Assembly: GCA_044229975.1 (NCBI GenBank)
Contig: JBGARZ010000016.1
Coordinates: 64,001 to 128,000 of the forward strand
Length of the DNA stretch: 64,000 nucleotides
Source of the DNA: Polyangiales bacterium
GTDB taxonomy: Bacteria; Myxococcota_A; Polyangia; Polyangiales; Ga0077539
Direction: 5' to 3'
Numbering within the stretch: the first letter of the stretch is position 1; each line of letters opens with the position of its first letter. A program made the position numbers and the translations under genes. Positions 1-64,000 of this stretch are shown one piece after another. The notes below the pieces were generated by a model. The model was not told the DNA's origin. It was given only the letters and a program-made list of their open reading frames with translations, and did not search any database.

Positions 1-1241
1 CCTACCAGTTCAACCCGCTGTCCAACGTCGGGGTGTTCTCCAACGACGCGTCGCTGCTCGTGCCCACCAACTCGCTGCGCGGCAGCTATCGCTTCCTCGG
101 ATACCCGCAGCAGTACGCGCGCACCACCGACCCGGTGACCAACGGCGGTGAGTCGTATCGGGCGTTCATGACCGTCGTCGGGACGCGCGCCGACACCCGC
201 GTGCGCGTGACGCCGACGGCCGACATCGTCGCGGGCGGCCCCTTCCGCGAGCGCCACCCCGCGGGGACGCCCTTCGAGGTGATCCTCCACCCCTTCGACG
301 TGCTCAACCTGGAGACCGACGCCTTCCTCGCCGACTTCACCGGCAGCGTCATCAGCGCCGACGGCCCCGTCGCCGTCTTCTCCGGAACCGAGTGCAGCAA
401 CGTCCCCTTCTGGAGCGACCTCGCCGACCGTCAGGCCGCCTGCGACCACCTGGAGACGCAGCTCTTCCCCATCGAGACCGTGGGCCAGGGGTACGTCGCC
501 TCGCGCACGCCATCGCGCAGCCGCGCCGTCACCCGCGCAGGCGTGACGGTGACCGAGAGCAACGAGCCCGAGTGGTTTCGCGTGCTCAACGTCTCCTCAC
601 GCATCGTGCATGTCACCACCACGTTGCCCGAAGACCTCGGCGACCCCGGCGGCCCCACCGTCACCTTCGATCTCGACGAGGGCGCCCACCGCGACATCCG
701 CGCGCTCGCCGACTTCCAGCTCCGCGGCGATGCGCCCATCGCGGTCGCGCAGCTCCAGGGGTCGCAGTCCAACACGGGCGTTCCCTTCCCCCTGCCGGGC
801 GGCGACCCGTCGTTGTTGATCGTTCCGCCCGTCGAGCAGTGGCGCGCCGACTACGTCTTCCTCACACCCGATCGGTACAGCTTCGACTTCGTTCAGGTCG
901 TCGCGCGCCCCGACCTGCGCGTGACCCTCGACGGCGTCGACGTGGCCGACCTCACCGACTGTGCCCGCAGCCGCTCGGATGGCTGCATCGAGACCCCGAT
1001 GCACGCGTGCGCAACACCCCGCTACGTCACATGGCGCTGCCAGCTCTCGTTTCCCCGCATCGACGACAGCGTGTCACCGCCGCGCGTGACCCCCGGTCGC
1101 CAGAACGACGGCGTCCACGTCGTCCACTCCGAGGCCCCTGAAGGAACACCCCCCGAAGGCGTCATGGTCCTCGTCTCCGGCTTCGACGAGCGCGTCTCCT
1201 ACGCGTACACGGGCGGCACCAACCTCGTCCCCGTTCGCTGA
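1..1241 (+). CDS. IgGFc-binding protein N-terminal-domain family protein (5'-truncated by window edge)
   Basis: Frame is open from base 3 (YQFNPLSNVGVFSNDASLLVP). The motifs CDHLETQLFP, GDPSLLIVPPVEQW and VSYAYTGG are typical of myxobacterial IgGFc-binding proteins. Confidence 0.8.
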   Translation, partial: YQFNPLSNVGVFSNDASLLVPTNSLRGSYRFLGYPQQYARTTDPVTNGGESYRAFMTVVGTRADTRVRVTPTADIVAGGPFRERHPAGTPFEVILHPFDVLNLETDAFLADFTGSVISADGPVAVFSGTECSNVPFWSDLADRQAACDHLETQLFPIETVGQGYVASRTPSRSRAVTRAGVTVTESNEPEWFRVLNVSSRIVHVTTTLPEDLGDPGGPTVTFDLDEGAHRDIRALADFQLRGDAPIAVAQLQGSQSNTGVPFPLPGGDPSLLIVPPVEQWRADYVFLTPDRYSFDFVQVVARPDLRVTLDGVDVADLTDCARSRSDGCIETPMHACATPRYVTWRCQLSFPRIDDSVSPPRVTPGRQNDGVHVVHSEAPEGTPPEGVMVLVSGFDERVSYAYTGGTNLVPVR

Positions 1242-1274
1242 CCCGCCGCCCCGACCGTAGGGCCCCCGGAGCCC

Positions 1275-3731
1275 TCAAGCGCCGGGGTCATCTCCTCGCA
1301 GCGCGGCGTCGGCCTCGGCGATGGACAGCACCTCCAGCCGATGCGTCCAGTGCGCCCGATCGATCTGCGCGAGGTGCGTCGCCGCCTCCGAGGCGAGGGA
1401 CGCCCGTCGCTCCGGCCGCGCCAGCGCCAGCAGCGCGAGCGACTGCACCACGACCCGCGGCAGCGGCAGCGACCGCGACCGCGCGACGAGCTGCTCCCCC
1501 TCGGACTCGTTGAAGCCCTCGCCACAGAGCATCGCCAGCGGCTGCGCGAGCTGCGCGCCCGGTGTCCACCCCGTCGACGACCATGCCCGGTACGCCCGCA
1601 CGCTCAACGCCCGCGCCAGCGCCCGGTCGCCGGCGCGCCACGCCACCGCCCCCTCGGTCAGGCACAGCAGCGCCTCCACGTCGCGCAGCCCGAGGTCGGT
1701 CACCGCGTCGACGAGGGCGCCGTCCGTCGTCGTCGCGCGGCCCGTGCGGTACGCCACCGACCGCAGGATCCACTCTGCCCGCGCCTCGTAGTATGGGTGC
1801 CGGCACCGCGCCGCCGTCTCCCGCGCCGCCTCGGCCAGCGCGCGCGCGTCGTCAAGGCGGAAGCACTCCATCGCCGCCGACGCCGCGTTGACCCGCGCGT
1901 CGAGCCGCGCCGTCGCCCACGGCTCCCACGCCGCCGCCTCGACCAGCAGCGCGGCCGCCTCCTCGAAGCGTCCCTGGCGGTAGCGCAGCCGACCGAGCGC
2001 GTTGGCTCGCAGCCCCGGGTCGCGCGCGTGCCCGGCCACCTCGTCGACCACGCGTTGCTCGCGCGAGAGCTCGGTGCGCCGCGCCGCCATCACCCGAACC
2101 ATCAGCCGCCGCCGCTCCAGCGCCGGGTCGTCGAAGGGGGCGACGGACTCGACGGTCGACAGCGCCCGGTCGCCCGCCTGGCCCAGCAGCAGCGCCGCGC
2201 GGAGCATCCCATCCAGCGCCGCCGTGCGCGCCGACGGCTCCCTCACCCGCAACAGCTCGTACACGGTGCGGTCGAGGGCGCGGGTGGTCCCGTCGGCGAG
2301 GCTCACCTCGACTCCGGCCGAGAGCACCGCGGTCTCCAACGCGCTGCCCTCCTCGCGGGCGTCTTCGGTGAGCTGTCGCACCGCCACCACGCAGGCGTCG
2401 ACCACCGCCGCCGCGCGCCCGAGGGACCCAGCCCTGCCGTGCCTCAGCGCGAGCGCGACGCCCTCCGCGGCGATGGCGCGCGCCGCCCGCATTCGCTCGT
2501 CGAACGCGCCGTGGGGCGGGGGCAGGTCGAGCAGGGCGTGCAGCCGCGCGTCGTCGTCTTCCTCGGGGTCGGGGTGGTCGCCGCTGCGGAGGGGGCGGCT
2601 CGCGCCGAAGCCCGCGGCGAGCTGGTCGAGGGCCTCGCGATCGACCACGTAGCGGTCGCCGTCGCGGCGCGCGAGGCCAGCCCGCTCCCACGCGCGCAGC
2701 TCGTCGATGACGCGGTCGCGGCGGCCGCCGGTGCGGGCGTGGAGGGCGCGGGCGGCGTCCGAGGGGAGGTGCGAGAGCCGCTCGGTGCCTGCGAAGAGCG
2801 AACGCAGCGCGTCGGCGTCGAGGTTCTCGTCGGCGGGGGCCGGGGGCACCGACGGCGTGGGGGCGGCGGCCTCGCCGCGCAGGCGCGCGATGACCTCTGC
2901 GGCCGAGGAGGGGCGGTCTTCGGGGAGGAGCGAGAGCATGGCGTCGACCACGTCTGCGACGCCCTCGGGCACCCTCGGCGCGCGCTCGCGCAGGGGCGTC
3001 GCCCGGAGGTTGACCTTCGCCCACAGCATCGAGGAGAGGGCGCTCGAGCGGGGGAGGGGCGTGTCGCCGGAGAGGGAGAGGTAGAGCATCACGCCGAGGG
3101 CGTAGAGGTCGGTGCGGGGCGTGATGACGTCGCCGCTGATCTGCTCGGGCGCGAGGTACAGCGGCGTACCGAGGATCTCCCCCGAGCCCGTCAGGTGGGC
3201 GCCGAGGGGCTCCCAGCTCGTGCCGAAGTCCAGGAGGGTGGGCCGGCCGTCGTCGCTCACCAGCACGTTGCCGGGCTTGAGGTCACGGTGGATGACCCCC
3301 GCGGCGTGGACGCGCGCCAGGGTCTCCAGCAGCGCCAGGGTGGTGGTGCACAGATCGTCCCATGCGAGGGGCTGCGGGCGGCCGGGGAAGGCCCTCCCGT
3401 CGAGGCGCTCCATCACCAGAAACACGTCGCCCTCGTCGACGCCCTCGTCGAGCAGCGCGACCACGCCGGGCACCCGCAGGCGCCGGAGCGTGGCGATCTC
3501 CCGCCGCACGCGCGCGGGCACGCTCCCGGTGAGCGAATGCAGGATCTTCACGGCCACCCGCTCGCCCGTGAGCTCGTCGCGGGCCTCCCACACCTCCGCC
3601 TGGCCGCCTTCGCCGAGCACGCGCTCCAGCACGTAGCGCCCCGCGACGACGCGCGAGGCGTAGGCCCCGCGACGGTTGTCGCGGCGGGCGGCGTCAGCGG
3701 TCGGGGTCGTCCGAGGGAGATCGTCGCGCAC
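1275..3731 (-). CDS. Ser/Thr protein kinase with C-terminal helical/TPR-like region
   Basis: GEGGQAEV, VAVK, HRDLKPGN, DFG, GTPLYLAPE; Ala/Arg-rich helical C-terminus. Confidence 0.9.
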   Translation of the reverse strand: MRDDLPRTTPTADAARRDNRRGAYASRVVAGRYVLERVLGEGGQAEVWEARDELTGERVAVKILHSLTGSVPARVRREIATLRRLRVPGVVALLDEGVDEGDVFLVMERLDGRAFPGRPQPLAWDDLCTTTLALLETLARVHAAGVIHRDLKPGNVLVSDDGRPTLLDFGTSWEPLGAHLTGSGEILGTPLYLAPEQISGDVITPRTDLYALGVMLYLSLSGDTPLPRSSALSSMLWAKVNLRATPLRERAPRVPEGVADVVDAMLSLLPEDRPSSAAEVIARLRGEAAAPTPSVPPAPADENLDADALRSLFAGTERLSHLPSDAARALHARTGGRRDRVIDELRAWERAGLARRDGDRYVVDREALDQLAAGFGASRPLRSGDHPDPEEDDDARLHALLDLPPPHGAFDERMRAARAIAAEGVALALRHGRAGSLGRAAAVVDACVVAVRQLTEDAREEGSALETAVLSAGVEVSLADGTTRALDRTVYELLRVREPSARTAALDGMLRAALLLGQAGDRALSTVESVAPFDDPALERRRLMVRVMAARRTELSREQRVVDEVAGHARDPGLRANALGRLRYRQGRFEEAAALLVEAAAWEPWATARLDARVNAASAAMECFRLDDARALAEAARETAARCRHPYYEARAEWILRSVAYRTGRATTTDGALVDAVTDLGLRDVEALLCLTEGAVAWRAGDRALARALSVRAYRAWSSTGWTPGAQLAQPLAMLCGEGFNESEGEQLVARSRSLPLPRVVVQSLALLALARPERRASLASEAATHLAQIDRAHWTHRLEVLSIAEADAALRGDDPGA

Positions 3732-3856
3732 GTCGAAGGGGCCTCCGCGGGCCCGTGAGGCTAACGGACACGGGGCCGCGGCGTCGAGGCGATGGATGCC
3801 CCGCGAACGCTTCGCGGTTGCGACGCGAACGTTGCTATCGTCCCGCCGCGACGGTC

Positions 3857-4990
3857 ATGCGTAGCCCACTCGATTCACTGGTCTCCGAAGGCATCCTCGA
3901 CGACGTGCTCGGCCGGCTGAAGAGCGGCAAGGAGGCCGACGTGTTTCGCGTCGTGTACCGCGGCGAGGTCGTGGTCGCGAAGGTCTACAAAGACCGCGAG
4001 CAGCGGAGCTTCCACAACAACTCCGACTACAAGGAAGGCCGCGCCGTCCGCAACAGCCGCACGCAGCGCGCGATGGACAAGGGCAGCCGCTTCGGCCGCG
4101 GGGAGGAAGAGGACGAGTGGAAGGCGTCCGAGGCGCGCTGCCTGCACAAGCTGCACGCGGCGGGGGTGAGGGTTCCGACGCCGGTGATGTTCTACGAGGG
4201 GGTGCTGTTGATGGAGCTGGTGACGGACGTGGACGGCCACGCGGCGCCGCGGCTCATCGACTCGCACTTCGAGCCCGTGGAGGCGGCCGGGCTCTACCGC
4301 GACCTGCGCGGGCAGGTGGTGAAGATGCTCTGCTGCGACCTCATCCACGGCGACCTGTCGCCGTACAACGTGCTGCTGGGCGGGGCGGGGCCGACCATCA
4401 TTGACTTCCCGCAGACCGTGTCGGCCGCGCACAACTCGCGGTCGGAGACCTTCTTCCGACGCGACCTCGAAGGGCTGCAACAGTTCTTCGCGCGGGTCGA
4501 CCGCGGGCTGTCGGCGTGTGAGAGCGACGCGAGGGAGATCTGGCGCGCGTACACCCGGCGGGAGCTGTCGCCGGATTTCGTTCCGGCGCCGGTGGCGAGG
4601 GAGCATCGGCCCTACCAGAACCAGTACGCGCCGCGCGGTCAGCAGGGCCCGCGGCCGGGCGGCTTCCACGGACCCCGGACGGACTACGCCGACGGCCGGG
4701 GAGGGGGCGCACCGCAGGGCGGTGGCGGCGGGCGACCGGGTGGTGGCGGCGGGCGACCGGGTGGCGGACCGCCGCAGGGGGGCGGCGGGCGACCGGGTGG
4801 TGGGCCTCCGCAGGGGCGACAGGGTCCACCGCGACCACAGGGGCCCGTGGTGACGTACGTGAAGCGCACGGGCGCACGCGAGCCGGGGCCGTCGGCCGAG
4901 CGCGCGACGACCGCACCGGCGCCACCTCCGGCGCGCGAGACGCTGCCCGACGGCAATCCCCACCGGAAGCGTCGACGCAACCGGGGGTGA
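3857..4990 (+). CDS. RIO1-family atypical protein kinase with Gly/Arg/Pro-rich tail
   Basis: LKSGKEADVF, AKVYK, IHGDLSPYNVL, IIDFPQ. ATG at 3857 is preferred over the ORF-track start. Confidence 0.9.
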   Translation: MRSPLDSLVSEGILDDVLGRLKSGKEADVFRVVYRGEVVVAKVYKDREQRSFHNNSDYKEGRAVRNSRTQRAMDKGSRFGRGEEEDEWKASEARCLHKLHAAGVRVPTPVMFYEGVLLMELVTDVDGHAAPRLIDSHFEPVEAAGLYRDLRGQVVKMLCCDLIHGDLSPYNVLLGGAGPTIIDFPQTVSAAHNSRSETFFRRDLEGLQQFFARVDRGLSACESDAREIWRAYTRRELSPDFVPAPVAREHRPYQNQYAPRGQQGPRPGGFHGPRTDYADGRGGGAPQGGGGGRPGGGGGRPGGGPPQGGGGRPGGGPPQGRQGPPRPQGPVVTYVKRTGAREPGPSAERATTAPAPPPARETLPDGNPHRKRRRNRG

Positions 4991-5005
4991 CGCGGGTGGG
5001 GCAGC

Positions 5006-5029
5006 GGGCCCACGCCGCGGCGTGGGCCC
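5006..5029. terminator. Perfect 24-bp palindrome, candidate terminator hairpin after the RIO kinase
   Basis: GGGCCCACGCCG-CGGCGTGGGCCC, 15 bp after the stop codon, between convergent genes; no U-tract. Confidence 0.5.
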
Positions 5030-5053
5030 CGGGGCAACTCGCGTTCAATCCAT

Positions 5054-5185
5054 GAGCCCAACGGTCTGCACCCGCTGCCTCAGCAGGTCCGCCCCGTTGA
5101 CCCAGCGGGTCCGACCCGCTGACCCAGCGGGTCCGACCCGCTGACCCAGCGGGTCCAACGCGCTGACCAAGCAGGCCCGCCCGCT
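5054..5185. repeat. Tandem array of a 22-bp palindromic (REP-like) unit, about 6 copies
   Basis: GACCCAGCGGGTCCGACCCGCT is exact at 5099-5120 and 5121-5142, and degenerate at 5054, 5077, 5143 and 5165. Confidence 0.85.
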
Positions 5186-5206
5186 ACCCTCGCGGGAGCC
5201 TCCCGC

Positions 5207-5572
5207 CTACCCGACGAGCGTCTCCCACGACTCCGGCCGGAAGCCCACGCGAACGGCGTCGCCCCACACCAGCACCGGGCGCTTCACCAGCTTGCCGTCG
5301 GCCGCGAGCATGCCCAGCAGCTCGCCGTCCGTCGCGGCGTCGATGCGCGCCTTGCCCAGCGCGCGGTAGCTCTGGCCGCTGGTGTTGAGCCACTTCCGTA
5401 GCGGGGTCGCGCTCGCAGCGACCCAGCGCGTGAGCTCGTCGACGCTCGGGGGCTGCTCGACGATGGGGCGCACGTCGTAGGCGACGCTGCGCGCGTCGAG
5501 CCATGCGCGGGCCTTGCGGCAGGTGTCGCAGCCCGCGTAGGCGAGCAGCACCGGGCGGGTGGTCGTTGTCAC
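5207..5572 (-). CDS. ArsC/Spx/MgsR (YffB-like) family protein
   Basis: CDTCRKARAWL, LNTSGQSYRAL, LVKRPVL, VGF; GTGA overlap with the upstream gene. Confidence 0.88.
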   Translation of the reverse strand: MTTTTRPVLLAYAGCDTCRKARAWLDARSVAYDVRPIVEQPPSVDELTRWVAASATPLRKWLNTSGQSYRALGKARIDAATDGELLGMLAADGKLVKRPVLVWGDAVRVGFRPESWETLVG

Positions 5573-7566
5573 TCGAAGGGGTTCGGGGGGACGGCGCCGT
5601 TGGGGGGCACGACCGGGCGCGGCGTCGCAGGGCGCGGCGTCGGTGCGGGCGCGGGCGTCGGTGCGGGCGCGGGCGTCGGGTCGGTCGCGGGCGCTGCCGG
5701 GCGGGGCGCAGGCGCCGGTCGCACGGCGGGTCGCGGCGCCGGTCGCACGGCGGGACGGTTGGGGCGCGCGGGCGGATCGACCTCGTTGACCACCGGGGGA
5801 GTGGGCTCCGGCGCGGCGGGCACGACGGGCGTGGGCGCGACGGGCGCGGGCAACGGAACCACCGCCTGCACCGGCGCGGGCTCCGGGGTGCGCGTCGGCT
5901 CACGCGTCGGCTCGGCGGGCGTCGGCGTCGGCTCGGCGACGCTCGGCGGCGGCGGCTGCACCGTCGGGGTCGGAACCGCCACCGGAACCTGCGGCTGCAC
6001 CACCGGCGGCGGCGGCTCACGCGCAGGCGGCGGCGCAGGCGGCGGCGCAGGCGGCGGCGGGGCGGGCGCAACGACAGGGGCCGCGGGTGTCTCGGCGGGC
6101 GTGTCGCCGCCGCGCATCATGAACGCCGCGACCGCGCCGACCACGAGCACCACGCCGATGGTGGCGTAGAGCACGATGGGGGTGCGCTTCTTCGGCGTGG
6201 CGTCGGTGTCGAAATCCACGTTGCCCGACGCGGCGCGCGGCGGGATGGGCGCCACCACCGGCGCGGGCGGAGCATCGGGCAGCGGCGTCGGGCGCGTCTC
6301 GGCGACGGACTCCTCGATGAGCGCGCCGATGGAGTCCCCGGAGCCCTTCGTCGCGGGCACGGCCGTGACGCGGGCGTCCTCGTCCACGAGGGCTGGCATC
6401 ACCGTCGTGGTGGCTGCCGCGGCCATGTCATCGCCGAGCGACATCTCGAACGACGGCGGCTCCTCGACCTTCGGCTCGGCCTTCTTCTCGGCGACGGGCT
6501 CGGCCTTCGCTTCGATCTTCGGCGCCTTCGGCGGGTCATCCGGCAGCTCGCGCATCGCGCGCAGCGCGGCGTCGATCTCCCCGCGCGACGCGCGCTGGGT
6601 GCTGTCGTCGGTCATCGCCTCGGTCATCGGGACGGTGCCCGGCGGGGGCTCGTTGCTCGGCGTCGCGAGGGCCGCGATGTCGCTCGCGGTAAACTCCAGC
6701 GTCGCCTTGATGGGGTTGGACGACCGCGAGGTGTCGCTGCCGACCGAGAGCTTCGGCACCGACGACGACGAGATCTTCGTCGACTGCGCGAGCGCCGCGG
6801 GCGGGGTGGTGGCCTTCGCGGCCTCTTCCATCGCGGGCTCCGGGGCGGCCTTCACCGCGGCCTTCACCGGCTCGATCTTCGTCTCGACGGGCTTCGTCAG
6901 CGCGGCGCGGGCGGCCGCCACGGCCTCGCGGGCTTCGGCGTCGCCCATGCCGACCATGGTGGCCTTCACCGACCCGACGGGCTTCGTGGGTTCGGCCGGC
7001 GCCGGGGTGGGCTCGGGGGACGGCTGCGACGGCGTCTTGGCGATGCGGAGCGCCTCGCCGAGCAGGGCGTTCATCTGGCGCATGACGGTCTGGTCCTGCT
7101 CGGCGGGGAGCGGGGCCGCGGGGCCGTTGCCGAAGAAGTCACCGGAGCGCGCGTCGATGCCCGACGGGGGCGCCACGCTCGGGGCCGCGGGGCGCAGGCT
7201 CTCGAAGTGGGGCCCGGCCTCTTCGCCCCCCTTGTGCACCATGATGCGCTCGATGACCTCGAAGCCCTCCTCCACCTTGAGGAAGCGAACGCCCATCCCA
7301 GGTGGCGCATCGGGCCGCGCCTCGCCCTCCTCGCGGCGCTGAACGACCCGACCCGCGGCCTTGAGCACCGGGGTCTCGTCCTTGAGCTGGATCTCGATCT
7401 TGAGCAGCTCACCCAGGGCCGGGGGCTTCGGCGTCTTGATCCACATCCCGCTGCGCGAGATGTCCTTCGCGTACTGGACGATGAAGTCTTCGAGCGTCGC
7501 GCTCTTGTACTTCACCTTCAGGGCCTTGGCCTTGACCTTGTGCTCCTTGCGCGCTTCGTCGGACAT
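5569..7566 (-). CDS. TIGR02266-like (PilZ-like) domain membrane protein with Pro-rich C-terminus
   Basis: N-terminal KVKYKSATLEDFIVQYAKDISRSGMWIKT...GMGVRF; long linker; one TM segment (IVLYATIGVVLVVGAVAAFMM); Pro-rich tail. Confidence 0.8.
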   Translation of the reverse strand: MSDEARKEHKVKAKALKVKYKSATLEDFIVQYAKDISRSGMWIKTPKPPALGELLKIEIQLKDETPVLKAAGRVVQRREEGEARPDAPPGMGVRFLKVEEGFEVIERIMVHKGGEEAGPHFESLRPAAPSVAPPSGIDARSGDFFGNGPAAPLPAEQDQTVMRQMNALLGEALRIAKTPSQPSPEPTPAPAEPTKPVGSVKATMVGMGDAEAREAVAAARAALTKPVETKIEPVKAAVKAAPEPAMEEAAKATTPPAALAQSTKISSSSVPKLSVGSDTSRSSNPIKATLEFTASDIAALATPSNEPPPGTVPMTEAMTDDSTQRASRGEIDAALRAMRELPDDPPKAPKIEAKAEPVAEKKAEPKVEEPPSFEMSLGDDMAAAATTTVMPALVDEDARVTAVPATKGSGDSIGALIEESVAETRPTPLPDAPPAPVVAPIPPRAASGNVDFDTDATPKKRTPIVLYATIGVVLVVGAVAAFMMRGGDTPAETPAAPVVAPAPPPPAPPPAPPPAREPPPPVVQPQVPVAVPTPTVQPPPPSVAEPTPTPAEPTREPTRTPEPAPVQAVVPLPAPVAPTPVVPAAPEPTPPVVNEVDPPARPNRPAVRPAPRPAVRPAPAPRPAAPATDPTPAPAPTPAPAPTPRPATPRPVVPPNGAVPPNPFE

Positions 7567-7672
7567 CGGGTCTCTCGTCTCCAGGCGTGACGGCCACGCA
7601 GACTGTCGATCGCCAATCTACCGTTGACCGGTCCCTTCCGCGAAGCCTTGGGCAAAGATCGCTCCCACAATG

Positions 7673-8269
7673 TCAGACCGACCGCCGCCCCTCCATGGCG
7701 CGCCCCAGCGTGATCGGGTCGGTGAACTCAAGGTCTCCGCCGTGCGGAACCCCGCTGGCGATGCGCGTCACGGGCACCCCCCGCGCGTGGAAGCACTCGG
7801 CCAGGTAGAGCGCCGTCGCCTCGCCCTCGACCGTCGGCGGCGTCGCGAGGATCACCTCCCGAACGCCCTCCCGCTCGACGCGTTCGAGCAGCGCTTCGAG
7901 CGGGAATTCCGCGGGCCCGACGCCCCCGAGCGGGTCGAGCAGCGCGTGCAGGATGTGGTACCGCCCCTGGAAGACCCGGGCTCGCTCGACGGCGTCGGCG
8001 TCCATGGGTCGGGCCACCACGCAGAGGAGCTCCGCCGAGCGCCTCGGGTCGTCGCAGATGGAGCACCGCACCCGGCTGGTGTAGGCGCCGCATGAGGCGC
8101 AACGCCTCACCCGATCGGCCATGGTGGCGATGCTCTCGCCGAGGGCCCGGGCGTAGTCGGGGTCGGCCCCGAGCACATGGTAGGCGATGCGCCGCGCGGA
8201 CTTCTCCCCGACCCCAGGCAGGCGGGTGAGCAACCGCACCAGCGCGTGGATCGGGTCGCCCTCGCTCAC
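7673..8269 (-). CDS. recR: Recombination mediator RecR
   Basis: HhH motif LPGVGEKSARRIA, C4 zinc finger, TOPRIM EVILAT..VEGEATALYL, VTRIASGVPHGGDLEF. Confidence 0.97.
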   Translation of the reverse strand: MSEGDPIHALVRLLTRLPGVGEKSARRIAYHVLGADPDYARALGESIATMADRVRRCASCGAYTSRVRCSICDDPRRSAELLCVVARPMDADAVERARVFQGRYHILHALLDPLGGVGPAEFPLEALLERVEREGVREVILATPPTVEGEATALYLAECFHARGVPVTRIASGVPHGGDLEFTDPITLGRAMEGRRSV

Positions 8270-8583
8270 GTGATGCCGGGGATCTTCGCGCCGCCGGTGA
8301 TCTTCTCGATCTCCTTGTCCATCGCGTCGGAGGCCATCTGGAGCGCGACGTTGGCCGCGGCCACCACGGCGTCGAGGGCCAGCTCGCGGTCGCTCGCGTA
8401 CAGCTCGGGGTCGACCTCGATGCGCACCAGCGCGCGAGAGAGGCTCGCCGTGACCTTCACCTTGTCGTTGGCGCCGGTCGCCTCGACGGTGCGATCCTTG
8501 TTTGCCTCCTTGGCCTCCTCGACCCTGCGCTGGATACGACTCGCCTGCTTCATGAGCTCGTTGATGCCGCCGCGAAACTGCAT
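8266..8583 (-). CDS. ybaB: YbaB/EbfC family nucleoid-associated protein
   Basis: MQFRGGINELMKQASRIQ...ITGGAKIPG, 105 aa, GTGA-coupled to recR. Confidence 0.92.
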   Translation of the reverse strand: MQFRGGINELMKQASRIQRRVEEAKEANKDRTVEATGANDKVKVTASLSRALVRIEVDPELYASDRELALDAVVAAANVALQMASDAMDKEIEKITGGAKIPGIT

Positions 8584-8617
8584 GTCCCTCACCTGTCTCC
8601 GACGGCCCGATCGCCGC

Positions 8618-8845
8618 GTGGCGGAGTCTCTACACCACCACGCCGTAGCCCGCACTGCCCTCTCGCTCGCCCTCTCGCTCGCCCCCGCGGTGTCCTTCGC
8701 CTGCCCGCAGTGCGCGGGCTCAGGCGCCGAGCCGACGGCGTTTCCGATGGCGCTGGCGCTGCTGGCGCTGGCCCCGTTGCTGGCGATGGTGGCGGCGGGG
8801 TGGTGGGTGGTCCGGGAGTCACACCCCGGCGAAGAGCTGGAGTAG
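8618..8845 (+). CDS. Small exported/membrane protein with CPxC motif
   Basis: Signal-like segment, then ACPQCA, then a hydrophobic helix. Start is uncertain (GTG 8618). Confidence 0.55.
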   Translation: MAESLHHHAVARTALSLALSLAPAVSFACPQCAGSGAEPTAFPMALALLALAPLLAMVAAGWWVVRESHPGEELE

Positions 8846-8857
8846 TCTGCGCGCGCC

Positions 8858-11518
8858 GTGAACCCGTCGGACGTCGAGACCTCTTCCGCCTCCGCCCGTC
8901 CGGGCCGCACGCCCGCGGCGGGTGACGTCCTGGCCGAGCGCTACCAGCTCGTGCAGCGCATCGCGAGCGGAGGGTCGGCGGAGGTGTTCGAGGCCGAGCA
9001 CGCGGTCACCAGGAGACGTGTCGCGGTGAAGGTGCTGCGCGCGGACGCGAAGGGCGAGCTGGCGAGCGTGGAGAGGTTCTTCCGCGAGGCGAGCGCGTGC
9101 GCGGGCATCGACAGCGACCACATCGTCGCGGTGCTCGACTGCGACGTCGACCGCACCTCCGGCGCGCCCTTCATCGTGATGGAACTCCTTCACGGCAAAG
9201 ACCTCGCGCGCTTCATCGCCGACACGCTCGCGCAGGGCACGCCCGTCCCCCCGTCCCTCGCGATGAACCTCTTGAAGCAGGTCGCCTCGGCCCTCGACAA
9301 GGTGCACGCGCAGGGGATCGTTCATCGCGACCTGAAGCCCGCCAACCTCTTCCTGACCTTCCCGAGCGACGGCCCCGCGCGGGTGAAGGTGCTCGACTTC
9401 GGCATCGCCCGCATCGCCGCCGACGGCGTCGGCTCGGGCGCCAGCCGCGTCGGCACCCCGCTGTACATGTCCGCCGAGCAGCTCGCCGGCAGCGACACCA
9501 TCACCCTCGCCGCGGACATCTGGTCCTTCGCCCTCATCGCGTACGAGCTCCTCGTCGGCCACCCCTACTGGACGGGCAACACCGCCGCCTCGCTCTTCGC
9601 CCGCATCCCCGACGCCGAGGCCCACCCGAAGCCCACCGAGCTCGCGGTGCGCCACGGCGTGCACCTCCCGCGCGCCTTCGATCCGTGGCTCCTGCGCTGC
9701 ATCGACCCCGACCCGACGCGCCGCCCGCCCTCCGTCGGCGAGGCCCTCGGTGACCTCCTGCGCCTCTACGACCCGAAGGCCACCCAGCCCCCGAGCCGCG
9801 CCTCGGTGTCACCCGTGGCGCCCATCCCCTCGCGCCTCGCGCCTCGCGCCTCGTCGTCGCGCCCGCCGCCGCCGCGCGCCTCCATCCCCGCCGTCGCGCC
9901 GTCGCGGCCGTCGGTGCCCATCGTGGTCGCGCCGCCGTCTGCGCCGCCCGCGCCACCCGCGCCACCCGCGCCGATGACCGAGGAGCTCGACGACGACGAG
10001 ATCGAAGACCTCACCGAGACCTCCGACGTCCCGATCGGTCTGCGCGAAGCCCTCGCGCCCATCACCCCCTCCACCCCCGCGCCGTCCGCCTCCGAGGCCC
10101 GCACCCTCCGCGTCGAGCCCATCTCCGAGCGCGTCGACGAAGACCGTCGGCTCACCATCCCGCTCGCCCCCGCGGTGGCCTCGCTCTTCGGTCCGCCCCT
10201 TCGCCACGACGTCGAGCCCGACGAGCCCGTCACCGCCGAGCTCCCCGCCGCGCACCTCCCGTCCACCGCCGCGCCGCGCGACCTCGCCGACTCCCCCGAG
10301 CTGCCCGACCCCGCGCCCGAGCCCGTGGACACCCTCGGCGCCAACGTCGCCGCCGCGCTCGAAGACCCGCACGCCTCGCGCCCCGCCCGTCGTGTTCCGC
10401 GCTCGCTGGAGCTCGCCGCGACGGCGCTGCTCCCGGTGCAGGCGCCCGCGCCTCCTCCGCCGCCCGCCGTGAAGCCCGTGATGTTGATCGCCGCGGCGGT
10501 GGTCACCCTCGGGCTCGCCAGCGTCGCCGGGTGGGTGCTCTTCGGCCGCCGCGTCGCGACGCCCGCGAGCGTGCGCGGTGACGGCGTGTGGCACGGTCCG
10601 AGCGCCTTCGAGAGCGCCTCGCTCGCGTCGACCACGTCGGTCTGGGCCGGGGCGCTGCGCGTGCGCGTCGACGCGACGCCGCCCGCCTCGGGGCTCGACA
10701 CTGCTCGCACCTTCCACGCGCTGCTCTCGGCGCACCGCGCGGGCGTCGCGCTCCCGTCCGATCGCCTCGTCGCCATGGTCGTCGCGCTCGACCGCTTCCG
10801 CACGCCGCGCGGCTGGCCCGCGCCCGACCGACCGGGGCCCGACGCCGAGGCCACCGCGCAGGCGGCCCTCGCGTACGCCGCGATGGCCGAGGTCACGCGG
10901 GCCGACACCGGGCGCGTCCGGGTCAACGTCGCCCGCACGGCGCTGCTCGAACTCCAGCGCCCCGATGGGTCGTTTGAGCTCGCGGGCGACCCCACCGCGG
11001 CGCCGCTCGCGACCACCTCGCTCGCCGTGAGCGCGCTGCTCGCCGCCGAGTCGGCCGCGGGCGACGCCACGCCCGACGCCATCACGGCCCGCCGCCGCGC
11101 CGTGCATGTGCTCCGCGACGCCCTCCAGCGATCGGACCACCCGGTGTGGTCCGCGCCGCCGGCCCTCGACCGCGCCATCGCGGCGCTGTGGTCGGCGCGC
11201 GCGCAGGCCCACGACGTCGACCCGGCGGACGAGGGCATCGCCGCCCGCTACGCCGATCACCTGGGCGAGCGCTGCGCCGACCAACGGTGCGCGGTGATCG
11301 CCCCCCTCGCGGAGGCGCCGTGGGTGCCCGGGGCGCTGGTGACCTCCGCGCGGCTGCTGCGGGACAGCGCGTCGCTGCCGCCGTCGTCGCTGCGCTCGCT
11401 CTCGACCTTCGTGCGAGCGGGCATCGCGGCGATGGACCGCGACCGCGCCTACGACGGCGGCGGCGACACACGCTGGCTCGCGTCGGCGCTGTCCGCGGCG
11501 GGCGAGCTACAGCGGTAG
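8858..11518 (+). CDS. Membrane Ser/Thr protein kinase with C-terminal alpha-helical (prenyltransferase/QW-like) domain
   Basis: VAVK, HRDLKPAN, DFG, GTPLYM; Pro-rich linker; TM; LLELQRPDGSF motif. Confidence 0.88.
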   Translation: MNPSDVETSSASARPGRTPAAGDVLAERYQLVQRIASGGSAEVFEAEHAVTRRRVAVKVLRADAKGELASVERFFREASACAGIDSDHIVAVLDCDVDRTSGAPFIVMELLHGKDLARFIADTLAQGTPVPPSLAMNLLKQVASALDKVHAQGIVHRDLKPANLFLTFPSDGPARVKVLDFGIARIAADGVGSGASRVGTPLYMSAEQLAGSDTITLAADIWSFALIAYELLVGHPYWTGNTAASLFARIPDAEAHPKPTELAVRHGVHLPRAFDPWLLRCIDPDPTRRPPSVGEALGDLLRLYDPKATQPPSRASVSPVAPIPSRLAPRASSSRPPPPRASIPAVAPSRPSVPIVVAPPSAPPAPPAPPAPMTEELDDDEIEDLTETSDVPIGLREALAPITPSTPAPSASEARTLRVEPISERVDEDRRLTIPLAPAVASLFGPPLRHDVEPDEPVTAELPAAHLPSTAAPRDLADSPELPDPAPEPVDTLGANVAAALEDPHASRPARRVPRSLELAATALLPVQAPAPPPPPAVKPVMLIAAAVVTLGLASVAGWVLFGRRVATPASVRGDGVWHGPSAFESASLASTTSVWAGALRVRVDATPPASGLDTARTFHALLSAHRAGVALPSDRLVAMVVALDRFRTPRGWPAPDRPGPDAEATAQAALAYAAMAEVTRADTGRVRVNVARTALLELQRPDGSFELAGDPTAAPLATTSLAVSALLAAESAAGDATPDAITARRRAVHVLRDALQRSDHPVWSAPPALDRAIAALWSARAQAHDVDPADEGIAARYADHLGERCADQRCAVIAPLAEAPWVPGALVTSARLLRDSASLPPSSLRSLSTFVRAGIAAMDRDRAYDGGGDTRWLASALSAAGELQR

Positions 11519-11559
11519 CTGTTCGGGGGGGGACGGGAGAAGGAGGGGAGAGGGGTCGG

Positions 11560-11602
11560 AGACCCTCTGGCGCGCCCACGTTGGAGCGCGCCGAGAGGGT
11601 CT
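11560..11602. terminator. Long imperfect hairpin between convergent genes (candidate bidirectional terminator)
   Basis: AGACCCTCT-GGCGCGC-CCA..TGG-A-GCGCGCC-G-AGAGGGTCT. Confidence 0.55.
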
Positions 11603-11614
11603 ACCGTGGTGGCG

Positions 11615-14600
11615 TCACGGGCGGGTGATGTTGACCATGTACGAGCCCGACGCGGTGCCGATGGTGCAGCCGTCGACGTAGAGCGCGTGCAGGCCGGCGC
11701 CCGCGGGGATGGTCGAGTTGACCGTCGAGCGCGCCCCGCAGAAGAGGCCGTTGACGTCGTCGTTGCAGACGCTGACCGACGCGCGACCGGCGCTGCGCTG
11801 CTCCAGCTCGGTGTCCCAGGTGGCGCGCAGGCAGGTGGACGCCGAGAAGGCGCCGCCCGCGAAGGAGCCGCAGGTGTACCAGTAGTAGGTGTTCTCCGGG
11901 CCGCCCGAGCAGCACGAGGTGGTGCTGATGCGGCCGGTGCCCGTGGTCGAGCCGCTCAGCAGCTGGCCGGAGCCCGCGTTGAGCGCGGTGAGCGTGCCGT
12001 TGCCGATGGGCAGGTGCTGGAACCGGATGCTCGATGCACCCGACGCGCAGCCCGAGAGGACGAGGAAGTACGTCCCGGCTTCGAGGCGCACCATCACCTG
12101 GCTCGCGCCGAAGGACGGCAGGTTGCAGCCGGAGAGGCCGCTGTCGTCGTTGCAGGCCAGGCCGTTGGACAGGCTCGACGCCGTCACGGTGGCGCCCGCG
12201 CTGTTGAGGAAGAACAACCCGGTGTCCCACGCGGTGCCGATGGTGTCGGCGTAGACGACCTCCGGGGCCGTCAGCGTGAAGCGGTAGAACACGTCGTTGC
12301 CCGTGGTGCACGAGCACCCCGAGGAGGAGCCCTCGTTGCGCGCGTTGGTGGTGTCGGCGTTGAGGATCGACGACGACCGGGTCATGTCGATGGTGACCGC
12401 GTTGGCGCGCAGGTCGTTGGCCGGCGGCGTGCGGCAGGTGCCCTGGCGGCAGAACGTCCCGGTGCCGCACTGGCGGTTGCAGCCGCCGCAGTTGTTGTTG
12501 TCGTTCTGCGTGTCGACGCAGGTGCCGCAGTAGGTCTGGCCGACGGTGCAGGTGCCGACGCCCACGCGGATCTGGTAGGGGCCCGCGTTGCAGCCGTCGG
12601 CGATGACCGTGTGCAGGCCCGCGCCCGCCGGGATGGTCGAGGAGACCGTCGCGCGGTTGCCGCACTCCAGGCCCGTGTCGTCGTTGCAGACCGCGGTGCC
12701 GGCCGTGCGACCGGGGCTGCGCTGCTCGACCATGTTGTCCACCGTCGTGGTGGTCGTGGTGCCGCACGACGACGCGTAGAACGTCCCGGCCGTGGAGCTC
12801 GGGCAGCTCACCCACCAGTAGGAGTTCTCGGGGCCGCCGGAGCAGAGGCAGCTACCGCTGGCGCTGGCGCTGGTGCCCGATGTGGTGCCCGTGAGCAGGG
12901 TCGTGGTGCTGGTCGGGGCGATCAGCACCGACGGGCCGTTGCCCGCCGCCGAGTGCTGGAAGTGGATGGTCGCCATGCCCGACGAGCAGCCCGAGAGCAC
13001 GAGCAGGTAGGTGCCCGGCGCGAGGCGCGCGAGAACCTGGCTGGCGCGCCCGGTCGAGATGCCGCCGCAGAAGGCGAAGTCGTCGTCGCAGACGCGGCCG
13101 CCGGTGGTGCCCGCGCTGGTGAGGTTGACGCCCATCGCGTCCTGGAAAAACAGCGACGTGTCCCAGGTGGTGCCGATGGTGTCGGCGTAGACGAGCTCCG
13201 GCGCGGTGAGCGTGAAGCGGTAGTAGACGTCCTGCCCCGAGGTGCACGAGCACGCCCCGGCGGTGTTGGTGTCGTTGGCCGCGTTGGTCGTGTCGACGGT
13301 GAGCGTCTGGCTCGGCATCGTCATGTTGATGACCGTGGCGCCCGCGCGCTGGTCGTTGGCCGGAGCCGTGCCGCTGCGGCAGCCGCCGCCCGCGCAGATC
13401 TGGCCCGTCGGGCAGGCGTTGCCGCAGCGCCCGCAGTTGGCGCGGTCGCTCTGGAAGTTGGCGCAGCGCGCGGCCATGCCCGTACCGCACAGCATCTGGC
13501 CGGTCGGGCAGGCGCAGGCGCCCGCGGTGCAGGTCTGGCCGCTGGCGCAGGCGCGCCCGCACATGCCGCAGTTGGCGCTGCTGGTCTGCGTGCTGACGCA
13601 GGTGCCCATGCAGTCCGTCTGGCCCGACGGGCAGGCGCAGGCGCCCGCGGTGCAGGTCTGGCCGACGCGGCACGCGGTGCCGCAGGCGCCGCAGTTGGCG
13701 GCGCTGGTCTGCGTGTTGACGCAGGCGTCACCGCAGAGGGTCTGGCCCGACGGGCACGCGACGGCGCACATGCCGCCCATGCACATCTGCCCGCTCGGGC
13801 AGGCGCGACCGCAGGCGCCGCAGTTGGCGGCGCTGGTCATGGTGTTGACGCAGGTGGAGCCGCAGAGGGTCTGCCCCGCGGCGCAGGTGCAGACGCCCGC
13901 GGTGCAGCTCTGCCCGCTCGGGCAGGCGCGGTCACACGCGCCGCAGTTGGCGCCGCTGGTCTGGAGGTCGACGCACGCGGTGCCGCAGCGGGTCTGGCCG
14001 GTGGCGCAGGCCATGGTGTCCATCGCGCAGGCGCCGGCGCGGCACACGAGGCCCGCGGCGCACGCCATGCCGCACGATCCGCAGTTGGTGTTGTCGGTCT
14101 GGAGGTTGAGGCAGGTGCCCATGCAGCGGGTCTCGCCCGCCGGGCAGGCGGCCGTGCCGTCCATGCACATGCCGGCGGTGCAGGTCTGGCCGCTGGCGCA
14201 GGCGCGCCCGCACATGCCGCAGTTGGTGGCGTCGGCGTTGGTGTCGATGCACGCGCCCGAGCAGTCGGTCTGCCCGGTGGGGCAGGTGCGCGCGCCGCAA
14301 GCGCCCGCGGTGCAGGCCATGCCCGTGGGGCAGGCGGTGCCGCAGGTGCCGCAGTTGCTGTTGTCGGTCTGCGTGTTGACGCAGGTGCCGGCGCAGGCCG
14401 TCTGGCCCGTCGGGCAGGTGGTGACCGCGCGGCAGGTGCCGCCCATGCAATCCTGGCCGGAAGAGCAGGCGGTACCACACGCCCCGCAGTTGCTGGTGTC
14501 GGTCTGCGTGTCGACGCAGGTGCCCGAGCAGTCGGTCTGACCGCCGGTGCAGGTGATGGGGGCGTTGCAGCTACCGGCGACGCAGGTCTGGCCCGAGGCG

Positions 14601-14869
14601 CAGGCGTTGCCGCACGAGCCGCAGTGGGTGGCGCTGGTGGCGGTGTTGACACACGCCCCGCCGCACTGGGTCTCGCCCGAGGCGCAGGTGCCCGCGTCGG
14701 TCGGGGTGACCACGCCGGTGTCCTGGGTGGGGTTGCCGGTGTCGGGCGTCTCGCCCAGGTCGGTCTCGACCCCCGTGTCTTCCGGGATCATGTCCGCGGG
14801 GGGGTCGCTGTTACAGCCGACGCCAAGGGCCAGCGCGCACGCGAGCCACCAGTATTTTTTGCGATCCAT
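11615..14869 (-). CDS. Cys-rich repeat lipoprotein (MXAN_6577-like repeats) with duplicated C-terminal beta-sandwich (PPC-like) module
   Basis: GGAG RBS; ATG 14869; lipobox ALGVGC; 10+1 eight-Cys repeats; two copies of PAND..DVYYRFTLTAPE.VYADTIGT.WDT. Confidence 0.85.
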   Translation of the reverse strand: MDRKKYWWLACALALGVGCNSDPPADMIPEDTGVETDLGETPDTGNPTQDTGVVTPTDAGTCASGETQCGGACVNTATSATHCGSCGNACASGQTCVAGSCNAPITCTGGQTDCSGTCVDTQTDTSNCGACGTACSSGQDCMGGTCRAVTTCPTGQTACAGTCVNTQTDNSNCGTCGTACPTGMACTAGACGARTCPTGQTDCSGACIDTNADATNCGMCGRACASGQTCTAGMCMDGTAACPAGETRCMGTCLNLQTDNTNCGSCGMACAAGLVCRAGACAMDTMACATGQTRCGTACVDLQTSGANCGACDRACPSGQSCTAGVCTCAAGQTLCGSTCVNTMTSAANCGACGRACPSGQMCMGGMCAVACPSGQTLCGDACVNTQTSAANCGACGTACRVGQTCTAGACACPSGQTDCMGTCVSTQTSSANCGMCGRACASGQTCTAGACACPTGQMLCGTGMAARCANFQSDRANCGRCGNACPTGQICAGGGCRSGTAPANDQRAGATVINMTMPSQTLTVDTTNAANDTNTAGACSCTSGQDVYYRFTLTAPELVYADTIGTTWDTSLFFQDAMGVNLTSAGTTGGRVCDDDFAFCGGISTGRASQVLARLAPGTYLLVLSGCSSGMATIHFQHSAAGNGPSVLIAPTSTTTLLTGTTSGTSASASGSCLCSGGPENSYWWVSCPSSTAGTFYASSCGTTTTTTVDNMVEQRSPGRTAGTAVCNDDTGLECGNRATVSSTIPAGAGLHTVIADGCNAGPYQIRVGVGTCTVGQTYCGTCVDTQNDNNNCGGCNRQCGTGTFCRQGTCRTPPANDLRANAVTIDMTRSSSILNADTTNARNEGSSSGCSCTTGNDVFYRFTLTAPEVVYADTIGTAWDTGLFFLNSAGATVTASSLSNGLACNDDSGLSGCNLPSFGASQVMVRLEAGTYFLVLSGCASGASSIRFQHLPIGNGTLTALNAGSGQLLSGSTTGTGRISTTSCCSGGPENTYYWYTCGSFAGGAFSASTCLRATWDTELEQRSAGRASVSVCNDDVNGLFCGARSTVNSTIPAGAGLHALYVDGCTIGTASGSYMVNITRP

Positions 14870-15057
14870 ACCTATTTGATCTCCTGGGAATTGGGCTCTG
14901 CGCGAGTCGCAACACGAGCCTCGACGGGCTCCGCCCGGGCGGACACATCCCACGATTTGTCAGCGGGCGGAAGAACCCCGGCGGTGGCGGATCAGAGCGG
15001 CAGGAAATTGCGGAGAACGCGGGGAGTCGGAGGCAGGAGGAGGGGCGCGGCCGTCGG

Positions 15058-15330
15058 TCAGCCGAGGGCCTTGGTGAGCTCGCCGTTGATGCGATCTTCG
15101 ATGGTGCCCTTGAGCGCCCGCTGGATGAACGACAGCTCGATCTGCACGCGCACCGTGGTGTCGGTGATGGCGAAGGTGCCGGTGGCGGGCTTGGTGATCT
15201 TGTAGACGTCGCCGTCCCAGGAGCCCTGGAGACCGAGGCTGCCGCCGATGCGCGCGAGCACCTCGTCGACCTTGGTCTTGACCCCTGCCTTGCCGAGCTT
15301 GTGATTGCGGGTGATGTCGATCGTTGCCAT
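15058..15330 (-). CDS. Polyhydroxyalkanoic acid system (PHA_gran_rgn-like) small protein
   Basis: MATIDITRNHKLG...GSWDGD...IEDRINGEL, 90 aa, GGAGG RBS. Confidence 0.8.
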   Translation of the reverse strand: MATIDITRNHKLGKAGVKTKVDEVLARIGGSLGLQGSWDGDVYKITKPATGTFAITDTTVRVQIELSFIQRALKGTIEDRINGELTKALG

Positions 15331-15518
15331 GTGTTCCTCCGTTGAGGGGGTGAAGAGGTGGGACGTTGGGGAGGTGTGAGGTCCCGCGGCCGGACGGTCG
15401 CATCGCCGTGTCTGGGGCGTCAACCATCGCGCGTCATCCCTTTGGCCGTCGCCGTGGGGCGTGATAGAGCCGCACGCATCGCTCCCGCGGAAGCAACCGC
15501 CGGAGCGAGCGGGAAGTG

Positions 15519-16943
<1,425 letters not shown>

Positions 16944-17030
16944 GCCTCGTCCCGCGTCGCCCTTCCGTCCGGTCGCGCGCTCGTGGGAACATGCACCCTG
17001 CTCATGCTTGACCCCCGCGAACCCTCACGA

Positions 17031-18065
17031 ATGCGGCACCATCGCCGCTCCTGGCTCGCCGCGTCGGCGCTGGGGTGCGCCCTGTCCATCGCGGGCGTGG
17101 CGTCAGCGCAGACGGAGTCGGAGATCGCGACGCGGCGGCTGTTTCTCGATCGCGCGCAGGCCGCGCGGGCGAGCGGTCAGCACGCCGAGGCGCTGGAGCT
17201 GTATCAGCGGGCGGGGCAGATCCAGATGACCCCGTCGGTGCGGGCCTTCATCGCGGAGGAGCAGCTGCGGACGGGGCGACTGGCCGAGGCGATGGGCTCG
17301 GCCGACCTGTGCCTGCGCGACCTCGGGGCGGCGTCGGCGGTGCGCGATCGGGCGGCCATCGAGTCGCACTGCCGCGGGCTGCGCGAGGATCTCCGGCAGC
17401 GGGTGGGCGAGCTGGTGGTGGAGGTCCCACGGCCCGTCCCGGCGGGGCTGCGGGTGACCATCGGCGGCAACGAGCTGTCGGCGGTGCTCTACGGCCTGGC
17501 CGCGGTGACGACACCCGGAACGGTCGACGTCGTGGCCTCGGTGGGCGGCGTCGAGCGATGGCGTCGATCGGTGACGGTCGCGGCGCGGGAGACGGCCACC
17601 GTGCGCGTCGAGCTGCCGGTGGAAGAGGCGCCGACGCCGGTGGTGGTGGTGGCTCCGGTGCAGCCGCCGGTGGAGGTGGCGCGACCGGCCGTGAGGCGCC
17701 CCGCGGTGGTGGTCGATCGCGGTCGCACACGACGCACGGTGGGCTGGGCGCTCGTCGGCGGCGCGGGCGCGGGGCTGATCGCGGGGACGGTCGCGCTGGT
17801 GGTGCAGCGGGTGCGCGCGGGTGAGTTCAACGAGCGCTACACCGCGAGCCAGTGCGCCACGAGCAACGCCTGCCAGAGCGAGCAGGCGGCGGCCGACGCG
17901 GCCTCGACGGCGTCGTGGGTGGGCTACGCCGCGGGCGCGGCGATGGGGGCGGCGGGGGTGGTGCTGCTGCTGACGGCGCCGAGGGCGCACACGGTGACGA
18001 CGGGGCTGCGCGCTTGCGGGCCGGGGCCCGGGACGGCGGGCGTGTCGTGCGGGTTCGTGTTCTGA
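17031..18065 (+). CDS. Exported TPR + PEGA-like protein
   Basis: Signal peptide ending ASA-Q, TPR-like helices, beta-rich PEGA-like segment, two Gly-rich hydrophobic helices, terminal Phe. Confidence 0.75.
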   Translation: MRHHRRSWLAASALGCALSIAGVASAQTESEIATRRLFLDRAQAARASGQHAEALELYQRAGQIQMTPSVRAFIAEEQLRTGRLAEAMGSADLCLRDLGAASAVRDRAAIESHCRGLREDLRQRVGELVVEVPRPVPAGLRVTIGGNELSAVLYGLAAVTTPGTVDVVASVGGVERWRRSVTVAARETATVRVELPVEEAPTPVVVVAPVQPPVEVARPAVRRPAVVVDRGRTRRTVGWALVGGAGAGLIAGTVALVVQRVRAGEFNERYTASQCATSNACQSEQAAADAASTASWVGYAAGAAMGAAGVVLLLTAPRAHTVTTGLRACGPGPGTAGVSCGFVF

Positions 18066-18070
18066 GCGGG

Positions 18071-18086
18071 TGGCGTCGTGGTTGCA
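18071..18086 (+). promoter_or_regulatory. Sigma54 (-24/-12) promoter candidate
   Basis: TGGCGTCGTGGTTGCA (GG-N10-GC; consensus TGGCACG-N4-TTGCW), upstream of the GGAG RBS at 18110 and next to a sigma54 activator gene. Confidence 0.7.
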
Positions 18087-18122
18087 GTGAGGCCGGCGCG
18101 GACGCTCGTGGAGAAACCTGTG

Positions 18123-18614
18123 ATGACGGTATCGGCTCGCCTCGCCCTCGTGATGTTCCTGCTCTCGTCGGCGTCGTGCGCGACGCTCACCTTCGCCCAG
18201 GAGGACGCGGCAGCGGACGCGGCGGCAGAGGCGGGAGCCGACGTGGGCTGCACCGCCGACACCAACACCGATCCCATGAACTGCGGCGCGTGCGGTCGGG
18301 TCTGCGCGACGCCGCGCGGCACGACGCGAAACACCTGCGAGATGGGGGTCTGCGTCCCGGTGTGCGCGTCGCAGTTCGGTAGCTGTGATGGCAACCCGAC
18401 CAACGGGTGCGAGGCCGAGCTCAACACGGAAGACCACTGCGGGGCGTGCGAGACGGTCTGCCTGTCGTCCCAGGTCTGCCGCCCGCCGCCGCCGCCCGAC
18501 ACCGCCGGGGCGTTGCGCTGCGTGATGTGCGGCCGTCGCGGCATCGCGTGTTGCCAGGCCCCCAACCAGTGCGAGGCGGGCCTCCGGTGCGACGGGATGA
18601 ACTGCGTGATGTGA
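18123..18614 (+). CDS. Small Cys-rich exported protein / possible lipoprotein
   Basis: Hydrophobic N-terminus ending SASC; DPMNCGACG and CDGNPTNGCE myxobacterial Cys motifs. Confidence 0.75.
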   Translation: MTVSARLALVMFLLSSASCATLTFAQEDAAADAAAEAGADVGCTADTNTDPMNCGACGRVCATPRGTTRNTCEMGVCVPVCASQFGSCDGNPTNGCEAELNTEDHCGACETVCLSSQVCRPPPPPDTAGALRCVMCGRRGIACCQAPNQCEAGLRCDGMNCVM

Positions 18615-18649
18615 AACCGCGTTGCGCGATTGCGCAGCGGCGTTGCACT

Positions 18650-20035
18650 TCAGGGACGCTTGCGGGGGCGGCCGATGCCGTACTCCTCGATGCGGTAGAG
18701 CAGCGTGCGGCGCGAGACGCCCAGCAGCTCGGCGGCGCGCGTCTGGTTGCCGTCGCACTGCGTGAGCGCGTCGAGGATGCGCTGGCGGTCGGTGGCCTTC
18801 CACTCCATCAAGCCGCGCTCGCGCGGGTCCATCGCGGCGGCAGCATTTGTCAGTGACGCGCCCGGTGGCGGCGTGACCACCGCGGTGGGCGTTCGGGCGC
18901 TCGCAAGCACCTTCGGGGGCAGGTGCTCTGGGAGAATCACGCTCCCCTCGGCGATCACCAGCGCGCGCTCCAGGGCGTGGCGCAGCTCGCGCACGTTGCC
19001 CGGCCACGAGTACGCCTCCATCACGGCGAGGGCGGCGGGCGAGAGCGTCGGCGGGTGCGCGCGGTCCATCTGTCGGCTCGCCGCGGCGAGGAGCTGCGGA
19101 GCGAGCGCGCCGATGTCCCCGCGCCGCTCGCGCAGCGGCGGGACCGTGAGCGAGATGCCGTTGAGACGGAAGTAGAGGTCTTCGCGGAAGGTTCCCTTCT
19201 TCGACGACTCTTCGAGGTCGCGGTTGGTGGCCGCGACGAAGCGCACGTCCACGGTGCGCGGCGAGCGACCGCCCACGCGCATCACCTCGCGCTGCTCCAG
19301 CACGCGCAGCAGCTTCACCTGCGTCGAGAGAGGCAGCTCGCCCGCCTCGTCGAGGAAGAGCGTTCCACCTTCGGCGGCCTCGATGAGCCCGGCCTTCGCG
19401 GCCGTCGCCCCGGTGAACGATCCCTTCTCGTGACCGAAGAGCTCTCCTTCGAGGAGGTTCTCCGAGAGCGCCGCGCAGTTGAGCGCGAGGAAGGGCCCCT
19501 TCGCCCGCGGTGACGCTCGATGGATGGCCCGCGCGAGCACGTCCTTGCCGACGCCCGTCTCGCCCAGGATGAGCACCGGCAGCATCGCCTGCGCCGCCCG
19601 ACCCGCCTGCGCGTAGAGGGCCTTCATGCTCGGGTCGTGGACGACCGCCGAGTCGATGGTCGACGCTGGGCCCGCCGAGGGCGCGCGCCTCACCACGGCC
19701 ACCACGCCGCCGATGACGATGGCGTCGCCGACGGCCACAGGCGCTCGCCGGCCGCGGACGTTGCGCAGGGCCGCCGTCGCGTGAGGATCGCCGCCGGGCG
19801 GTGCCGCGCCGCGAAGGAGGGTCCCGTTGGCGGCGCCGAGGTCTTCGATCTCCATGGGCGGTCCGACGTGCAGCGCGGCGTGCTTGCGCGAGACCGCGGA
19901 GTCCTCGACGCGAACGTCGTTGTCGTCGGCGCGGCCGATGGTGAGAACGGCTCCCGCCGCGAGGTTGTACACGGCGACGGTCTCGCCCTGGACCACCGCG
20001 AGCTGGAGCGCGCCTTCGTCGTGGGGTGTCGTCAC
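18650..20035 (-). CDS. FHA-domain sigma54-dependent transcriptional activator (bEBP)
   Basis: FHA ([17 protein letters not shown]), Walker [15 protein letters not shown] loop, [12 protein letters not shown], Fis-type HTH. Confidence 0.95.
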
Positions 20036-20066
20036 GGCCGGGGACTCTATCGCAGCTCTGCCGCTT

Positions 20067-20912
20067 TCAGAGCAGCGTCCACGGGGCGCTGTACATCGTG
20101 TTGGGCAGGTGGGCGGGCACGTCGAGCCGCAGCCCGTAGGCCGTCCGCACCTGCGTCGGGTTGTCGCGCATGAGGTACAGGATCACCGTCGCCGTCGCCC
20201 CGTCGGGGCCGCGCAGCAGGCTGTGCACCTCGTACCAGCCGCCGAGTCCGCACATGGCGTCGGGGCAGTCGACCCAGGAGAAGGGGGTGAGGTTCCAGTC
20301 GATGCCGCCGAGGGAGATGCGGCCGATGCCCTGCGCGTCGAGGGTGATGCCGGGGCCGTCGAGGGTGGCCATGCGAACCGGCTCGAAGCCCTCGGGCAAG
20401 CCCACGAAGGGCCGCAGTCGCGCGGTGACCGCGTGGCTCTCGGCGGTGAGCGCGCAGGGGTGCTGCGTGGCGTCAGGAACGAACGAGAGCGCCTTGGTGA
20501 GTCCCTCGACGTAGACGCCCGCCGTCTGTCCGTTGCGGCAGTAGAGGAAGGCGACCTGGAGGTCGTTGGCGTCGGTCGTGTAGAGGTGGATGAGCTGGTA
20601 GCCCGCGGACGACCAGTCGACGGTTTGCGCCGCGAGGGTGGGCCGCGCGTCACCGCCCACGGTCACGGTGCCAATGTTGTCGGTGAGGTCGGCGCGCTCG
20701 TAGCCGCTGACGGGCTCGGACAGGCCGGTGTAACGGAAGGGCAGCGCGAGCTCGCCGGTCCACTCGGGCGAGGGCGCGTCGGCGGCGACCACGTCGCTCG
20801 CATCGGGCGCGTCGGTGACCTGCGCATCGGCGACGGGGACATCGATCGGGGCGATGTCGTCCGAGCAGGCGACGACGAGCACGGCGGCGAGGAGACCGAG
20901 GGGCGCTCTCAC
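20067..20912 (-). CDS. Hypothetical lipoprotein
   Basis: GTG 20912 overlaps the upstream stop (GTGA); lipobox LVVAC; acidic linker. Confidence 0.7.
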
Positions 20913-21103
20913 GGCGACGTTCTCGATGGCGCAGCGTCGGGTGCTGTCGCGACGGGCGGCGCATAGACGACCTCGATGGGGCCGGGCGGTCCCGCGGATC
21001 GCGGCGGTGGCTGCAAGCGAGCGGGAGGAGGCGGCGTCGGTGCGGCGCGCTGGCTGCCGCAACCCAGGAGCAGGAGCGTGACCAGGGCTATGGCGGCGCG
21101 CAT
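20909..21103 (-). CDS. Small Pro-rich lipoprotein (64 aa)
   Basis: MRAAIALVTLLLLGC lipobox; fills the gap between the kinase and the next gene with a coupled stop/start. Confidence 0.6.
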   Translation of the reverse strand: MRAAIALVTLLLLGCGSQRAAPTPPPPARLQPPPRSAGPPGPIEVVYAPPVATAPDAAPSRTSP

Positions 21104-21107
21104 GTCG

Positions 21108-22709
21108 CTACTCGGACTTCTTCTTCTTGCCAAACAGGTCGTGCGTCAGCAGCGCCTTCACCGACGCGACCGACACCGGCTGCCGCAGCTTGTCCACCAG
21201 CGACCCGTCCGCCCGCGCCGGAACCAGATTCCGCGGCAGCGCGTCGAAGGGAAACAGCGGCCGGTCGAAGAGCGGCGCCACGCCCGCGACGATCGCCTTC
21301 TGCCGGTCGCTGCTCGACAGCGTCAGGAGGTTCTTCAGCCCGCGAAACACCTTCTCCTGCGACGGCGACGGGCGGTCGCCCTGGTGCGACGCGAGCGCGG
21401 CGTCGAGCAGCAGCGCGAGGTGCGACAGGCTCTGCGTGAAGCGCGGGTCGTTCGGCGGCGCGCTGAGCAGCTCGTCCTGCAACACGCCCCAGAGCGCGAG
21501 GGCGATGGCCTCGCCGCGCATGGCGTCGGCCGTGGGCAGCGCAGCCAGGAGCGACGCGGCGGCGGAGTCCGGCGACTCGGCGCGGATGCGCTGGACGATC
21601 CCCGTGATCTGGAGCGACGGGTTGGAGCGCAGCAGGTCGGGGTTGGTTCGCCCCGGCGCGTAGGGGACCTCCGGGCGCGACGGGGTGACGCTCGCGACGG
21701 CGTCGAAGACGGGCAGCACCGTGATGCGGGCGTCGTCCACGAGGCCCAGCGACTCCAGCTCCTTCATCGCCTCGGAGAGCGTCGCGCGGACGACGGCCAT
21801 GCTCTGCGGGCGGCGCTTCGGGTCCTTCTCCAGCATCGATGCGACGAGCTCACCGAGGCGCGCGTCGGCCAGCTCGGGGCGGTGCGCGGCGATGGGGTCG
21901 GCGGCCATGGTGAGCTGCTGCGTGATGAGCGCGAGCTCGGACTCGCCCAGGAACGGTCGCCGCCCCGCGAGGCACTCGTAGAAGATCACCCCGAGCGCGT
22001 ACACGTCCGACGCGGGGGTCACCTCGCCGTAGCGGCGGTCGATCTGCTCGGGGCTCATGTACGCGGGCGTCCCGACGACGGTGCCCGCGCGGGTGATGCT
22101 GCCGCCGTCGTGCTGCTCGGCGTCGCGCAGGTGGGCGATGCCGAAGTCCAGCACCTTCACCCGACCCTCGCGGCCCGCTTCGGTGAGCACCATCACGTTC
22201 TCGGGCTTCAGGTCACGATGAACGATCCCCATCCGGTGCGCGGCGTCCATCGCGTCGCACACCTGCGAGGCCACGCGCGCGAAGCCGTCGAGCGGCAGCG
22301 CCCCTTCGCGCCGCAGCACCTGGTGGAGCGCGGTGCCCTCCAGAAACTCCATCACGAGGTAGATGCCCATCTCCTCGTGCACCCCGAAGTCCGTCACCAG
22401 CACGGTGTTTTCGTGGCGCAGCCGACTGCACGCCACGGCCTCGCGGCGAAAGCGCTCGGCCACCATCTCGTCGTCCGAGAACTGCGGGTGCAGCACCTTC
22501 ACCGCGTACGGCGTCCCGAGCGAGACGTGCTCCGCGCGGTACACCGATCCCATGCCGCCGGAGCCCAGCTTCTCCGTCAGCCGGAGGTTGCCCACGACGC
22601 GCCCCAGGTTGGCGTCCACCTTGGCGGGCTTGAAAGTCGCACCACAACGCCCGCATCGGCTGGCGGTGCTCACGACGGGGTTCGCACACTTGGGGCACGC
22701 GGCTCTCAT
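21108..22709 (-). CDS. Cytoplasmic Ser/Thr protein kinase with N-terminal zinc ribbon
   Basis: CPKC..CGRC, GSGGMGSVY, YAVK, HRDLKPEN, DFG, GTPAYMSPE; no TM. Confidence 0.92.
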   Translation of the reverse strand: MRAACPKCANPVVSTASRCGRCGATFKPAKVDANLGRVVGNLRLTEKLGSGGMGSVYRAEHVSLGTPYAVKVLHPQFSDDEMVAERFRREAVACSRLRHENTVLVTDFGVHEEMGIYLVMEFLEGTALHQVLRREGALPLDGFARVASQVCDAMDAAHRMGIVHRDLKPENVMVLTEAGREGRVKVLDFGIAHLRDAEQHDGGSITRAGTVVGTPAYMSPEQIDRRYGEVTPASDVYALGVIFYECLAGRRPFLGESELALITQQLTMAADPIAAHRPELADARLGELVASMLEKDPKRRPQSMAVVRATLSEAMKELESLGLVDDARITVLPVFDAVASVTPSRPEVPYAPGRTNPDLLRSNPSLQITGIVQRIRAESPDSAAASLLAALPTADAMRGEAIALALWGVLQDELLSAPPNDPRFTQSLSHLALLLDAALASHQGDRPSPSQEKVFRGLKNLLTLSSSDRQKAIVAGVAPLFDRPLFPFDALPRNLVPARADGSLVDKLRQPVSVASVKALLTHDLFGKKKKSE

Positions 22710-22793
22710 GCTGCGATCGTAGATGACAACGCGGGCGCGACGCGAGCCCCGCAATGGCGGGTGTCCATCGCCGCCGTGTTACAAGCGCGGACC

Positions 22794-23792
22794 GTGCTGC
22801 ACGGTCGCCACCGAAGCCTCTTCCCTGCGCTCGTCGCCGTAGTCCTCGCCGCCTGCGCGATGGGGAAGGACGAGCCCTCCGATGCATCGAGCCCGGTCGA
22901 CAAGGACGCCGCAGTGCTCGACGACGTCCCGTCCACCGACTCGCCGACCACGCCTCCGGTCGATGTGCCTGCGCTGACGGACGTTCCGATTCGGGTCGAT
23001 GTTTCCGCGGCGGTCGATGTCGCGGTCGTCGTGGATGTCCCGGCTCCCGTAGACGTTCGCGCGGTCGACGTCCCGACCGTGCGCGATGTCCCCGTTCCGA
23101 TCGATGTCCCTGTCCCGATGGATGTTCCGACCGTGCGCGATGTCCCGGTCGTGGACGTCGCTCGCGTCGACGCGGGTACTCCCGACGTGGGCTTTCCCGA
23201 TGCGGGCTTTCCCGACGTCGGTACTCCCGATGCGGGCTTTCCTGATGTCGGTACTCCCGATGCGGGCGCTCGCGTCTGTCCCACCGCGCTCGCGCTCGGG
23301 CTCTTCGACACCGGCACCGACGGCTGGACCTTCGACAGCCTCTGGCGCCAGGGATCGGGCGGCATGGTCGCCGGCTCCACCACCCGGTTTTCGTCGACCT
23401 ACACGCAGAACCTCACCAGCGGCACCGACACTGACCTCTCCGGTTGCACCTCGGCGCTCCTCACGTTCTCGGTGCGTCTCGACGATGACCCGGCGTACGA
23501 CTCGTCGCTCGACAAGTCCGAGCGCCTCTCGCCACAGTGCTCGGGCGACGGTGGCTCCGTGTGGACCAACCTGACGCCGAACCCCTGGCCCGCGCGACAG
23601 GCGCAGTGTGCGACCACCTACTGCTCCGGCGGATACAACTCCACGCGCGCCTTCGCGATCACGGCGCAGTCCATCACGCTCCCGCCGTCGTGCCTCACGG
23701 CGCGGGTCCGCGTCCGCTTCCAGGCCCGCGGCGCTAGCGTCTGGCGCCTCCAGAACCCCGGCTGGACCATCGACTCCGTCCGCATCAACTGA
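22794..23792 (+). CDS. Lipoprotein with (V/I)DVP-rich linker and C-terminal beta-sandwich domain
   Basis: Lipobox VLAAC; many DVP/DAG repeats; C-terminus VRVRFQ..PGWTIDSVRIN. Start is approximate. Confidence 0.7.
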   Translation: MLHGRHRSLFPALVAVVLAACAMGKDEPSDASSPVDKDAAVLDDVPSTDSPTTPPVDVPALTDVPIRVDVSAAVDVAVVVDVPAPVDVRAVDVPTVRDVPVPIDVPVPMDVPTVRDVPVVDVARVDAGTPDVGFPDAGFPDVGTPDAGFPDVGTPDAGARVCPTALALGLFDTGTDGWTFDSLWRQGSGGMVAGSTTRFSSTYTQNLTSGTDTDLSGCTSALLTFSVRLDDDPAYDSSLDKSERLSPQCSGDGGSVWTNLTPNPWPARQAQCATTYCSGGYNSTRAFAITAQSITLPPSCLTARVRVRFQARGASVWRLQNPGWTIDSVRIN

Positions 23793-23798
23793 CCTGCC

Positions 23799-25487
23799 GT
23801 GCGACCTCCCTATCACCTCGCTGCGATCGCGCTCACCGCGTGTGCCTCGCCCGCCACACCGGTCGCCCCCGATGCGTCGCCCACCGCCGCGGTCGATGTG
23901 CCGATGGCTCCGCGCGGCCCGGTGCTGCGCCAGGTCGGGGCCGACACGGAGATCCTCAACGACGCCTCGGGGATGCCCCATGCGTCGCAGTTCGTCGCGC
24001 CCGACGGCATCCCCAACACCCTCTTCGTCGCCAACGCCTACGGCGGCTTCCTGCGCTACACGCGCGGCGCCGCGGGCCTCTCGCTCGTCGTCCGCAGCGA
24101 GCCGCGCATGCCGCCGATGCCGCTCATCTACTGCAACCAGCTCGCGGTCCACGCGGCGAGCGCCACCGTGTACTGCACGGGTCTCCTGAGCTCGACCATC
24201 TCGCTCCTCGACGCCGCGACCGGGGTCGTCCGCGCCTCGCTGCCCGACGGCGACGACGTCCGTCATCGCGGCGTCGCGGTGCACGGCGATGCGCTCTACC
24301 TCGCCTCCGTCGAGCGCGGCCTCTGGCGCCGCCCCATCCGCACCGACGGAACCCTCGGCGACCCCACCCGCCTCCTCGAAGGAACCTTCCTCCACGTCGT
24401 CGATCTGCCCACCGCCGTCGCCGCCGTCGAGCGCAACGGCACGGTGCATCTCCTCCCCGACGACGGCAGCGCGAGCGCCCGCGTCGACCTCGTCGGCCCG
24501 CCGCTCGGCGTGCGCGTCCATGGCGACGAGCTGTGGGTCGCGCTCGGCTCGCAGGGTGTCGCCGTCGTCGACCTCACGACCCGCGCCGTCCGCCGCTTCC
24601 CGCTCGACTGCGTGGCCAGCGCCGTCGATGCCACCGCCGACGCCGTGGTGGTCGGCTGCCGCCAGGGACTGCGCCTCTACGCGCGCCCCGCGGCCAACGC
24701 CAACGCCCTCGGCGCGCTGCTCTCCAACACCCGCGTGGACTTCGCGCTCACGGGCGTGCTCGCGCTCGCCGAGGGCCTCTACGCGCTCGACTGGCACACG
24801 CTGCGCCGCTACGAGGTCACCGCCGAAGCGTCTGCGCCAGTGGGTGTTCCGGAGGCGCCGCTGGGCTTCACGCTGCCGGCCGGTCGGTCGGTGCGCTTCG
24901 AGGTGCACAACCCCTTCGCGACCTCCCAGAGCGCCGACTCCATGACGCTCGCGCCGGGGCAGCGCGCGTGGTTCACGGCCGCGCCCAGCACCGCGGGCTT
25001 CGTGCGCGTGATGCTGAGCGGAGGGCGCTCCATCGAGGTCGGCGCAGCGGTCGCGGACGCGGAGACGGTGGCGCCGGGCGGCGTCCTCGGGCTGCCGTAC
25101 CCCAACGCGTGGGTCTACATCCTCCAGCCCGACTGCGCGCTGCAATGGCCCGACGTGGAAGACCTGCTCTGGACCCGCGCGCACGGCGGCCTCGGCGACG
25201 GTCGCTCCATCGAGGTCGTGATGCTGCCCAACGGTTCGATCAACCCGCCCTCCCGCTACCGCGCGCTCTGGTCACCGCTGCCGTTGCCGATGCTCTCCGA
25301 GCTGCTGCCGCTGCCCGACCTGCCGGGGCGCGACCTGCCGACGGTGATCCGCCGCTTCAACCTCATGCACCTCATCGGCGGCCCCGAGAGCACGCTCTTC
25401 GCCGCCACCGACGCCAACCGCCGCGTGGTCACCATGGACACGCAGTACCGCGGCGCCTTCGGCCTGCGCGTCGAAGCGCTGCCCTGA
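23799..25487 (+). CDS. Lipoprotein with probable beta-propeller domain
   Basis: Lipobox ALTAC; repeated GVAVHGDALYLA / GVRVHGDELWVA blades. Confidence 0.7.
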   Translation: MRPPYHLAAIALTACASPATPVAPDASPTAAVDVPMAPRGPVLRQVGADTEILNDASGMPHASQFVAPDGIPNTLFVANAYGGFLRYTRGAAGLSLVVRSEPRMPPMPLIYCNQLAVHAASATVYCTGLLSSTISLLDAATGVVRASLPDGDDVRHRGVAVHGDALYLASVERGLWRRPIRTDGTLGDPTRLLEGTFLHVVDLPTAVAAVERNGTVHLLPDDGSASARVDLVGPPLGVRVHGDELWVALGSQGVAVVDLTTRAVRRFPLDCVASAVDATADAVVVGCRQGLRLYARPAANANALGALLSNTRVDFALTGVLALAEGLYALDWHTLRRYEVTAEASAPVGVPEAPLGFTLPAGRSVRFEVHNPFATSQSADSMTLAPGQRAWFTAAPSTAGFVRVMLSGGRSIEVGAAVADAETVAPGGVLGLPYPNAWVYILQPDCALQWPDVEDLLWTRAHGGLGDGRSIEVVMLPNGSINPPSRYRALWSPLPLPMLSELLPLPDLPGRDLPTVIRRFNLMHLIGGPESTLFAATDANRRVVTMDTQYRGAFGLRVEALP

Positions 25488-25504
25488 GGACCACGCGCAC
25501 GGAG

Positions 25505-25535
25505 GCACCGCCCCGGCGGTTGGCCGGGGCGATGC
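25505..25535. terminator. Hairpin between convergent genes
   Basis: GCA-C-CGCCCCGGC-GGTTG-GCCGGGGCG-A-TGC. Confidence 0.55.
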
Positions 25536-25571
25536 TGCGAGGAGTTTGGAGGAGGAAGGGAAGGGGAGCGG

Positions 25572-28500
25572 TCAGGGAAGCGGCGAGCGCGCGACGAGGC
25601 GCAGGGCGGACTCGCCGGTCGACATGATCAGGGTGTCGACGCCGTCGAAGGCGAGGCCCGCGACGAAGAACCCGTCGTCGTAGTCGTAGCTCCCGAGGGC
25701 CGTGCTGGTGCCGCCCGCGAAGGGCAGCGAGAACAGCCGGTCGCCCGACGAGTCGGCGAGGTAGTAGAGGCTGCGGACGTTGTCGACGGCGACGCCGTCG
25801 AAGGACACGCCGCTGCCCGTGAAGAGCGTCGACACCACGGCCCCGGCGGTCACGATCTTCACCGTGCTGCCGGCCACGACGACGGCGGTGTTGTTCGGGG
25901 TGAACGCGATGTCCGACCCGGTGCCGACGATGGTGGCGAAGTTGGTCACCGCCGCCGTGGCGGGGTTGACCATCCGCAGCTCGGCGAACTGCCCGACCAC
26001 CGCGATGAAGTCCCCGAAGGTGCTGAAGCCCGACGGGACGATCGCGATGGCGTTGGGCGCCCCCGAGATGGTCACGAGCAGCGACGAGGCGCCGGTCGAC
26101 GGGTTGATGGCGTAGAGCCCGCCCGTGTCGCTCACGGCGTAGATGGTGTTGCGCGCGACGTGGAAGGCCACGCTGAGCAGGCGGCCGCCGACGCCGCTGG
26201 CGACGACGCGCTGCGAGCCGTCGGTGCGCGACACCGAGATCACCTGACCCGACTGGGTGCCGAAGATCAGGTTGCCCAGGTTGTCGAAGGCCAGGTCGTT
26301 GTAGCTGCCCGGCGTGCCCGCGATGTCGATCGGGAAGAAGCGCGCCGGGAAGGGCAGCGCCACCGTCTGGCAGCGGGCCATGTTGCAGACCTGGCCGGCC
26401 GTGCAGCGAGTGCCGCAGGCGCCGCAGTTGTTGGGGTCGTAGCTGGTGTCGACGCACAGGCCGCTGCACGCGGTCTGACCCGTCGCGCAGTTGGCCTGGC
26501 AGGCGCCGGCCACGCAGACCTGCACGCCGGGGCACGCGGTGCCGCAGGCGTTGCAGTTGGCGCGGTCGGTCTGGAGGTCGCGGCAGGTGCCCGAGCACGC
26601 GGTCAGGCCCGTCGGGCACGACAGCACGCACGAACCCGCGGTGCACACCCGCCCGGAGGCGCAGACGGTGGTGCAGGTGCCGCAACGGTCGCGGTCGGTC
26701 TGGAGGTCGCGGCACACGCCCGAGCAGTTGGTCTGCCCCGGCGGGCACGACACCTGGCAGGCGCCCGCCACGCAGAGCTGGCCCGCCGCGCACGCGGTGT
26801 TGCACGCGCCGCAGTGGGCCCGGTCGGTCTGCACGTCGCGGCAGGCGCCCGCGCAGAACACCTGTCCGCCGCCGCACGTCGGCGCGCACACGCCGCCCGA
26901 GCACACCTCGCCGCTGGCGCAGGTGCGCGCGCACACGCCGCAGTTGGCGCGGTCGGTCTGGAGGTCGCGGCAGACGCCCGAGCACTCGTTGAGGCCCGCG
27001 CCGCACGACACCTGGCAGGTGCCTGCCGAGCACACCTGACCCGAGGCGCACGCGTTGCCGCACGCGCCGCAGTGGGCGCGGTCGGTGAGCAGGTCACGGC
27101 ACGCGCCCGCGCAGGCCGTCTGCGAGGACGCGCACGACAGGGCGCACACACCCGCGGTGCACACCTGGCCGGTCGCGCAGGCGTTGCCGCACGCGCCGCA
27201 GTTGGCGCGGTCGGTCTGGAGGTCGCGGCACACGCCCGAGCAGGCCGTCGAACCCGACCCGCACGAGACGGTGCAGACGCCCGCGACGCACACCGAGCCC
27301 GCCGCGCAGGCGTTGCCGCAGGCGTTGCAGTTGGCGCGGTCGGTCTGCAGGTCGCGGCACACGCCCGAGCACACCGTCGTGCCCGCGACGCAGCTCACCT
27401 GGCAGACGCCCGCGGAGCAGACCTGGCCCGCGGTGCAGGTCGTCCCGCACGCGCCGCAGTTGGCGCGGTCGGTCTGGAGATCGCGGCAGACGCCCGAGCA
27501 CTCCGACGTCCCGGAGACGCACGAGACCTGGCAGGTTCCGCCCGAGCAGAGCCGCCCCGGGGCGCAGGCGTTGCCGCACGCGCCGCAGTGACCGCGATCG
27601 GTCTGGAGGTCGCGGCAGATGCCCGAGCACTCCGTCGTGCCGCCCGCGCAGCTCACCTGGCAGACGCCCGCGGAGCACACCTGGCCCGCGGCGCAGGTCG
27701 TCCCGCACGCGCCGCAGTTGGCGCGATCGGTCTGGAGGTCACGGCAGGTGCCCGAGCACTCCGTCGTGCCCGCGCCGCAGGAGACCGAACACACCCCCGC
27801 GGTGCACACCGCGCCCGGGGCGCAGGCGTTGCCACACGCGTTGCAGTTGGCGCGGTCGGTCTGGAGGTCGCGGCAGACGCCGCTGCAGTCGGTGGTTCCG
27901 CCGCCGCAGGAGGTCTGGCACGAGCCCGCCGAACAAACCTGTCCAGCCGCACACGCCGTCCCGCAGACGCCGCAGTTGGCGCGGTCGGTCTGGAGGTCGC
28001 GGCAGAGCCCCGAGCAGTCGGTGGTTCCGCCGCCGCACGAGGTCTGGCAGGTGCCGCCCGAGCACACCTGGCCGGCGGCGCAGGTCGTCCCGCACGCGCC
28101 GCAGTTGGCGCGATCGGTCTGGAGGTCACGGCAGACGCCGGTGCAGTCGGTGGTTCCGCCGCCGCACGAGGTCTGGCACGAGCCCGTCGAGCACACCTGG
28201 CCCGCGGCGCACGCGTTGCCGCAGGCGCCGCAGTGGGCGCGGTCGGTCTGCACGTCGCGACACGAGCCCGAGCAGTTGGTCTCGCTGCTGCCGCAGTTCA
28301 CGACGCAGCTCCCGCCCGTGCACACCTGACCCGCGGGGCACGCGTTGCCGCACGAGCCGCAGTTGGCGCGGTCGGTCTGGGTGTTGGCGCAGAAGCGCTC
28401 CGCCCCGCCGTCGACGCCGGCGTCGGACGAGCCGCTGCACAGCGCGAGGGTGGGGCCGCACTCCAGCCCGCAGCGACCGGCGGCGCACACCTGCCCGGTG

Positions 28501-28841
28501 CCGCACGCGGTGCCGCACGCGCCGCAGTTGGCGCGGTCGGTGTCGGTCGACACGCAGCGGTTGCCGCAGAGGACCTGCCCATCGGGGCACGACACCCGGC
28601 ACGCGCCGGCGACGCAGACCTGGGTGCGCGGGCAAGAAGTGCCGCAGCTCCCGCAGTTGGTGGGGTCCTCCTGGAGGTTGGCGCACGCGCCGCCACAGGC
28701 GACCTGCGGGGACGAACACTGGACGTCGCGAGGAACGTCCATGCCGCCCGCGTCGTTGCCGCCGACGACGCTCGGGCCGCTGGTACAGCCCGCGAGCGCG
28801 AAGAGCGCGGCAAATAAGACGTATTGGTGAAGTCGTGTCAT
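25572..28841 (-). CDS. Cys-rich repeat lipoprotein (18 x ~43-aa MXAN_6577-like repeats) with C-terminal beta-propeller
   Basis: GGAGG RBS; lipobox ALAGC; repeat SCxxGxTxCSGxCRDLQTDRANCGACGxxCxxGQVCxxGxC; propeller blades DLAFD, DIAFT, GLAFD. Confidence 0.88.
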   Translation of the reverse strand: MTRLHQYVLFAALFALAGCTSGPSVVGGNDAGGMDVPRDVQCSSPQVACGGACANLQEDPTNCGSCGTSCPRTQVCVAGACRVSCPDGQVLCGNRCVSTDTDRANCGACGTACGTGQVCAAGRCGLECGPTLALCSGSSDAGVDGGAERFCANTQTDRANCGSCGNACPAGQVCTGGSCVVNCGSSETNCSGSCRDVQTDRAHCGACGNACAAGQVCSTGSCQTSCGGGTTDCTGVCRDLQTDRANCGACGTTCAAGQVCSGGTCQTSCGGGTTDCSGLCRDLQTDRANCGVCGTACAAGQVCSAGSCQTSCGGGTTDCSGVCRDLQTDRANCNACGNACAPGAVCTAGVCSVSCGAGTTECSGTCRDLQTDRANCGACGTTCAAGQVCSAGVCQVSCAGGTTECSGICRDLQTDRGHCGACGNACAPGRLCSGGTCQVSCVSGTSECSGVCRDLQTDRANCGACGTTCTAGQVCSAGVCQVSCVAGTTVCSGVCRDLQTDRANCNACGNACAAGSVCVAGVCTVSCGSGSTACSGVCRDLQTDRANCGACGNACATGQVCTAGVCALSCASSQTACAGACRDLLTDRAHCGACGNACASGQVCSAGTCQVSCGAGLNECSGVCRDLQTDRANCGVCARTCASGEVCSGGVCAPTCGGGQVFCAGACRDVQTDRAHCGACNTACAAGQLCVAGACQVSCPPGQTNCSGVCRDLQTDRDRCGTCTTVCASGRVCTAGSCVLSCPTGLTACSGTCRDLQTDRANCNACGTACPGVQVCVAGACQANCATGQTACSGLCVDTSYDPNNCGACGTRCTAGQVCNMARCQTVALPFPARFFPIDIAGTPGSYNDLAFDNLGNLIFGTQSGQVISVSRTDGSQRVVASGVGGRLLSVAFHVARNTIYAVSDTGGLYAINPSTGASSLLVTISGAPNAIAIVPSGFSTFGDFIAVVGQFAELRMVNPATAAVTNFATIVGTGSDIAFTPNNTAVVVAGSTVKIVTAGAVVSTLFTGSGVSFDGVAVDNVRSLYYLADSSGDRLFSLPFAGGTSTALGSYDYDDGFFVAGLAFDGVDTLIMSTGESALRLVARSPLP
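26365..28720 (-). repeat. Intragenic tandem array, ~129-bp unit x 18
   Basis: Counted in the translation; GCGCGGTCGGTCTGGAGGTCGCGGCA recurs on the + strand. Confidence 0.9.
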
Positions 28842-28990
28842 GGGGTCGGAATCCTCCGTGTGGGGGGTTGGTGAGCGCGCGCTTCGACCCGACGACGCGG
28901 CGCGCCCCGCGAACATCGCACACAATCGCCGCGATCTCGCCGACTACGGTGCGCGGGTCTGACGCCCGCAGCTCCCCGCCTGGTGTCACA

Positions 28991-29138
28991 TCGCAAGAGT
29001 TCTGGCGGGTTGGAGGCCGCAAGGGCGCCAGGGTCGCAAGGACAAGATGAGATGAGGTGTTGGTGAGTCGCTCTGTTCGTTCCTCCCTTGCGACCCTGGC
29101 GCCCTTGCGGCCTCTCCAGCCCGTCAGAACATTTGCGA
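28991..29138. repeat. Long intergenic inverted repeat (MITE/REP-like)
   Basis: Perfect 29-bp arms 29013-29041 / 29086-29114, extending imperfectly to ~51 bp; 44-bp spacer. Confidence 0.85.
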
Positions 29139-29145
29139 CGCGGTC

Positions 29146-32100
29146 CTACTCCGTCGTCGCGACCCCCCACAGCCCCGCCAGCTCCTTCACCCGCGCGTTG
29201 GGCAACCGCCGCGCCCAGAACCGCGCCCGCCGCTCCTCCGACGCGATGCGCCCCGCCACCGCGTCGATGCGCCCGTACGCCGCGGCCAGCGCCGCCACCG
29301 CGCCCGCGCGATCACGCCGCGCGTCCAGCACCTCCGCCAGCGCCAGGTCGGCCACGCCCATGAGCAGCTCGATGTCCCGCGCCGCGCCCTCGATGCGCGC
29401 CGCCTCGCGCGCCACCGCCAACCCCTGAACCACCGCCCCGCGCGCCACCAGCACCCGCGCCAGGAGCGCCATCGCCGACGGTCGCAGATCGCTTACCACC
29501 GTCAGCGCCAGCGCCGCCCGCGCCTGCTCGTCCGCGCCCGCGAGGTCGCCTCTCTCCAACGCCGCCCACCCGACAAACACCCGCACGATGAACGCAAACC
29601 GCGGCACCCCGGTCACCGTCGGCAGCGCCGCGCGCAGCGTCGCCTCCGCGCCCTCCGCTCCCGCCCACAGTTCCATCAGCCCCGTCACGGCGCCCGCGTA
29701 CGCCGTCAGGAAGCCCGACCGCAGACCGTCAGCCTCCACCTTCGCGAGCGCCAGCAGCTCCGCCCCGCGCGCCGCCTCGCCCGACCACGCGTGCAGGCTC
29801 GCGCTGTTGATGCGCGTGAGGCACAGCGCCCGTCGCGCGCCCGCCCGCTCGTACGCCGCGCAGCTCGCGTCGAGCTCTTCGAGGCACCGGTCGACGGCGC
29901 GCGCCCGCAGCCACAGCCCCTCGGCCTGCACGCGGTGCACCCATCCCCCGCGGTACGGATCGAGCGCCTCGGACGGCCGCGTGATCGCCAGCAGCGTCGC
30001 GTACACCTCGCGCAGGTCGCTCGGGTGATGCGCCCAGTAGAGCTGCGTCAGCCCCCGGCACAGCGCCGTCACCTGCGGCCCGCGCGCCTCCTCGCTCGCC
30101 GCCACCGCCGAGCCCGCGCGCAGCAACCACGCGGCCACGTCGTCGTTGCGCCCGCGCTGCCCCAGCGCCCCGATGGCCACCGACACCGCGTCGAACCACG
30201 GCCCGCTCCCCATCTCCAGCGCCTCGGCCGCTTCCGCCGCCCACGCCGATGCCGACTCCAGCTCGCCGCGCCAGAACGCCGCCTCGGCCTGTATCGCCCG
30301 CAGCGCGCCCAGCGCCGACGCCTCGGGTCCGCACGCCGCTGCCTTCTCCGCGAGCATCGATGCGCGCGCGAGGTCGTTGCCGTCGAGCGCCTCCTGCGCC
30401 GCCCGCTGGTAGAACCACGCCGCCCTCGGCCGCGCGTCGCCCTCCTCGAAGTGCCGCGCGAGCGTCGCCGGGTCGGCCTCGCCCATGAACTCCAACCACT
30501 CGCCCGCGAGGCGGTGGGCGTGCGCGCGGTCGCGTTCGGGCAGCGTCGCGTAGGCCGCGTCGCGCACCAGCGCGTGGCGAAACGAGTACTCCGCCTCCGA
30601 GGGGAAGCGCGACCGCGGGCGGCGCACCACCACCTCCTGCGCGACGAGGCGGGCGAAGCGCGCGGCCGCCAGCTCCGACGAGTGACTGCCGCCCAGCAGC
30701 GACGCCACCGCGCTCGGCCAGAACGCCTCCCCAAACACGCTCCCCGCCCGCAGCATCCGCCGGTCGTGGGCGTCGAGGCGATCCATCCTCGCCTGCAACA
30801 TCGCCAGCACCGAGTCCGGAACCACCTCCAGATCGCGCCCGCTCGCCGCCGCGCGCACCAGCTCCTCCAGGTGAAACGGGTGCCCCCCCGAGCGCTCGAC
30901 CAGCGCCCGCAGCAGCTCCTCGCTCGCCCCTTCGCCGAGCACCTCCCTCGCCACCTGCTCCGCCGCCCGCCGCGACAGCGGACCCAGCGCGACCTCCTCC
31001 ACCGACCGACGACTCCACAGCTCGGGGAAGGTCGTTCGCACCTCGGGTCGTGCCGCCGCCACCACCATCAACGGCGCCCCGGCGAGCGCGTCGAGGGCCG
31101 CGTCGAGGAGCTGCACCGAGGGCAGATCGCCCCACTGCAAGTCCTCCACGACGACGATGGTCGGCGCTCGCGCGCACTTCGCGCGCAGCCACGTCACCCA
31201 CGCCTCGCGCACCGCGTCGGCCATTACGGACACGTCCGACCGCGCCGCCTGCAGCGCCGCGCTCGCCTCTGCGTCGGGCACGCGCACCCCGCAGATCTCG
31301 CCGAGAAACTCCGCCACCTCGCGCGCGCGCTCGGCGGGCACAAGACCCGCCACCATCGTCCGAAGGTTCACTCGCTCGGCGTCGACGAGCTGCGACGCGA
31401 GCGCGAAGGGAGAGCCCGCGCGCGACACGTCTCCCCACGCCCGCAGCACCTGAACCCCCGCCCGCCGCACCCCAGCCCCGTGCGCGAACTCATGCAGCAG
31501 CCGCGACTTCCCCATGCCCGGCGCCGCCACGATGAGCACCGCCCGCGCCTTCGGCCCCGCTACACAATCGTCGAAGCCCGCCGCGAGCGCCGCGAGCTCC
31601 CGCTGCCGACCCGCGCACGGCGTCACCCGCCCCAGCACCGTGCGAACCCCCGCGGGCCCATCGCGCATCCCCGTGAGCGTGCGCCACTCACCCACACCTT
31701 CGGCGATGAAGCGATCGTCGAGCAGGTCGGCCGTCGCCGCGTCGAGTCGCACGCCCGCTCCGTCGGCGCCGCGCGACTGCATCGCCGTGAGCGCGGCCGC
31801 TGCTCGGTCGATGACCTCGCCCACCTGGAGGCTCCCGCTCACCACCACGCGGCCCGTCGCCACCACCTGGCATGACCCCACGCGCAGCGCCGCGAGCGTC
31901 AACGCGCACCGCGCGGCCAGCACCGCCTGCTCCGACGGCGAGGCGCCGCGGACGGTGATGAGGCGCGTTCCGTCGGCGAGCACCGCGAGCGAGCCGCCGA
32001 TGTCGCGCACCGCCTCGGCCAGCGCCCGGTGCCGCGCCGACAAGAACCTCCCCGACGACGCCACCACCGCGCCGCCCACCGTGGGCATCACCGGCCGCTC

Positions 32101-33033
32101 CACCGACGGCGCCTTCACGCGCGCACCGTCCACGCTCAACACCACGCTGGTCACCCGCTGCTCGCGCGACGACACCGCCGGGATGAGCCGCGGCGTCGAC
32201 GTGTCCGACGCGCGCAGTCCCTCCAGCGCGTCGAGCAGCGCGGCGGCGTCGGCGGGGCGCTTCGCCGGGTCCTTGGTGAGCATGCGCGCCACCAGCTCCG
32301 CCACGTGAACCGGAACCTCCGTCAGCTCGGGCGCGTCTTCGAGCATCACCTTGGCGAGCACCGCCAGCACGCTCGCGCCCGCGAACACCTGCTTCCCCGC
32401 GAGGCATCGGTAGAGCACCGCGCCCAGCGAGTACACGTCCGCCCGCGCGTCCACGCGCTCGCCGCGAACCTGCTCCGGTGCCATGTACGCGGGCGTCCCC
32501 AACAGAACTCCGGGCGACGAGATGCGGTCGTCGGAGGCCGCGAGCGCGAGGCCGAAGTCCACCACCTTCACCGCGTCGAAGCGCCCATCCACCAGGAAGA
32601 GATTCCCCGGCTTCAGGTCGCGATGAACCACCCCCTGCCGGTGCGCCACCGCCAGCGCCTCGCACGCCAGGCGCACCACCGCGAGCGCGTTGCCGACCGT
32701 CAACGCACCACGCTGGAGGGCCGCCTCCAGGTCTTCGCCGACGAGCCACTCCATGACGAGGAAGGCCCCGTCCTCCTCGTCGACGCCGTAGTCGAGGTAC
32801 TGCACCACGCCGGGGTGACGCAGCGACGCGAGCACGGCGGCCTCGCGGGCGAAGCGGTCCTCGTTGGGGCTGTCGGCGTGCAGGAGCTTGAGCGCCACCA
32901 CCCGCCCGCTCTCGACCTCCACGGCCCGGTACACGCTCCCGCCGCCGCCCGACCCCGCGAGGGCGACGACCTCGAAGCGCCCGGCGACGAGCGTTCCGGG
33001 CGCGAGGCTCTGCGTCGACGTGCTCACGTGCAT
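29146..33033 (-). CDS. Ser/Thr kinase - degenerate cyclase-like - AAA ATPase - TPR protein
   Basis: VALK, HRDLKPGN, DFG, APE; Walker A AAPGMGKS; VVVEDLQWGD; SGGHPFHLEEL; FRHALVRDAAY. Start at 33033 avoids overlap with the decarboxylase. Confidence 0.9.
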   Translation of the reverse strand: MHVSTSTQSLAPGTLVAGRFEVVALAGSGGGGSVYRAVEVESGRVVALKLLHADSPNEDRFAREAAVLASLRHPGVVQYLDYGVDEEDGAFLVMEWLVGEDLEAALQRGALTVGNALAVVRLACEALAVAHRQGVVHRDLKPGNLFLVDGRFDAVKVVDFGLALAASDDRISSPGVLLGTPAYMAPEQVRGERVDARADVYSLGAVLYRCLAGKQVFAGASVLAVLAKVMLEDAPELTEVPVHVAELVARMLTKDPAKRPADAAALLDALEGLRASDTSTPRLIPAVSSREQRVTSVVLSVDGARVKAPSVERPVMPTVGGAVVASSGRFLSARHRALAEAVRDIGGSLAVLADGTRLITVRGASPSEQAVLAARCALTLAALRVGSCQVVATGRVVVSGSLQVGEVIDRAAAALTAMQSRGADGAGVRLDAATADLLDDRFIAEGVGEWRTLTGMRDGPAGVRTVLGRVTPCAGRQRELAALAAGFDDCVAGPKARAVLIVAAPGMGKSRLLHEFAHGAGVRRAGVQVLRAWGDVSRAGSPFALASQLVDAERVNLRTMVAGLVPAERAREVAEFLGEICGVRVPDAEASAALQAARSDVSVMADAVREAWVTWLRAKCARAPTIVVVEDLQWGDLPSVQLLDAALDALAGAPLMVVAAARPEVRTTFPELWSRRSVEEVALGPLSRRAAEQVAREVLGEGASEELLRALVERSGGHPFHLEELVRAAASGRDLEVVPDSVLAMLQARMDRLDAHDRRMLRAGSVFGEAFWPSAVASLLGGSHSSELAAARFARLVAQEVVVRRPRSRFPSEAEYSFRHALVRDAAYATLPERDRAHAHRLAGEWLEFMGEADPATLARHFEEGDARPRAAWFYQRAAQEALDGNDLARASMLAEKAAACGPEASALGALRAIQAEAAFWRGELESASAWAAEAAEALEMGSGPWFDAVSVAIGALGQRGRNDDVAAWLLRAGSAVAASEEARGPQVTALCRGLTQLYWAHHPSDLREVYATLLAITRPSEALDPYRGGWVHRVQAEGLWLRARAVDRCLEELDASCAAYERAGARRALCLTRINSASLHAWSGEAARGAELLALAKVEADGLRSGFLTAYAGAVTGLMELWAGAEGAEATLRAALPTVTGVPRFAFIVRVFVGWAALERGDLAGADEQARAALALTVVSDLRPSAMALLARVLVARGAVVQGLAVAREAARIEGAARDIELLMGVADLALAEVLDARRDRAGAVAALAAAYGRIDAVAGRIASEERRARFWARRLPNARVKELAGLWGVATTE

Positions 33034-33052
33034 CGGTAGGCCCGCGACCAAT

Positions 33053-34414
33053 CTACCCGAGCGCGGCCACGAGCGCGTCGATGTCCTCCTCCGTCGTCGC
33101 GGGATTGGCCACACACGCCCGCAGCGCCGGCCACCGGTCGGCCACCCGTGTGTCCGACACCCACGCCACGCCCTCGCGCCGCAGCCGCGCGGCCTCCTTC
33201 GCGGCCACCACCTTGCCGCGCCGCATCGCCTCGCTCGCGAAGCACACCACCGGCAGCGGCCCCTCTCCGAAGAGCGTCCACCCCTTCGCGCGCAACGCCA
33301 CTCGCAGCCGCTCACCCAGCGCCGCACACCGCTCGATGCGCCGCGCCACGCCGTCCCACCCTTCGGCCGCCAGCAGCGCAAACACCTTCAGCCCGCTCGC
33401 CCGCCGCGACCACTGGAGCGTCGTCGCGTAGGGGTGATCGCCCCCCGGCAGGTACGACACCTCCACCTCGAAGACCGCGCGTGCGAGCGATGCGTGCCGC
33501 GAGAAGAACATCCCCGCACCCTGCGCCGCCCCCAGCCACTTGTGCGCGTCCCAGGTGAGCGAGTCGGCGCGGGCGATGCCGTTGAGACACGGCGCGAGCG
33601 TGGGCGAGAGCAGCGCCCCGGCGCCCCACGCGCCGTCGACGTGCAGCCACAGGTCTTCCTCGGCGGCGAGGGTTGCGAGCGCGGGCAGCGGGTCGATGGC
33701 GCCGGTGCTGGTGGTGCCCGCAGTCGCGACGACCATCAATGGACGACGGCCCTGGGCGCGGTCGTCGGCGATGGCTCGGCGGAGGGCACGCACACTCATG
33801 CGGAGCGAGCGGTCGCACTCGACGACGCGGCACGCGTTGCGACCGAGCCCGGCGACCTGCACCGCTCTCACGACCGACCCGTGGGCCTCGGCCGATCGGT
33901 ACACCACTGGGCTCACGCCGAGCGACGCGACACCGTCGTCGACGCTCTGCGGGAAGGCGCGGGCGAGCGCAAAGAGAACGGCCGTGAGGTTGGCCTCGGC
34001 GCCGCCGGTGGTGAAGGTGGCGTGGGGGGCGTCGGTCCAGCCGATGCGGGCGGCGAGGGCGCGCAGGACGTGGCGTTCGATTTCGACGGCCATGGGGGCG
34101 GCGCCCCACACGGCGAGGGAGGGGTTGTGCAGCGCGACGAGGGCGTCGGCCGCGACGCCGCCCGGGTCGACGCGCGGTTGGAAGAGACCGAAGTGGCGCG
34201 GGTGGGCGGCGTCGATGCCGGTGGTGGAGAGCCAGGTGTGGAGCGCGGCGATCCAGTCGGCGTCGGCGACGGGCGTGCGGAAGTCCCACGCGGCGAGGGC
34301 GGCGCGGGCGACGGTGGGTGGTGGAACGTGGGAGAGGGGGCGGTCTCGGGCGGCGGTGATCCAGGCGTCGGCCTGGTCACGCAGCGCGAGGAGGAGCGGG
34401 AGCAGTTCGCTCAG
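33053..34414 (-). CDS. Group II PLP-dependent amino-acid decarboxylase (probable CTG start)
   Basis: HPRHFGLF, FTTGGAEAN, ATAGTTSTGAIDPL, WLHVDGAWG, DSLTWDAHKWL. Family-like sequence extends about 100 codons upstream of the first ATG/GTG/TTG. Confidence 0.88.
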   Translation of the reverse strand: MSELLPLLLALRDQADAWITAARDRPLSHVPPPTVARAALAAWDFRTPVADADWIAALHTWLSTTGIDAAHPRHFGLFQPRVDPGGVAADALVALHNPSLAVWGAAPMAVEIERHVLRALAARIGWTDAPHATFTTGGAEANLTAVLFALARAFPQSVDDGVASLGVSPVVYRSAEAHGSVVRAVQVAGLGRNACRVVECDRSLRMSVRALRRAIADDRAQGRRPLMVVATAGTTSTGAIDPLPALATLAAEEDLWLHVDGAWGAGALLSPTLAPCLNGIARADSLTWDAHKWLGAAQGAGMFFSRHASLARAVFEVEVSYLPGGDHPYATTLQWSRRASGLKVFALLAAEGWDGVARRIERCAALGERLRVALRAKGWTLFGEGPLPVVCFASEAMRRGKVVAAKEAARLRREGVAWVSDTRVADRWPALRACVANPATTEEDIDALVAALG

Positions 34415-34794
34415 GCGGACTTGGCCTTGCGGGCCTTGGCGGTGTTGGCGGGCTTCTTCGGGCGGGCGCGGCGCTCGGCGGCCTTGAGGTGATCCCAGAG
34501 GCGGGGGAGGGGGTGGCGCTCCAGGGAGGTCTTGTAGTCGGCGTCCTTGCCATGGCCTTCGGCGGTGGCGATGGCGCCGATGAGCTCCGCGCGGGTCGCG
34601 AAGCGCTTGGACACGTCGGTGAGGATCGTGTGGAGGCGGATGAGCTGACGGTTGGAGAGGCGGGCCCAGCCGTTCTCCTTGTCGGCGAAGCGGTCGGTCC
34701 AGAGGGCCTCGGTGGCGAGGGCCTTCACCTTGTCGACGAGCTCGGTCTTGGAAGCGGCGAGCGAGCGGGCCTTGGCGATGGGAGCGGATGACAT
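34411..34794 (-). CDS. Small basic hypothetical protein (myxobacterial type)
   Basis: AAAGGA RBS; ATG 34794; strong codon bias; Lys/Ala-rich tail. Confidence 0.75.
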   Translation of the reverse strand: MSSAPIAKARSLAASKTELVDKVKALATEALWTDRFADKENGWARLSNRQLIRLHTILTDVSKRFATRAELIGAIATAEGHGKDADYKTSLERHPLPRLWDHLKAAERRARPKKPANTAKARKAKSA

Positions 34795-34957
34795 GATCGT
34801 GGGTGTCCTTTTTGTGCGCGGGGGGTCGCTACTGACCATGCCGCTGAAGGGGCTGTGCGGGTATCACGGGCCGTCGCGGGGGCGCAAGGGGCCCAGCCGC
34901 GCTCCAGCGCCGCAGGTGACAGTCGCCTCCCCCGCGTGGCATCACCCCGCCACCGCC

Positions 34958-36172
34958 ATGAACCTCCTCCCCGCCCGCAACGCTTCGCGCCCCGGTGACG
35001 ACCCGATCTTCGCGCTCAACCGCGAGGCCACGCAGCGCAAGGCGGCGGGCGAGCGTGTCATCAACGCCACCGTCGGCGCCCTGCTCGAAGACGACGGTCG
35101 GCTCGCCGTTCTACCCTCCGTGACCGACGCCATCCGCGAGGTCGCCCCGCTCAAGGCCGCGGGCTACGCGCCCATCGCCGGCGCCCCCGAGTTTCTCAAC
35201 GCCGTCATCCACGACCTCCTCGGCGGAACCTCCCTCGCCGAAAACGCCACCGCCTGCTCCACGCCGGGCGGAACGGGCGCTCTTCGTCATGCCGTCTCGA
35301 CCTTTCTGGAGCGGGGCCAGTCTCTGCTCACCTCCTCGTTCTTCTGGGGCCCCTACGGGACCATCTGCGACGAGCACGAGCGCACGCTGACGACGTTTCC
35401 GATGTTCGCGGCCAACGGTGGCTTCGACATCGACGGCTTCGTGAAGGGCCTCGACGAGACGGCGGCGAAGCAGGGGCGGGTGCTCGTGTTTCTCAACGAC
35501 CCCTGCCACAACCCGACGGGCTACTCGATGACCGCGGCCGAGTGGACGGGCGTCTCCGGCGCGCTCGCGGACGTCGCGAAGCGCGTGCCGACGACGGTGC
35601 TCGCCGACGTGGCGTACCTCGCGTATGCGCGGGACACGCGGTCGTTTCTCAAGCACCTGGAGCCGCTGGCCGAGCGGGCGGCGGTGTTGTTCGCGTGGTC
35701 GGGGAGCAAGGCGTTCACGCAGTACGGGGCGCGCATCGGGGCGCTGGTGGCGTGCACGCACGACGCCGCGCAGCGCGACGCGATGCAGCGGGCGCTCGCG
35801 TGGGCGTGCCGCGGGACGTGGAGCAACTGCAACGCGGCGGGGCAGTACGCGGTGGCGCGGTGCCTGACGGACGCGACGCTCAAGGCGAAGGTCGACGGCG
35901 AGCGCGAGGTGCTGCGGGCGTTGCTGGATGCGCGGGTGACGGCGTTCAACAAGGCGGCGGAGGGGACGGTGCTGCGGTATCCGCGGTACGACGGCGGGTT
36001 CTTCGTGACGGTGTTTTCGGACAACGCGAAGAGCGACGCGGAGAAGCTGAAGGCGCGCGGGGTGTTCGTGGTTCCGTCGGCGGGCGCGCTGCGGGTGGCG
36101 CTGTGCTCGGTGGCCCAGGCGGACGTCGCGACGGTGGTGGGCGCGATCGATGAGGTGTTGCGCGGGGGGTGA
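34958..36172 (+). CDS. Class I/II PLP-dependent aminotransferase
   Basis: INATVG, TPGGTGAL, NDPCHNPTGYS, DVAY, SGSKAFTQYGARIG. Confidence 0.92.
   Translation: MNLLPARNASRPGDDPIFALNREATQRKAAGERVINATVGALLEDDGRLAVLPSVTDAIREVAPLKAAGYAPIAGAPEFLNAVIHDLLGGTSLAENATACSTPGGTGALRHAVSTFLERGQSLLTSSFFWGPYGTICDEHERTLTTFPMFAANGGFDIDGFVKGLDETAAKQGRVLVFLNDPCHNPTGYSMTAAEWTGVSGALADVAKRVPTTVLADVAYLAYARDTRSFLKHLEPLAERAAVLFAWSGSKAFTQYGARIGALVACTHDAAQRDAMQRALAWACRGTWSNCNAAGQYAVARCLTDATLKAKVDGEREVLRALLDARVTAFNKAAEGTVLRYPRYDGGFFVTVFSDNAKSDAEKLKARGVFVVPSAGALRVALCSVAQADVATVVGAIDEVLRGG
36085..36172 (+). repeat. Direct repeat copy 1 (last 29 codons of the aminotransferase, including the stop)
   Basis: 80/88 identical to 37143-37230, ungapped. 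Confidence 0.92.
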
Positions 36173-36175
36173 CGG

Positions 36176-37084
36176 TCAGCGCCCGAGGCGCGTGCGGATG
36201 CGGGCCTGGGCGTCTTCGGGCAGCGTCGCGAGGTAGTCCGCCGGGAGCGCGCGAAGGGCCGTGTCGGGCAGCGCGAGCACGCGGTCGGCCTCCGAGAGAC
36301 CGGCGAGGTCATCGGGCGTGATGGCCGCGAGTCGCAGTTCGAGGGGAATGACGGCGAGGAGATCGCGCAGCGCCTGGTCGGCGGCGTCTTTGACGAGGGT
36401 GGCGTCCTTCATGATGGCCTTCCAGCGTGGGTCGGTAGCGAGCTGGGTGATTCCCTGGAGGAGACGGTAGTACAGCTCCCGCTCCCTGTCATCGAGGGCG
36501 CGCGGCTGCGCGGGTGCTTGCAGGCACGCTGGCGACACCGCGTACAGCAGGTGCTCGCCGGGGTTGGGCCACGCCACGCTCGTCTCCACTACGCGCAGCG
36601 CGAAGCCCTGCACGCTCCCAACGTGCACGCCTCGCGCGTCGGTCACCGTGAGCACCGCTCCGAGCGCTTCGAGCTGCGCGCGGAAGCGGGGCGTCAGCGT
36701 CGGGGCCACGACGCGGAACGCGACATCGCCCGGCGAATGCAGACCTTCGAGCGCCATGTACTGGTAGGCATAGGAGAGCAGTTGCAACGCGTCGGCGCGT
36801 TCGAGCGCGTCTGTTGCGCCCTTGAAGTGCACGAGGTTGTGCTCGTGCAGATCGTCGAGCACGCTGCGCAGGTACTCGGCCTGCCAGTCGACGGTCACCC
36901 CGACGCGCCGCACCACCACCGCGTCGATGCGGCGAGGCTCGCGGGTCAGCGCGTACTCCGCTACCACGTGCCAGAGGTCGCGCGGCAGGAGAAGCTCCAA
37001 CAGCAGGATGAGCAGTGGGTGCCACGCCGTTCGAAGGTGAACCGCGTCGCTGAGCGGGTCAGCGGGTGGTGGAGTGGGCTCCAT
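36176..37084 (-). CDS. PD-(D/E)XK nuclease-like protein, Rpn/YhgA-like architecture
   Basis: WHPLL..AEYAL..EPRRIDAVVVRR..HNLVHFKG N-terminal domain; helical C-terminal tail with LAGL/LALP repeats. Confidence 0.6.
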   Translation of the reverse strand: MEPTPPPADPLSDAVHLRTAWHPLLILLLELLLPRDLWHVVAEYALTREPRRIDAVVVRRVGVTVDWQAEYLRSVLDDLHEHNLVHFKGATDALERADALQLLSYAYQYMALEGLHSPGDVAFRVVAPTLTPRFRAQLEALGAVLTVTDARGVHVGSVQGFALRVVETSVAWPNPGEHLLYAVSPACLQAPAQPRALDDRERELYYRLLQGITQLATDPRWKAIMKDATLVKDAADQALRDLLAVIPLELRLAAITPDDLAGLSEADRVLALPDTALRALPADYLATLPEDAQARIRTRLGR

Positions 37085-37090
37085 CGCGCG

Positions 37091-37120
37091 CCTCTACTCA
37101 CGCCGCGAGCGGACGTGCAA
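37091..37120 (-). promoter_or_regulatory. Sigma70-like promoter candidate giving a leaderless transcript
   Basis: Minus strand TTGCAC-N18-TAGAGG-N6-ATG; no clear separate Shine-Dalgarno. Confidence 0.4.
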
Positions 37121-37142
37121 GCTGGGTACGCCAGGGAATGTC

Positions 37143-37230
37143 CGCGCTGCGGGTGACACCGTGCTCGGTGGCCCAGGTGGACGTGGCCACGATGGTGGGC
37201 GCGATCGATGAGGTGTTGCGCGCGGGGTGA
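37143..37230 (+). pseudogene. Direct repeat copy 2: orphan duplicate of the aminotransferase 3' end
   Basis: Reads ALRVTPCSVAQVDVATMVGAIDEVLRAG* versus ALRVALCSVAQADVATVVGAIDEVLRGG*. Confidence 0.9.
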
Positions 37231-37240
37231 GCGGGTCGCT

Positions 37241-39940
37241 TCAGGGGAAGCCGACGACCTGCGTGGGTAGGCAACCGTCGCCGCAGGTCCCGTCTCCCGC
37301 CTGTCCCCGGACGGTGTTGCCCCAGCAGGCGACGGTCGCGTCGGAGAGGACGGCGCAGACATGATCCAGGCCGGCCTGCACGCGCACCGCTGGCCGCGAT
37401 AGCGCGACGGGCTCCGGCATCAACCGACGCACGATGTCACCGGCGCCGAGCTGGCCCGCGTCGTTGCGGCCCCAGCAGTACACCGCTCCGCTTTCGGTGC
37501 GAGCGCAACTGAAGGCGATGCCTACCGCGACCTCGACGACTCCCAACAGGCCCGCCACCACCACCGGGGTGGAGCGGGTCATCGTCGTGTTGTCCCCGAG
37601 CGCACCATCGATGTTCGACCCCCAGCACCGAACCGAACGATCGCCCATCACGGCACACGCGTGGTCATCCGCCGCGTCGAGGTCCAACGCCCCGGAGATC
37701 CCGGATACCGCGCCTGGAATGTTGCGGCTGACGGTCGTGCCGTTGCCGAGCGTTCTGGAGCTGTTGGCCCCCCAGCACAGCACCCTCCCGTCGGCGCCCC
37801 TCGCACAGTTGTAGTCGCGCCCGGACCCCAACTGGGCAGCGTCCGTCAGGCCCATCACCGCCACCGGCTCGGAGGCGTAGGCGGAACTGCCGTTGCCGAC
37901 CTGACCGAGTTCGTTGCCGCCCCAGCACTGCACCGTCCCCGCCGCGAAGCGCGCGCAGACGTTCCTCTGCCCGTGCGTCAACTGAACCGCTCCAGGCACA
38001 CGATCGACCCGTTCGGGCACCGGGCGGATGGACCCCGCAAGCGAGGTGAGAAGGCTGAAGTCGTTGTCGCCCCAGCACCAGATCGACCCGTCTCGGCGGC
38101 GTGCGCAGCTCCGGTCGCCGCCGAGGAAGACCTGGTCGACCTCGTCGATGCCGACGGCCGCCACGGGGGTCGCCCGCGGCACGGTGGTCGCGTCTCCCAG
38201 CTCTCCGAAATGGTTGTCGCCCCAGCAGCGCACTCCGCCGTCGGCGAGGACGGCGCACGTGTGGCGCGCCGAGGCGTCGAGCCCGACGACGTTGCGGAGC
38301 CCGACGACCGCGACCGGCGTGGCGCGTATCGCGTTCGACCCGTCGCCGAGGCGCCCGCTGGCCGAGGTACCCCAGCAACGCAGCGAGCTGTCCCCCAGTC
38401 GCGCGCAGACCGACCTCGCGCCCGAGCTGACGTCGACGACCCCGGCAAGGCCCGGCACCGCCGCGGGCAGCCCGCGCTCGGCAGCAAGACCGTTTCCGAG
38501 CTGGCCGTGGGTGTTGTTTCCCCAGCAGTGGACGGAACCGTCCGCTCGGCGCGCGCAGTTGTGCGCTCCTCCCGCCGTGAGCTGCACGACCCCGGACAGT
38601 CCCTCGACCGGTACGGGTCGGTCGGAAGGCGTGCTGCCGGTCCGCCCAAGTCGGCCGTCGAGGTTGCTGCCCCAGCACCGGACGGTGCCGTCGACCAGTC
38701 GAGCGCAGGTGTGGTCTGACCCAAGCGCGAGCTCGGCCGCAGGGGGGAGACCCACGACCGCAACCGGCGCGTGGCGGAGCGTCCGGGTGCCGTCGCCGAC
38801 CTCCCCGACCGTGTTCGAACCCCAGCACCAGACGGAGCCGTCGGCGCGCCGGGCGCAGGTATGGTCCGAACCCGCGCGGACCTCGACCACCTCCGTGAGC
38901 CCGGCGACCACGGCCACATCGTCGGTATCCCCCGGCACGCCGCGACCGAGCTGGCCCTGACCGTTGCTCCCCCAACACCGGACGGTGCCGTCGACCAGTC
39001 GAGCGCAAGTGTGGTTGTCACCCGCGCTGATGGCCGAGACCCCGGAGAGGCCCGGAACCACCCTCGCAACCCGCGCCGCCGTGGGGCGGTTGCTGCCGAG
39101 TTGATTGTAGTTGTTGCGCCCCCAACAGCGAACCGTGCCATCCGCGACGCGGGCGCAGGTATGGTTGCCGCCAGCGTTGATCTCCACGACCGCCGTGAGC
39201 GAGACCACGGGCACCGGCGTGAGCCGTTCGGTGGCGGCGGTGTTGTCCCCGAGCTGCCCGTCGACGTTGGCGCCCCAGCACCGCGCCGTGCCGCCCCGCA
39301 GGACGGCGCAGGCGTGACTGCCTCCGACCGAGATCTGCTCGACCACGACGGCCGGGCGGCAGCGCCCCAGCTCGCAGATCTGGTCCGCCCCGCACGCACC
39401 GCCGCATGCGGTCGAGTCGGGCTGCGTCGCCGCATCTGTTGGAGGTGGGGGTTGGTCTGAAAGGGGTAGATCCGGCGGCGATGGGGCGTCGGTGGTGGCG
39501 TCCTCCATGGCGTCAGTGCGGAGGACATCGACCGCGGGGACATCGATCGCGGGGACATCGACCGCGGGGACATCGACCGCGGGGACGTCGACCGTGGGGA
39601 CGTCGACCGTGGGGACGTCGACCGTGGGGACGTCGTCTTGCGCGTCGGGGTGATCGCCCATCGGCGTGACTGCGTCGGTCGCGACGAGTCCGCTGTCGGG
39701 GAGCGCGGAGTCGAGGGAAGGCACGAGGATGTCCTCCTCGCTCGGACGTGAATCGCGCTGCTCTTGAGGGGTATCGGGAAGCGCAACCGCGGAATCGATC
39801 GAAGGCGTCGCGTCTTCGTTTGGTCTTTCCTCATCGAGGACGAGGACGTCGTTGGTGGAGGGCGACACCGTCGCAGTCGGAGCGCAACCGCACCAGACGA
39901 CCAGAAGCGCGCACCACCCAAGCCCCGCCCCTCTCACCAT
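37241..39940 (-). CDS. RCC1-repeat exported protein / probable lipoprotein
   Basis: About 14 repeats of GxxHTCA..DGTVRCWGxNxxGQLG; hydrophobic N-terminus with Cys; acidic linker. Confidence 0.9.
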   Translation of the reverse strand: MVRGAGLGWCALLVVWCGCAPTATVSPSTNDVLVLDEERPNEDATPSIDSAVALPDTPQEQRDSRPSEEDILVPSLDSALPDSGLVATDAVTPMGDHPDAQDDVPTVDVPTVDVPTVDVPAVDVPAVDVPAIDVPAVDVLRTDAMEDATTDAPSPPDLPLSDQPPPPTDAATQPDSTACGGACGADQICELGRCRPAVVVEQISVGGSHACAVLRGGTARCWGANVDGQLGDNTAATERLTPVPVVSLTAVVEINAGGNHTCARVADGTVRCWGRNNYNQLGSNRPTAARVARVVPGLSGVSAISAGDNHTCARLVDGTVRCWGSNGQGQLGRGVPGDTDDVAVVAGLTEVVEVRAGSDHTCARRADGSVWCWGSNTVGEVGDGTRTLRHAPVAVVGLPPAAELALGSDHTCARLVDGTVRCWGSNLDGRLGRTGSTPSDRPVPVEGLSGVVQLTAGGAHNCARRADGSVHCWGNNTHGQLGNGLAAERGLPAAVPGLAGVVDVSSGARSVCARLGDSSLRCWGTSASGRLGDGSNAIRATPVAVVGLRNVVGLDASARHTCAVLADGGVRCWGDNHFGELGDATTVPRATPVAAVGIDEVDQVFLGGDRSCARRRDGSIWCWGDNDFSLLTSLAGSIRPVPERVDRVPGAVQLTHGQRNVCARFAAGTVQCWGGNELGQVGNGSSAYASEPVAVMGLTDAAQLGSGRDYNCARGADGRVLCWGANSSRTLGNGTTVSRNIPGAVSGISGALDLDAADDHACAVMGDRSVRCWGSNIDGALGDNTTMTRSTPVVVAGLLGVVEVAVGIAFSCARTESGAVYCWGRNDAGQLGAGDIVRRLMPEPVALSRPAVRVQAGLDHVCAVLSDATVACWGNTVRGQAGDGTCGDGCLPTQVVGFP
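39524..39635 (-). repeat. 15-bp tandem repeat x 7 encoding VDVP(T/A)
   Basis: GAC(A/G)TCGACCG(C/T)GGG units read directly. Confidence 0.9.
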
Positions 39941-40061
39941 GGGAACCGGAGTACCACGTTGAAAGGATCGCGGACAGACGACCACCTCGTCTCTCGCTCA
40001 CTCCTCCGCGGTCACCTTCTTCCGGCACGGCGGCGTTGGGACATTGCTCCGGAAGAGCGCC

Positions 40062-40190
40062 CGCCTACGCCCGCGGTGGACGTCCTTACCCGGAGGGACG
40101 CGACCGCCCACGCCCGCGGTCGTCGTCGTCCGTATCGCGGAACGCCGGAAGCTCCCTCCGGAATCGAGAACCGCGGGCGTGGGCGCTCGC
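40062..40190. repeat. Intergenic direct + inverted repeat cluster
   Basis: CGCC(C/T)ACGCCCGCGGT at 40062 and 40105; exact reverse complement of the second copy at 40170-40185. Confidence 0.7.
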
Positions 40191-40195
40191 TCCGA

Positions 40196-40969
40196 CTATC
40201 CCTTCGTCTTCGCCGCCTTCTTCTTCCGCCGCGGCGGCGTCGTCCGAAACGCCGCCAGCACCGGGTCGCCCGCCGCGAACGCGTACCCCGCCGCCGCCCG
40301 GATGCGCGCGAGCCCCCGCGACGCCAGCGTGTACACCGCGTCCCGTCGCTTGCGCAGCGCCGTCGCGCCGCTCACCGCGTGCAGTTGCGGCCGCAGCCCC
40401 TCGGCGAGCGCCACCATGCTCTCCAACCGCGCGCCCTCGCCCTGCGTCAGCGCCGCGAGCGTCCCCGCGTGCAGCGCCCAGAACGCCTTCATCTCCCCCG
40501 CGTCGTTGACCAGGTCGGCGATGCCTTCGCCGCGCTTGATCTTGAGCGCCCAGCGCAGCACCGCGCGGTTGCTCCGAAAGAGGTGCCGGATGCCTCGCAG
40601 CACCGCCGCCTGCGCCGCCCGCGCGTCCCGCTCCGCGCGCCCGATGGCCGGGTCGACCGGCTGCGCCGCGGCCGCGCCGACGTCGGCCACGGTCATCGCC
40701 AGCACCGCCACGAGGTCGGCCGTCCATCGCAGCTCCTCGCTCGTCAGCGGCGCGTCCGGCGCCATCGGAACCGCCACCAACGCCGCCCCCTTCGCCAGCG
40801 CCGTCTGCGTCGCGCGCACCATCCGCGGCAGCCGCTTGCCGAGCGCTCCTGGCGCGCGCGTCACCTCGTTGGACGGCAGCGCCGCCGCCGCCGCGTGCAC
40901 CGCCGCGATGCGCTCGGCCGACAGCCCCGTCGCTTTGTTCTTCCGCCCGCTCGCACGTGCCTTCGCCAT
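40196..40969 (-). CDS. Hypothetical alpha-helical protein with basic termini
   Basis: CAGGAG RBS upstream of ATG 40969; Ala-rich helical sequence. Confidence 0.65.
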   Translation of the reverse strand: MAKARASGRKNKATGLSAERIAAVHAAAAALPSNEVTRAPGALGKRLPRMVRATQTALAKGAALVAVPMAPDAPLTSEELRWTADLVAVLAMTVADVGAAAAQPVDPAIGRAERDARAAQAAVLRGIRHLFRSNRAVLRWALKIKRGEGIADLVNDAGEMKAFWALHAGTLAALTQGEGARLESMVALAEGLRPQLHAVSGATALRKRRDAVYTLASRGLARIRAAAGYAFAAGDPVLAAFRTTPPRRKKKAAKTKG

Positions 40970-41171
40970 CCCCACACGCTCCTGGTGCTGCGCCGCGCGT
41001 CCCCGATGGGCCGTCGCAACGCGGTCATCCATCGCTATCACGGCCCCGACGGTGCCAACAGGCGCCCGTCACCCGCGCCGCGGCACCCGGCAGCGACGCG
41101 CAGTCGCCAGAGCCCTGCGCGCAACGCCCGGATGGGCTGTCGCAACACCCGTCAGGGGCGTCGCGATCCCC

Positions 41172-42818
41172 TTACGGGCACTCGCAGGTCGCCTCGCGGC
41201 ACCCGGTGAGCCTCACCCGCAGCGTGTAGTCGCCCTCGTCGTCGAAGGCCGTCGACCCATCGACGACGATCACCACCCACCCGTCGCGCGGTGCCACGTA
41301 CGTCTGCGCGCCCGACCCGACGCGATCGCGGCACCAGAGGTCGCGGCTGCAGGTGACCGTTCCGCAGTCGGCGCCCTGGTAGATCTTGAGCGTGGCGTCC
41401 CACGACGACGTCACACACCCGTCGCCCCTGGTGAGCGTGACGGTGATCGTCTCTCCCGCGCGCGCCCAGATCCGGTACGCGTGGTCGCCGCCGGCGTCCC
41501 AGCTGCAGTCGTCGAAGCGGTTGGACGCGCTGCACGTGTCGCTCGCCAGCGAGAAGCCCGCCGTCGCCGCCGCCACCCGCCGACCGATCACCCGCGCTCC
41601 AGTGCAGCGGTCGCGGTTCTGCGTCCCGTTGGCGCACGCGTCCGCAGGAAACCCGCAGATCGGCGTCCCCGTACACGCACCCGCCGACGCGCACGCGTCG
41701 TTGATGGTCAGCGCGTTGCCGTCGTCGCACGGCCCCGTGCGCGGCGTCTGCATGCACGTCGCCGTCCCCGCACACGCTCGCGTCATGCACTGGTCGCTGT
41801 TGCACGTCACGGCCGTCCCGACGCAGCTCCCGGCCGCGCACGCGTCGGTGTGCGTGCACGCGTTGCCGTCGTCGCAGCGCGCCGCCGTCCGCCACTGCCA
41901 CGTCCCGCCATCGTTGGTGCAGTTGAACGTCTGCCCGCCGCACGCCACCGACTGACACAGCGAGTGCGTCGCGCCATCACACGCGAACTCCCCGCCGCCA
42001 CCGCACGTCCCCGCGGCCCCGGCGGCGCCGCAGCCCTGACAGGCGCGGGCAGTGCGCAGGAGGTTGGCGTTGCACTGGTCGGCGCAGAGGCCCGCGGTGG
42101 TGCGGCACCCCATCGACGGATCGCAGCTCCCGAGGCAACACTGGTTGCCCGCGCCGGGCGCACACGAGGCGGGGGCTGCGCCGCGACACGTTCCTGCGCC
42201 GTCGCAGGTGTCGGTGGTGGTGCAGGCGGCGCTGTCGTCGCAGGGGGTTCCCATCGGGTGGCGGGCGCAGGCGCCGAGGCCGTTGCAGACACCGGTGGTT
42301 CCGCAGGTGGCGGGGGCCTGGGCGGCGCACTCGGACTCGGGGTCGGTCGCGATCGGGTGGTTGGAGCAGCGGCCCTCGGAGCCCGCGAGCGCACAGCTCC
42401 GGCACGCCCCATCGCATGCGGTGTCGCAGCAGTAGCCGTCGACGCACGGACGGGCGCCGCACACGGCCGACGCGGTGGCGGGCGTGCAGGCGACAGGCCC
42501 GACCGGGGGAATGTCGACGGGCGGGATGTCGATGGTCGGTGGGATGTCGATGGGCGATGGGACGTCGATGGACGATGGCACATCGATGCGAGCGACGTCG
42601 GGAGTGGGCGGCACATCGATGCGAGCGGCGTCGACGACGGGCACATCGGCACGCGGAACATCCATGCCTGGGACGTCGGCACCGGGCACGTCGGGGACGT
42701 CGTCGGCCTCGACCACGTCGATGACGATCGAGGCGTCGTCGGTCAACATGTTTCCCCGCGCACAGCCGAAGCTCGCGAGCAGACCAAGGAGCGCGAGGCG
42801 AGCGTGCGGTGACCTCAT
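41172..42818 (-). CDS. Cys-rich lipoprotein with C-terminal PPC-like beta-sandwich
   Basis: Lipobox ASFGC; IDVP linker; CVDGYCCDTAC and CDDGNACT repeats; DHAYRIWA..VIVVDG..GDYTLRV. Confidence 0.82.
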   Translation of the reverse strand: MRSPHARLALLGLLASFGCARGNMLTDDASIVIDVVEADDVPDVPGADVPGMDVPRADVPVVDAARIDVPPTPDVARIDVPSSIDVPSPIDIPPTIDIPPVDIPPVGPVACTPATASAVCGARPCVDGYCCDTACDGACRSCALAGSEGRCSNHPIATDPESECAAQAPATCGTTGVCNGLGACARHPMGTPCDDSAACTTTDTCDGAGTCRGAAPASCAPGAGNQCCLGSCDPSMGCRTTAGLCADQCNANLLRTARACQGCGAAGAAGTCGGGGEFACDGATHSLCQSVACGGQTFNCTNDGGTWQWRTAARCDDGNACTHTDACAAGSCVGTAVTCNSDQCMTRACAGTATCMQTPRTGPCDDGNALTINDACASAGACTGTPICGFPADACANGTQNRDRCTGARVIGRRVAAATAGFSLASDTCSASNRFDDCSWDAGGDHAYRIWARAGETITVTLTRGDGCVTSSWDATLKIYQGADCGTVTCSRDLWCRDRVGSGAQTYVAPRDGWVVIVVDGSTAFDDEGDYTLRVRLTGCREATCECP

Positions 42819-43086
42819 AAGAAGGTCGGCAAACTATCGCGCTTCGCCATCAGCGCACAGGTGAGCGACGCGCGGATCAGTCCAGCGCGCGCGTCTCCAC
42901 CCGGCTGCCCGTCGGCCCGTTGCCCGCCACGCCGAGTGCGGTGTTGCGACCGCCCACTCCCCCTCCGGCGTCGAGGGAGCCCGCCTCGGTCCCCGAAGAC
43001 CCTTCAAGGGTCATCCTCCCGATGGTCTCCGGGGGCGTGTATCATCCCCGCGGAACCTTTCCCCTCCCCGAGAGTCATAGCGACCG

Positions 43087-43761
43087 ATGGCGACCTCCAG
43101 CACCGCAACCACCCTCGACGACATCCCGGCGCCGCCGCGCCCGGGTGAGGCCGACGCCCTCGACGAGGTGCTCGTCGGGCTCCCCGCTCCGCCGCGCGCC
43201 CGCCGCCGTGTCCTGGCCGTCCTGCTCACGGCCATCCCCGTGGCGTCGCTGTTTCTCGCGTCGCAGATGCTCGACGACGTGCGCTACGCCATGGCCTCGG
43301 CGACCCCGGTCGCGCTCGGCGACGGGCTCACCGCCAACCCCGCCAGCGTCGGGCTCAACCAGTACGTCACGCTCCGTGCGACCCCGGGCATCGCCGGGGC
43401 CGTCACCTACTCGCGCCTGCTCTGGCCGGGTGAGCATCTCGTCTTCCCGGTCGCCGGTCGCGACGGCGCCGCCATCTACGTGCAGGTTTCGCAAGACGGC
43501 GGTCAGGCCGCCATGACGCGCGCGGAGTTTCAGGGGCGGCTCACCCGCTTCGGTGGTTCGGGCGGGCGCTACGCGGGCGTCAGCCGCTACCTCCACCACT
43601 CCCTCCGCGCTCCCGTCCACGGCGACACCTGGCTGCTCGTGGACGGCGCCACGCCCCGGCGTCACCTCTGGGCGCCGCTCGTCGTCACGCTGCTCCTGGC
43701 CATCGCCATCACCGACCTCGGTCTGCTCCGTCGGCTGTTTCGCGCCGACCCGCGCGCCTAA
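43087..43761 (+). CDS. Hypothetical membrane protein (two TM segments)
   Basis: Two hydrophobic helices flanking a beta-rich soluble domain; typical codon bias. Confidence 0.75.
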   Translation: MATSSTATTLDDIPAPPRPGEADALDEVLVGLPAPPRARRRVLAVLLTAIPVASLFLASQMLDDVRYAMASATPVALGDGLTANPASVGLNQYVTLRATPGIAGAVTYSRLLWPGEHLVFPVAGRDGAAIYVQVSQDGGQAAMTRAEFQGRLTRFGGSGGRYAGVSRYLHHSLRAPVHGDTWLLVDGATPRRHLWAPLVVTLLLAIAITDLGLLRRLFRADPRA

Positions 43762-43831
43762 GCCGTCGCGCCCGCGGACGTCCGCGGGTAGAGTGCCGCC
43801 TGCGGTTCGATGCCGCGCGGGAGTGTCAGCG

Positions 43832-45004
43832 ATGGGTGACGTCGAAGAGTCTTTCTCCACAGATGATCTCGTCGCGCTGCTCGCCGACGCCGGGGAGGTC
43901 GACGCGGGCGTCGAGGTGCTCGAAGCCATGCGCGCGAGCGACCCGGGCTCGACCACGGCCATCCGCCTCCAGGCGAGGCTCTTCGCCGTCGAGGTGGTGG
44001 CGCCCAACCGTCGCCGCGAGGTGCTGACCCGCCTGCGCGACGGCCGGGTCGACGCGCTCGCCCGGCAGGGAGCTCTCCTGGAGGCGTGCGTTGCCCTGCG
44101 GCTGCTCAACCGGGAGTTTCCCGAAGAGCCCATGTGGTCCGAGAAGCTCAGCCGCCTCGAAGACCTCCTCGAACCGCTGCCCAACGCCCACGGCGACGCG
44201 CGGCGCGCCCACGTCGACGCCCTCATCGCCATGGGCAAGACCCGCGAGGCGTGGGAGCTCCTCCGCGAGATGGTCACCGACTCGCCCATGGAGCTCGAGC
44301 TCGCCCGGCGGGCCGACGCGCTGCGGGGGTTGTTGTTCGAGGCGGTGCATACGCGGCCGTACCGCGAGGGCGACGTGGCGCTGCCGCGGCCCGCGCAGGA
44401 GGAAGGGCCCGAGACGGTGTTTGCCCGCGCCCAGGAGGACGTCGCGCGTGGCGATCTGCGCGCGGCCCTCGACCGGGTGGCGCTGCGCTCGGCGCCGGCC
44501 GCCGACGCCGTGCGCTGGGGCCGCTACCGCGACGCGCTCACCGAGCTGGTGGGCATCATCGACGCGGGCGAGGGCCTCGGCGCGAGCACCCAGGACGACG
44601 AGACCGCGCGCATCGGGATGACCGAGGTGGTCGACCTGAAGATCCGCGCGGGCGCCCTCCCGGAGGCCCGCGACGACGCCCGGCGGCAGCTCGCGGCGCA
44701 CCCCGATGCGACCGAGGCCAACATCCTCGTGCGGCGCATCGCGGCGCTCGACGAGGTGCTCGGCGACATGGCCCGCGCGCCCACGGCTCCGGCGCCTGCT
44801 CCCGTGCCCGTGGTGGCCTCGGTCGAAGTGGAGATCGTGCGCGACTCGCCCGTGGTGCCCGCGATGCCGGTGATGCCTGAAGCGCCTCGGCTGGAACCCT
44901 CCGACGAGGACATGACGCAGCGCCGCTCGTCGCTCCCGACGCCGGGTGCGGCGGCGCCCGGGTCCATCGAGGTGAAGCGTCGGAAGATCGTTCGGCTGGG
45001 CTGA
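43832..45004 (+). CDS. Hypothetical helical (TPR-like) protein
   Basis: GGGAG RBS; ATG 43832; acidic helical composition. Confidence 0.7.
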   Translation: MGDVEESFSTDDLVALLADAGEVDAGVEVLEAMRASDPGSTTAIRLQARLFAVEVVAPNRRREVLTRLRDGRVDALARQGALLEACVALRLLNREFPEEPMWSEKLSRLEDLLEPLPNAHGDARRAHVDALIAMGKTREAWELLREMVTDSPMELELARRADALRGLLFEAVHTRPYREGDVALPRPAQEEGPETVFARAQEDVARGDLRAALDRVALRSAPAADAVRWGRYRDALTELVGIIDAGEGLGASTQDDETARIGMTEVVDLKIRAGALPEARDDARRQLAAHPDATEANILVRRIAALDEVLGDMARAPTAPAPAPVPVVASVEVEIVRDSPVVPAMPVMPEAPRLEPSDEDMTQRRSSLPTPGAAAPGSIEVKRRKIVRLG

Positions 45005-45009
45005 GACGC

Positions 45010-45963
45010 TCAGCGCCCGAAGAGGAGGATGTACCCGCGGCGCATCATCCTCGGCGGCGCGTCGAAGCCGTGGTCGAAGACCTCCGCCTGCTCGGGGATG
45101 TGCGCGGGCATCGGGATCTCCCCCCGCGCCTCGAGGCCCGCCAGCGCGAAGAGCCCGGTGAGCCGGTCGCGGTCGTACTCGTTGTCGGGGTACAGCCAGT
45201 CCTGGTGGTAGGCCAGCCGGCCGGTGCCGGGGCGCAGCACGCGGGCGAAGGCGCGGAGCTGCGCGACGGCCTCGGCGCGCTGTGAGTTACGGCCGAAGCC
45301 GAAGACGTTGATCATCAGCATCCGGTCGATGCTGTCGGCCACGACGTCGTCGAGGCCGGTGTCGCTGGGGCGCGTGACGTGGCGGGTGTCGACGCGCGCC
45401 CGGCGCGCTGCGGGAACGATCTCGACCTCGCTGCGGAGAACCTCCAGCGCGCGCGCGTCGACGTCCGTCGCGTAGACGAGCCCGGTGGGCCCGACCCGCT
45501 GGGCGATGGGGATGGTCAGGAGCCCGCGGCCGGCGCCCACGTCGGCGACCCGCATGCCGGGCGCAAACCCGAGGCCCTCCAGCAGCAGGGCGTGGATGCG
45601 CTCGACGTCCTGCGACGAGCGGTCGGAGTAGAAGTAGAAGTTGCGGGGGCGAGGGTCATCGGCGGCGAAGCAGATGCCGCGGTTGCAGTTGAGCGTGCCG
45701 CTGCAACGGCCGTTGGGCAGGCACCCGCACCCGGGGGCGCCGAGCTCGCAGCGCGCGGCGGCGCACACGCCGTTGTTGCAGGCGCCCTCGTCGCAGCCGC
45801 CGAAGGTGTTGCAGGCGCAGCCGATCTGACCCTGCACGCAGTGGGCGTCGTGGGCGCGTGCGCGGGCCGTGGGGTCGCGCCGCCGCGAGAGCACGACGCC
45901 TCCGACCAGGGCGACCACGAGCACCAGGAGCAGGGCAAGCGCGCGTCGGGGGACCGCTTTCAC
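45010..45963 (-). CDS. Class I SAM-dependent methyltransferase fused to N-terminal TM anchor and Cys-rich module
   Basis: VADVGAGRG motif I, VYATDV, ARVLRPG; N-terminal TM followed by two Cys-rich repeats. Confidence 0.82.
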   Translation of the reverse strand: MKAVPRRALALLLVLVVALVGGVVLSRRRDPTARARAHDAHCVQGQIGCACNTFGGCDEGACNNGVCAAARCELGAPGCGCLPNGRCSGTLNCNRGICFAADDPRPRNFYFYSDRSSQDVERIHALLLEGLGFAPGMRVADVGAGRGLLTIPIAQRVGPTGLVYATDVDARALEVLRSEVEIVPAARRARVDTRHVTRPSDTGLDDVVADSIDRMLMINVFGFGRNSQRAEAVAQLRAFARVLRPGTGRLAYHQDWLYPDNEYDRDRLTGLFALAGLEARGEIPMPAHIPEQAEVFDHGFDAPPRMMRRGYILLFGR

Positions 45964-46012
45964 GGCGGCGATACGACATCCAATGGGCGCTGCCCGTCAA
46001 CGGTCAACGCCG

Positions 46013-48379
46013 TCACTGGAGGGTCGGCGCGCCCAGCGCGTCGAGCAGCGCGAGGGCCATCTGCTTGCGGTCGCCGCCGCCGTCGTCGACGCCCGGGCTC
46101 ACGCACGCCGGGCACCCGTGCGGACACGGGCAGTCGAGCACCAGCGAGCGCACCTGTGAGAGCAGCACCTCGCGCCGCTCGAAGGCCCGCTCGGCGAGCC
46201 CCACGCCGCCCGGCGCCGCGTCGAACAAGAACAGCGTCGGCGACACCACCCCCGGGTCGTCGTCGGCGGCGGGGAGCAGCTCGATGGAGGTTCCGAGGTC
46301 TTGCGGCGCGCACATCAGCGCGAGGCTCGCCACGGAGCGCAGCGCGTGACCGATGCCGCGCAGCCCGTCGAGCACCCGCGCCCGGCCGCTCACCTCGCCT
46401 TCGCCGTCCATGCGCGCGCACGCGGCGTCGAAGCGGTCGGCGGGGAGGGTGATCCAGCAGGCGTCGGTCTCGATGACGAAGGGCGGGAGGTCGAGCTTGT
46501 CCTGCCCGAGGTGCTCGTGGGTGTGAAACCTCACGCGACGGAAGCCCGTCACCTCGGTGGTCACCTGCACCTCGCCCACGGTCGCCGTCGGGCCGTCGCT
46601 CTCGCCGATGAGCGGGGCCGTCTCTTCGGCGTGCAGCACCTCCAGGTGCGTTCGGGTGACGGCCTCGGTGAACCAGTCGTGCGGCGACGGAACCACCATC
46701 GCCCGCCGCCCGTCGAGGTCGAGCGACTCGACCAGCCACGGGACGCCCTCGTGCTGGTACACCGCCCGCGCGTGCAGTTGCAGCAGCGCGCTGCGGTGGT
46801 CGAGCTCGGCGAGCGTGCGCTGGGCCTCGCGCTCGATGACGGCCACCCGCACGTCGCTCACCGAGCGCAGCGACACCTTCTGCGCGGGGTAGTCGGCGGC
46901 CACCCAGGTGAAGCGTTCGCCGCTCTTGTGCAGCGAGCCTTCTTCGACGAGCACCGCGAGCGCGTCGTGCGTCGCCTCGGCGGAGAGCTCGCCGTACGAC
47001 TCGCGTCCGCCGAAGGGCAGCTCGAAGGCCGCGCAGCGCAGGTGCTGGAGCAGCAGCTCGACGTTGTTGGGGTCGACCCGCGCCTCCTCGATGGGCGCGC
47101 CGAGGATCCACCGCGGGTCGCGCGCGAGGTACTGATCGACGGGCGCGGCGGAGGTGACCAGCAGCGCGAGCGACCCGACGCCGCGGCGGCCCGCGCGGCC
47201 GAAGCGCTGCCAGAGGGCGGCGAGCGTTCCGGGGTAGGCGGCGCACACGACGGCGTCGAGGTCGCCGAGGTCGATGCCGAGCTCCAGCGCGGAGGTCGCG
47301 ATCACGCAGCGAACGTCGCCGTCACGAAGACCCTGCTCGATGCGTCGACGGGTCTCCGGGAGATACCCACCACGGTACGCCTGGAGCGCCTCGTCGGGGA
47401 TGCCCTCCGGGCGCAGGCGGTCGCGCAGGTAGCGGAGCATCGTCTCGACGGCGTGGCGTGATCCGCCGAAGACGAGCGTGGGGACCTTGGCGCGCACGAG
47501 GTCGGCGGCGAGGCGAACGGCCGAGCGGGTGTAGCTCGCGCGGACGCCCTGCTCGGCGTTGACCACGGGCGGGTTGTAGACGAGCACGTTGCGCGGGCCG
47601 ATGGGGGCGCCCGAGCGGTCGAGGGTGACGACGGGCGCGCCGATCATGCGGGCGGCGTGCGGCCCTGGGTTGCCGAGCGTGGCCGACGCGCAGAGGAAGA
47701 CGGGGTCGCTGCCGTGGAAGCGGGCCACGCGGCGCAGGCGGCGCAGGACGTTGGCGACGTGGGAGCCGAAGACGCCAGTGAGCGCGTGGAGCTCGTCGAC
47801 GATGACGTAGCGGAGCGTGGAGAAGAAGCGCGACCAGCTCGCGTGGTGGGGGAGCATCCCCGCGTGGAGCATGTCGGGGTTGGTGATGATCACGTTGGCG
47901 CGATCGCGGGCGCGGCGACGGGCGTCGGCGGGCGTGTCGCCGTCGTAGGCGGACACCACGGCATCGAGCTTGGAAGCGGCGAAGAGGGCGGTGAGGGAGT
48001 GCTCTTGATCGCGGGCGAGGGCTTTCGTGGGGAGCAGGGCGAGGGCGCGGGCGCCAGGCTCGCGGGCGAGGCGCTCGGCGAGGGGAAGGCTGAAGCAGAG
48101 GGATTTGCCCGACGCGGTGGGCGTGGCGACGACGAGGTGGCGGCCGGCGCGGGCGTGTTCGAGGGCGTCGCGCTGGTGGCGGTAGAGGGCGGTGATGTCG
48201 CGCGCGCGGAGGCCGTCGCGGACGGACTCGGGGAGGTCGTCGGGGATGGGGACGACGTCGGAGGCGGTGGGGTCGAGCGTGCGGTCGAGCGCGAGGTCGC
48301 GGCGTATCGCGTCGTCGCGACGCCATCGGTCGAGCACGGCGTCGACGCCGCGGGAACGCTGCCAGGGGGCGCGGGGCAT
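46013..48379 (-). CDS. DEAD/DEAH-box helicase with DUF1998 (MrfA/YprA/Hrq1 family)
   Basis: TPTASGKS, TNPDMLH, DELH, SAT, TSALELGID, QRFGRAGR, C-terminal CPCPHGCPAC. Confidence 0.93.
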   Translation of the reverse strand: MPRAPWQRSRGVDAVLDRWRRDDAIRRDLALDRTLDPTASDVVPIPDDLPESVRDGLRARDITALYRHQRDALEHARAGRHLVVATPTASGKSLCFSLPLAERLAREPGARALALLPTKALARDQEHSLTALFAASKLDAVVSAYDGDTPADARRRARDRANVIITNPDMLHAGMLPHHASWSRFFSTLRYVIVDELHALTGVFGSHVANVLRRLRRVARFHGSDPVFLCASATLGNPGPHAARMIGAPVVTLDRSGAPIGPRNVLVYNPPVVNAEQGVRASYTRSAVRLAADLVRAKVPTLVFGGSRHAVETMLRYLRDRLRPEGIPDEALQAYRGGYLPETRRRIEQGLRDGDVRCVIATSALELGIDLGDLDAVVCAAYPGTLAALWQRFGRAGRRGVGSLALLVTSAAPVDQYLARDPRWILGAPIEEARVDPNNVELLLQHLRCAAFELPFGGRESYGELSAEATHDALAVLVEEGSLHKSGERFTWVAADYPAQKVSLRSVSDVRVAVIEREAQRTLAELDHRSALLQLHARAVYQHEGVPWLVESLDLDGRRAMVVPSPHDWFTEAVTRTHLEVLHAEETAPLIGESDGPTATVGEVQVTTEVTGFRRVRFHTHEHLGQDKLDLPPFVIETDACWITLPADRFDAACARMDGEGEVSGRARVLDGLRGIGHALRSVASLALMCAPQDLGTSIELLPAADDDPGVVSPTLFLFDAAPGGVGLAERAFERREVLLSQVRSLVLDCPCPHGCPACVSPGVDDGGGDRKQMALALLDALGAPTLQ

Positions 48380-48473
48380 CGGTAGGGTGCGCGAGGGTAG
48401 CGCGAACGAACCGCGACAGGGACACCGGGGAGGGGGATCGACGAGGGTCGCATCGTCCCGGTACCTTTGCGGC

Positions 48474-49637
48474 GTGGAAGACCATCGTCGAAGCGCCCTG
48501 GCGCTGGTGTTGCCGTGCCTGCTCGTCGCCGCGTGCGGCCCTACCGAAGAAGCCGTCGTGGCTTCGAACGACCCTACGGACATGGACGCTGCCGTCCGCC
48601 CCGTCGACGTCGGCCGTCCCGCGGATGCGGGCTCTGTCGACCCGCCCGACCGCCCGAGCGTGATCGACGCGGGCTCTCCCGACGCCGCTGCTCCGGTCGA
48701 CCGACCGGTGCCCATCGACGCGCCGGTGCCCATCGACGTGCCGACCGCGGTCGATCGTCCGGTGCCCGTCGACGTGGGCGATCCGGGCACCGACGAGGCC
48801 ACCATGGGCGAGGCGGCCTTCCCGCGAAACTTCGGCTGCACCGCGCGCGTCGGCGCCCGCCTCACGGTCCGCAACGCCGGAACCTCCACCTGGACCAACG
48901 CCGCCGGCTACGCGCTCGGCGCCGTCGACGACAGCGACCCGCTCTCCTCCGCGACGCGGGTGCGCCTGCCCGATGGCGTGTCGGTCGCGCCGGGGGCGAC
49001 GTACGAGTTCACCATCCCGCTGGAGGCGCCGGGTCGCGCGGGCGCCGTCACCACCGACTGGCGGATGGTGCACGACGGCGTGCGGTGGTTTGGCGAGACG
49101 TCGCGCCACGAGATCACGGTGCACTGCACCACCGCCGCGGCCGCTGACTTCCGGCTCGCGGACGTGACGGTCGTGTCGAGCCCCGACGTGCGCGGCTTCG
49201 CGGTGACGTCGCGCATCACGTCGCTGTCGTTTCGCCCCGGAACCATCCACATCGACCACGAGCGCCGCGGGATGTGGCCGCCCGTGGTGATCGACGCGAG
49301 CGACGGCACCACGCAGGAGGCCACCATCTGGGTGTTCTTCCACATCGGCGACACCTGGTATGCGACGGGGGCGGAGCGGCTGCGGCCCAACCAGACCGAC
49401 AAGGCCCTGCCCAACCCGTCGTCGATGGGCAACGAGTGGCTCTACGACCCGGGTCGTTGGGCCGCGATGACCAACTACGTCCCGTCGCCGGGCGACCTCG
49501 TGGGCTTCATGGTCGTCGCCGGATCGACCCGCTCGGACGACCACGTCATCGTCAACGAGCGCACCGGGTTCATCCTCGTGCCCATGCCACGTGACGGGGT
49601 GGAGACGTCGTTTCCCCCCTTCGCGCGGCAGGAGTGA
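48474..49637 (+). CDS. Lipoprotein with NBR1-like Ig domain
   Basis: Lipobox LVAAC; VDVP linker; TVRNAGTSTW..VAPGATYEFT..APG..WRMVHDGVRWFG. Confidence 0.78.
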   Translation: MEDHRRSALALVLPCLLVAACGPTEEAVVASNDPTDMDAAVRPVDVGRPADAGSVDPPDRPSVIDAGSPDAAAPVDRPVPIDAPVPIDVPTAVDRPVPVDVGDPGTDEATMGEAAFPRNFGCTARVGARLTVRNAGTSTWTNAAGYALGAVDDSDPLSSATRVRLPDGVSVAPGATYEFTIPLEAPGRAGAVTTDWRMVHDGVRWFGETSRHEITVHCTTAAAADFRLADVTVVSSPDVRGFAVTSRITSLSFRPGTIHIDHERRGMWPPVVIDASDGTTQEATIWVFFHIGDTWYATGAERLRPNQTDKALPNPSSMGNEWLYDPGRWAAMTNYVPSPGDLVGFMVVAGSTRSDDHVIVNERTGFILVPMPRDGVETSFPPFARQE

Positions 49638-49732
49638 TGGCGCCCGCGGTGGGGTGTCGTTGAAGCGCGTCTTGCGTTAGACCGTCCGTCCGCTGGCGGG
49701 CGCTGAAGCCCACGGCGCAGGGAGTTCAAGCC

Positions 49733-50056
49733 ATGATGAAGATGATGGTCCGCGGTCTGGTGGTGGTGTTCGCGACCTCGCTGCTGGTCGCCTGTGGCGG
49801 CGACGACAGCACCGACTCGACGTTTTCCTGCAACGGCGGTGGCACCACCATGAACTGCCTCAGCAACACCCAGTACTGCGAGCTGGCGACCACCGACGGC
49901 ACCACGATCACCCGCGCGGCGTGCATGGCCCTCCCTTCGGGCTGTGTCGACAGCCCCTGCGGCAACTGCCTCTCCAGCGGCACCAACGGCATCATCTCGT
50001 GCAGCTCGATCCGCTTCGGCACCAACCGCTCGACGACGGTGACCGTCCGCCGCTGA
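49733..50056 (+). CDS. Small Cys-rich lipoprotein
   Basis: GGGAG RBS; lipobox LVAC; eight further Cys. Confidence 0.78.
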   Translation: MMKMMVRGLVVVFATSLLVACGGDDSTDSTFSCNGGGTTMNCLSNTQYCELATTDGTTITRAACMALPSGCVDSPCGNCLSSGTNGIISCSSIRFGTNRSTTVTVRR

Positions 50057-50057
50057 C

Positions 50058-52493
50058 CTACTGCTGCCCGGCGCGGATGGCCGGGTCGTAGAGCACGAGC
50101 CCGTCGGAGTTGGAGAGCCACACGCGGTTCTGCGCGTCGATGGCGAGGTCGTTGAACTCCTCCGTCGGCAGTCCCTGCGCCCGACCCAGGCGGGTGAAGC
50201 TCTGGCCGTCGTAGCGCCACACGCCGCGCGGCCCCGCGCCCCACAGGTTGCCGTTGGTGTCCGTCGCCAGCGCGGTCACCCGCGGCTGCGACGACGAGCC
50301 CTCCACCGGGAACGCAAACGCATCCCCAGTGCGCACCCCAAGGCCCTCGGGCGTGGCGAAGTAGATGCGGTCACCCAGCGCGCGCGCCAGGTCGCTGACG
50401 AGGTCACCGCGCACGCCCTCGGCCTCGCGGAAGCGCGCAACGTCGCCCGCGGGCGAGATGGAGGTCATGCCGTCGAGGCCCGCGAACCACGCCGCGCCGG
50501 CCGCGTCGAAGGCCACGGCGGACAGGTCGCTCGGCGTGCGCCGGCTGCCGTTTTCTCCGCCCGTCGCGGGGATGTTGGCGTTGTACTGCGGCGCCACCGG
50601 GGCGTTGGGGTCGAGCACCGCCACGCCGAGCTCGCGCGAGTCGCCCGTCGCGCCCGCCGGGGGCAGCACGCGCAGGCCGACCCAGAGCTTGCCCGCGCGG
50701 TCGCCCACGAGGAAGCGCACGTCCACGGTGCCCGGCCCGTAGGTCTCGACGGGGCCGTCGAGCAGGCGGCGCCACGTCGCGCCTTCGAGCTTGTATCCGC
50801 GCAGGATGTTGCCGTCGCCGACGCGGGCCACCGCGAAGGCGTTGACGCCCTGCGACCAGAACATCAGCGGGTGGACCTGCGGGTCTTCCTCCAGCGCCAC
50901 GCGCTCGAAGTTGCGGCCGTTGTAGCGGACGGGGCCGCCGTCCTCGCCGACCATCCAGACGTTGCCGCGCCCGTCCGTCGCGAGCGAGAGCGCGCGGCGC
51001 TGCATGGCGAGGTCGTGCACGCGGTACTCCACCGCGGTCTGGTTGGGCCGCGTCTGCACGCGCGTCACGCCGAGGCCCACGCGCGTCACGAAGGAGTCGC
51101 GCGCCGCCACGTCGACCCGCACCGCGTCGCCCGGAACCCGATCAGGAACCGCGACCAGCCCGAAGGTGGGTGCGTCGATGGTGGGCCCGCCCGACGGCCG
51201 CTCGACGGGAAACCCGAAGGCCGGAATCTCTCGCGGGCGAATGGGGGGGAGCACCACCGGGGCAGCGGTTCCACCATCGGTGGCGGCAGCGACGACGGCC
51301 GCGGCGTCCGAGGTTGTCGCAGCGACGCCAGCGTCTCCGCGGCCACCATCGACGGCCGTGGCGGGTGCCGTCGCGGCGTCGGCGACCGCGGCGTCGGCGG
51401 TGGCCACGCCGGCATCACCGCGCGCGGTGGCTGGCGTCGCAGCGGGTGCCGCGGGACGAGCGGGCGTCGCGGCGGGCGCTGCCGGGCGGGCGGGCGCGGC
51501 GGGACGGGCGGCGGGTCGGCGACCGCGACGCGTCGTGGGCGGCGGGGCAGGTGGCGGGGGCGGGGCGGGCGGCTCGTACACCGACGGGTGGAGCTCGATG
51601 TGGGCGACGCCGCCGGGGGCCGCAGCGCCAGTCGGGGTGAGGTCTTCGCCGCGGTCGAGGACGATCTCGAAGAGGCCGGCGGTGGTGACGAGCGCGACGC
51701 CGCCCGCCGAGGGGACGACGCCGAGCCAGTTGGCGCGGCCCACGTCGCCGGTGGTGTAGCCGAACCAGCGGGTGCCATCGAAGTGGGCGAGCTGCATGCC
51801 CGAGGGGCCCTGCACCAGCGCCCAGATCTTGTTGCCGGGGAGCGAGACCACCGACCGAACGAGCTGCTCGGGGATGCCCGTCGGGACGTTGTGCTCGTCG
51901 AGGGCGGAGAGGTCGGCCGAGAGCAGGAGGAGGCCCGTCTGCGCGGTGCCCACGATGACGCGGTTGTCGGCGCCGAGGGAGAGGTCGGTGACCTGGTAGC
52001 GGTCGGTGAGCTTGGACCAGGCGGTGCCGTTCCAGCGGGCGAGGCCGTGGTCGCCGCCGAGGAGGACGCCCTCCGCCGTGGCGAGCAGCGCGGTGGGGCG
52101 GCCCACGTCGGGCTGCGCCTGCGGGTGACCGACCGGCGCAAAGGGACCGGTCGCTCCGGCGCGGGCGACGCCCTCGGCGGAGACGACCCAGATGGCGCTG
52201 CCGTCATCGCTGGCGGACACGGCGATGAGGCGGTTGCCAGGGAGGCCGTCGCGGGTGGTGAGGCGGGTGGGGGTTCCGCCGGTGGCGGGGTACTTCAGGA
52301 GGCCGCGCTCGGTGGCGACGTAGACGGAGCCTTCGGCGCTGGCGACATCGTTGATGAAGTCCGAGTCGGTGAAGACGCGCACCGGGCCCGAGGCGTTGCC
52401 CTCGGTGTTGGGCCGGGCCCGCGCCGACGAGCAGGCGAGGGGGAGCGCGGACAGCGCGAGCGCAGCGAGGGCAGAACGGTTCGACAGCTTCAA
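50058..52493 (-). CDS. Lipoprotein with two-component-regulator-type propeller repeats
   Basis: GGAGG RBS before TTG 52493; lipobox PLAC; DGLPGN, D.RGNVW, DTNGNLW, DAQNRVW blades separated by a Pro/Ala linker. Confidence 0.82.
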   Translation of the reverse strand: MKLSNRSALAALALSALPLACSSARARPNTEGNASGPVRVFTDSDFINDVASAEGSVYVATERGLLKYPATGGTPTRLTTRDGLPGNRLIAVSASDDGSAIWVVSAEGVARAGATGPFAPVGHPQAQPDVGRPTALLATAEGVLLGGDHGLARWNGTAWSKLTDRYQVTDLSLGADNRVIVGTAQTGLLLLSADLSALDEHNVPTGIPEQLVRSVVSLPGNKIWALVQGPSGMQLAHFDGTRWFGYTTGDVGRANWLGVVPSAGGVALVTTAGLFEIVLDRGEDLTPTGAAAPGGVAHIELHPSVYEPPAPPPPPAPPPTTRRGRRPAARPAAPARPAAPAATPARPAAPAATPATARGDAGVATADAAVADAATAPATAVDGGRGDAGVAATTSDAAAVVAAATDGGTAAPVVLPPIRPREIPAFGFPVERPSGGPTIDAPTFGLVAVPDRVPGDAVRVDVAARDSFVTRVGLGVTRVQTRPNQTAVEYRVHDLAMQRRALSLATDGRGNVWMVGEDGGPVRYNGRNFERVALEEDPQVHPLMFWSQGVNAFAVARVGDGNILRGYKLEGATWRRLLDGPVETYGPGTVDVRFLVGDRAGKLWVGLRVLPPAGATGDSRELGVAVLDPNAPVAPQYNANIPATGGENGSRRTPSDLSAVAFDAAGAAWFAGLDGMTSISPAGDVARFREAEGVRGDLVSDLARALGDRIYFATPEGLGVRTGDAFAFPVEGSSSQPRVTALATDTNGNLWGAGPRGVWRYDGQSFTRLGRAQGLPTEEFNDLAIDAQNRVWLSNSDGLVLYDPAIRAGQQ

Positions 52494-52682
52494 GGGCGAG
52501 TACCTCCAGCGAGCGCGGTGGGTGTCGCAGCGAAGGTCGCGGCTTGTCAACGGCGGCGTGGAGGCGCTGACGTTCGGAGCAGGTGTTGGCGGGAGGGGGC
52601 AAGGACGGCCACGGAGTCGGGGCCCTCGTCTCGACCGACGACGAGCGCCTCGCATCGCCACGACCCCTGCTGCGGACCCCAG

Positions 52683-55600
52683 TCAGGGACCGAGTGCGCC
52701 GGCGGCGACCCAGCGGTTGAGCGCGTCGACCGCGGCGGCGTTGCAGAGCAAGGGCGGGCGCGGAGTTTCCTGGGGCATGCGCCCGCTCGTGGGGTTCACC
52801 CACCGAAGGATGGACGCTGACGGGCTGATGATCGGCGATGCTGATGGGTTGGCGGGGGTGATCCACCCTCGGTTGTGGAGGGCGACGTACAGGCTCTCGG
52901 CTGTGCTGCCGAAGCCGCCGTGGGTGTGAAGGTGACAGGACTGGCATCGCCCCTCGGTGCCCGGGCCCAGGTAGCGCGTGTAGATATCGGTCCACGTCGG
53001 TCCGGGGCCGGTGTACGCACCGGCGTGCGGGGGGCATGAGCTGGTGCACGCACTCGCGGGCGGGGTGGAGTTTGACGCGCGTGGCGTCGGCAAGAGCCCG
53101 TACACCGCGACCTCATTCGCCTGTGTCCCCACGTAGACGCGCCCTCCGGCCACCGTGATCGGCGGCGAACGAAGCACACCCGGGGCAGGGTTCGGCACCG
53201 TGAGCTGGTCGGACAGGTGCACCGCGCTCGAGTAGATGGGCCCGGCGCCGAGGTTCGCCGCATCGTACGCGAGGAGGCCCGTCCGGCCCGCGCAGCTCGG
53301 GACGAAGGCCCAGAGCACGCCCGTGTGCAACAGTGCTCCGTTGGAGGAGATGCTCAGGGTGCTTCGATTGACCCCGAAGTTGGCCGACGGGTCTTCCTCC
53401 GCCAGCTGGATCGTGTCCCCTGCGATCGTGTACGCGCGCAGGTGATGATCGCTCGTCCAGAGGTAGAAGCGCGACGGACCGAAGGGTGGCGTCCACCAGG
53501 CTGGGCCGGCGAAGAGGGCGCCGACGCCGCCCACGCCCGTCGGGGGGTACGTGCTCACGGCGCCCGCGTTGTCGGTCGAGAGGCCGCCCAGCGCGTCGCG
53601 CCGCAGGAGGTAGAGCACACCTCCCTTTCCGCCCACGAGCAGGCGATCGCTCCCGGGGATGAGCATCGGCCCCGCCGAGCCGAGGTCGCCGTCGCTGTCA
53701 TCAAGCTCCGGGTACTCGTAGGGCTGAAACCAGCTCTGCACGGCCAGGGAGCCGCCCGCGCGCCGCCCGACGCGCAGCACGGCATTGCTGAAGCTCGTGC
53801 TCGACGACGCGGGGCCACCCTCGAAGCTCGCCAGGAAGTCCATCCGATCGAGCACCCCCATCGAGTTGCCCATCGCGAAGTACAGGTCGCCGCTCCCGGT
53901 GCTCGCCGGACCGTTGCCGTACTGCCAGATGCCACCGCCCTGGCCGTAGGCGTCCACGATGCAGTTGTTGAGCGAGCCCGTCGCGTTGCCCGGACCAACG
54001 GGCACGTGGTTCCAGCAGATGGTGCCAGCACTGAGGCGCGGCGACGGCGACCCCGACGGCGTCGTGACCATCGCGCCCGTCTGGGCGAGCGTCCCCGCGT
54101 CGTAGGAGATGAGCCAGCCGTGATAGGGCGTCAGGTCGCAGTGGCCGCCGAAGGTGATGTGTACCTGCCCGTCCTGCAGGAGAAGCGCTGGGCGCTGCAG
54201 TTGGTAGGTCGCGTCGAAGACCACCCTCCCCATCACGTTGCCCGTGCTGGCCCGAGGGTCGGTGAACCATGGGTCGTCCGGGGCGCTGACGTCCGTGCGG
54301 GTCGCGATGCGTGCGTTGCCCGCGACCGAGGCTTCGATGCGAACGGGGCTGCCGGGCCGCTCGACGCCTGTGACCAGGTCCACCGCGTGGAGGTGGTACT
54401 CGGGGTTCGGTTGGGGCGTTGCGTCCGCCGACCCTGGGACGCTCTTCACCGTGAAGTACATGGTGCGCCGCGACAGGTCGATGACCGGCGTGCTCACGAT
54501 GCCGACGTTGTCCTCCAGGTCTCCGCACCAGTAGTAACGGCGCCGATCGACGGGTGCGCCAAGGTCGGAGCGTGACCAGTAGAGCCGACGGTCTTCCGCG
54601 TCGAAGGCATAGACCCGGTTGTTGAGCGTCGCGACGTACACCACGTCGCGCCCGCCGATGGCTCCCTGCACATAGAGTGGTTGCGCGATCACCGCACCCT
54701 GCACCGGCAGCGCGCCGAGCCGCCCGAAGGTGCTGGGGCTGACGTTTGCCACGGTCAGCGCGGTCTCGCGGAGGTTCGCTCCCGTGCGTAGCGTGTCGTT
54801 GCGTTGGGTGAGCACGTTGACCGCGTAGCGGCCGAAGCCCACGACGGGCTCGACCTGCGCGCGCGACTCCGCCACGGTGTCGTCCCCGAGCTGCCCGAAG
54901 TCGTTGGCGCCAAACGACCACACCCGACCGTCGGCGGTGGTCGCGAGCGAGTGCGCGCCCCCAGCGGCAATGGCAACCACCGCGCTCAGGCCACCAATCT
55001 GCGCGGGGGTCGGGTGCGGGGCGCTCCCCGTGCGGCCGGTGATCGGCTCCAGGACGAGCTGACCGCTGCCCCCTTCGCCCCAGCCCCAGAGCGTTCCGTC
55101 CGCGCGGCGCGCCAGGCTGTGCGCGTCGCCCGCAGCGATCGCGGTCACGCCCGTGAGCGTCATGATGCGCCGGGGCGTGAGGCGGTCCACCGTGCTCCCG
55201 TCGCCCAACTGTCCGGCGGCGTTGCTGCCCCAGGCCCACACGCTCCCGTCGCTCCCGCGCGCGAGGCTGTAACGTCCGCCCGCCACGATGCTGGCGATGA
55301 CCGGCAACCCGCCGACCATCGCAGGCGTGGCGCGCTCCGTGGTGGTCCCGTCGCCGAGCTGGCCCGAGTCGTTGTCCCCCCAAGCCCACACGGCACCGTT
55401 GTCATCGAGCGCGAGTGAGTGGGCGCCGCCCGCCGCGACCGCCCGCACGACGCCCGGCCCCGGCACCCGCGCCGGCGTGAGCCGCGTGCCCCGCTCGACC
55501 TGCCCAAGCTGCCCGTGCGCGTCGGAGCCCCACGAGAAGAGCTCGCCGGTCTGGGTGACCGCGAGCGCGTGAGCGCCGCCCGCGGCGATGCGGACCGCAT

Positions 55601-58600
55601 CGGTGAGCCCCGTCACCACCGCGGGGAGCGAGTGGCGCGTCGTGGTGCCGTCGCCGAGCTCTCCCGCAGCGTTGTCCCCCCACGCGACGACGCGCCCACT
55701 GCCTTGCACTGCGAGGGCGAAGGTCCCGCCCACCGCGACGTCGAACACGTTCGCGACGCCTTCGACCGGGCCCGCCACGTGGTGCTCCGTCGCGGGCGCG
55801 CCGACGCCGTCTCCCTGGAGGTCGTAGCCGATGGTCCACAGCCGCCCGTCGCTCGCGAGCACGAAGCTCTCGGCAGGGCCCGCGGCGACCTTCTCTGCGA
55901 ACGAGATGCTCGCCCCCACGCAGCGCCCGGCGTAGCAGGCGTCGTTGCGCGTCAGCCCGTCGTGGTCGTCGCAGGTGGTCCCGTCCGCCTTGGCGATGCA
56001 GCGGCCGGTGCCCGGGTCGCAGGTGGCGCCGTGACACCCTCCCTCGGAGCACACCAGAGGGGCGCCCGCCACGCAGGCTCCGCCGATGCACGCGTCGCCG
56101 TGGGTGCACGCGTCCCCATCGTCGCAGGCTGCGCCGTCGAGCGCGCGCGTGTCCGCGGGGCAGGCGGAAGACACGCCGTCGCACACCTCCTCCGCGTCGC
56201 AGGCGCCCGCCGCGGGGCGGCAGGTGGTCGGACCCCCGCAGCGGCCGCTCGTCGACGTCACCGAGTAGCTCCAGGTCGCCTCCGCGCCGGGGTAGCTCGA
56301 CGCGCAGATGGTGGCCGTCCCCCATGTGCGCGCCGTACAGCTGCAACGCGAGCCCAGGCCGCAGGCGTCGTCGCTCTGGCATACGCAGTCGCCGTCCACG
56401 CGGAGCCACGGGTCGCCCGTAAACGAGTCGCAGGTGGAGATCGTGTAGGTCTGCCCCGCCTCGACCGTGAAGGTGTAGGTGGCGAGGCACTCGCCCAGGG
56501 TCGCCGCGGTGCCGCTGCCGGCGAGCCCGGACGGGCACTGCGCGGTCGGGATCAGACGATCGCTCGGGCAGAGCGGGTTCATCCCGTCGCACACCTCCGC
56601 CAGATCGCACGCGGCGGTCGCCGCTCGACACTCCGTCCCCGCTGGGAGGATCGACTCCACTAGGCACATCGCCCGCCCCTCGGAGCACGCCTGCCCGCCC
56701 TGGAAGCACCCGGCGGGGACGGTGCACGGGCCGCCCGGCTGCAGCTCGCAGCCGTCGCTCGGGTCGCCGTTGCAGTCGACCCAGCCCGCGTCGCAGCTCG
56801 CCACCCGGCACGCGCCCATCGCGCAGCCCGCGGTCGCGTGGGGGAGCGCGCATGCGCGGCCGCACAGCCCGCAGTGATCTGCTGTCGCGCGCAGGTCGGT
56901 CTCACACCCGTTGGCGGGCGCGCCGTCGCAGTCGCCGCGGCCGGGGTTGCAGAACGCTCCGCAGGTGGCCTCGCCGCACGCGCGGATCGCCTCGGCGCCG
57001 ACCGCGGGGCACACGCTCCCGCAGGCCCCGCAGTGGTCGGGGTTGGAGCGAAGGTCGACGCAGCGCCCGCCGCAGAGCGTGTCAGGCGTCGCGCACGCGG
57101 TGGCGCACGAGCCCATGGTGCAGTACCGACCGGCGCCGCAGGCGCGGCCGCAGTCGCCGCAGTTCGCCGGGTCGTGCTGCAGGTCGACGCAGCGCCCGCC
57201 GCAGGTACCCTGGTCCGGGCCGCAGGTGACCGCGCAGACGCCTTCGACGCACGCGTTGCCCGCGCCGCAGCGCACGCCGCAGCCACCGCAATTGCCGTTG
57301 TCGCGGAGCGGGACGGCGCAGTACGGCCCCGCGCCGAGGTCGCAGCGCACCGAGTCCGCCCCGCAAGCCACTCCGCACGCGCCGGCCGCGCAGAGCTGGC
57401 CCGCGGGGCACGCGCGGCCGCACGCGCCGCAGTGGTTGGGGTCGTTCTGCAGGTCGGCGCAGCGGGCGAGCGCGCCGGCGCCGCAGGTCGTGAGCCCGGC
57501 GCCGCATGCGCTCCCGCAGAGGCCCTCGCTGCACAGCTGGCCCGCGGGGCAGGCGTTGCCGCAGGTCCCGCAGTTCGCGGGGTCGTAGCGTGGGTCAACG
57601 CAGGCGGCGCCGCAGCGCACGGTGGGGGCGCCGCATGAGGTCGCGCACGCGCCGTTGGAGCACGCCTGGCCCGCGGGGCAGGCGTTGCCACAGCGGCCGC
57701 AGTTGGCGTTGTCCGTCGCGGCGTTGGCGCAGTACGCGCTGGGGCCGCGGCCGCAGGTCGTCATGCCGACGCCGCAGGTGGTGACGCACCCGCCCGCCGC
57801 GCACACCTGCCCCGGTGCGCACGCCGCCCCGCAGGCGCCGCAGTTGACGTTGTCGGACTGGAGGTTGGCGCAGGAGGCGACGCCACCGCGGGTGCAGGTC
57901 GTCAGGCCCGCGCCGCACGCCGCCTGGCACGTCCCGCGAGAGCACACGAGGGAGGACGAGCACGAGCGTCCGCAGGCGCCGCAGTGGTTGCGGTCGGCGC
58001 TGAGGTCGCGGCACGTGCCGTTGCACGAAGTCTCGCCCGCGCACCACGTCACGAAGGGCGTGACGTGCGTCTTGAAGGTGAGCGCCGCGCCGGGGACGTC
58101 CGCGTCACCGATCGTGTGCGCGCCGCCCGCGTAGGTGCTCAGCGGGTTGACGCCCGCGCTCACGGTGGCGGCGAGGTTGGTGCACTGCGCCGCCGTGGTA
58201 CACGCGACCGCGGGCGCGTTGCTGCATCGGCGCGTGCTGTTGGGGCACGTCCCCGTGGTCGTCGCGCCGGTCGCGGTGACGACGAAGCGGAGCCGACGGC
58301 CCGCGGTGATGGGAACACACGACGCGCCGAGGTCGAAGACCGCCCGCGCCCGTGCTGTGGAGGTGAGCGACGGGGGGAAGCGCGGGCATGACCCGTTGGT
58401 GACCGCGGTGTTCGGGAGCGTCGCGGTCGCGAGCGTCTGGTCGCGCTCGTCGAAGACCGTGAGCTGAACCATGGAGCCTGCGAGGAGCGCGCCCCCGCAG
58501 GTGGTGAGCGACACCTCGACGCCCGAGAGGAAGCCGGTGCGGCCCACGGTGAAGCGTTGCCCCGCGCCCGTCGCGAGCGTGAGGCCCACGCGCGCCGCGG

Positions 58601-59204
58601 TCGTCGCGGAGCTCACGAGCTCGGACTGGTCGATGACGGCTGTGGTGTTGGTCGCGGTACCGAGCGCGCACACGGCCGGGAGCGCGCAGGCCCCCGAGGT
58701 GCAAACGTCTCCCTCGGAGCAGACCCGGCCGCAGGCGCCGCAGTTGAACGGGTCGGACATGACGTCGCGACACGCGCCGCTCCCGCAGGCCGTGAGGTGC
58801 GACGCGCAGCTCGGCGCGCAGGCTCCGTCGGTGCACACCTCGCCGAGGCTGCATGCGTGGCCGCAACCGCCGCAGTGGACGGGGTCGGAGCGGAGGTCGT
58901 GGCATGAGCCGTCCGAGGCGCAGTGCGTGAGTCCGAGCCCGCAGGACCGCGCGCACGAGCCGCGGGAGCACACCTCCGTCGCCGAGCACGCGCGGTTGCA
59001 CGCGCCGCAGTGAGCCCGGTCGGACGTGAGGTCGCGGCAGACGTCCGTGCAGGTGAGCGACGGGAGCGCGCACCCGCCCGTAATGGGCTGGCGGCTCGAC
59101 GCGGAGGGCGTCGCGGCGGGGTCGTCACCCTGACAGCTCGCGGCGAGCGCGGCGACAAGCCAGAGGGAAAGGGCGACGAAGGCTCGGGGAGGTTGCGTGC
59201 GCAT
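52683..59204 (-). CDS. Giant multidomain lipoprotein: Cys-rich repeats, disintegrin-like motifs, RCC1 repeats, PQQ-like propeller, C-terminal CxxCH heme-c domain
   Basis: Lipobox LAASC; DxxNCGxC repeats; WGxNxxGQLG repeats; [54 protein letters not shown]. Confidence 0.85.
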
Positions 59205-59230
59205 GAGGGACTTCTCCACGCAGGCCGCTC

Positions 59231-59246
59231 AGCACCGGGCGTGCCG
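59231..59246 (-). promoter_or_regulatory. Sigma54 promoter candidate for the giant lipoprotein
   Basis: Minus strand CGGCACGCCCGGTGCT (GG-N10-GC), just upstream of the GGAG RBS. Confidence 0.6.
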
Positions 59247-59303
59247 CTATGGCCGCATCGTGCAGGCCGCGTTGCCCACGAGCCGGTTCGACATCCACGC
59301 CAC

Positions 59304-59321
59304 GCAGCGTTGCAGCGCTGC
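59304..59321. promoter_or_regulatory. Near-perfect palindrome, candidate activator-binding site
   Basis: GCAGCGTTGCAGCGCTGC, roughly midway between the two divergent sigma54 motifs. Confidence 0.4.
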
Positions 59322-59367
59322 TACGGTCCGGGGCGCCTACGCCCCTCACATCGTCGGGAAAGCCACG

Positions 59368-59383
59368 CGGCACGGCGGCTGCT
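59368..59383 (+). promoter_or_regulatory. Sigma54 promoter candidate for the downstream lipoprotein
   Basis: CGGCACGGCGGCTGCT (GG-N10-GC), 49 bp before ATG 59433. Confidence 0.65.
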
Positions 59384-59432
59384 GTCCGCCTCTGGTCACG
59401 AGCGCATCAGTGCGCTCAGGAGAGCTGAGGCG

Positions 59433-60266
59433 ATGAAGATCACGAAGGATGGACTCGGTGTGTTCGGGGTGTTGGCCGTGACGTGCGCGCTCGGCTGCGG
59501 CGGGAGCGACAGCGCCCCCCCGAGGCCGGGGGACGGCGGGGTGAGCGGCGACACCGGCGGTGGCGCCCTGACGCCGACCGCGAACATCGGCACGATCTGC
59601 AGCCGTTCGCGGAGCCAGGGCTGCACCACGTCGAGCACCTGCGAGGCTGAGCTGTCCGCGACGCTCTCCGGCGCACCCGCGGCGTGCCGGACGCTGATCG
59701 AGGGGTACCTCTCTTGCGCGGCTCGCTCGCAGGGGAGCACCTGCGAGATGATCAGCGGCGGGGTCTTCGCGGGCTGTCAGTCCATGATGGCCCCGATCGA
59801 GAGCTGCACCGCGAGCAACAGCGGCGATGCCGCGACGGCGCCGACCCTCCCGACCCCGAGCGAGCTGATGGCTCCCACGGACGTCGCGCTCTCGTTCGAG
59901 CGCGCGGGGATGACCACGCAGACGACCGAGGGCACCGCCTACTTCGGAACGCCGCCCGTCGGCGCGCCGGCCGGGGGGCAGCAGTTCGTGTTCACGTCGG
60001 AAGCCTTCCCCAGTGGCAGCAGCCGCGCCAACTGTACGGTGGGCTTCTCGTTCGCCAGCGGGCAGTACACCTTCAACAACGACGCTGTTCTGACGCAGCC
60101 GTGTGAGATCCGTGCCTTCGACGACACCGTGAGCACGCTGACGTTCACCGGCGCGCGTTTGAGCCTCGCGCCGGCGGGCAATGTGCTCGTGCGCCTGGAG
60201 GCGACACTCTCGGGGGCCCTCGGGGCCGGTCCAGTCACGGTGCAGGTGACCTACTCCCCCCGGTGA
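59433..60266 (+). CDS. Hypothetical lipoprotein
   Basis: GGAG/GAGG RBS; lipobox ALGC; Cys-rich helical N-terminal part and beta-rich C-terminal part. Confidence 0.78.
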   Translation: MKITKDGLGVFGVLAVTCALGCGGSDSAPPRPGDGGVSGDTGGGALTPTANIGTICSRSRSQGCTTSSTCEAELSATLSGAPAACRTLIEGYLSCAARSQGSTCEMISGGVFAGCQSMMAPIESCTASNSGDAATAPTLPTPSELMAPTDVALSFERAGMTTQTTEGTAYFGTPPVGAPAGGQQFVFTSEAFPSGSSRANCTVGFSFASGQYTFNNDAVLTQPCEIRAFDDTVSTLTFTGARLSLAPAGNVLVRLEATLSGALGAGPVTVQVTYSPR

Positions 60267-60410
60267 CCGGCGTCCGCCCCTCCCATCGACGCGGCCGCGG
60301 CGCCCGACGACCGTAACAACGATGTCTCGCTGCGTGGCGTGGGCGCGACACTCTTGCGGAAGAATTGGCCACGATGACAGACTATCGCTCGCCGCCGCCA
60401 CGGCGGAACG

Positions 60411-61832
60411 ATGAGCGAGATCGCTTCTCCACAAGCACCACCATCGGGGCGCCTCTCCACACTCGTGGCAGAGCGCTATGAGATCGTTCGCGAACTCGGG
60501 CGCGGGGGCATGGGCTCGGTGTACGAAGCCCGCCACACTTGGACGGGGCGCAAGGTGGCGCTCAAGACCCTCCTCACACACCTCGCGAGCGAGCCGAGCG
60601 CAGTGGAGCGCTTCCGGCGCGAGGCGCGCGCGGGGGTGGTGGGCGCCCATCCCAACATCGCCGAGGTGCTCGACATGGGCGTCGACCCCCGCGACGGCAC
60701 CCTGTACCTCGCGCTCGAACTGCTCGATGGCGAAGACCTTGCGCGTCGCCTCGGGCGCGACCGCTCGCTGACACCCCATGAGGCCCTTGCGCTGCTGGTG
60801 CCTGCCATGATTGCGCTCGACGCGGCCCATCGCGCGGGGGTGATCCACCGCGACATCAAACCCAGCAACCTCTTCGTGGCCCGCAGCGCCGACGGGTCGT
60901 CCCGGCTGAAGGTCATCGACTTCGGCATCGCCAACCTCGCCGACGCCGCCCCGCTGACCCGCTCTGGCGCCCCCATGGGCACCCCGCAGTACATGGCCCC
61001 CGAACAGGCGCGCGGCGAGAGCGACCTCGACGCGCGCGCGGACGTCTGGTCGATGGGCGTGGTCTGCTTCGAGGTGCTCGCGGGCCGTCGCCCCTTCGAG
61101 GGCGCGCGCTACCACGACGTCCTGGTGCAGGTGCTCACCGCGCGCCCACCGTCGCTACGGAGCGTGTCGCCGCACCTCGACAGCGACCTCTGCGCCGTCG
61201 TCGATCGCGCGCTCGAACCCGAGCGCGGGCGTCGCACCCCGACGATGGCCGCGATGGCCGCGGCACTTGCTGCACTCCCCGCGTTCGCGGCCGAGCCCTG
61301 GGCCGTCGCCCTCCGACCCACGGCGGCGCCGCAGCCCGATGCCACCGCGGCGGTCGCGGCGCAGGAGGGGCCGGTCACGCTGGAGCTGCAACCTGACGAG
61401 GCTGTCGTGGGCTCCGCGTCCGACGCGAGCCTGCCCCCGTCGTGGGCGCCCGCGACCCCCTCCGTGACCCCGCCCACGACCGCCCGTCGTCGCGGTTGGC
61501 GCTGGGCTGTCGTCGTCGCGTTCGGGCTCTCGCTGGCCGTCGGCTTCTCGCTCCAGGCGGCGCGAAGTCGGAGCGACGGGCCCGCGCGCCCGCCCCGGCG
61601 TCTCGTCGCGTCTGCGCCTCCGGTCGCGCCGCGCACCCGACCCCCATCCCAACCCCTGCCGCCCCTGCCCCCTGCCTCGCTGCCCGCGTCCCGCCCGCCC
61701 GTCGCCGCCGCGCCGCCGCCGACCCGGCTCGGGCTCCCTTCTGACCCTCGGCGAGCCGTGGTGCGGCGGGCCGTGCGCGTGGAGCGGGAGCCGGAGGCGC
61801 CCGTCAATGGTGCGCCGGTGCTCGATCCGTGA
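60411..61832 (+). CDS. Membrane Ser/Thr protein kinase with Pro-rich extracytoplasmic tail
   Basis: GRGGMGSVY, VALK, HRDIKPSN, DFG, GTPQYMAPE; TM; ends NGAPVLDP. Confidence 0.93.
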   Translation: MSEIASPQAPPSGRLSTLVAERYEIVRELGRGGMGSVYEARHTWTGRKVALKTLLTHLASEPSAVERFRREARAGVVGAHPNIAEVLDMGVDPRDGTLYLALELLDGEDLARRLGRDRSLTPHEALALLVPAMIALDAAHRAGVIHRDIKPSNLFVARSADGSSRLKVIDFGIANLADAAPLTRSGAPMGTPQYMAPEQARGESDLDARADVWSMGVVCFEVLAGRRPFEGARYHDVLVQVLTARPPSLRSVSPHLDSDLCAVVDRALEPERGRRTPTMAAMAAALAALPAFAAEPWAVALRPTAAPQPDATAAVAAQEGPVTLELQPDEAVVGSASDASLPPSWAPATPSVTPPTTARRRGWRWAVVVAFGLSLAVGFSLQAARSRSDGPARPPRRLVASAPPVAPRTRPPSQPLPPLPPASLPASRPPVAAAPPPTRLGLPSDPRRAVVRRAVRVEREPEAPVNGAPVLDP

Positions 61833-62842
61833 GGGGCGCGTGGGCGTTGGCGTGCCTTCTCGCGTCGGGCACCCTCGGGGCGCAGCCGCTGCCAGGAGAC
61901 GCGTTGGAGGCGCGCCTGCGACGCGGGGTGGAGCTTCGGCGGGCCGGACAGGACGAGGCGGCATTCGCGGAGTTCGAGGCCGCCCACGCGCTCCGGGCCG
62001 AGCCGCGCACGGCCGCCCAGCTCGCTCTGGTGTGCCAGGCCACGGGGCGTTGGATTCGGGCCGAGGTGCTGCTCCGGGAGGCGCTCGCGGCGCCCGACGA
62101 CGGGTGGGTGCGGCGCAACCGCGTGGCTCTCCAGGGAGCGCTCGCGGTGGCCGAGCGACACCTCGCCACCCTGGAAGTCGTGGGTGGAGCCGTCGAGCAG
62201 GAGGCTCACGCGCAGGTGCGCCTCAACGACGAGGCCGTGGGGACGCTCCCACTCCCGGGGCCCGTGCGGGTGCTTGCTGGAGCGACGGCCCTGGAGGTGC
62301 GGGCCGAGGGCTTCGTCCCCTTCGTGCGGCGCTTCGAGATCGCGCCCGGCGAGCGGGTTCGCGAGCGCGTGAGCCTCGTGCCGTGGCGGCCGGTCACGCC
62401 AGAGCCCCCGAGGGTGCCAGTCGAACCCGTCCCGTCGGTGCCTCCGCCCTCTCTCGCGCCGCCCGTCATGCGCGTGGCGCCCCCGGTCGTCTCCTCGCGA
62501 GGGGAGCCGTCGTCCCTCGCGCCGTGGGGCGGTCTCGCGCTCGGGAGCTTCATCGGGGCGGGCCTGGTTCTCGGGGTCGGAGCGGCAGCGCTCGTCGTGC
62601 GGGAGGAGGCGGTGGCGTCCTTCAACCGTGAGTGCGAGCGAGGTGCGACGGCGGGAGATTGCGGCTCCTGGCGAGACCGGACGGCCTTCAGCGGGGGCGT
62701 CGCAGTGACCGCGCTGCCCGTGGGGCTGATCCTGTCAGCGGCGGGGACATACTTCATGGTGCGGCGTGCTCGGCAGGTGTCGGCCGTCCGCGTCGCCGTC
62801 ACCGGGCGCGCGTTCGTGGTCCAGTGTGCCTGGCGCTTCTGA
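61829..62842 (+). CDS. Exported TPR + PEGA-like protein
   Basis: GTGA-coupled to the kinase; signal peptide; TPR helices; LEVRAEGF PEGA-like motif; Gly-rich helices; terminal WRF. Confidence 0.82.
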   Translation: MRGAWALACLLASGTLGAQPLPGDALEARLRRGVELRRAGQDEAAFAEFEAAHALRAEPRTAAQLALVCQATGRWIRAEVLLREALAAPDDGWVRRNRVALQGALAVAERHLATLEVVGGAVEQEAHAQVRLNDEAVGTLPLPGPVRVLAGATALEVRAEGFVPFVRRFEIAPGERVRERVSLVPWRPVTPEPPRVPVEPVPSVPPPSLAPPVMRVAPPVVSSRGEPSSLAPWGGLALGSFIGAGLVLGVGAAALVVREEAVASFNRECERGATAGDCGSWRDRTAFSGGVAVTALPVGLILSAAGTYFMVRRARQVSAVRVAVTGRAFVVQCAWRF

Positions 62843-62855
62843 TACCGTCGCGCGG

Positions 62856-64000
62856 GTGGACGCCCCGGAGACCAGGCTCAATCCCGACCGCGTCACATCT
62901 CGGCACGTCCGTCGCTTCGTGGTCCGTGTGGTGGCCGGGCCCGACGAAGGAGCCGAGCGACAGTCTGATGGCACCCGCCTATCCATCGGATCCGCCGAAG
63001 ACGCCACCCTGCGACTCAGTGACCCGTATGTGAGCCGTTATCACATCGAGGTCGAGGCCACCGACGAGGGCGTCACCGTGCGCGACCTCGGCAGCCGAAA
63101 CGGCACCCGGGCGGGCGCGCTGCAGGTGCGCGAGGCGAGCCTGCGTGGCGAGGTGGAGTTCGCGCTCGGGCGCACGCGCGTCCTCGTGGTGCCGGGCGGC
63201 GACGCGGTGGAGGTTCCGCTGAGCGCGCGCGGGGCCTTCGGGCGCCTCGTGGGCGCCTCGCGGCCCATGCGAGAGGTGTACGCGACGCTGGAGCGCGCGG
63301 CCTGCACGACGGTGCCGGTGCTCCTCGGCGGCGAGTCAGGCACGGGCAAGGAGCTCGCGGCCCGGTCGCTGCACGAGGCGTCGTTGCGCCGCGACGAGGC
63401 CTTCGAGGTCATCGACTGCGGCGCCCTCCCGCCGACCCTCATCGAGGCCGAGCTCTTCGGCTACGAGCGCGGGGCCTTCACGGGCGCCCGCGACGCCCAC
63501 CCGGGCGCCTTCGAGCGGGCCGACAAGGGCACGGTCTTCCTCGATGAGCTCGGCGAGCTCCCCCTCGACCTGCAGCCCAAGCTGCTGCGCGTGCTGAGCG
63601 AGGGCGAGGTGCGCCGCCTGGGCGCCACCAAGGCCCGCAAGGTTGACGTGCGCGTGGTGGCCGCGACCAACCGCGACCTGCGCCGGGAGGTCAACGACAA
63701 GCGCTTTCGCCTCGACCTGTACTACCGCCTGGCCGTCGTGCGGGTGCAGATGCCCTCGCTGCGCGAGCGCCTCGACGACCTCCCGGCGCTGGTCGAGCAC
63801 CTCGCCGCCGCGGTCGTGCGCGAGCGGGGCGTGGCCGTGGAGGGCGCCTTCGACGAGGCCTTCTGGGGGGCCGCGCGGCAGCACCACTGGCCCGGCAACG
63901 TGCGTGAGCTTCGCAACTACATCGAGCAGTGGCTGGTGCTGCGCGTGGCCGCCCCGCTGGAGGCCACCGGCGAGGGCGCCGAGAGTTCGCCGCTCGGTGA
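62856..64000 (+). CDS. FHA-domain sigma54-dependent activator (3'-truncated by window edge; absent from ORF track)
   Basis: Translated by hand from GTG 62856: [16 protein letters not shown] (FHA), [29 protein letters not shown]. Confidence 0.93.

Follow-up and report, generated by a model that had tools for sequence, protein, structure and literature searches.

An 88-bp duplication of an aminotransferase gene end around a predicted nuclease gene, a likely passenger of an integrase-free insertion in a Polyangiales genome

The window analysed here comprises 64,000 nucleotides of contig JBGARZ010000016.1 of a Polyangiales bacterium (assembly GCA_044229975.1), and the features of the locus are compiled in Table 1. 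The last 88 bp of an aminotransferase gene recur downstream of its stop codon. This direct repeat had been noticed in a preliminary description of the sequence, and it was verified that the two copies differ at 8 positions (91% identity, E 6e-28), that their starts are 1058 bp apart, and that exactly two copies exist in the 10-Mb genome. The reported Leu to Pro and Ala to Thr exchanges were also seen (CTG>CCG and GCG>ACA, the latter with two changes), and the remaining mismatches are Ala>Val, Val>Met, Gly>Ala and two synonymous G/C swaps. The 970 bp between the copies consist of 3 bp, the antisense gene P0001 and 58 bp upstream of it; as had been stated, this is the sole gene between the copies, and a methylase gene is not present. 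The claim that an integrase is missing held as well, as neither PF00589 nor PF00239 has a match on the contig. A domain search and the predicted structure gave no indication of a transposase in the insert, and no pairing inverted repeat was found at its ends, neither among the 25 longest of 86 listed nor in the junctions. A comparison with orthologs revealed that the translation of copy 1 matches the protein end in the same-genus genomes, and that copy 2 is the decayed one.

Table 1. Features of the aminotransferase locus (positions refer to the window).
Feature	Position	Strand	Remarks
Host gene, class I/II aminotransferase, 404 aa	34958..36172	+	PF00155, E 2e-32; conserved across the family
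Copy 1 of the 88-bp repeat	36085..36172	+	Working aminotransferase 3′-end including stop
P0001 cargo gene, 302 aa	36176..37084	-	Predicted PD-(D/E)XK-fold domain at about residues 20-185, plus helical tail
Predicted gene-within-gene in P0001	36176..36423	-	Shine-Dalgarno-like GGAAGG and internal Met225 (codon 36412-36410)
Putative active-site motif E43...D54...H86-F-K88	36821..36958	-	Alignment columns
Promoter-like TTG-N21-TA element	37095..37120	-	Within the 58 bp upstream of P0001
Copy 2 of the 88-bp repeat	37143..37230	+	Orphan, decaying 3′-end
RCC1-repeat gene	37241..39985	-	PF13540/PF00415; absent after the ortholog in same-genus loci
Likely older post-stop flank of the aminotransferase	40173..40198	+	Continuation of a related strain matches here
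Conserved gene directly behind the aminotransferase at the empty site	43087..43761	+	DNA match in congeners

The aminotransferase has orthologs with 82-89% identity in 8/8 same-genus genomes, and the empty alleles that the preliminary description had suggested to search for were found in six of them. In these empty-site genomes the other 5.9 kb of inserts are missing as well, and the exact pre-insertion allele is not among them. In 6/7 congener loci compared, the match to the conserved next gene starts 7-199 bp past the aminotransferase stop, and at the seventh locus a different 1.1-kb insert precedes it; in the window 6.9 kb of stacked inserts separate the two genes. The RCC1-repeat gene probably entered this site earlier, by an insertion separate from the 88-bp event. 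The older flank was located with the 21-letter loose end of a 190-nt contig (depth 2.3, run X12), which by eye matches at 21/21 letters with two small gaps. This is moderate evidence that an allele without P0001 and the RCC1-repeat gene existed in a related strain. The sequence GCGGG follows copy 2 and likewise the putative older flank. Post-stop matches of 18-19 bp in L032, L035, L037 and L038 were rejected as likely chance matches of DEVL codons to the next gene. One genome (G019) contains a distant P0001-family gene 1.65 kb behind the aminotransferase, without a duplication.

The genome is a 39-contig assembly with an estimated contamination of 3%, the two inner junctions of the insert are covered by none of the sequence records listed, and strains diverge right after the aminotransferase stop. 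These points would fit an artefact in which two metagenome strains were joined at the aminotransferase end. Such a chimera is extremely unlikely, because conserved codons are damaged in copy 2, which also lacks the upstream gene body, because the right end of copy 2 is spanned by a letter-identical 151-nt contig of the independent run X1 (37170-37320), and because separately assembled genomes (L075, L115 and L248) exhibit the same footprint. A joint that skips the insert was not found among the low-depth contigs of other samples, in which a fraction of at most 0.10 of the words was present per run. Among the samples listed, no RNA sample contained the locus.

Sequence searches of Pfam, NCBIfam, PADLOC and the PDB with P0001 yielded nothing useful, and a PADLOC match to PDC-S41 (E 0.007) was set aside because it spans only 46 residues. 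The earlier label of a PD-(D/E)XK-like protein thus received no sequence support from Pfam, NCBIfam or the PDB, and it is the predicted fold that agrees with it. The top structural match of the AlphaFold2 model (pLDDT 84) was NucS/EndoMS (VIA-align Z 8.5, rmsd 3.5, 105 aligned), followed by McrC, Can2 and AF1548, and PD-(D/E)XK nucleases made up most of the top structural rows. Foldseek returned EndoMS with a probability of 1.00 at an E-value of 0.028, and nothing at 0.001 or better. Judged from the model, P0001 would have a restriction-endonuclease-like core fold and would belong to the PD-(D/E)XK superfamily. Of the putative active-site residues, E43, D54 and K88 are conserved, and H86 stands where distant members have Glu (E-[FY]-K); the conserved D92/E95 might take over for the missing catalytic Glu. 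The search for relatives revealed 135 homologs, and 3020 matches at E 0.001 among 50%-identity representatives. The family is unannotated and has no Pfam name (Pfam matches were absent in 47 + 82 members), and its distribution is patchy, with several copies in some genomes of the taxonomic family and none in others. In the ESM Atlas, P0001 retrieved Myxococcota clusters without a name and, at 0.89, a cluster of DUF4351, which is a lead only.

The C-terminal region of the family contains zero to five repeats of seven residues, and translation from Met225 of P0001 would yield a 78-aa C-terminal protein. Of the 49 family genes with a boundary Met, 44 have a Shine-Dalgarno match of at least 4 nt ahead of it, compared with 24/151 other Met codons; the sequences are related, and in the P0001 clade the match is largely forced by the W-K-A codons. 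A strict sigma-70 scan did not find a promoter upstream of P0001. A TTG-N20/21-TA element is located upstream of 11/21 homologs versus 403/7431 genes of this genome, and with such an element in front of P0001 the cassette likely brings its own promoter. These features resemble the Rpn/YhgA-like proteins (PF04754, PF12784), which are likewise lone PD-(D/E)XK genes with a patchy, multi-copy distribution, tandem duplications and an internal start, here a predicted one, ahead of a variable, repeat-bearing C-terminal tail. By analogy, one would predict that P0001 acts as a nuclease in defence or in a toxin-antitoxin system of the Rpn-like type, with a long toxic product and a short, internally started antidote, and such a role would explain its retention and its patchy spread. 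The family differs from the Rpn/YhgA-like proteins in that it has no Pfam or profile-profile similarity to them (hhalign probabilities of 1.3 and 0.1 against Transposase_31 and PDDEXK_2, compared with 98.5 for a control pair), in that the repeats are 7 instead of 4 residues long, and in that the clade of P0001 has a His in place of the catalytic Glu. The family is an obvious candidate for an additional defence toxin-antitoxin system of the Rpn-like type. According to the available excerpts of PMC10400941, rpn genes lack target-site duplications.

In the preliminary description the nuclease gene had been regarded as a minimal mobile unit, a view that homologs without flanking duplications were to refute. 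This largely applies, as 47 of the 51 evaluable family loci are devoid of a duplication of the neighbour's 3′-end. The 4/51 loci with a duplication represent an enrichment (compared with 45/8012 genes), which leaves room for a contribution of the nuclease. Two of the three P0001 paralogs in this genome and 3/22 members of P0001's own clade reside in such cassettes, two of the cassettes with family genes being single-gene inserts with their own promoter-like element. Together with the PD-(D/E)XK fold and the presence of several copies in some genomes and none in others, this would be compatible with a self-mobile element, the nuclease of which would cut close to gene ends and thereby promote the insertion of its own gene, in the way that overexpression of Rpn increases RecA-independent recombination (PMC5350276, as far as excerpted). 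Nevertheless, self-mobility is very improbable. Apart from the missing duplications, conserved element ends were not found, the (D/E)xK position is occupied by His in the P0001 clade, 13/15 sites with the same architecture in this genome contain no family gene, and an unrelated gene of the Rpn/Transposase_31 type has the same footprint (1/21 loci) in a different genome of the order. The P0001 cassette is likely a passenger. It would have arrived in an insertion that took place without an integrase and duplicated the end of the host gene, and which was probably not made by the nuclease itself. One locus (L212) has a 53-bp perfect repeat that lies wholly behind a stop. Another (L252) was flagged and rejected as a paralog duplication, and close intergenic repeats at 5/51 family genes, which are of low complexity or palindromic, were excluded from the count.

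The insert is also not unique: 14 other sites in this genome show the same signature around unrelated cargo, with repeats of 30-483 bp. The set consists of 15 repeat pairs at 14 sites, taken from 60 isolated low-copy repeats that had been listed without a stop-codon filter, plus a bactofilin site; genes were called with a codon-score caller, and starts may be misplaced. The cargo includes an IS91 transposase, an MmeI restriction-modification locus, XisI, a DUF4258/MqsA pair, an AAA_21 ATPase pair, a Schlafen/AlbA protein, a P0001 paralog and unknowns. The outer repeat end lies at most 12 nt from the host stop in 14/15 pairs, and at +37 in the remaining pair. A crude null model with uniform junction positions gave 5e-8 for the 14 pairs, with a window that was picked after the data had been seen. 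When successive events occurred at one site, their left ends differed (44 and 65 nt, and 80 and 68 nt, before the stop).

At integrase islands that occupy gene 3′-ends, a replacement 3′-end stands in front and the displaced fragment behind the insert (attL/attR). The topology observed here is the same, as a comparison with the legend of Figure 1 of PMC2853133 illustrates, and, like islands, the inserts form stacked arrays at single sites. The genome encodes 12 PF00589 and three PF00239 matches, and the inserts could be what remains of site-specific islands, or of non-autonomous elements, that an integrase or a long-duplication transposase moved in trans. To this explanation we attach little probability, because none of these matches is located within or next to any of the 15 sites, the 15 targets are unrelated, and left ends vary at the same site. 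A shared end motif or common core was not detected by eye across 13 sites, nor were terminal inverted repeats seen at the junctions. In contrast to integrase islands, the sites thus have no linked recombinase, no fixed crossover point and no common core, and many unrelated targets. IS1549 and IS1634 are known as insertion sequences with long duplications, to which PMC2853133 adds IS1630 in the part available; they have a DDE transposase and terminal inverted repeats, and the P0001 insert shows neither.

The preliminary description had taken the arrangement for a candidate of an undescribed mechanism. The footprint is already known from the work of Furuta, Abe and Kobayashi (2010, PMC2853133), who describe it as insertion with long target duplication. 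In the sections consulted it is defined by an insert below 20 kb without a mobility gene, a variable duplication above 30 bp and relatives with an empty site; the cases include orphan methylases as well as mcrA, a nuclease gene that stands alone, and the repeats often span start or stop sites. The 88-bp locus has all of these properties: the repeat is longer than 30 bp, the insert is shorter than 20 kb and has neither integrase nor transposase, and relatives have an empty site. It differs from the restriction-modification insertions of that screen, which contain both a restriction and a modification gene, in that a single gene without a methylase was inserted. Further differences are the occurrence of 15 sites in one myxobacterial genome, repeats that end sharply at the stop, and two sites that suggest that the copies are two alleles and not a copied target. 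PMC3119063 was set aside as a match, since its excerpt concerns deletions at short repeats. A literature search of incomplete coverage retrieved no paper on stop-codon duplication insertions in myxobacteria.

With moderate confidence we favour a capture that is anchored by homology: DNA of a related strain would provide a replacement gene end, and the old end would be left downstream. The donor DNA would comprise the tail of the same aminotransferase and that strain's own downstream gene, and it would enter by recombination through the shared gene tail; the other end may be joined illegitimately, or the DNA may enter as a circle. The incoming tail would then end the gene, and the old tail would stay downstream and decay. 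We infer that copy 1 is the incoming end, its donor origin being drawn from other sites, that copy 2 is the displaced original end, and that the RCC1-repeat gene arrived first and the nuclease cassette later. Of the proposal that entry occurred by homology or nuclease-stimulated recombination at a gene end, the recombination at the gene end, the decaying downstream copy and the attL/attR-like topology can be retained, and the nuclease-specific unit cannot. A repeat that ends at the stop is expected if the homology of donor and recipient ends there. At the nitroreductase site 35 nt are identical, then the orphan continues with TGA and the flank ATCACC, as in a congener (G003), and the working copy has TAG; the stop is TGA in 5/5 congeners. 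The copies at the hydrolase site end with AGC GCG TGA and TCG ACT CAG TGA. These ends look like two alleles and not like one copied sequence. Among six further sites tested, an exact empty junction was found only at the hyp216 site, where the outermost orphan lies at the ancestral junction in 2/5 congeners. At the other five, most congeners have other genes behind the same host stop, so that suitable donors exist. A donor allele with P0001 directly behind the aminotransferase and without an orphan was not found; the two closest homologs (91% and 88%) were outside of the comparison. It also speaks against this capture that the orphan at the ABC-permease site is devoid of the native final 10 nt. 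At the 88-bp site, the signs of two alleles are limited to the two synonymous G/C swaps. Over the sites, mismatches affect 52/544 third, 16/541 first and 19/544 second positions, with 18 of the 52 contributed by one site and third positions being GC-rich; the spectrum tilts to allelic divergence, as far as these sequences indicate, and is inconclusive.

In the original reading of Kobayashi, the target is truly duplicated in the course of break repair. Close to the gene end the DNA would suffer a double-strand break or a staggered nick, which would be repaired with foreign DNA; replication would copy 30-480 bp of the recipient's own sequence, and selection would keep only the events that leave the gene intact. 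Double-strand breakage and repeats across start or stop sites are indeed discussed in the consulted part of PMC2853133. At many sites the convergent genes are separated by a very short gap, and selection would be strong there for this reason. Some repeats pass the stop: the inner hyp216 repeat by 23 nt, 9 nt of which lie in sequence brought by the earlier insertion, and the PEGA repeat by 37-56 nt. These fit the copying of the recipient's own target equally well, and the post-stop repeat of L212 also supports it. We regard target duplication as rather unlikely, because selection alone predicts deep runs into the downstream gene as often as upstream, and with the exception of two sites with overlapping gene ends 0/15 pairs extend beyond +37, and because the two near-identical nitroreductase copies have different in-frame stop codons.

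Homology-facilitated illegitimate recombination (HFIR) uses a homologous anchor on one side and a junction with microhomology at the far end, and depends on RecA and on the uptake of DNA. As studied, it usually deletes recipient DNA. It has been proposed for orphan arrays and is described as rare in the accessible sections of PMC5361080; the deletions and the rarity count against it here. The capture favoured here resembles the displacement arrays of rhs/cdi and Vibrio T6SS genes treated there, in which a conserved gene stretch anchors the event, new DNA is placed behind this anchor and pushes the old end downstream, and events stack. Unlike in these arrays, the host genes are ordinary core genes, their products are unchanged, and the cargo is unrelated to the host. 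It would be quite improbable that these myxobacteria have a recombinase-free route of capture that acts at stop codons and replaces gene tails, and that at the same time P0001 founds its own lineage of toxin-antitoxin nucleases with a gene-within-gene layout, a His-type active site and 7-residue repeats, whose breaks would drive the capture of P0001 itself and of other cargo. Taken singly, the 88-bp locus is an ordinary example. How insertions with long target duplication arise has been an open question since 2000, and the 15 events, with stacked repeats and copies that differ in the stop codon, are material to decide between a copied target and a donor allele. ComEC and DprA are encoded in the genome, which supports DNA capture weakly, since 10/14 and 11/14 control genomes have them. 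A test with 26-nt probes in this genome detected 10 orphan 3′-ends downstream and 2 upstream, as well as five upstream orphan 5′-ends, with repeat noise in each class.

The preliminary description had reported that the 3′ end of an aminotransferase gene is duplicated around a single antisense gene, here called P0001, that the copies differ by changes including Leu to Pro and Ala to Thr, and that one copy is decaying. The comparison of the two copies verified all of this. They form a direct repeat of 88 nt with 8 mismatches and a spacing of 1058, and exactly two copies were present in the whole genome (10.0 Mb, 39 contigs searched). The 970 bp between them contain P0001 (302 aa) as the only open reading frame, which is separated by 3 bp from the host stop codon and has 58 bp upstream that still lie between the copies. 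Copy 1, the terminus of the aminotransferase (PF00155), matches the orthologs and translates to the end LRVALCSVAQADV. Copy 2 carries five amino acid changes (Ala to Thr, Leu to Pro, Ala to Val, Val to Met, and Gly to Ala) and two synonymous G/C swaps. A 151-nt contig from a sequencing run of another sample (X1) was identical to positions 37170-37320, and therefore the decayed copy 2 and the right junction occur also outside the present assembly. No record bridging the two inner junctions was found among the sequencing-run records listed. The duplication around P0001 is genuine, and an assembly artefact was regarded as very improbable.

Empty alleles were indeed present in relatives. In six of eight same-genus genomes, the gene located here at 43087 lies within about 80-240 bp behind the aminotransferase; in the seventh a different 1.1-kb insert separates the two genes, and in the eighth no gene was called behind the aminotransferase. 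The proximity of the two genes in the congeners indicated that the site under study contains 6.9 kb of stacked inserts, comprising P0001, copy 2, an RCC1-repeat gene, and two further genes. A 190-nt contig of run X12, another sample, suggests an allele devoid of both P0001 and the RCC1 gene: after the aminotransferase stop codon 21 letters match 40173-40198 with two small gaps, and GCGGG opens both 37231 and 40173. Contigs of two further runs (X3 and X4, about 94-96% identical) likewise diverge from the window sequence at this stop codon, which is a variable slot. Another insert in the same slot was observed in a congener (L032); its small protein may resemble IS200-type or RAYT transposases.

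A genome-wide direct-repeat scan without a stop-codon filter yielded 360 candidates, from which 60 isolated low-copy repeats were listed. Among these 60, a gene 3′ end recurred as a downstream orphan in 15 pairs at 14 sites, and the addition of a bactofilin site with three copies led to 15 sites in total. In three of the 60 pairs the second copy of a gene 3′ end lay upstream; these resemble decayed paralogs or repeats. At the 13 sites aligned in detail the repeats were 30-483 bp long and ended between 10 nt before and 23 nt after the stop codon, with one at +56. The cargo was unrelated between sites and included an IS91 transposase, an MmeI methylase-helicase-T5orf172 locus, XisI, DUF4258 with an MqsA-like protein, an AAA_21 ATPase pair, Schlafen/AlbA, a P0001 paralog, and unknown proteins. 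None of the 12 PF00589 and 3 PF00239 matches in the genome lay inside the sites or on the contig of the window, which agrees with the earlier claim that the insertion lacks an integrase; a recombinase acting in trans was judged unlikely. At two sites the host 3′ end is present in three copies, with two blocks of cargo per site. At both, the left ends differ among the copies, and thus the crossover was not fixed. One block of this stacked cargo contained a P0001 paralog and another an MmeI-type RM locus (57-61% GC). The inserts of the bactofilin site harbor three copies of a 39-bp inverted-repeat element of the type AGACACTTTCAC...GTGA.AAAGTGTCT. In two mirror cases two or three cargo genes are bracketed, once by a duplicated gene start (30-bp 5′ end) and once by 55 bp of duplicated intergenic sequence that lies upstream of an HhH-GPD repair gene. 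An integron-like region contains a tyrosine recombinase beside repeats that may be attC sites, a cassette gene of 51% GC, and an IS91-type transposase fragment.

Locations of the features (window positions unless a locus or contig is named; G000, genome under study; G001, a congener; C, contigs; L, fetched loci)
Feature	Location	Strand	Remarks
Aminotransferase (host gene)	34958-36172	+	
Repeat copy 1	36085-36172		
Repeat copy 2	37143-37230		
P0001	36176-37084	-	
Accessory gene, same slot	40196-41041	-	Unannotated 280-aa protein; absent from congener loci
Accessory gene, same slot	41172-42818	-	Cys-rich lipoprotein-like protein; absent from congener loci
Congener insert, same slot	L032 (G001 C140)		456-870 bp past aminotransferase stop
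Stacked site	L091:1684-10460 (G000 C11)		
Stacked site	L093:1061-13150 (G000 C19)		
39-bp elements	L093:1157-1195, 10611-10649, 11899-11937		
Mirror case, gene start	G000 C24:102499-104566		
Mirror case, intergenic	L107:1632-4231 (C23:338631)		
Integron-like region	L110; G000 C19:429000-435600		
Duplicated family locus	Window locus		
Duplicated family locus	Paralog in same genome		
Duplicated family locus	L075		37-46 bp
Duplicated family locus	L115		33 bp
Transposase_31 gene	L248:535-2581		
PDDEXK_2 gene	L212:1189-2277		
Tandem family gene; copied 3′ end	L124:8565-10700; L123:9070-10090		

Fourteen of the 15 repeat pairs end at most 12 nt from the host stop codon (crude joint probability for the 14 pairs 5e-8, with the window picked afterwards and one pair non-independent). 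Random copying of the target would send the repeats equally far into the downstream neighbor and into the host gene, which these pairs contradict, so that true target copying during break repair appears rather improbable. The stop codon is where the homology between strains ends, because congeners have different genes behind the same stop codons. At the nitroreductase site the working copy ends with TAG, and the orphan has a congener-like flank and TGA, the stop codon in 5/5 congeners. The copies at the hydrolase site end with Ser(AGC)-Ala-stop versus Ser(TCG)-Thr-Gln-stop, and at the hyp216 site the outermost orphan is positioned at the ancestral junction in 2/5 congeners. Taken together, these observations favor capture from a related strain, a reading held to be somewhat probable and preferred to target copying, nuclease self-mobility, a trans-acting recombinase, and an artefact. 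The gene tail of the related strain would enter the genome together with the cargo, its homology would anchor one side of the incoming DNA, and the far end would be joined illegitimately or as a circle. Against capture count that no donor allele was found and that two repeats, the inner one at hyp216 and that of the PEGA site, extend past the stop codon. Mismatches were found at 52/544 third, 16/541 first, and 19/544 second codon positions (34 versus 26 without the PEGA site). For displacement arrays, an origin by homology-facilitated illegitimate recombination has been put forward (PMC5361080). The P0001 insertion belongs to an already known kind, insertion with long target duplication (PMC2853133); no report of the duplicated-gene-end pattern in myxobacteria was found in the literature searched, and the weight of the finding rests on the set of 15 sites and the unnamed nuclease family.

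P0001 was named by none of the sequence libraries searched (Pfam, NCBIfam, PADLOC, PDB sequences). Its named relatives come from Polyangiales and other myxobacteria, and a profile search with the family revealed 3020 representatives at E 0.001. Residues 20-185 of an AlphaFold2 model (pLDDT 84) match PD-(D/E)XK nucleases, i.e., NucS (Z 8.5), McrC (7.7), Can2 (7.3), and AF1548 (7.2); the Z values are middling, and the list of matches is consistent. The proposed PD-(D/E)XK-like nature is thus backed by the predicted fold, but not by the sequence libraries. E43, D54, and K88 are conserved. In the P0001 clade the motif around K88 reads H-F-K, as opposed to E-[FY]-K in distant members, which makes the predicted nuclease activity uncertain. 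Among 54 family genes, 5 lack a Met at the domain border; this Met has an SD-like match in 44 of the other 49, compared with 24 of 151 other Met codons, and it is followed by 0-5 seven-residue repeats. The border Met and the repeat tail recall the Rpn toxin-antitoxin genes, as far as the available text of PMC10400941 describes them, and by analogy P0001 may act in the manner of these genes. It is kept out of the Rpn class; hhalign revealed no similarity of the family to alignments of PDDEXK_2 (20 loci; probability 0.1) or of Transposase_31 (22 loci; probability 1.3), compared with 98.5 for the control. A TTG-N20/21-TA element is present upstream of 11/21 homologs versus 5.4% of all genes, and the insert thus likely brings its own promoter.

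P0001 had been envisaged as a minimal mobile unit whose homologs would each be flanked by a duplicated 3′ end of the neighbor. This could not be upheld: among 64 distinct full-length family genes in the fetched loci, 51 were evaluable (at least 500 bp on each side), and only 4 of these, namely P0001, a paralog in the same genome, L075, and L115, showed the duplication. Five had low-complexity intergenic repeats and 42 neither kind; flanks were 0.7-8.6 kb, so that larger cassettes may be missed. A comparison of the regions on either side of 21 homologs showed no common element end. Mobility driven by the nuclease itself is improbable. As controls, the same footprint within 1.5 kb was found at 1/21 Transposase_31 loci and 0/18 PDDEXK_2 loci, and 45 of all 8012 genes of the genome under study lie inside such cassettes. 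The family is therefore enriched in cassettes compared with all genes, but the frequency of its duplications resembles the one seen for a different lone accessory nuclease. At the one control locus with the footprint (L248), a 347-bp duplication (94%) that ends at the neighbor's stop codon surrounds a Transposase_31 (Rpn) gene, in contrast to the available text of PMC10400941, which states that rpn genes lack target-site duplications. A perfect 53-bp repeat, whose start lies just past the neighbor's stop codon, encloses one PDDEXK_2 gene (L212). At five loci from comparison genome G009 and metagenome contigs (L016, L067, L144, L143, L065) arrays of REP-like, imperfect intergenic repeats of about 50 bp lie on both sides of the family gene, with a short palindrome upstream of it. 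Two further loci (L124 and L123) account for a tandemly duplicated family gene and for a family gene whose own 3′ end is copied upstream, similar to arrays described for rpn genes.

Follow-up and report, generated by a model that had tools for sequence, protein, structure and literature searches.

A Polyangiales lipoprotein with a PQQ-type propeller and a FoxE-like heme c domain predicted at its tip

In eight-bladed PQQ dehydrogenases the cofactor is contacted by a stacking Trp, Glu, Arg and Lys, and the metal is held by Glu/Asp, Asn and the catalytic Asp. In type II quinohemoprotein ADHs (1KB0, 1KV9, 1YIQ; EC 1.1.9.1) and in subunit I of the type III enzymes (8GY2), the chain continues past the propeller through a linker into a C-terminal CxxCH domain (PMC8348568). 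A D-x-D motif has been used as a lanthanide signature of PQQ dehydrogenases (PMC11996626; PMC5487730), and it is also present in membrane GDH, which works with Ca/Mg (PMC11996626). A heme protein and a PQQ-type propeller are also paired in the Rhodobacter foxEYZ operon, where foxE encodes a stand-alone diheme cytochrome with crossed Met ligands and foxY a predicted eight-bladed PQQ-type propeller with short loops (PMC10654088).

Here, these systems are compared with an ORF from a Polyangiales bacterium, located in a window of 64,000 nucleotides (the whole stretch analysed; positions 64,001 to 128,000 of contig JBGARZ010000016.1). Judging from its sequence and structure models, the encoded exported lipoprotein probably ends in a dehydrogenase that depends on PQQ and a metal, relays electrons through a heme c of its own and functions in the manner of the type II quinohemoprotein ADHs. 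The domain order, the residue set and the heme motif were observed directly, as were the recurrence of the fusion and the presence of pqq and heme-maturation genes in the host.

Architecture of the lipoprotein

The ORF (52683..59219, minus strand, as are all features below) encodes 2178 aa from a GTG codon or 2173 aa from an ATG at 59204. The ATG is the likelier start, since the full-length homologue P0275 (2177 aa, 60% identity) aligns from residue 6; a second full-length homologue, P0282, has 2214 aa (55%). A signal peptide ending in the lipobox LAAS-C29 (59133..59204; read by eye from the sequence) predicts a lipid anchor. It is followed by a Cys-rich stalk region (aa 50-1105; 55905..59072), delimited by Pfam and NCBIfam matches and by sequence, with 12 [NH]CGxC repeats of the MXAN_6577/Stig1 type (E 4.5e-109 against NF041328, MXAN_6577-like, and 4.7e-31 against Stig1). 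The stalk also includes an insert poor in Cys (aa 185-392), along with further Cys-rich units and a stretch weakly resembling PPC; 140 Cys fall within aa 30-1105. A Pfam match of the insert to AvrPiz-t (E 0.038, below the cut-off) was taken as chance.

Beyond the stalk lie an RCC1-like propeller that has no Cys (aa 1106-1463; 54831..55904; Pfam RCC1 repeats at E 2.8e-78 and 1.9e-56), a divergent propeller of the PQQ clan (aa 1464-2045, 582 aa; 53085..54830), a linker with Cys2058 and Cys2062 (aa 2046-2066; 53022..53084) and a last domain of 112 aa carrying a heme motif (aa 2067-2178; 52686..53021). This agrees with the initial annotation, which had placed RCC1 repeats, a PQQ-like propeller and a heme-motif domain at the tip of the lipoprotein.

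The stalk appears to be a generic module, and the earlier proposal that it holds the tip away from the membrane stays a suggestion because the stalk module is common to 102 ORFs of the same genome and many fused propeller-heme relatives are proteins of ~680 aa that have no stalk. We infer a surface location for the lipoprotein. The neighbours of the ORF encode a regulator-type propeller, a kinase and a TPR protein. No RNA runs were listed with the ORF region, and four DNA runs contained short identical pieces (one over 52694-52944), none of the runs spanning the region.

Propeller fold and predicted cofactor site

Standard family models recognised the PQQ-clan propeller poorly: the match to Pfam PQQ_2 was weak (E 8.4e-4, below cut-off), PF01011 gave no match to the domain (the locus is absent from PF01011 matches across the genome), and TIGR03075 gave none to the ORF at E up to 1 and none above cut-off in the genome. 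Searches of PDB sequences with the tip and with the homologue alignment returned nothing significant, and no Pfam, NCBIfam or PDB entry lies above cut-off for the propeller family as a whole. Its members are labelled 'BamB', 'pyrrolo-quinoline quinone' or hypothetical in the databases; at least 564 were confirmed among the 603 pattern matches listed in GTDB genomes, including members from Ktedonobacteria and Streptomyces. No description of the family was found in the openly available literature searched. Membership of the type II ADH family was rejected, given the lack of a TIGR03075 or PF01011 match and of a vicinal Cys-Cys pair. BamB identity was also rejected (TIGR03300 at 12.4 bits relative to a cut-off of 285.2), the protein not being a stand-alone lipoprotein of ~390 aa; a separate BamB-like gene is located on contig C38 of the same genome.

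The structure model, confident over most of its residues 1-580, predicts an eight-bladed PQQ-clan fold, the blade number being taken from structural matches rather than counted on coordinates. The top four Foldseek matches were quinohemoprotein ADHs. By Z score, YxaL (31.7), BamB (30.6) and Rv3035 (30.2) tied with or exceeded the quinoproteins (29.0 for ADH; 28-29 for 1KB0, 6ZCW and 9M2C). The quinoproteins aligned over 392-422 residues from the N-terminus of the model, the non-catalytic propellers over 318-365, and tetrathionate hydrolase over 360 (Z 25.7). In profile comparisons, the propeller matched 18 type II ADH-like proteins with probabilities of 94.6-97.8 (E 7e-8 to 4e-12). A single-sequence comparison with the BamB-like protein of this genome scored 48, and four GDH-like sequences gave a non-significant probability of 6. 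P0191, a protein with another PQQ-clan propeller, served as a bridge, matching ADH with a probability of 99.7 (DFDF on DYTS) and the propeller family with 92.7 (DGDL on DFDF, GGIW on GSVW).

Five of eight conserved residues aligned directly with PQQ or metal positions of the type II ADHs, and the D-x-D pair aligned through the bridge protein. Gln1513 (AQPL; 54681..54683; Q in 105 and E in 4 of 111 homologues) occupies the position of Glu in the ADH EATP motif. Asp1695, within Cys1694-Asp1695 (54135..54140), replaces Glu of GGAE as a predicted metal ligand (D 107, E 3 of 111), and Asn1785 (MGN, TGNG in relatives; 53865..53867; 109/111) is predicted to be another. Trp1765 (GGIW; 53925..53927; 111/111) was placed via P0191 and is predicted to stack on PQQ; Lys1865 (53625..53627; 111/111) lies at Lys of the KNG motif. 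Asp1843-Gly-Asp1845 (53685..53693; 111 and 108 of 111) would supply the catalytic Asp and a lanthanide-type second Asp; direct profile alignment did not place this pair on WDYT, so the assignment rests on one bridge sequence. As membrane GDH has D-x-D and works with Ca/Mg, the motif need not imply a lanthanide. All eight residues occurred together in 103/111 homologues and in 68/77 complete ORFs from GTDB loci, against an overall identity of ~30-40% in the family.

Two ADH features, the Arg of the VNRG motif and the vicinal Cys-Cys, are not directly matched in the propeller. The invariant Arg1676 (QRPAL; 54192..54194; 111/111), a candidate PQQ carboxylate ligand, sits elsewhere, with no ADH Arg at the matching place. 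Cys1565 (54525..54527) lies in a loop aligned with the Cys-Cys-Asp loop of ADH, and its predicted disulfide to Cys1694 is likely to replace the vicinal one: both Cys, neither, the loop Cys only and the second only were found in 56, 51, 4 and 0 of the 111 homologues and in 55, 20, 2 and 0 of the 77 GTDB ORFs, respectively (relatedness ignored). The quinohemoprotein reading proposed initially is better supported here than the initial annotation could show, by a conserved residue set, predicted to bind PQQ and metal, that aligns with type II ADH, by a conserved heme motif with distal Met and by the pqq and heme c maturation genes described below. No finding of the kind named initially as refuting it came up, PQQ binding and heme attachment being predictions.

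Heme domain, its fusions and the host genes

The CQSCH motif lies exactly where it had been annotated (aa 2092-2096; 52932..52946). It is the only CxxCH in the ORF despite the 140 stalk Cys, and 150/152 aligned copies of the domain retain its two Cys and the His, which argues that it is more than chance. The distal RMP begins at aa 2147, and Met2148 (GRMP; 52776..52778; M in 148/152) aligns with the RMP of FoxE and is the predicted distal heme ligand. The domain, whose invariants are C, CH, MP and W, is predicted to be a FoxE-like monoheme cytochrome c. Modelled alone it was helical and confident (pLDDT 88), whereas in the two-domain prediction with the propeller its pLDDT was <50. Neither Foldseek nor Pfam gave a significant match; FoxE was the only solved sequence matched by its profile at E <0.001 (E 9.2e-4) and also the best structural match (Z 6.0, relative to a tool threshold of 8; PccH Z 3.4). 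These weak matches suggest that the domain resembles FoxE more closely than it does the cytochrome domain of type II ADH.

The same matches, together with the pairing of foxE and foxY in one operon, would fit a tip that is a fused counterpart of FoxE and FoxY, in which Fe(II) or some other reductant outside the cell supplies electrons to the heme, the propeller assists and electrons flow inward. We consider this highly improbable, as the loops of the propeller are ADH-like rather than short as in FoxY (compared by description only), no heme chain or porin-cytochrome gene was found among the scanned neighbours, and relatives of the propeller carry carbohydrate-binding modules (CBM6, CBM35, lectin, PA14, malectin and GH31 domains occur in the family). 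The locus does not have the make-up of a foxEYZ operon with a diheme FoxE, the ORF having one heme motif and its neighbours encoding the regulator-type propeller, kinase and TPR protein named above.

Clusters of the heme domain included the propeller of this family in 16/145 cases (11 complete, 5 partial), and the fusions fell into five separate groups of the family tree (built with FastTree). No large partner of the heme domain is commoner than this propeller. The heme domain was also found fused to the different PQQ-clan propeller of P0191, attached to other proteins that include a subtilisin-like one and a GH25 hydrolase, alone and in tandem. Seen from the propeller side, heme is the exception: CxxCH occurred in only 1 among 120 homologues listed (one more had a CX4CH domain), the heme domain was absent from 73/79 GTDB loci, and 4/63 long homologues were fused to an unrelated diheme domain.

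A propeller acting as a non-catalytic binding module of the BamB, YxaL or Rv3035 kind, with the heme domain as a mobile tag for redox or sensing that a generic adhesin acquired independently, would accommodate the top Z scores, the solitary, tandem and hydrolase-linked heme domains, the widespread stalk and the lack of heme in most family members. Such a module is nevertheless quite unlikely in view of the buried-type Asp/Asn/Arg/Lys/Trp set, nearly invariant at such low identity, of the place of the propeller as the most frequent large partner of this heme domain, and of its pairing with the unrelated diheme one. The family moreover occurs in Ktedonobacteria and Streptomyces, which are not known to have a BAM complex.

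The genome encodes pqqABCDE and heme c maturation genes, for which the initial annotation had advised a check. Profile searches found pqqC and pqqB above cut-off; pqqD/E and pqqA (at the pqqB locus) were read from sequence, and a TGA seemingly inside pqqC is the normal stop before pqqD. Three heme-assembly matches were found (CcmF-CcmH and CcmC labels read by eye), and GspD is also encoded. The other genomes with fused propeller-heme proteins, all close kin, carry pqqC (6/6), whereas it was not found in 33/44 genomes with unfused or truncated members, 19 of which hold canonical quinoproteins and 14 of which do not (no strong match).

This last distribution suits an enzyme that retains the ancestral metal site and works with another quinone-like cofactor or none, like tetrathionate hydrolase, the heme serving that chemistry or being incidental. 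The fold match to that hydrolase, an NCBIfam family named 'acido-empty-quinoprotein', and the invariants Arg1676 and HGW, which have no ADH counterparts, point the same way. We regard such an enzyme as unlikely: Trp1765, Gln1513 and Lys1865, at ADH PQQ-contact positions, are kept alongside the metal ligands, the host and all six other fused genomes carry pqqC, three family members tested did not match the 'empty' family, and PQQ scavenging is reported to be common (10.64898/2026.07.10.737718).

Proposed function and comparison with known systems

In the preferred reading of a PQQ-dependent dehydrogenase, PQQ would sit on the propeller axis between Trp1765 and the Cys1565-Cys1694 disulfide, with Ca2+ or a lanthanide held by Asp1695, Asn1785, Asp1843 and Asp1845. 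Asp1843 would act as base on a sugar or polyol hydroxyl, a substrate class suggested by the carbohydrate-binding fusions of propeller relatives. From reduced PQQ, electrons would move one at a time to the His2096/Met2148 heme and from there to an acceptor diffusing outside the membrane, which could be Fe(III), O2 or a small cytochrome. The stalk and RCC1 domain would form a generic display chassis, likely bringing the tip as far as the cell surface or past it. The base, both electron transfers and the display are the weakest steps; substrate and acceptor are inferred.

More broadly, the family (Acidobacteria, Ktedonobacteria, Verrucomicrobia, Streptomyces and myxobacteria) might consist of secreted propellers, mislabelled in databases, that form a new class of carbohydrate dehydrogenases using PQQ and lanthanides. 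In myxobacteria the propeller would be joined to a FoxE-type heme and borne outside the cell on a disulfide stalk, oxidising surface polysaccharides and passing electrons to extracellular acceptors, much like a bacterial version of the cellobiose and pyranose dehydrogenases of fungi; we consider this conceivable but doubtful. For this large family, whose function is predicted here from sequence and a model, the heme fusion provides a testable function in a 715-aa fragment (PQQ, metal and heme reduction). The tip likely oxidises sugars or alcohols via PQQ and would offer a first way into a large enzyme family. If true, it would represent a third quinohemoprotein architecture, extend the lanthanide motif to a remote propeller family, assign FoxE-like domains a function beyond iron oxidation and suggest extracellular PQQ chemistry in myxobacteria.

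Compared with type II ADHs, the tip likewise has a CxxCH domain with a distal Met in the same chain as the propeller, and the Glu/Gln, Glu/Asp, Trp, Asn, Asp and Lys positions align (1KB0: 422 residues, rmsd 2.9, Z 28.3). It differs in its ~15% identity and lack of a sequence match, the single Cys1565, D-x-D instead of D-x-T, the FoxE-like heme domain, and the added lipid anchor, 1050-aa Cys-rich region and RCC1 domain. XoxF and PedH (4MAE, 6ZCW) and D-x-D sugar dehydrogenases share D-x-D at the presumed catalytic loop (411-414 residues aligned, Z 28), although the propeller is remote and the motif was positioned through the bridge protein. The CxxCH...RMP...WIxAGA pattern aligns to both halves of FoxE (5MAB; rmsd 3.2, 100 residues), the differences being one heme instead of two and its fusion to a long-looped propeller, and no link of such fusions to Fe(II) oxidation was found. 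BamB, YxaL and Rv3035 share the fold at equal or higher Z over shorter alignments, the conserved polar site being extra in the propeller family. The fungal PQQ pyranose dehydrogenase CcPDH (AA12) is a secreted PQQ enzyme with a fused cytochrome that acts on sugars; having a six-bladed propeller and heme b, it is a functional analogue of the proposed enzyme, with no homology claimed.

Architecture, stalk and neighbouring genes

The region is held by a single ORF on the minus strand (52683..59219) encoding 2178 aa, with a lipobox at Cys29, a Cys-rich part of about 1050 residues (12 [NH]CGxC repeats) N-terminal to an RCC1 domain and, after the latter, a 582-aa propeller domain (aa 1464-2045), a 21-aa linker and a 112-aa terminal heme domain (aa 2067-2178). 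The lipoprotein with RCC1 repeats, propeller, CQSCH and distal RMP described in the initial annotation, where it was read as a possible surface quinohemoprotein, was found in full, with CQSCH at 52946-52932 (minus strand) and RMP starting at residue 2147. The same full architecture was seen in the homologues P0275 (2177 aa, 60%) and P0282 (2214 aa, 55%, named Polyangiales). Going by the names of the homologues, the host is itself likely a Polyangiales-like myxobacterium. A shorter paralogue of 1490 aa on contig C23 of the same genome (locus L005, 7088-11560, minus strand) combines Cys-rich TSP3/disintegrin-like repeats, RCC1, a family propeller and CAGCH...NMP; Ser/Thr kinase and TPR-like genes adjoin both this paralogue and the window gene. 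Two propeller-only paralogues (C39:60526-62520 and C32:159120-161282) have low-complexity N-terminal linkers and retain the Q, R, D, W, N, D-x-D and K of the predicted active site.

In 102 ORFs of the genome, Cys repeats like those of the protein occur three or more times; besides the gene described here, another such ORF lies inside the window. These MXAN_6577-type repeats number up to 37 per ORF, with varied C-terminal tips, and one of the 102 (C39:144575-147712) also ends in CxxCH. The stalk is a chassis, outside the chemistry, because 102 ORFs share its repeats, many fused relatives (propeller plus FoxE-like heme domain) are stalkless at about 680 aa, and the Cys-rich part varies in position, following the heme in other relatives. 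A Cys-poor stalk insert of about 200 aa (58020-58700, minus strand), without significant Pfam match, is kept in P0275, and the window's other Cys-rich stalk protein (25572-28925, minus strand) has 16 Stig1 stretches and a weak DUF4394 tip. Judging from its length and from the GspD encoded in the genome, the window protein may be exposed at the surface; alternatively, it may be periplasmic.

The downstream gene (50058-52661, minus strand) starts 22 bases past the stop of the window gene and may share its transcript; its product has propeller repeats of the two-component-regulator type, interrupted by a long linker rich in Ala and Pro. Also on the minus strand are a gene for 914 aa, largely RCC1 repeats (37241-39985), and one for an MrfA-type DEAD-box helicase with a Zn-binding domain (45960-49544), which adjoins a 740-aa ORF without a family match.

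The propeller family and its predicted active site

With the tip (propeller, linker and heme domain) as query, 219 homologues were obtained, most of them matching the propeller alone as judged on the 120 matches listed, 111 of which were aligned. Pfam scanning of the propeller gave PQQ_2 matches, all sub-threshold, NCBIfam gave no notable match, and PDB sequence searches with the tip and with the alignment returned no significant match. The atlas places the propeller among unnamed or 'pyrrolo-quinoline quinone' clusters, most frequently in Acidobacteriota, and GTDB loci carrying it come from myxobacteria, Acidobacteria, Ktedonobacteria, Verrucomicrobia and others; in locus L038 (G268 C2) the family member is split over two reading frames close to its C-terminus. 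It is uncommon among the 401 genomes sampled from the host's phylum, being seen in 6 (the host counted), with only three candidates scored in each. No description of the family was found in literature searches, and members might still be listed in the closed supplements of 10.64898/2026.07.10.737718, the accessible part of which treats six-bladed and canonical eight-bladed enzymes.

The AlphaFold2 model was confident across most of the propeller and failed for the heme domain. Foldseek searching with the propeller model returned quinohemoprotein alcohol dehydrogenases (ADHs) as its first four matches. In VIA-align, designed propellers, YxaL, Rv3035 and BamB scored Z 30-34 and quinoproteins Z 28-29.5, the latter over 392-422 residues versus 318-365 for natural non-catalytic propellers. 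By itself, this predicted fold leaves enzyme versus scaffold unsettled.

Eighteen type II ADH-like proteins, drawn from the genomes of relatives, were compared with the family by profile (probabilities 94.6-97.8). In the alignment Q1513 matches the EATP Glu, the Cys1565 loop CCD, D1695 the GGAE Glu, N1785 the GTGN Asn and K1865 the KNG Lys, which we take to be PQQ/metal-site residues. This direct alignment slipped at W1765 and D1843-x-D1845, which could be assigned because P0191, a PF01011-positive protein from the heme-domain search, bridges the gap between ADH (99.7, DFDF on DYTS) and the propeller family (92.7, DGDL on DFDF and GGIW on GSVW). The P0191 propeller is of another PQQ-clan kind, with D-F-D and with Cys-Cys after the metal-ligand loop, and presumably resembles polyvinyl-alcohol dehydrogenases. 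All eight residues (Q/E, R1676, D/E, W, N, D, D, K) were retained in 103 of the 111 homologues aligned from the matches listed, and in 68 of 77 complete ORFs (87 ORFs being found in 79 GTDB loci). According to the accessible parts of PMC11996626 and PMC5487730, D-x-D is a lanthanide signature, yet it also occurs in membrane GDH, an enzyme that works with other metals.

The vicinal Cys-Cys of ADH is missing from the propeller. A loop Cys and Cys1694, beside the predicted metal ligand, were both present, both absent, present in the loop only or at the second position only in 56, 51, 4 and 0 of the homologues aligned from the matches listed, and in 55, 20, 2 and 0 of the complete GTDB ORFs (kinship ignored in both counts), a co-occurrence which suggests that the two may form a substitute disulfide. 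Two results count against a PQQ site: comparison with four GDH-like sequences gave no significance, and the Arg of ADH VNRG has no counterpart in the propeller. A rival reading, that of an enzyme working without PQQ, we regard as unlikely.

The heme domain and its fusion to the propeller

Exhaustive searching with the heme domain gave 145 clusters (P0122-P0266), an unnamed FoxE-related monoheme family found alone, in tandem or as a C-terminal tag on hydrolases. The heme motif, whose conservation in homologues had been a point of doubt, holds up well: both Cys and the His are retained in 150 of 152 aligned copies, as are Met2148 (148) and Trp2170 (150). Its spacing is CxxCH in 59 of the 145, CX4CH in 64 and CX5CH in 15. 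A model of the domain was confident and helical. The domain has no Pfam match of its own, Foldseek gave it no significant match, and PSCyt1 is among its atlas neighbours (16% of members). The best solved relative is FoxE, a modest match in profile (E 9.2e-4) as well as in structure (100 residues aligned at rmsd 3.2, Z 6.0). According to the accessible part of PMC10654088, FoxE is encoded beside FoxY, which is predicted to be a short-looped propeller of the PQQ type. Electron uptake of the FoxE/FoxY kind, directed inward, would fit this kinship; we consider it very improbable.

The family propeller is borne by 16 of the 145 clusters (11 complete, 5 partial), among them P0252, which appears to be the host's own paralogue. 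A FastTree phylogeny was built from the 147 complete propellers, P0252 and 5 incomplete rows being excluded; in it the 23 fused rows fell into five groups. Three changes are needed, which would follow either from an ancient fusion that was later lost in places or from repeated fusion. P0191 has the same heme domain joined to a different PQQ-clan propeller, and 4 of 63 long homologues, including a near-identical pair, have the family propeller joined to a different diheme domain. These four (P0303, P0311, P0328, P0329) combine the family propeller with PA14 and a C-terminal diheme part (CLTCH/CLQCH...CAQCH...KMPP). Against a meaningful fusion count the presence of CxxCH in only one of the 120 homologues listed (CX4CH in one more), the occurrence of the heme domain in only 6 of 79 GTDB loci (near-complete, myxobacterial), and its presence alone, in tandem and on subtilisin-like and GH25 proteins. 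Such scatter would agree with a non-catalytic propeller and a heme that is an independent tag; this reading seems quite improbable to us.

Host genes and proposed function

The initial annotation had proposed checking for pqq and cytochrome c maturation genes, and pqqABCDE and three heme-assembly matches are present in the genome. pqqC and pqqB scored above the cut-off, pqqD and pqqE after pqqC and the pqqA peptide before pqqB were read from the sequence, and for two of the heme-assembly matches visual reading of the sequence gave the labels CcmF-CcmH and CcmC. The pqq genes lie in two pieces on different contigs (C19:494755 and C32:237221), pqqA-pqqB in one and pqqCDE in the other. Searches of the genome, which is 93% complete, turned up no eight-bladed PQQ dehydrogenase of the canonical kind; GSDH-type genes are present, and PQQ therefore has other possible users. 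pqqC occurs in 58 of the 401 phylum genomes and in three of the five other propeller-bearing ones; among genomes from 50 of the 79 GTDB loci, it occurs in 6 of 6 fused genomes, which are kin, and in 11 of 44 others. A missing pqqC says little, because 19 of 33 such genomes hold strong PF01011 proteins.

Since long relatives carry carbohydrate-related modules (CBM6, CBM35, legume and ricin-type lectin, PA14, F5/8, malectin and GH31; 6 of 63 rescanned long relatives, and P0207), the family points to a putative carbohydrate substrate; no recognised carbohydrate module was seen in the window protein. Taken together, the protein is probably a PQQ/metal dehydrogenase, in which metal-bound PQQ in the propeller would oxidise, likely, sugars or polyols, an internal His/Met heme would relay electrons onward to a diffusible acceptor, and a generic anchored stalk would carry the dehydrogenase tip.

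Membership in the type II quinohemoproteins was rejected, the family score and the vicinal disulfide being missing and the heme domain different. By analogy, the working mode of the window protein is nevertheless probably similar to theirs. The FoxE-FoxY pair also combines a propeller with a heme partner, but FoxY, in the part of PMC10654088 accessible, is short-looped.

Follow-up and report, generated by a model that had tools for sequence, protein, structure and literature searches.

The locus lies at the end of the window (the whole stretch of DNA that was analysed, 64,000 nucleotides from an uncultured myxobacterium of the Polyangiales) and is characterized by two divergent predicted lipoprotein genes, followed on the plus strand by genes for a kinase, a TPR-PEGA protein and a sigma54 activator. 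Its features are the following:

52683..59204, minus strand: giant predicted lipoprotein of 2173 aa with 151 Cys, a likely sigma54 target.
59231..59246, minus strand: sigma54 -24/-12 motif CGGCACG-CCCGG-TGCT (PWM score 22.1), predicted start near 59220.
59287..59304, no strand: enhancer candidate site 1, a weak dyad TTCGACA-N4-CGCCACG, its right half kept in genomes G001 and G014; tandem score 20.6.
59308..59325, no strand: enhancer candidate site 2, CGTTGCA-N4-TGCTACG.
59368..59383, plus strand: sigma54 -24/-12 motif CGGCACG-GCGGC-TGCT, predicted start near 59394.
59433..60266, plus strand: predicted lipoprotein of no known family, 277 aa with 12 Cys, a likely sigma54 target.
60312..60350, no strand: second tandem dyad, just upstream of the kinase operon; score 24.3, kept in G001.
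60354..60383, plus strand: candidate promoter of housekeeping type for the kinase operon, read by eye as TTGCGG-N18-CAGACT and abutting the dyad.
60411..61832, plus strand: Hanks-type Ser/Thr kinase (Pkinase) with one predicted TM segment at about 366-384 and a Pro-rich outer linker.
61803-61829, plus strand: C-terminal tail VNGAPVLDP at the end of that kinase.
61829..62842, plus strand: TPR-PEGA partner with signal peptide, TPR (25-109), PEGA (112-181) and Pro linker; its start overlaps the kinase stop.
62856..64000, plus strand, running to 64196 past the window: FHA-AAA+-HTH sigma54 activator with intact GAFTGA, its start placed from orthologs.

The first-pass annotation had described a 228-bp gap with two divergent CGGCACG-N5-TGCT motifs and this order of genes, all of which is as stated: the divergent ATGs lie at 59204 (minus) and 59433 (plus), and the identities of the downstream genes, namely Pkinase, TPR with PEGA, and FHA with Sigma54_activat, in that order, also stand. 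As read from the sequence, both motifs share the GG-N10-GC spacing, fit the consensus YGGCACG...TGCW and precede a start codon; when the gap was shuffled with its dinucleotides preserved, two such motifs came up in one of 20000 trials. Genome-wide, 50 of the 54 matches with the N5 spacer are intergenic, against 7/89, 6/40, 6/95 and 1/40 for control spacers of 3, 4, 6 and 7 (on the analysis's own gene calls; intergenic DNA is 16% of the genome). On these counts the N5 sigma54 motif is real and the earlier reading of the pair as sigma54 promoter motifs is borne out. The genome has one copy of rpoN.

That the motifs point at two lipoprotein genes was likewise correct: both encode a lipobox-like N-terminus. 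The giant protein combines MXAN_6577-like/Stig1 Cys-rich repeats, an RCC1 propeller, a weak PQQ-like propeller and a C-terminal CxxCH, and scores 360 bits against NF041328 (MXAN_6577-like Cys-rich protein; curated cut-off 100). The 277-aa protein has no Pfam or NCBIfam match; homologs occur in 5/60 other genomes, and its matches in Atlas are unnamed Myxococcota clusters only, under 0.9. Among the genomes compared, the back-to-back pairing of the two genes is restricted to this one. The C-terminal 705 aa of the giant protein find matches in 7/40 other genomes, neither G001 nor G014 being among them, and we therefore dropped the giant gene as a fixed divergent partner; the minus-strand motif at 59231-59246 is also absent from the orthologous gaps of G001 and G014. 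Orthologs of the small lipoprotein in G001, G014 and G045 each have an upstream sigma54 motif, and a giant ortholog in G019 (55% over 2236 aa), 1.6 kb behind an ortholog of the activator, has both the sigma54 motif and the dyad.

Between the two promoters lies the tandem dyad, with the consensus CGTnRCR-N4-YGYnACG and a centre at 59306, which agrees with the position midway between the two -24 boxes (59307). It is kept upstream of the orthologs of the small lipoprotein in all three of those genomes and of the giant ortholog. A palindrome between the promoters, at 59304-59321, had been noted earlier and is present (16/18 paired positions), but an equally good one was found in 9.6% of 1000 shuffles, a chance level on its own (P about 0.1); it lies 4 bp off the conserved dyad at 59308-59325, which it overlaps, and was rejected as a functional unit.

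The dyad recurs across the clade to which the neighbouring activator belongs (43 loci, 677 kb). These loci hold 41 sigma54 sites, a density of 1.2 per 20 kb where the remainder of this genome has 0.37, and 20 of the 41 precede lipobox genes, compared with 29/186 controls, by a loose lipobox regex that matches 1553/7929 genes. Dyad scores of at least 10 were found at 12/18 lipoprotein promoters outside the training set but at 1/29 control lipoprotein promoters. Run de novo on 20 non-training promoters picked by hand, EM recovered CGTnGCG-N4-CGCnACG with a log-likelihood of 98.5, against 41-53 in 8 shuffles. A spacer of 4 is seen in 12/29 strong promoters (training included) versus 0/99 controls, with other spacers at 1/29 or fewer; the strict dyad is missing in 17/29 of these strong promoters. 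Since all loci are from a single family, with several orthologs among them, the p-values are overstated. The tie of the tandem dyad to this activator clade is an observed one. Genome-wide, FHA activators had no significant excess of sigma54 sites nearby (5/26 vs 2.7, p 0.135), and the idea of such a general enrichment was dropped; so was the best genome-wide tandem match (C2:51797), which is without a sigma54 promoter.

One might read all these motifs as chance matches in GC-rich DNA beside unrelated neighbours, as the palindrome taken alone and the unconserved back-to-back layout would allow. This reading is largely refuted by conservation and by the spacing controls, and the intergenic share of N5 matches, the lipobox promoters of the clade, the dyad counts and the EM result leave it with hardly any credence. 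We favor instead a real regulon: the conserved paired upstream sites appear tied to an activator paralog, as is typical of a bEBP, and the neighbouring activator likely binds the tandem dyad, judging from this sequence conservation. The dyad at 60312-60350 is the second-best intergenic match in the genome to a matrix not trained on that site, and from its sequence it is likely an autoregulatory site of the kinase operon. This site had been overlooked in the earlier annotation. Both boxes of the adjoining promoter candidate at 60354-60383 are kept in G001, and CAGACT in G014; scans of the locus for sigma70 consensus promoters and for terminators found no site.

The cargo is mobile with respect to the cassette. 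In G001 the small lipoprotein, with its promoter and dyad, is on a different contig from the kinase, partner and activator; a lipoprotein that sits beside a C34-type activator in G003/G004 is here at C4:15244, with the dyad retained. Hence, cargo genes appear to relocate between genomes carrying their own promoter and enhancer and may act in trans. A lipobox gene follows 21/34 kinase-partner pairs, versus 20% of all genes. The wider claim of a repeated kinase/TPR-PEGA/FHA-bEBP system tied to sigma54 promoters of surface lipoproteins is upheld, with cargo positions that shift between genomes. We counted 45 kinase/TPR-PEGA pairs in this genome, and 26 FHA activators.

The module had also been taken for the same cassette as another in the window (copy 1, with a kinase at 15519), in a different order and with interchangeable surface proteins as cargo. 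The two kinases do resemble each other as proposed, with 46% identity and two rare shared motifs, EVLDMG.DP (2/219 kinases) and TWT.R.VA.K (5/219), and the gene order of copy 1 (partner, small gene, opposite-strand activator) recurs in G043. A single cassette with cross-talk and freely interchangeable cargo within the window is still very unlikely. Against the proteins of this module, copy 1 ranks 11/218 for the kinase, 55/60 (score 0, no BLASTP match) for the TPR-PEGA protein and 15/25 for the activator; its partner and activator fall into other clades, the bEBP tree being one from a quick search, and the HTH and kinase tail differ too. Within 6 kb of copy 1 there is no sigma54 site, and it lacks this kind of intergenic dyad. 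Across 24 loci around copy-1-like activators, the dyad described here is at 0/11 promoters, while T(T/C)GNGC-N7-GCNC(A/G)A is at 6/11, versus 0/41 in the loci of this clade. The dyad that accompanies copy-1-related activators is thus another one, which makes the modules look insulated and not interchangeable; copy 1 was rejected as a sister cassette, and the true sisters are on other contigs.

The kinase has the features of a Hanks-type enzyme: Gly loop, VAxK, HRDxKPxN, DFG, APE and one predicted TM segment. Its tail is the sole conserved stretch of an otherwise unalignable linker, and across 18 kinases, picked by a tail regex, the N is invariant and the A and L near-invariant. Each of the 10 kinases with an NGA tail neighbours a TPR-PEGA gene, versus 52/219 of all kinases. 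On the partner tree the NGA-tail label needs 5 changes (null 9.3, p 0.0003), but on the kinase tree 8 (null 9.2, p 0.19); 4/10 NGA-tail pairs are divergent or reversed. Because the tail tracks the tree of the partner and not that of the kinase, its NGAPxL sequence suggests docking on the TPR-PEGA protein.

The partner family is broad, being matched in 43/121 genomes of the phylum and comprising 2006 clusters (50% identity) at E<1e-30, some multi-PEGA proteins among them. PEGA was assigned via the homolog P0011 and an AF2 model (pLDDT 87). The C-terminal part has a helical hairpin rich in Gly and Ala, whose loop holds a Cys pair, then a C-terminal hairpin ending in F; C269/C278 are found in 103/108 homologs and the terminal F in 95/108. 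Foldseek with the model returned weak TPR and PEGA-like rows, none of them at E<=0.001; a weak fold match (E 8e-3) is to one chain, of 76 residues, in the RtkS-PpkA structure 9K1U. PDB sequence searches returned designed TPRs and one N-terminal stretch of a TonB-linked receptor.

Alternatively, tail and partner could co-vary by shared duplication without contact, with the partner in the inner membrane or free in the periplasm and acting otherwise. The overall correlation of kinase and partner trees would fit this, as would the tail being encoded directly beside the partner gene in 34/45 pairs. We consider it improbable: the tail follows the partner tree over the kinase-domain tree even with the four rearranged pairs included, it is the only part of the linker to be conserved, and a conserved Cys pair between two hydrophobic helices fits a cytoplasmic loop poorly.

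As for the activator, it has a Sigma54_activat AAA+ domain with GAFTGA and, beyond the window end, a C-terminal Fis-type HTH. A phosphothreonine-binding FHA domain is expected to have the GR arginine and the S-x-x-H and N-G motifs. Here the last two are kept (VSRYH, NGT), but in 26/26 clade members the arginine is S or T (GS in this activator), making canonical phosphothreonine binding doubtful; the activator of copy 1 retains GR. The transfer from kinase to activator is accordingly the weakest step. Co-phylogeny, proposed earlier as a check on the module, gave a split outcome: kinase and TPR-PEGA trees correlate (Mantel r 0.21, p 0.0015, 45 pairs), but activator and kinase trees only weakly (r 0.19, p 0.066, n 15). 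It is conceivable, though rather unlikely, that the regulon is real and the activator escapes control by this kinase, being a frequent neighbour in the operon whose degenerate FHA senses something else, with kinase, partner and lipoprotein forming their own unit with other substrates. Besides the missing arginine and the weak tree correlation, most kinase-partner pairs are without a nearby activator (7/34 are within 4 kb of an FHA activator, and 5/34 of a sigma70-family gene). Against this, all 3 clade members of this genome are in kinase-partner cassettes of differing gene order, activator and partner trees correlate (r 0.35, p 0.008, n 13), the FHA S-x-x-H and NGT are retained and a dyad precedes the kinase operon. 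Both kinase and partner lie within 3.2 kb of 12/26 clade activators, in a set where many contigs are short.

We therefore propose, with somewhat better than even confidence, one insulated trans-envelope channel, running from the partner through the kinase and the FHA-sigma54 activator to the dyad and both lipoprotein genes. Its observed elements are the promoter motifs, the conserved dyad, the layout of the operon, the kinase and AAA+ motifs, all intact, and the co-variation of tail and partner. The helical hairpin may anchor the partner in the outer membrane with the Cys loop outside, and a DUF5122 propeller lipoprotein, often beside the cassette, would be the likely input partner and sometimes also a target. 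The TPR-PEGA protein would bind the membrane kinase by its outer tail, with the tail probably lying in the TPR groove; the kinase, in turn, would switch on the activator, which would bind the tandem dyad centred between the sigma54 motifs and turn on both lipoprotein genes, and, through the copy at 60312-60350, may regulate the kinase operon itself. More tentatively, and slightly short of an even chance, Polyangiales may have dozens of such receptor-kinase channels side by side, addressed by a two-layer code: a short kinase tail, read by a cognate TPR-PEGA protein anchored in the outer membrane, would insulate the input, and a paralog-specific HTH/enhancer pair the sigma54 output. Surface-lipoprotein genes that travel with promoter and enhancer would stay wired to their channel, and the FHA step would be non-canonical.

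Work by Jelsbak, Givskov and Kaiser in 2005 reportedly described FHA-domain sigma54 enhancer-binding proteins of Myxococcus xanthus, to which Ser/Thr kinases were proposed to signal. These proteins have the same FHA-AAA+-HTH architecture with GAFTGA, and overlap in detail may exist; the locus here adds the TPR-PEGA partner, the kinase tail motif, a defined dyad and a lipoprotein regulon, and its FHA is without the GR arginine. The predicted pathway also resembles the T6SS threonine phosphorylation pathways, RtkS-PpkA-Fha of Serratia and TagQR-PpkA-Fha1 of Pseudomonas, as far as the available excerpts describe them (PMC6082577, PMC10482370): in Serratia, RtkS binds the periplasmic part of the kinase PpkA, which phosphorylates Fha (PMC6082577). 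The parallel is a one-pass Ser/Thr kinase that is bound on its outer side by a periplasmic partner and signals to an FHA protein, with input from an outer-membrane component. Here, by contrast, the pathway would end in transcription via a sigma54 activator and not in the building of a secretion machine, the outer part of the kinase is a short tail, and the family has tens of paralogs; the FHA is part of a bEBP, and no T6SS or phosphatase gene was recognised among the flanking genes, which are lipoproteins. Nla28-type EBP sites of M. xanthus are likewise paired near sigma54 promoters (TGGCACG-N4-TTGC(T/A)), but in the excerpt they are tandem 8-bp repeats, CT(C/G)CG(C/G)AG, often intragenic (PMC9765219), unlike the intergenic 18-bp inverted dyads seen here in tandem, 20-21 bp apart.

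Myxobacteria have hundreds of Ser/Thr kinases (excerpts of PMC4880591, PMC8538405). A summary of Perez et al. 2008 on their micro-synteny describes expanded kinases with conserved neighbours, and the excerpt does not name the PEGA partner, tail motif or enhancer (PMC8538405). No description of the module was found in the literature searched, and Jelsbak 2005 and Perez 2008 may bear on its novelty; the available portions of PMC7159879, PMC11980068, PMC2129111, PMC6213207, PMC2887360 and PMC6971385 hold nothing on it. What this analysis adds is the enhancer code, the individual parts being of known types. Most myxobacterial Ser/Thr kinases have no known input or output, and this locus would offer a complete testable chain that leads from a 9-residue tail and a soluble partner domain through an activator to an 18-bp site and two promoters. 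The different site of the second activator clade makes insulation testable by swaps, and regulons could be read from sequence in uncultured lineages.

Cell-surface signalling of the FecA-FecR-FecI type employs a TonB-dependent receptor, an anti-sigma factor and an ECF sigma. None of these is among the locus genes, and contig C15 has no Sigma70_r2 match; this locus has a kinase and sigma54 instead. The predicted logic is shared: a protein at the surface or in the outer membrane signals through an inner-membrane transducer to a transcription factor of its own, which induces envelope proteins, and many such insulated paralogs coexist. If true, the two-layer code would be the Ser/Thr-kinase counterpart of cell-surface signalling.

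The genome under study (10.0 Mb, 71% GC, one copy of rpoN), of which the window is the segment C15:64001-128000, was annotated with a purpose-built codon model calling 7929 genes, for which start codons and intergenic status are approximate. The genes flanking the module are:

52683-59204, minus strand: giant lipoprotein gene; MXAN_6577-like and Cys-rich; RCC1 propeller, CxxCH at the terminus
ATG at 59433, plus strand: small lipoprotein gene, assigned to no family
64211-65533, minus strand: DUF5122-type propeller homolog, just outside the window

The first-pass annotation had placed kinase, TPR/PEGA and FHA-bEBP genes downstream of the small lipoprotein gene. These are indeed an intact Hanks-type kinase with one TM segment, a TPR-PEGA partner whose start overlaps the stop of the kinase gene, and an FHA-AAA+-HTH activator with GAFTGA, whose gene ends at 64196. 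Propeller homologs are present in 12 of the 43 loci around the clade of this activator. Residues 2087-2091 of the giant lipoprotein form a c-type heme motif, CQSCH, in a C-terminal domain beyond a weak PQQ-like propeller; its C-terminal half has a 1490-aa paralog on contig C23 (C23:155087-159559), upstream of the kinase in a sister cassette. Other big Cys-rich (NF041328/Stig1) or RCC1 proteins of the window, most with lipobox-like starts, lie at 11615-14869, 18123-18614, 25572-28841 and 37241-39661; the genome has 184 NF041328 matches. Apart from the giant gene, no strict sigma54 motif was found at the window's large Cys-rich/RCC1 genes.

The reported 228-bp gap between the ATGs at 59204 (minus) and 59433 (plus) is confirmed, and both divergent sigma54 motifs claimed for it (59246-59231, minus; 59368-59383, plus) are present with GG-N10-GC spacing. 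When the gap is shuffled 20000 times, two such motifs arise once. Genome-wide, 50 of 54 matches to the strict motif are intergenic; for wrong-spacer controls the figures are 7/89, 6/40, 6/95 and 1/40. The palindrome described between the motifs exists, but a 16/18 palindrome occurs in 9.6% of 1000 gap shuffles. A short A/T-rich patch (GGAAAG, GATTTC, GAAATC), which is possibly a bending site, recurs across the GC-rich clade promoters, some 10-25 bp ahead of the -24 box, and lies at 59357-59363 in this gap. Another divergent pair of strict motifs, unrelated to FHA activators, is found at C17:52226-52339, in a region with about ten strict sigma54 sites before BON-like and metabolic genes.

Alignment of the gap with two other genomes, G001 and G014, reveals a conserved block overlapping the palindrome, with further sequence support from G045 and G019. 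The candidate enhancer consists of two tandem copies of an 18-bp dyad, CGTnRCR-N4-YGYnACG, at 59287-59304 and 59308-59325; the tandem is centered at 59306, which matches the point midway between the -24 boxes (59307). A tandem-dyad matrix trained on four promoters of other genomes returned four intergenic matches scoring at least 20 in the genome, two of them in the studied locus: that at 59287 is not independent of the matrix because G001 is close kin, and that at 60312 is independent. The remaining two have no sigma54 site. The dyad at 60312 is likely an autoregulatory site of the kinase operon and is put forward as a candidate. The 43 clade loci (677 kb) contain 41 intergenic sigma54 sites, 20 before lipobox genes, and were compared with 186 sigma54 sites in the rest of the genome, 29 before lipobox genes. 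With four training or own promoters left out, dyad scores of at least 10 are seen in 14/37 clade promoters versus 5/186 controls, and in 12/18 versus 1/29 lipoprotein promoters, statistics whose p-values overstate significance because the clade loci are kin. For 20 of these 37 promoters, hand-picked strong sites with about one per ortholog set, de novo EM returned the same dyad (log-likelihood 98.5 versus 41-53 in shuffles). The sigma54/dyad feature is real.

The order lipoprotein, kinase, partner, activator is retained in G014, with promoter and dyad. In G001 the kinase, partner and activator are conserved at 85-94% identity, and the lipoprotein, promoter and dyad are on a separate contig; in G019 the activator is followed by a DUF5122 propeller lipoprotein and an ortholog of the giant protein, both of which have a promoter and dyad. 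The lipoprotein adjoining the activator of the type found on contig C34 is, in G003 and G004, next to that activator, and in the genome under study on contig C4, where its promoter has a tandem score of 18.4, the top of the 186 controls. From these placements it follows that targets travel with their own enhancer, which accounts for the lack of enrichment of sigma54 sites near FHA activators genome-wide (5/26, p 0.135).

The locus had also been read as the same cassette as copy 1, the window's other such module (kinase near 15519). The likeness of the two kinases holds, as rare motifs are common to both; the shared cassette does not, copy 1 ranking 11/218 for the kinase, 55/60 for the TPR-PEGA protein and 15/25 for the activator. 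BLASTP gave no match between the two partners. Copy 1 is without a sigma54 site within 6 kb, and its partner-activator layout is found again in G043. The studied activator instead groups with two paralogs on C23 and C34 (SH-aLRT 99, quick tree), each in a kinase-partner cassette with differing gene orders. Overall, the genome encodes 213 plain kinases, 61 TPR-PEGA proteins and 26 FHA activators, 9 of the latter with a kinase gene as well as a TPR-PEGA gene within 5 kb; 34 TPR-PEGA partners lie directly behind a kinase and 45 within 1.2 kb of one.

In the neighborhood of activators related to that of copy 1 (24 loci), the studied dyad is at 0/11 promoters. A second, enhancer-like dyad, T(T/C)GNGC-N7-GCNC(A/G)A, is at 6/11 of these (from 5 loci, 3 of them orthologous) versus 0/41 in the clade loci, and was not found at copy 1. 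It also lies upstream of four sigma54 promoters of the genome (C14:178571, C23:51389/51409, C23:503769, C32:280842/280862), two of these sites being tandem, 20 bp apart, and all four distant from FHA activators; these would likely be a trans regulon of another paralog. The back-to-back layout recurs, since L101:16369-16514, a G019 locus of the copy-1-related activator clade, has sigma54 promoters back to back around a single, centrally placed dyad, and lipoprotein genes flank them on either side.

On the input side, the kinase tree correlates with the partner tree (r 0.21, p 0.0015), and in 21 of the 45 pairs the nearest neighbor of the kinase is also one of the three nearest of its partner. 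All 10 kinases with an NGA-type C-terminal tail (VNGAPVLDP in the studied kinase) have a partner, and these partners fall in a single 16-member clade (support 0.92), recognizable by its R/Q/W positions within the TPR. The tail label is consistent with the partner tree, where it needs 5 changes (null 9.3), and not with the kinase tree (8 changes, null 9.2); the match persists in four rearranged pairs and suggests that the tail may dock on the partner. Other tail types (IVIE/LVVE/IAIE; NNPFE/HNPLR; LRTHF/LDTHW; SYPGH/RGYPE), judged by eye among the 45 pairs, also seem to group on the partner tree, which suggests that there may be several docking codes. An AF2 model of the partner has five helices followed by a PEGA sandwich and, beyond a linker, a long helical hairpin of two Gly/Ala-rich hydrophobic helices, whose joining loop has a Cys pair in 103/108 homologs; the C-terminal residue is F in 95/108. 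We infer that the hairpin would be an outer-membrane anchor with the Cys loop outside. A lipobox gene follows 21/34 kinase-partner pairs.

Canonical phosphothreonine-binding FHA domains have a G-R motif. In the activator FHA, G-S/T occupies this position in 26/26 clade members, with S-x-x-H and NGT retained. The activator tree correlates marginally with that of the kinase (p 0.066) and better with that of the partner (p 0.008), and only 7/34 kinase-partner pairs have an FHA activator nearby. Because of the G-S/T signature, the marginal correlation and the 7/34 pairs, control of the studied activator by the studied kinase is graded as no more than likely. Sigma70-family genes, probably ECF, lie within 4 kb of 5/34 pairs (C11:633024, C35:96147, C20:156184, C23:527105, C19:203451), and the module may therefore feed other output types.

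FHA activators of myxobacteria were reportedly already known (Jelsbak, 2005). No description of the kinase/TPR-PEGA/activator module was found in the literature searched, whose coverage of key work is incomplete; new here are two candidate enhancer motifs specific to activator paralogs, the candidate autoregulatory site, the degenerate FHA and the joint movement of cargo genes and their enhancers. The predicted mode of action resembles that of the T6SS RtkS/TagR-PpkA-Fha relay (PMC6082577, PMC10482370); the module is not a member of that relay, however, as its output is a sigma54 activator. The partner model weakly matches PDB 9K1U chain B (76 residues, RtkS-PpkA complex; E 8e-3, 77 columns). 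Should this chain be the periplasmic domain of PpkA and the match fall in the PEGA part, the two relays would share a PEGA-like fold.
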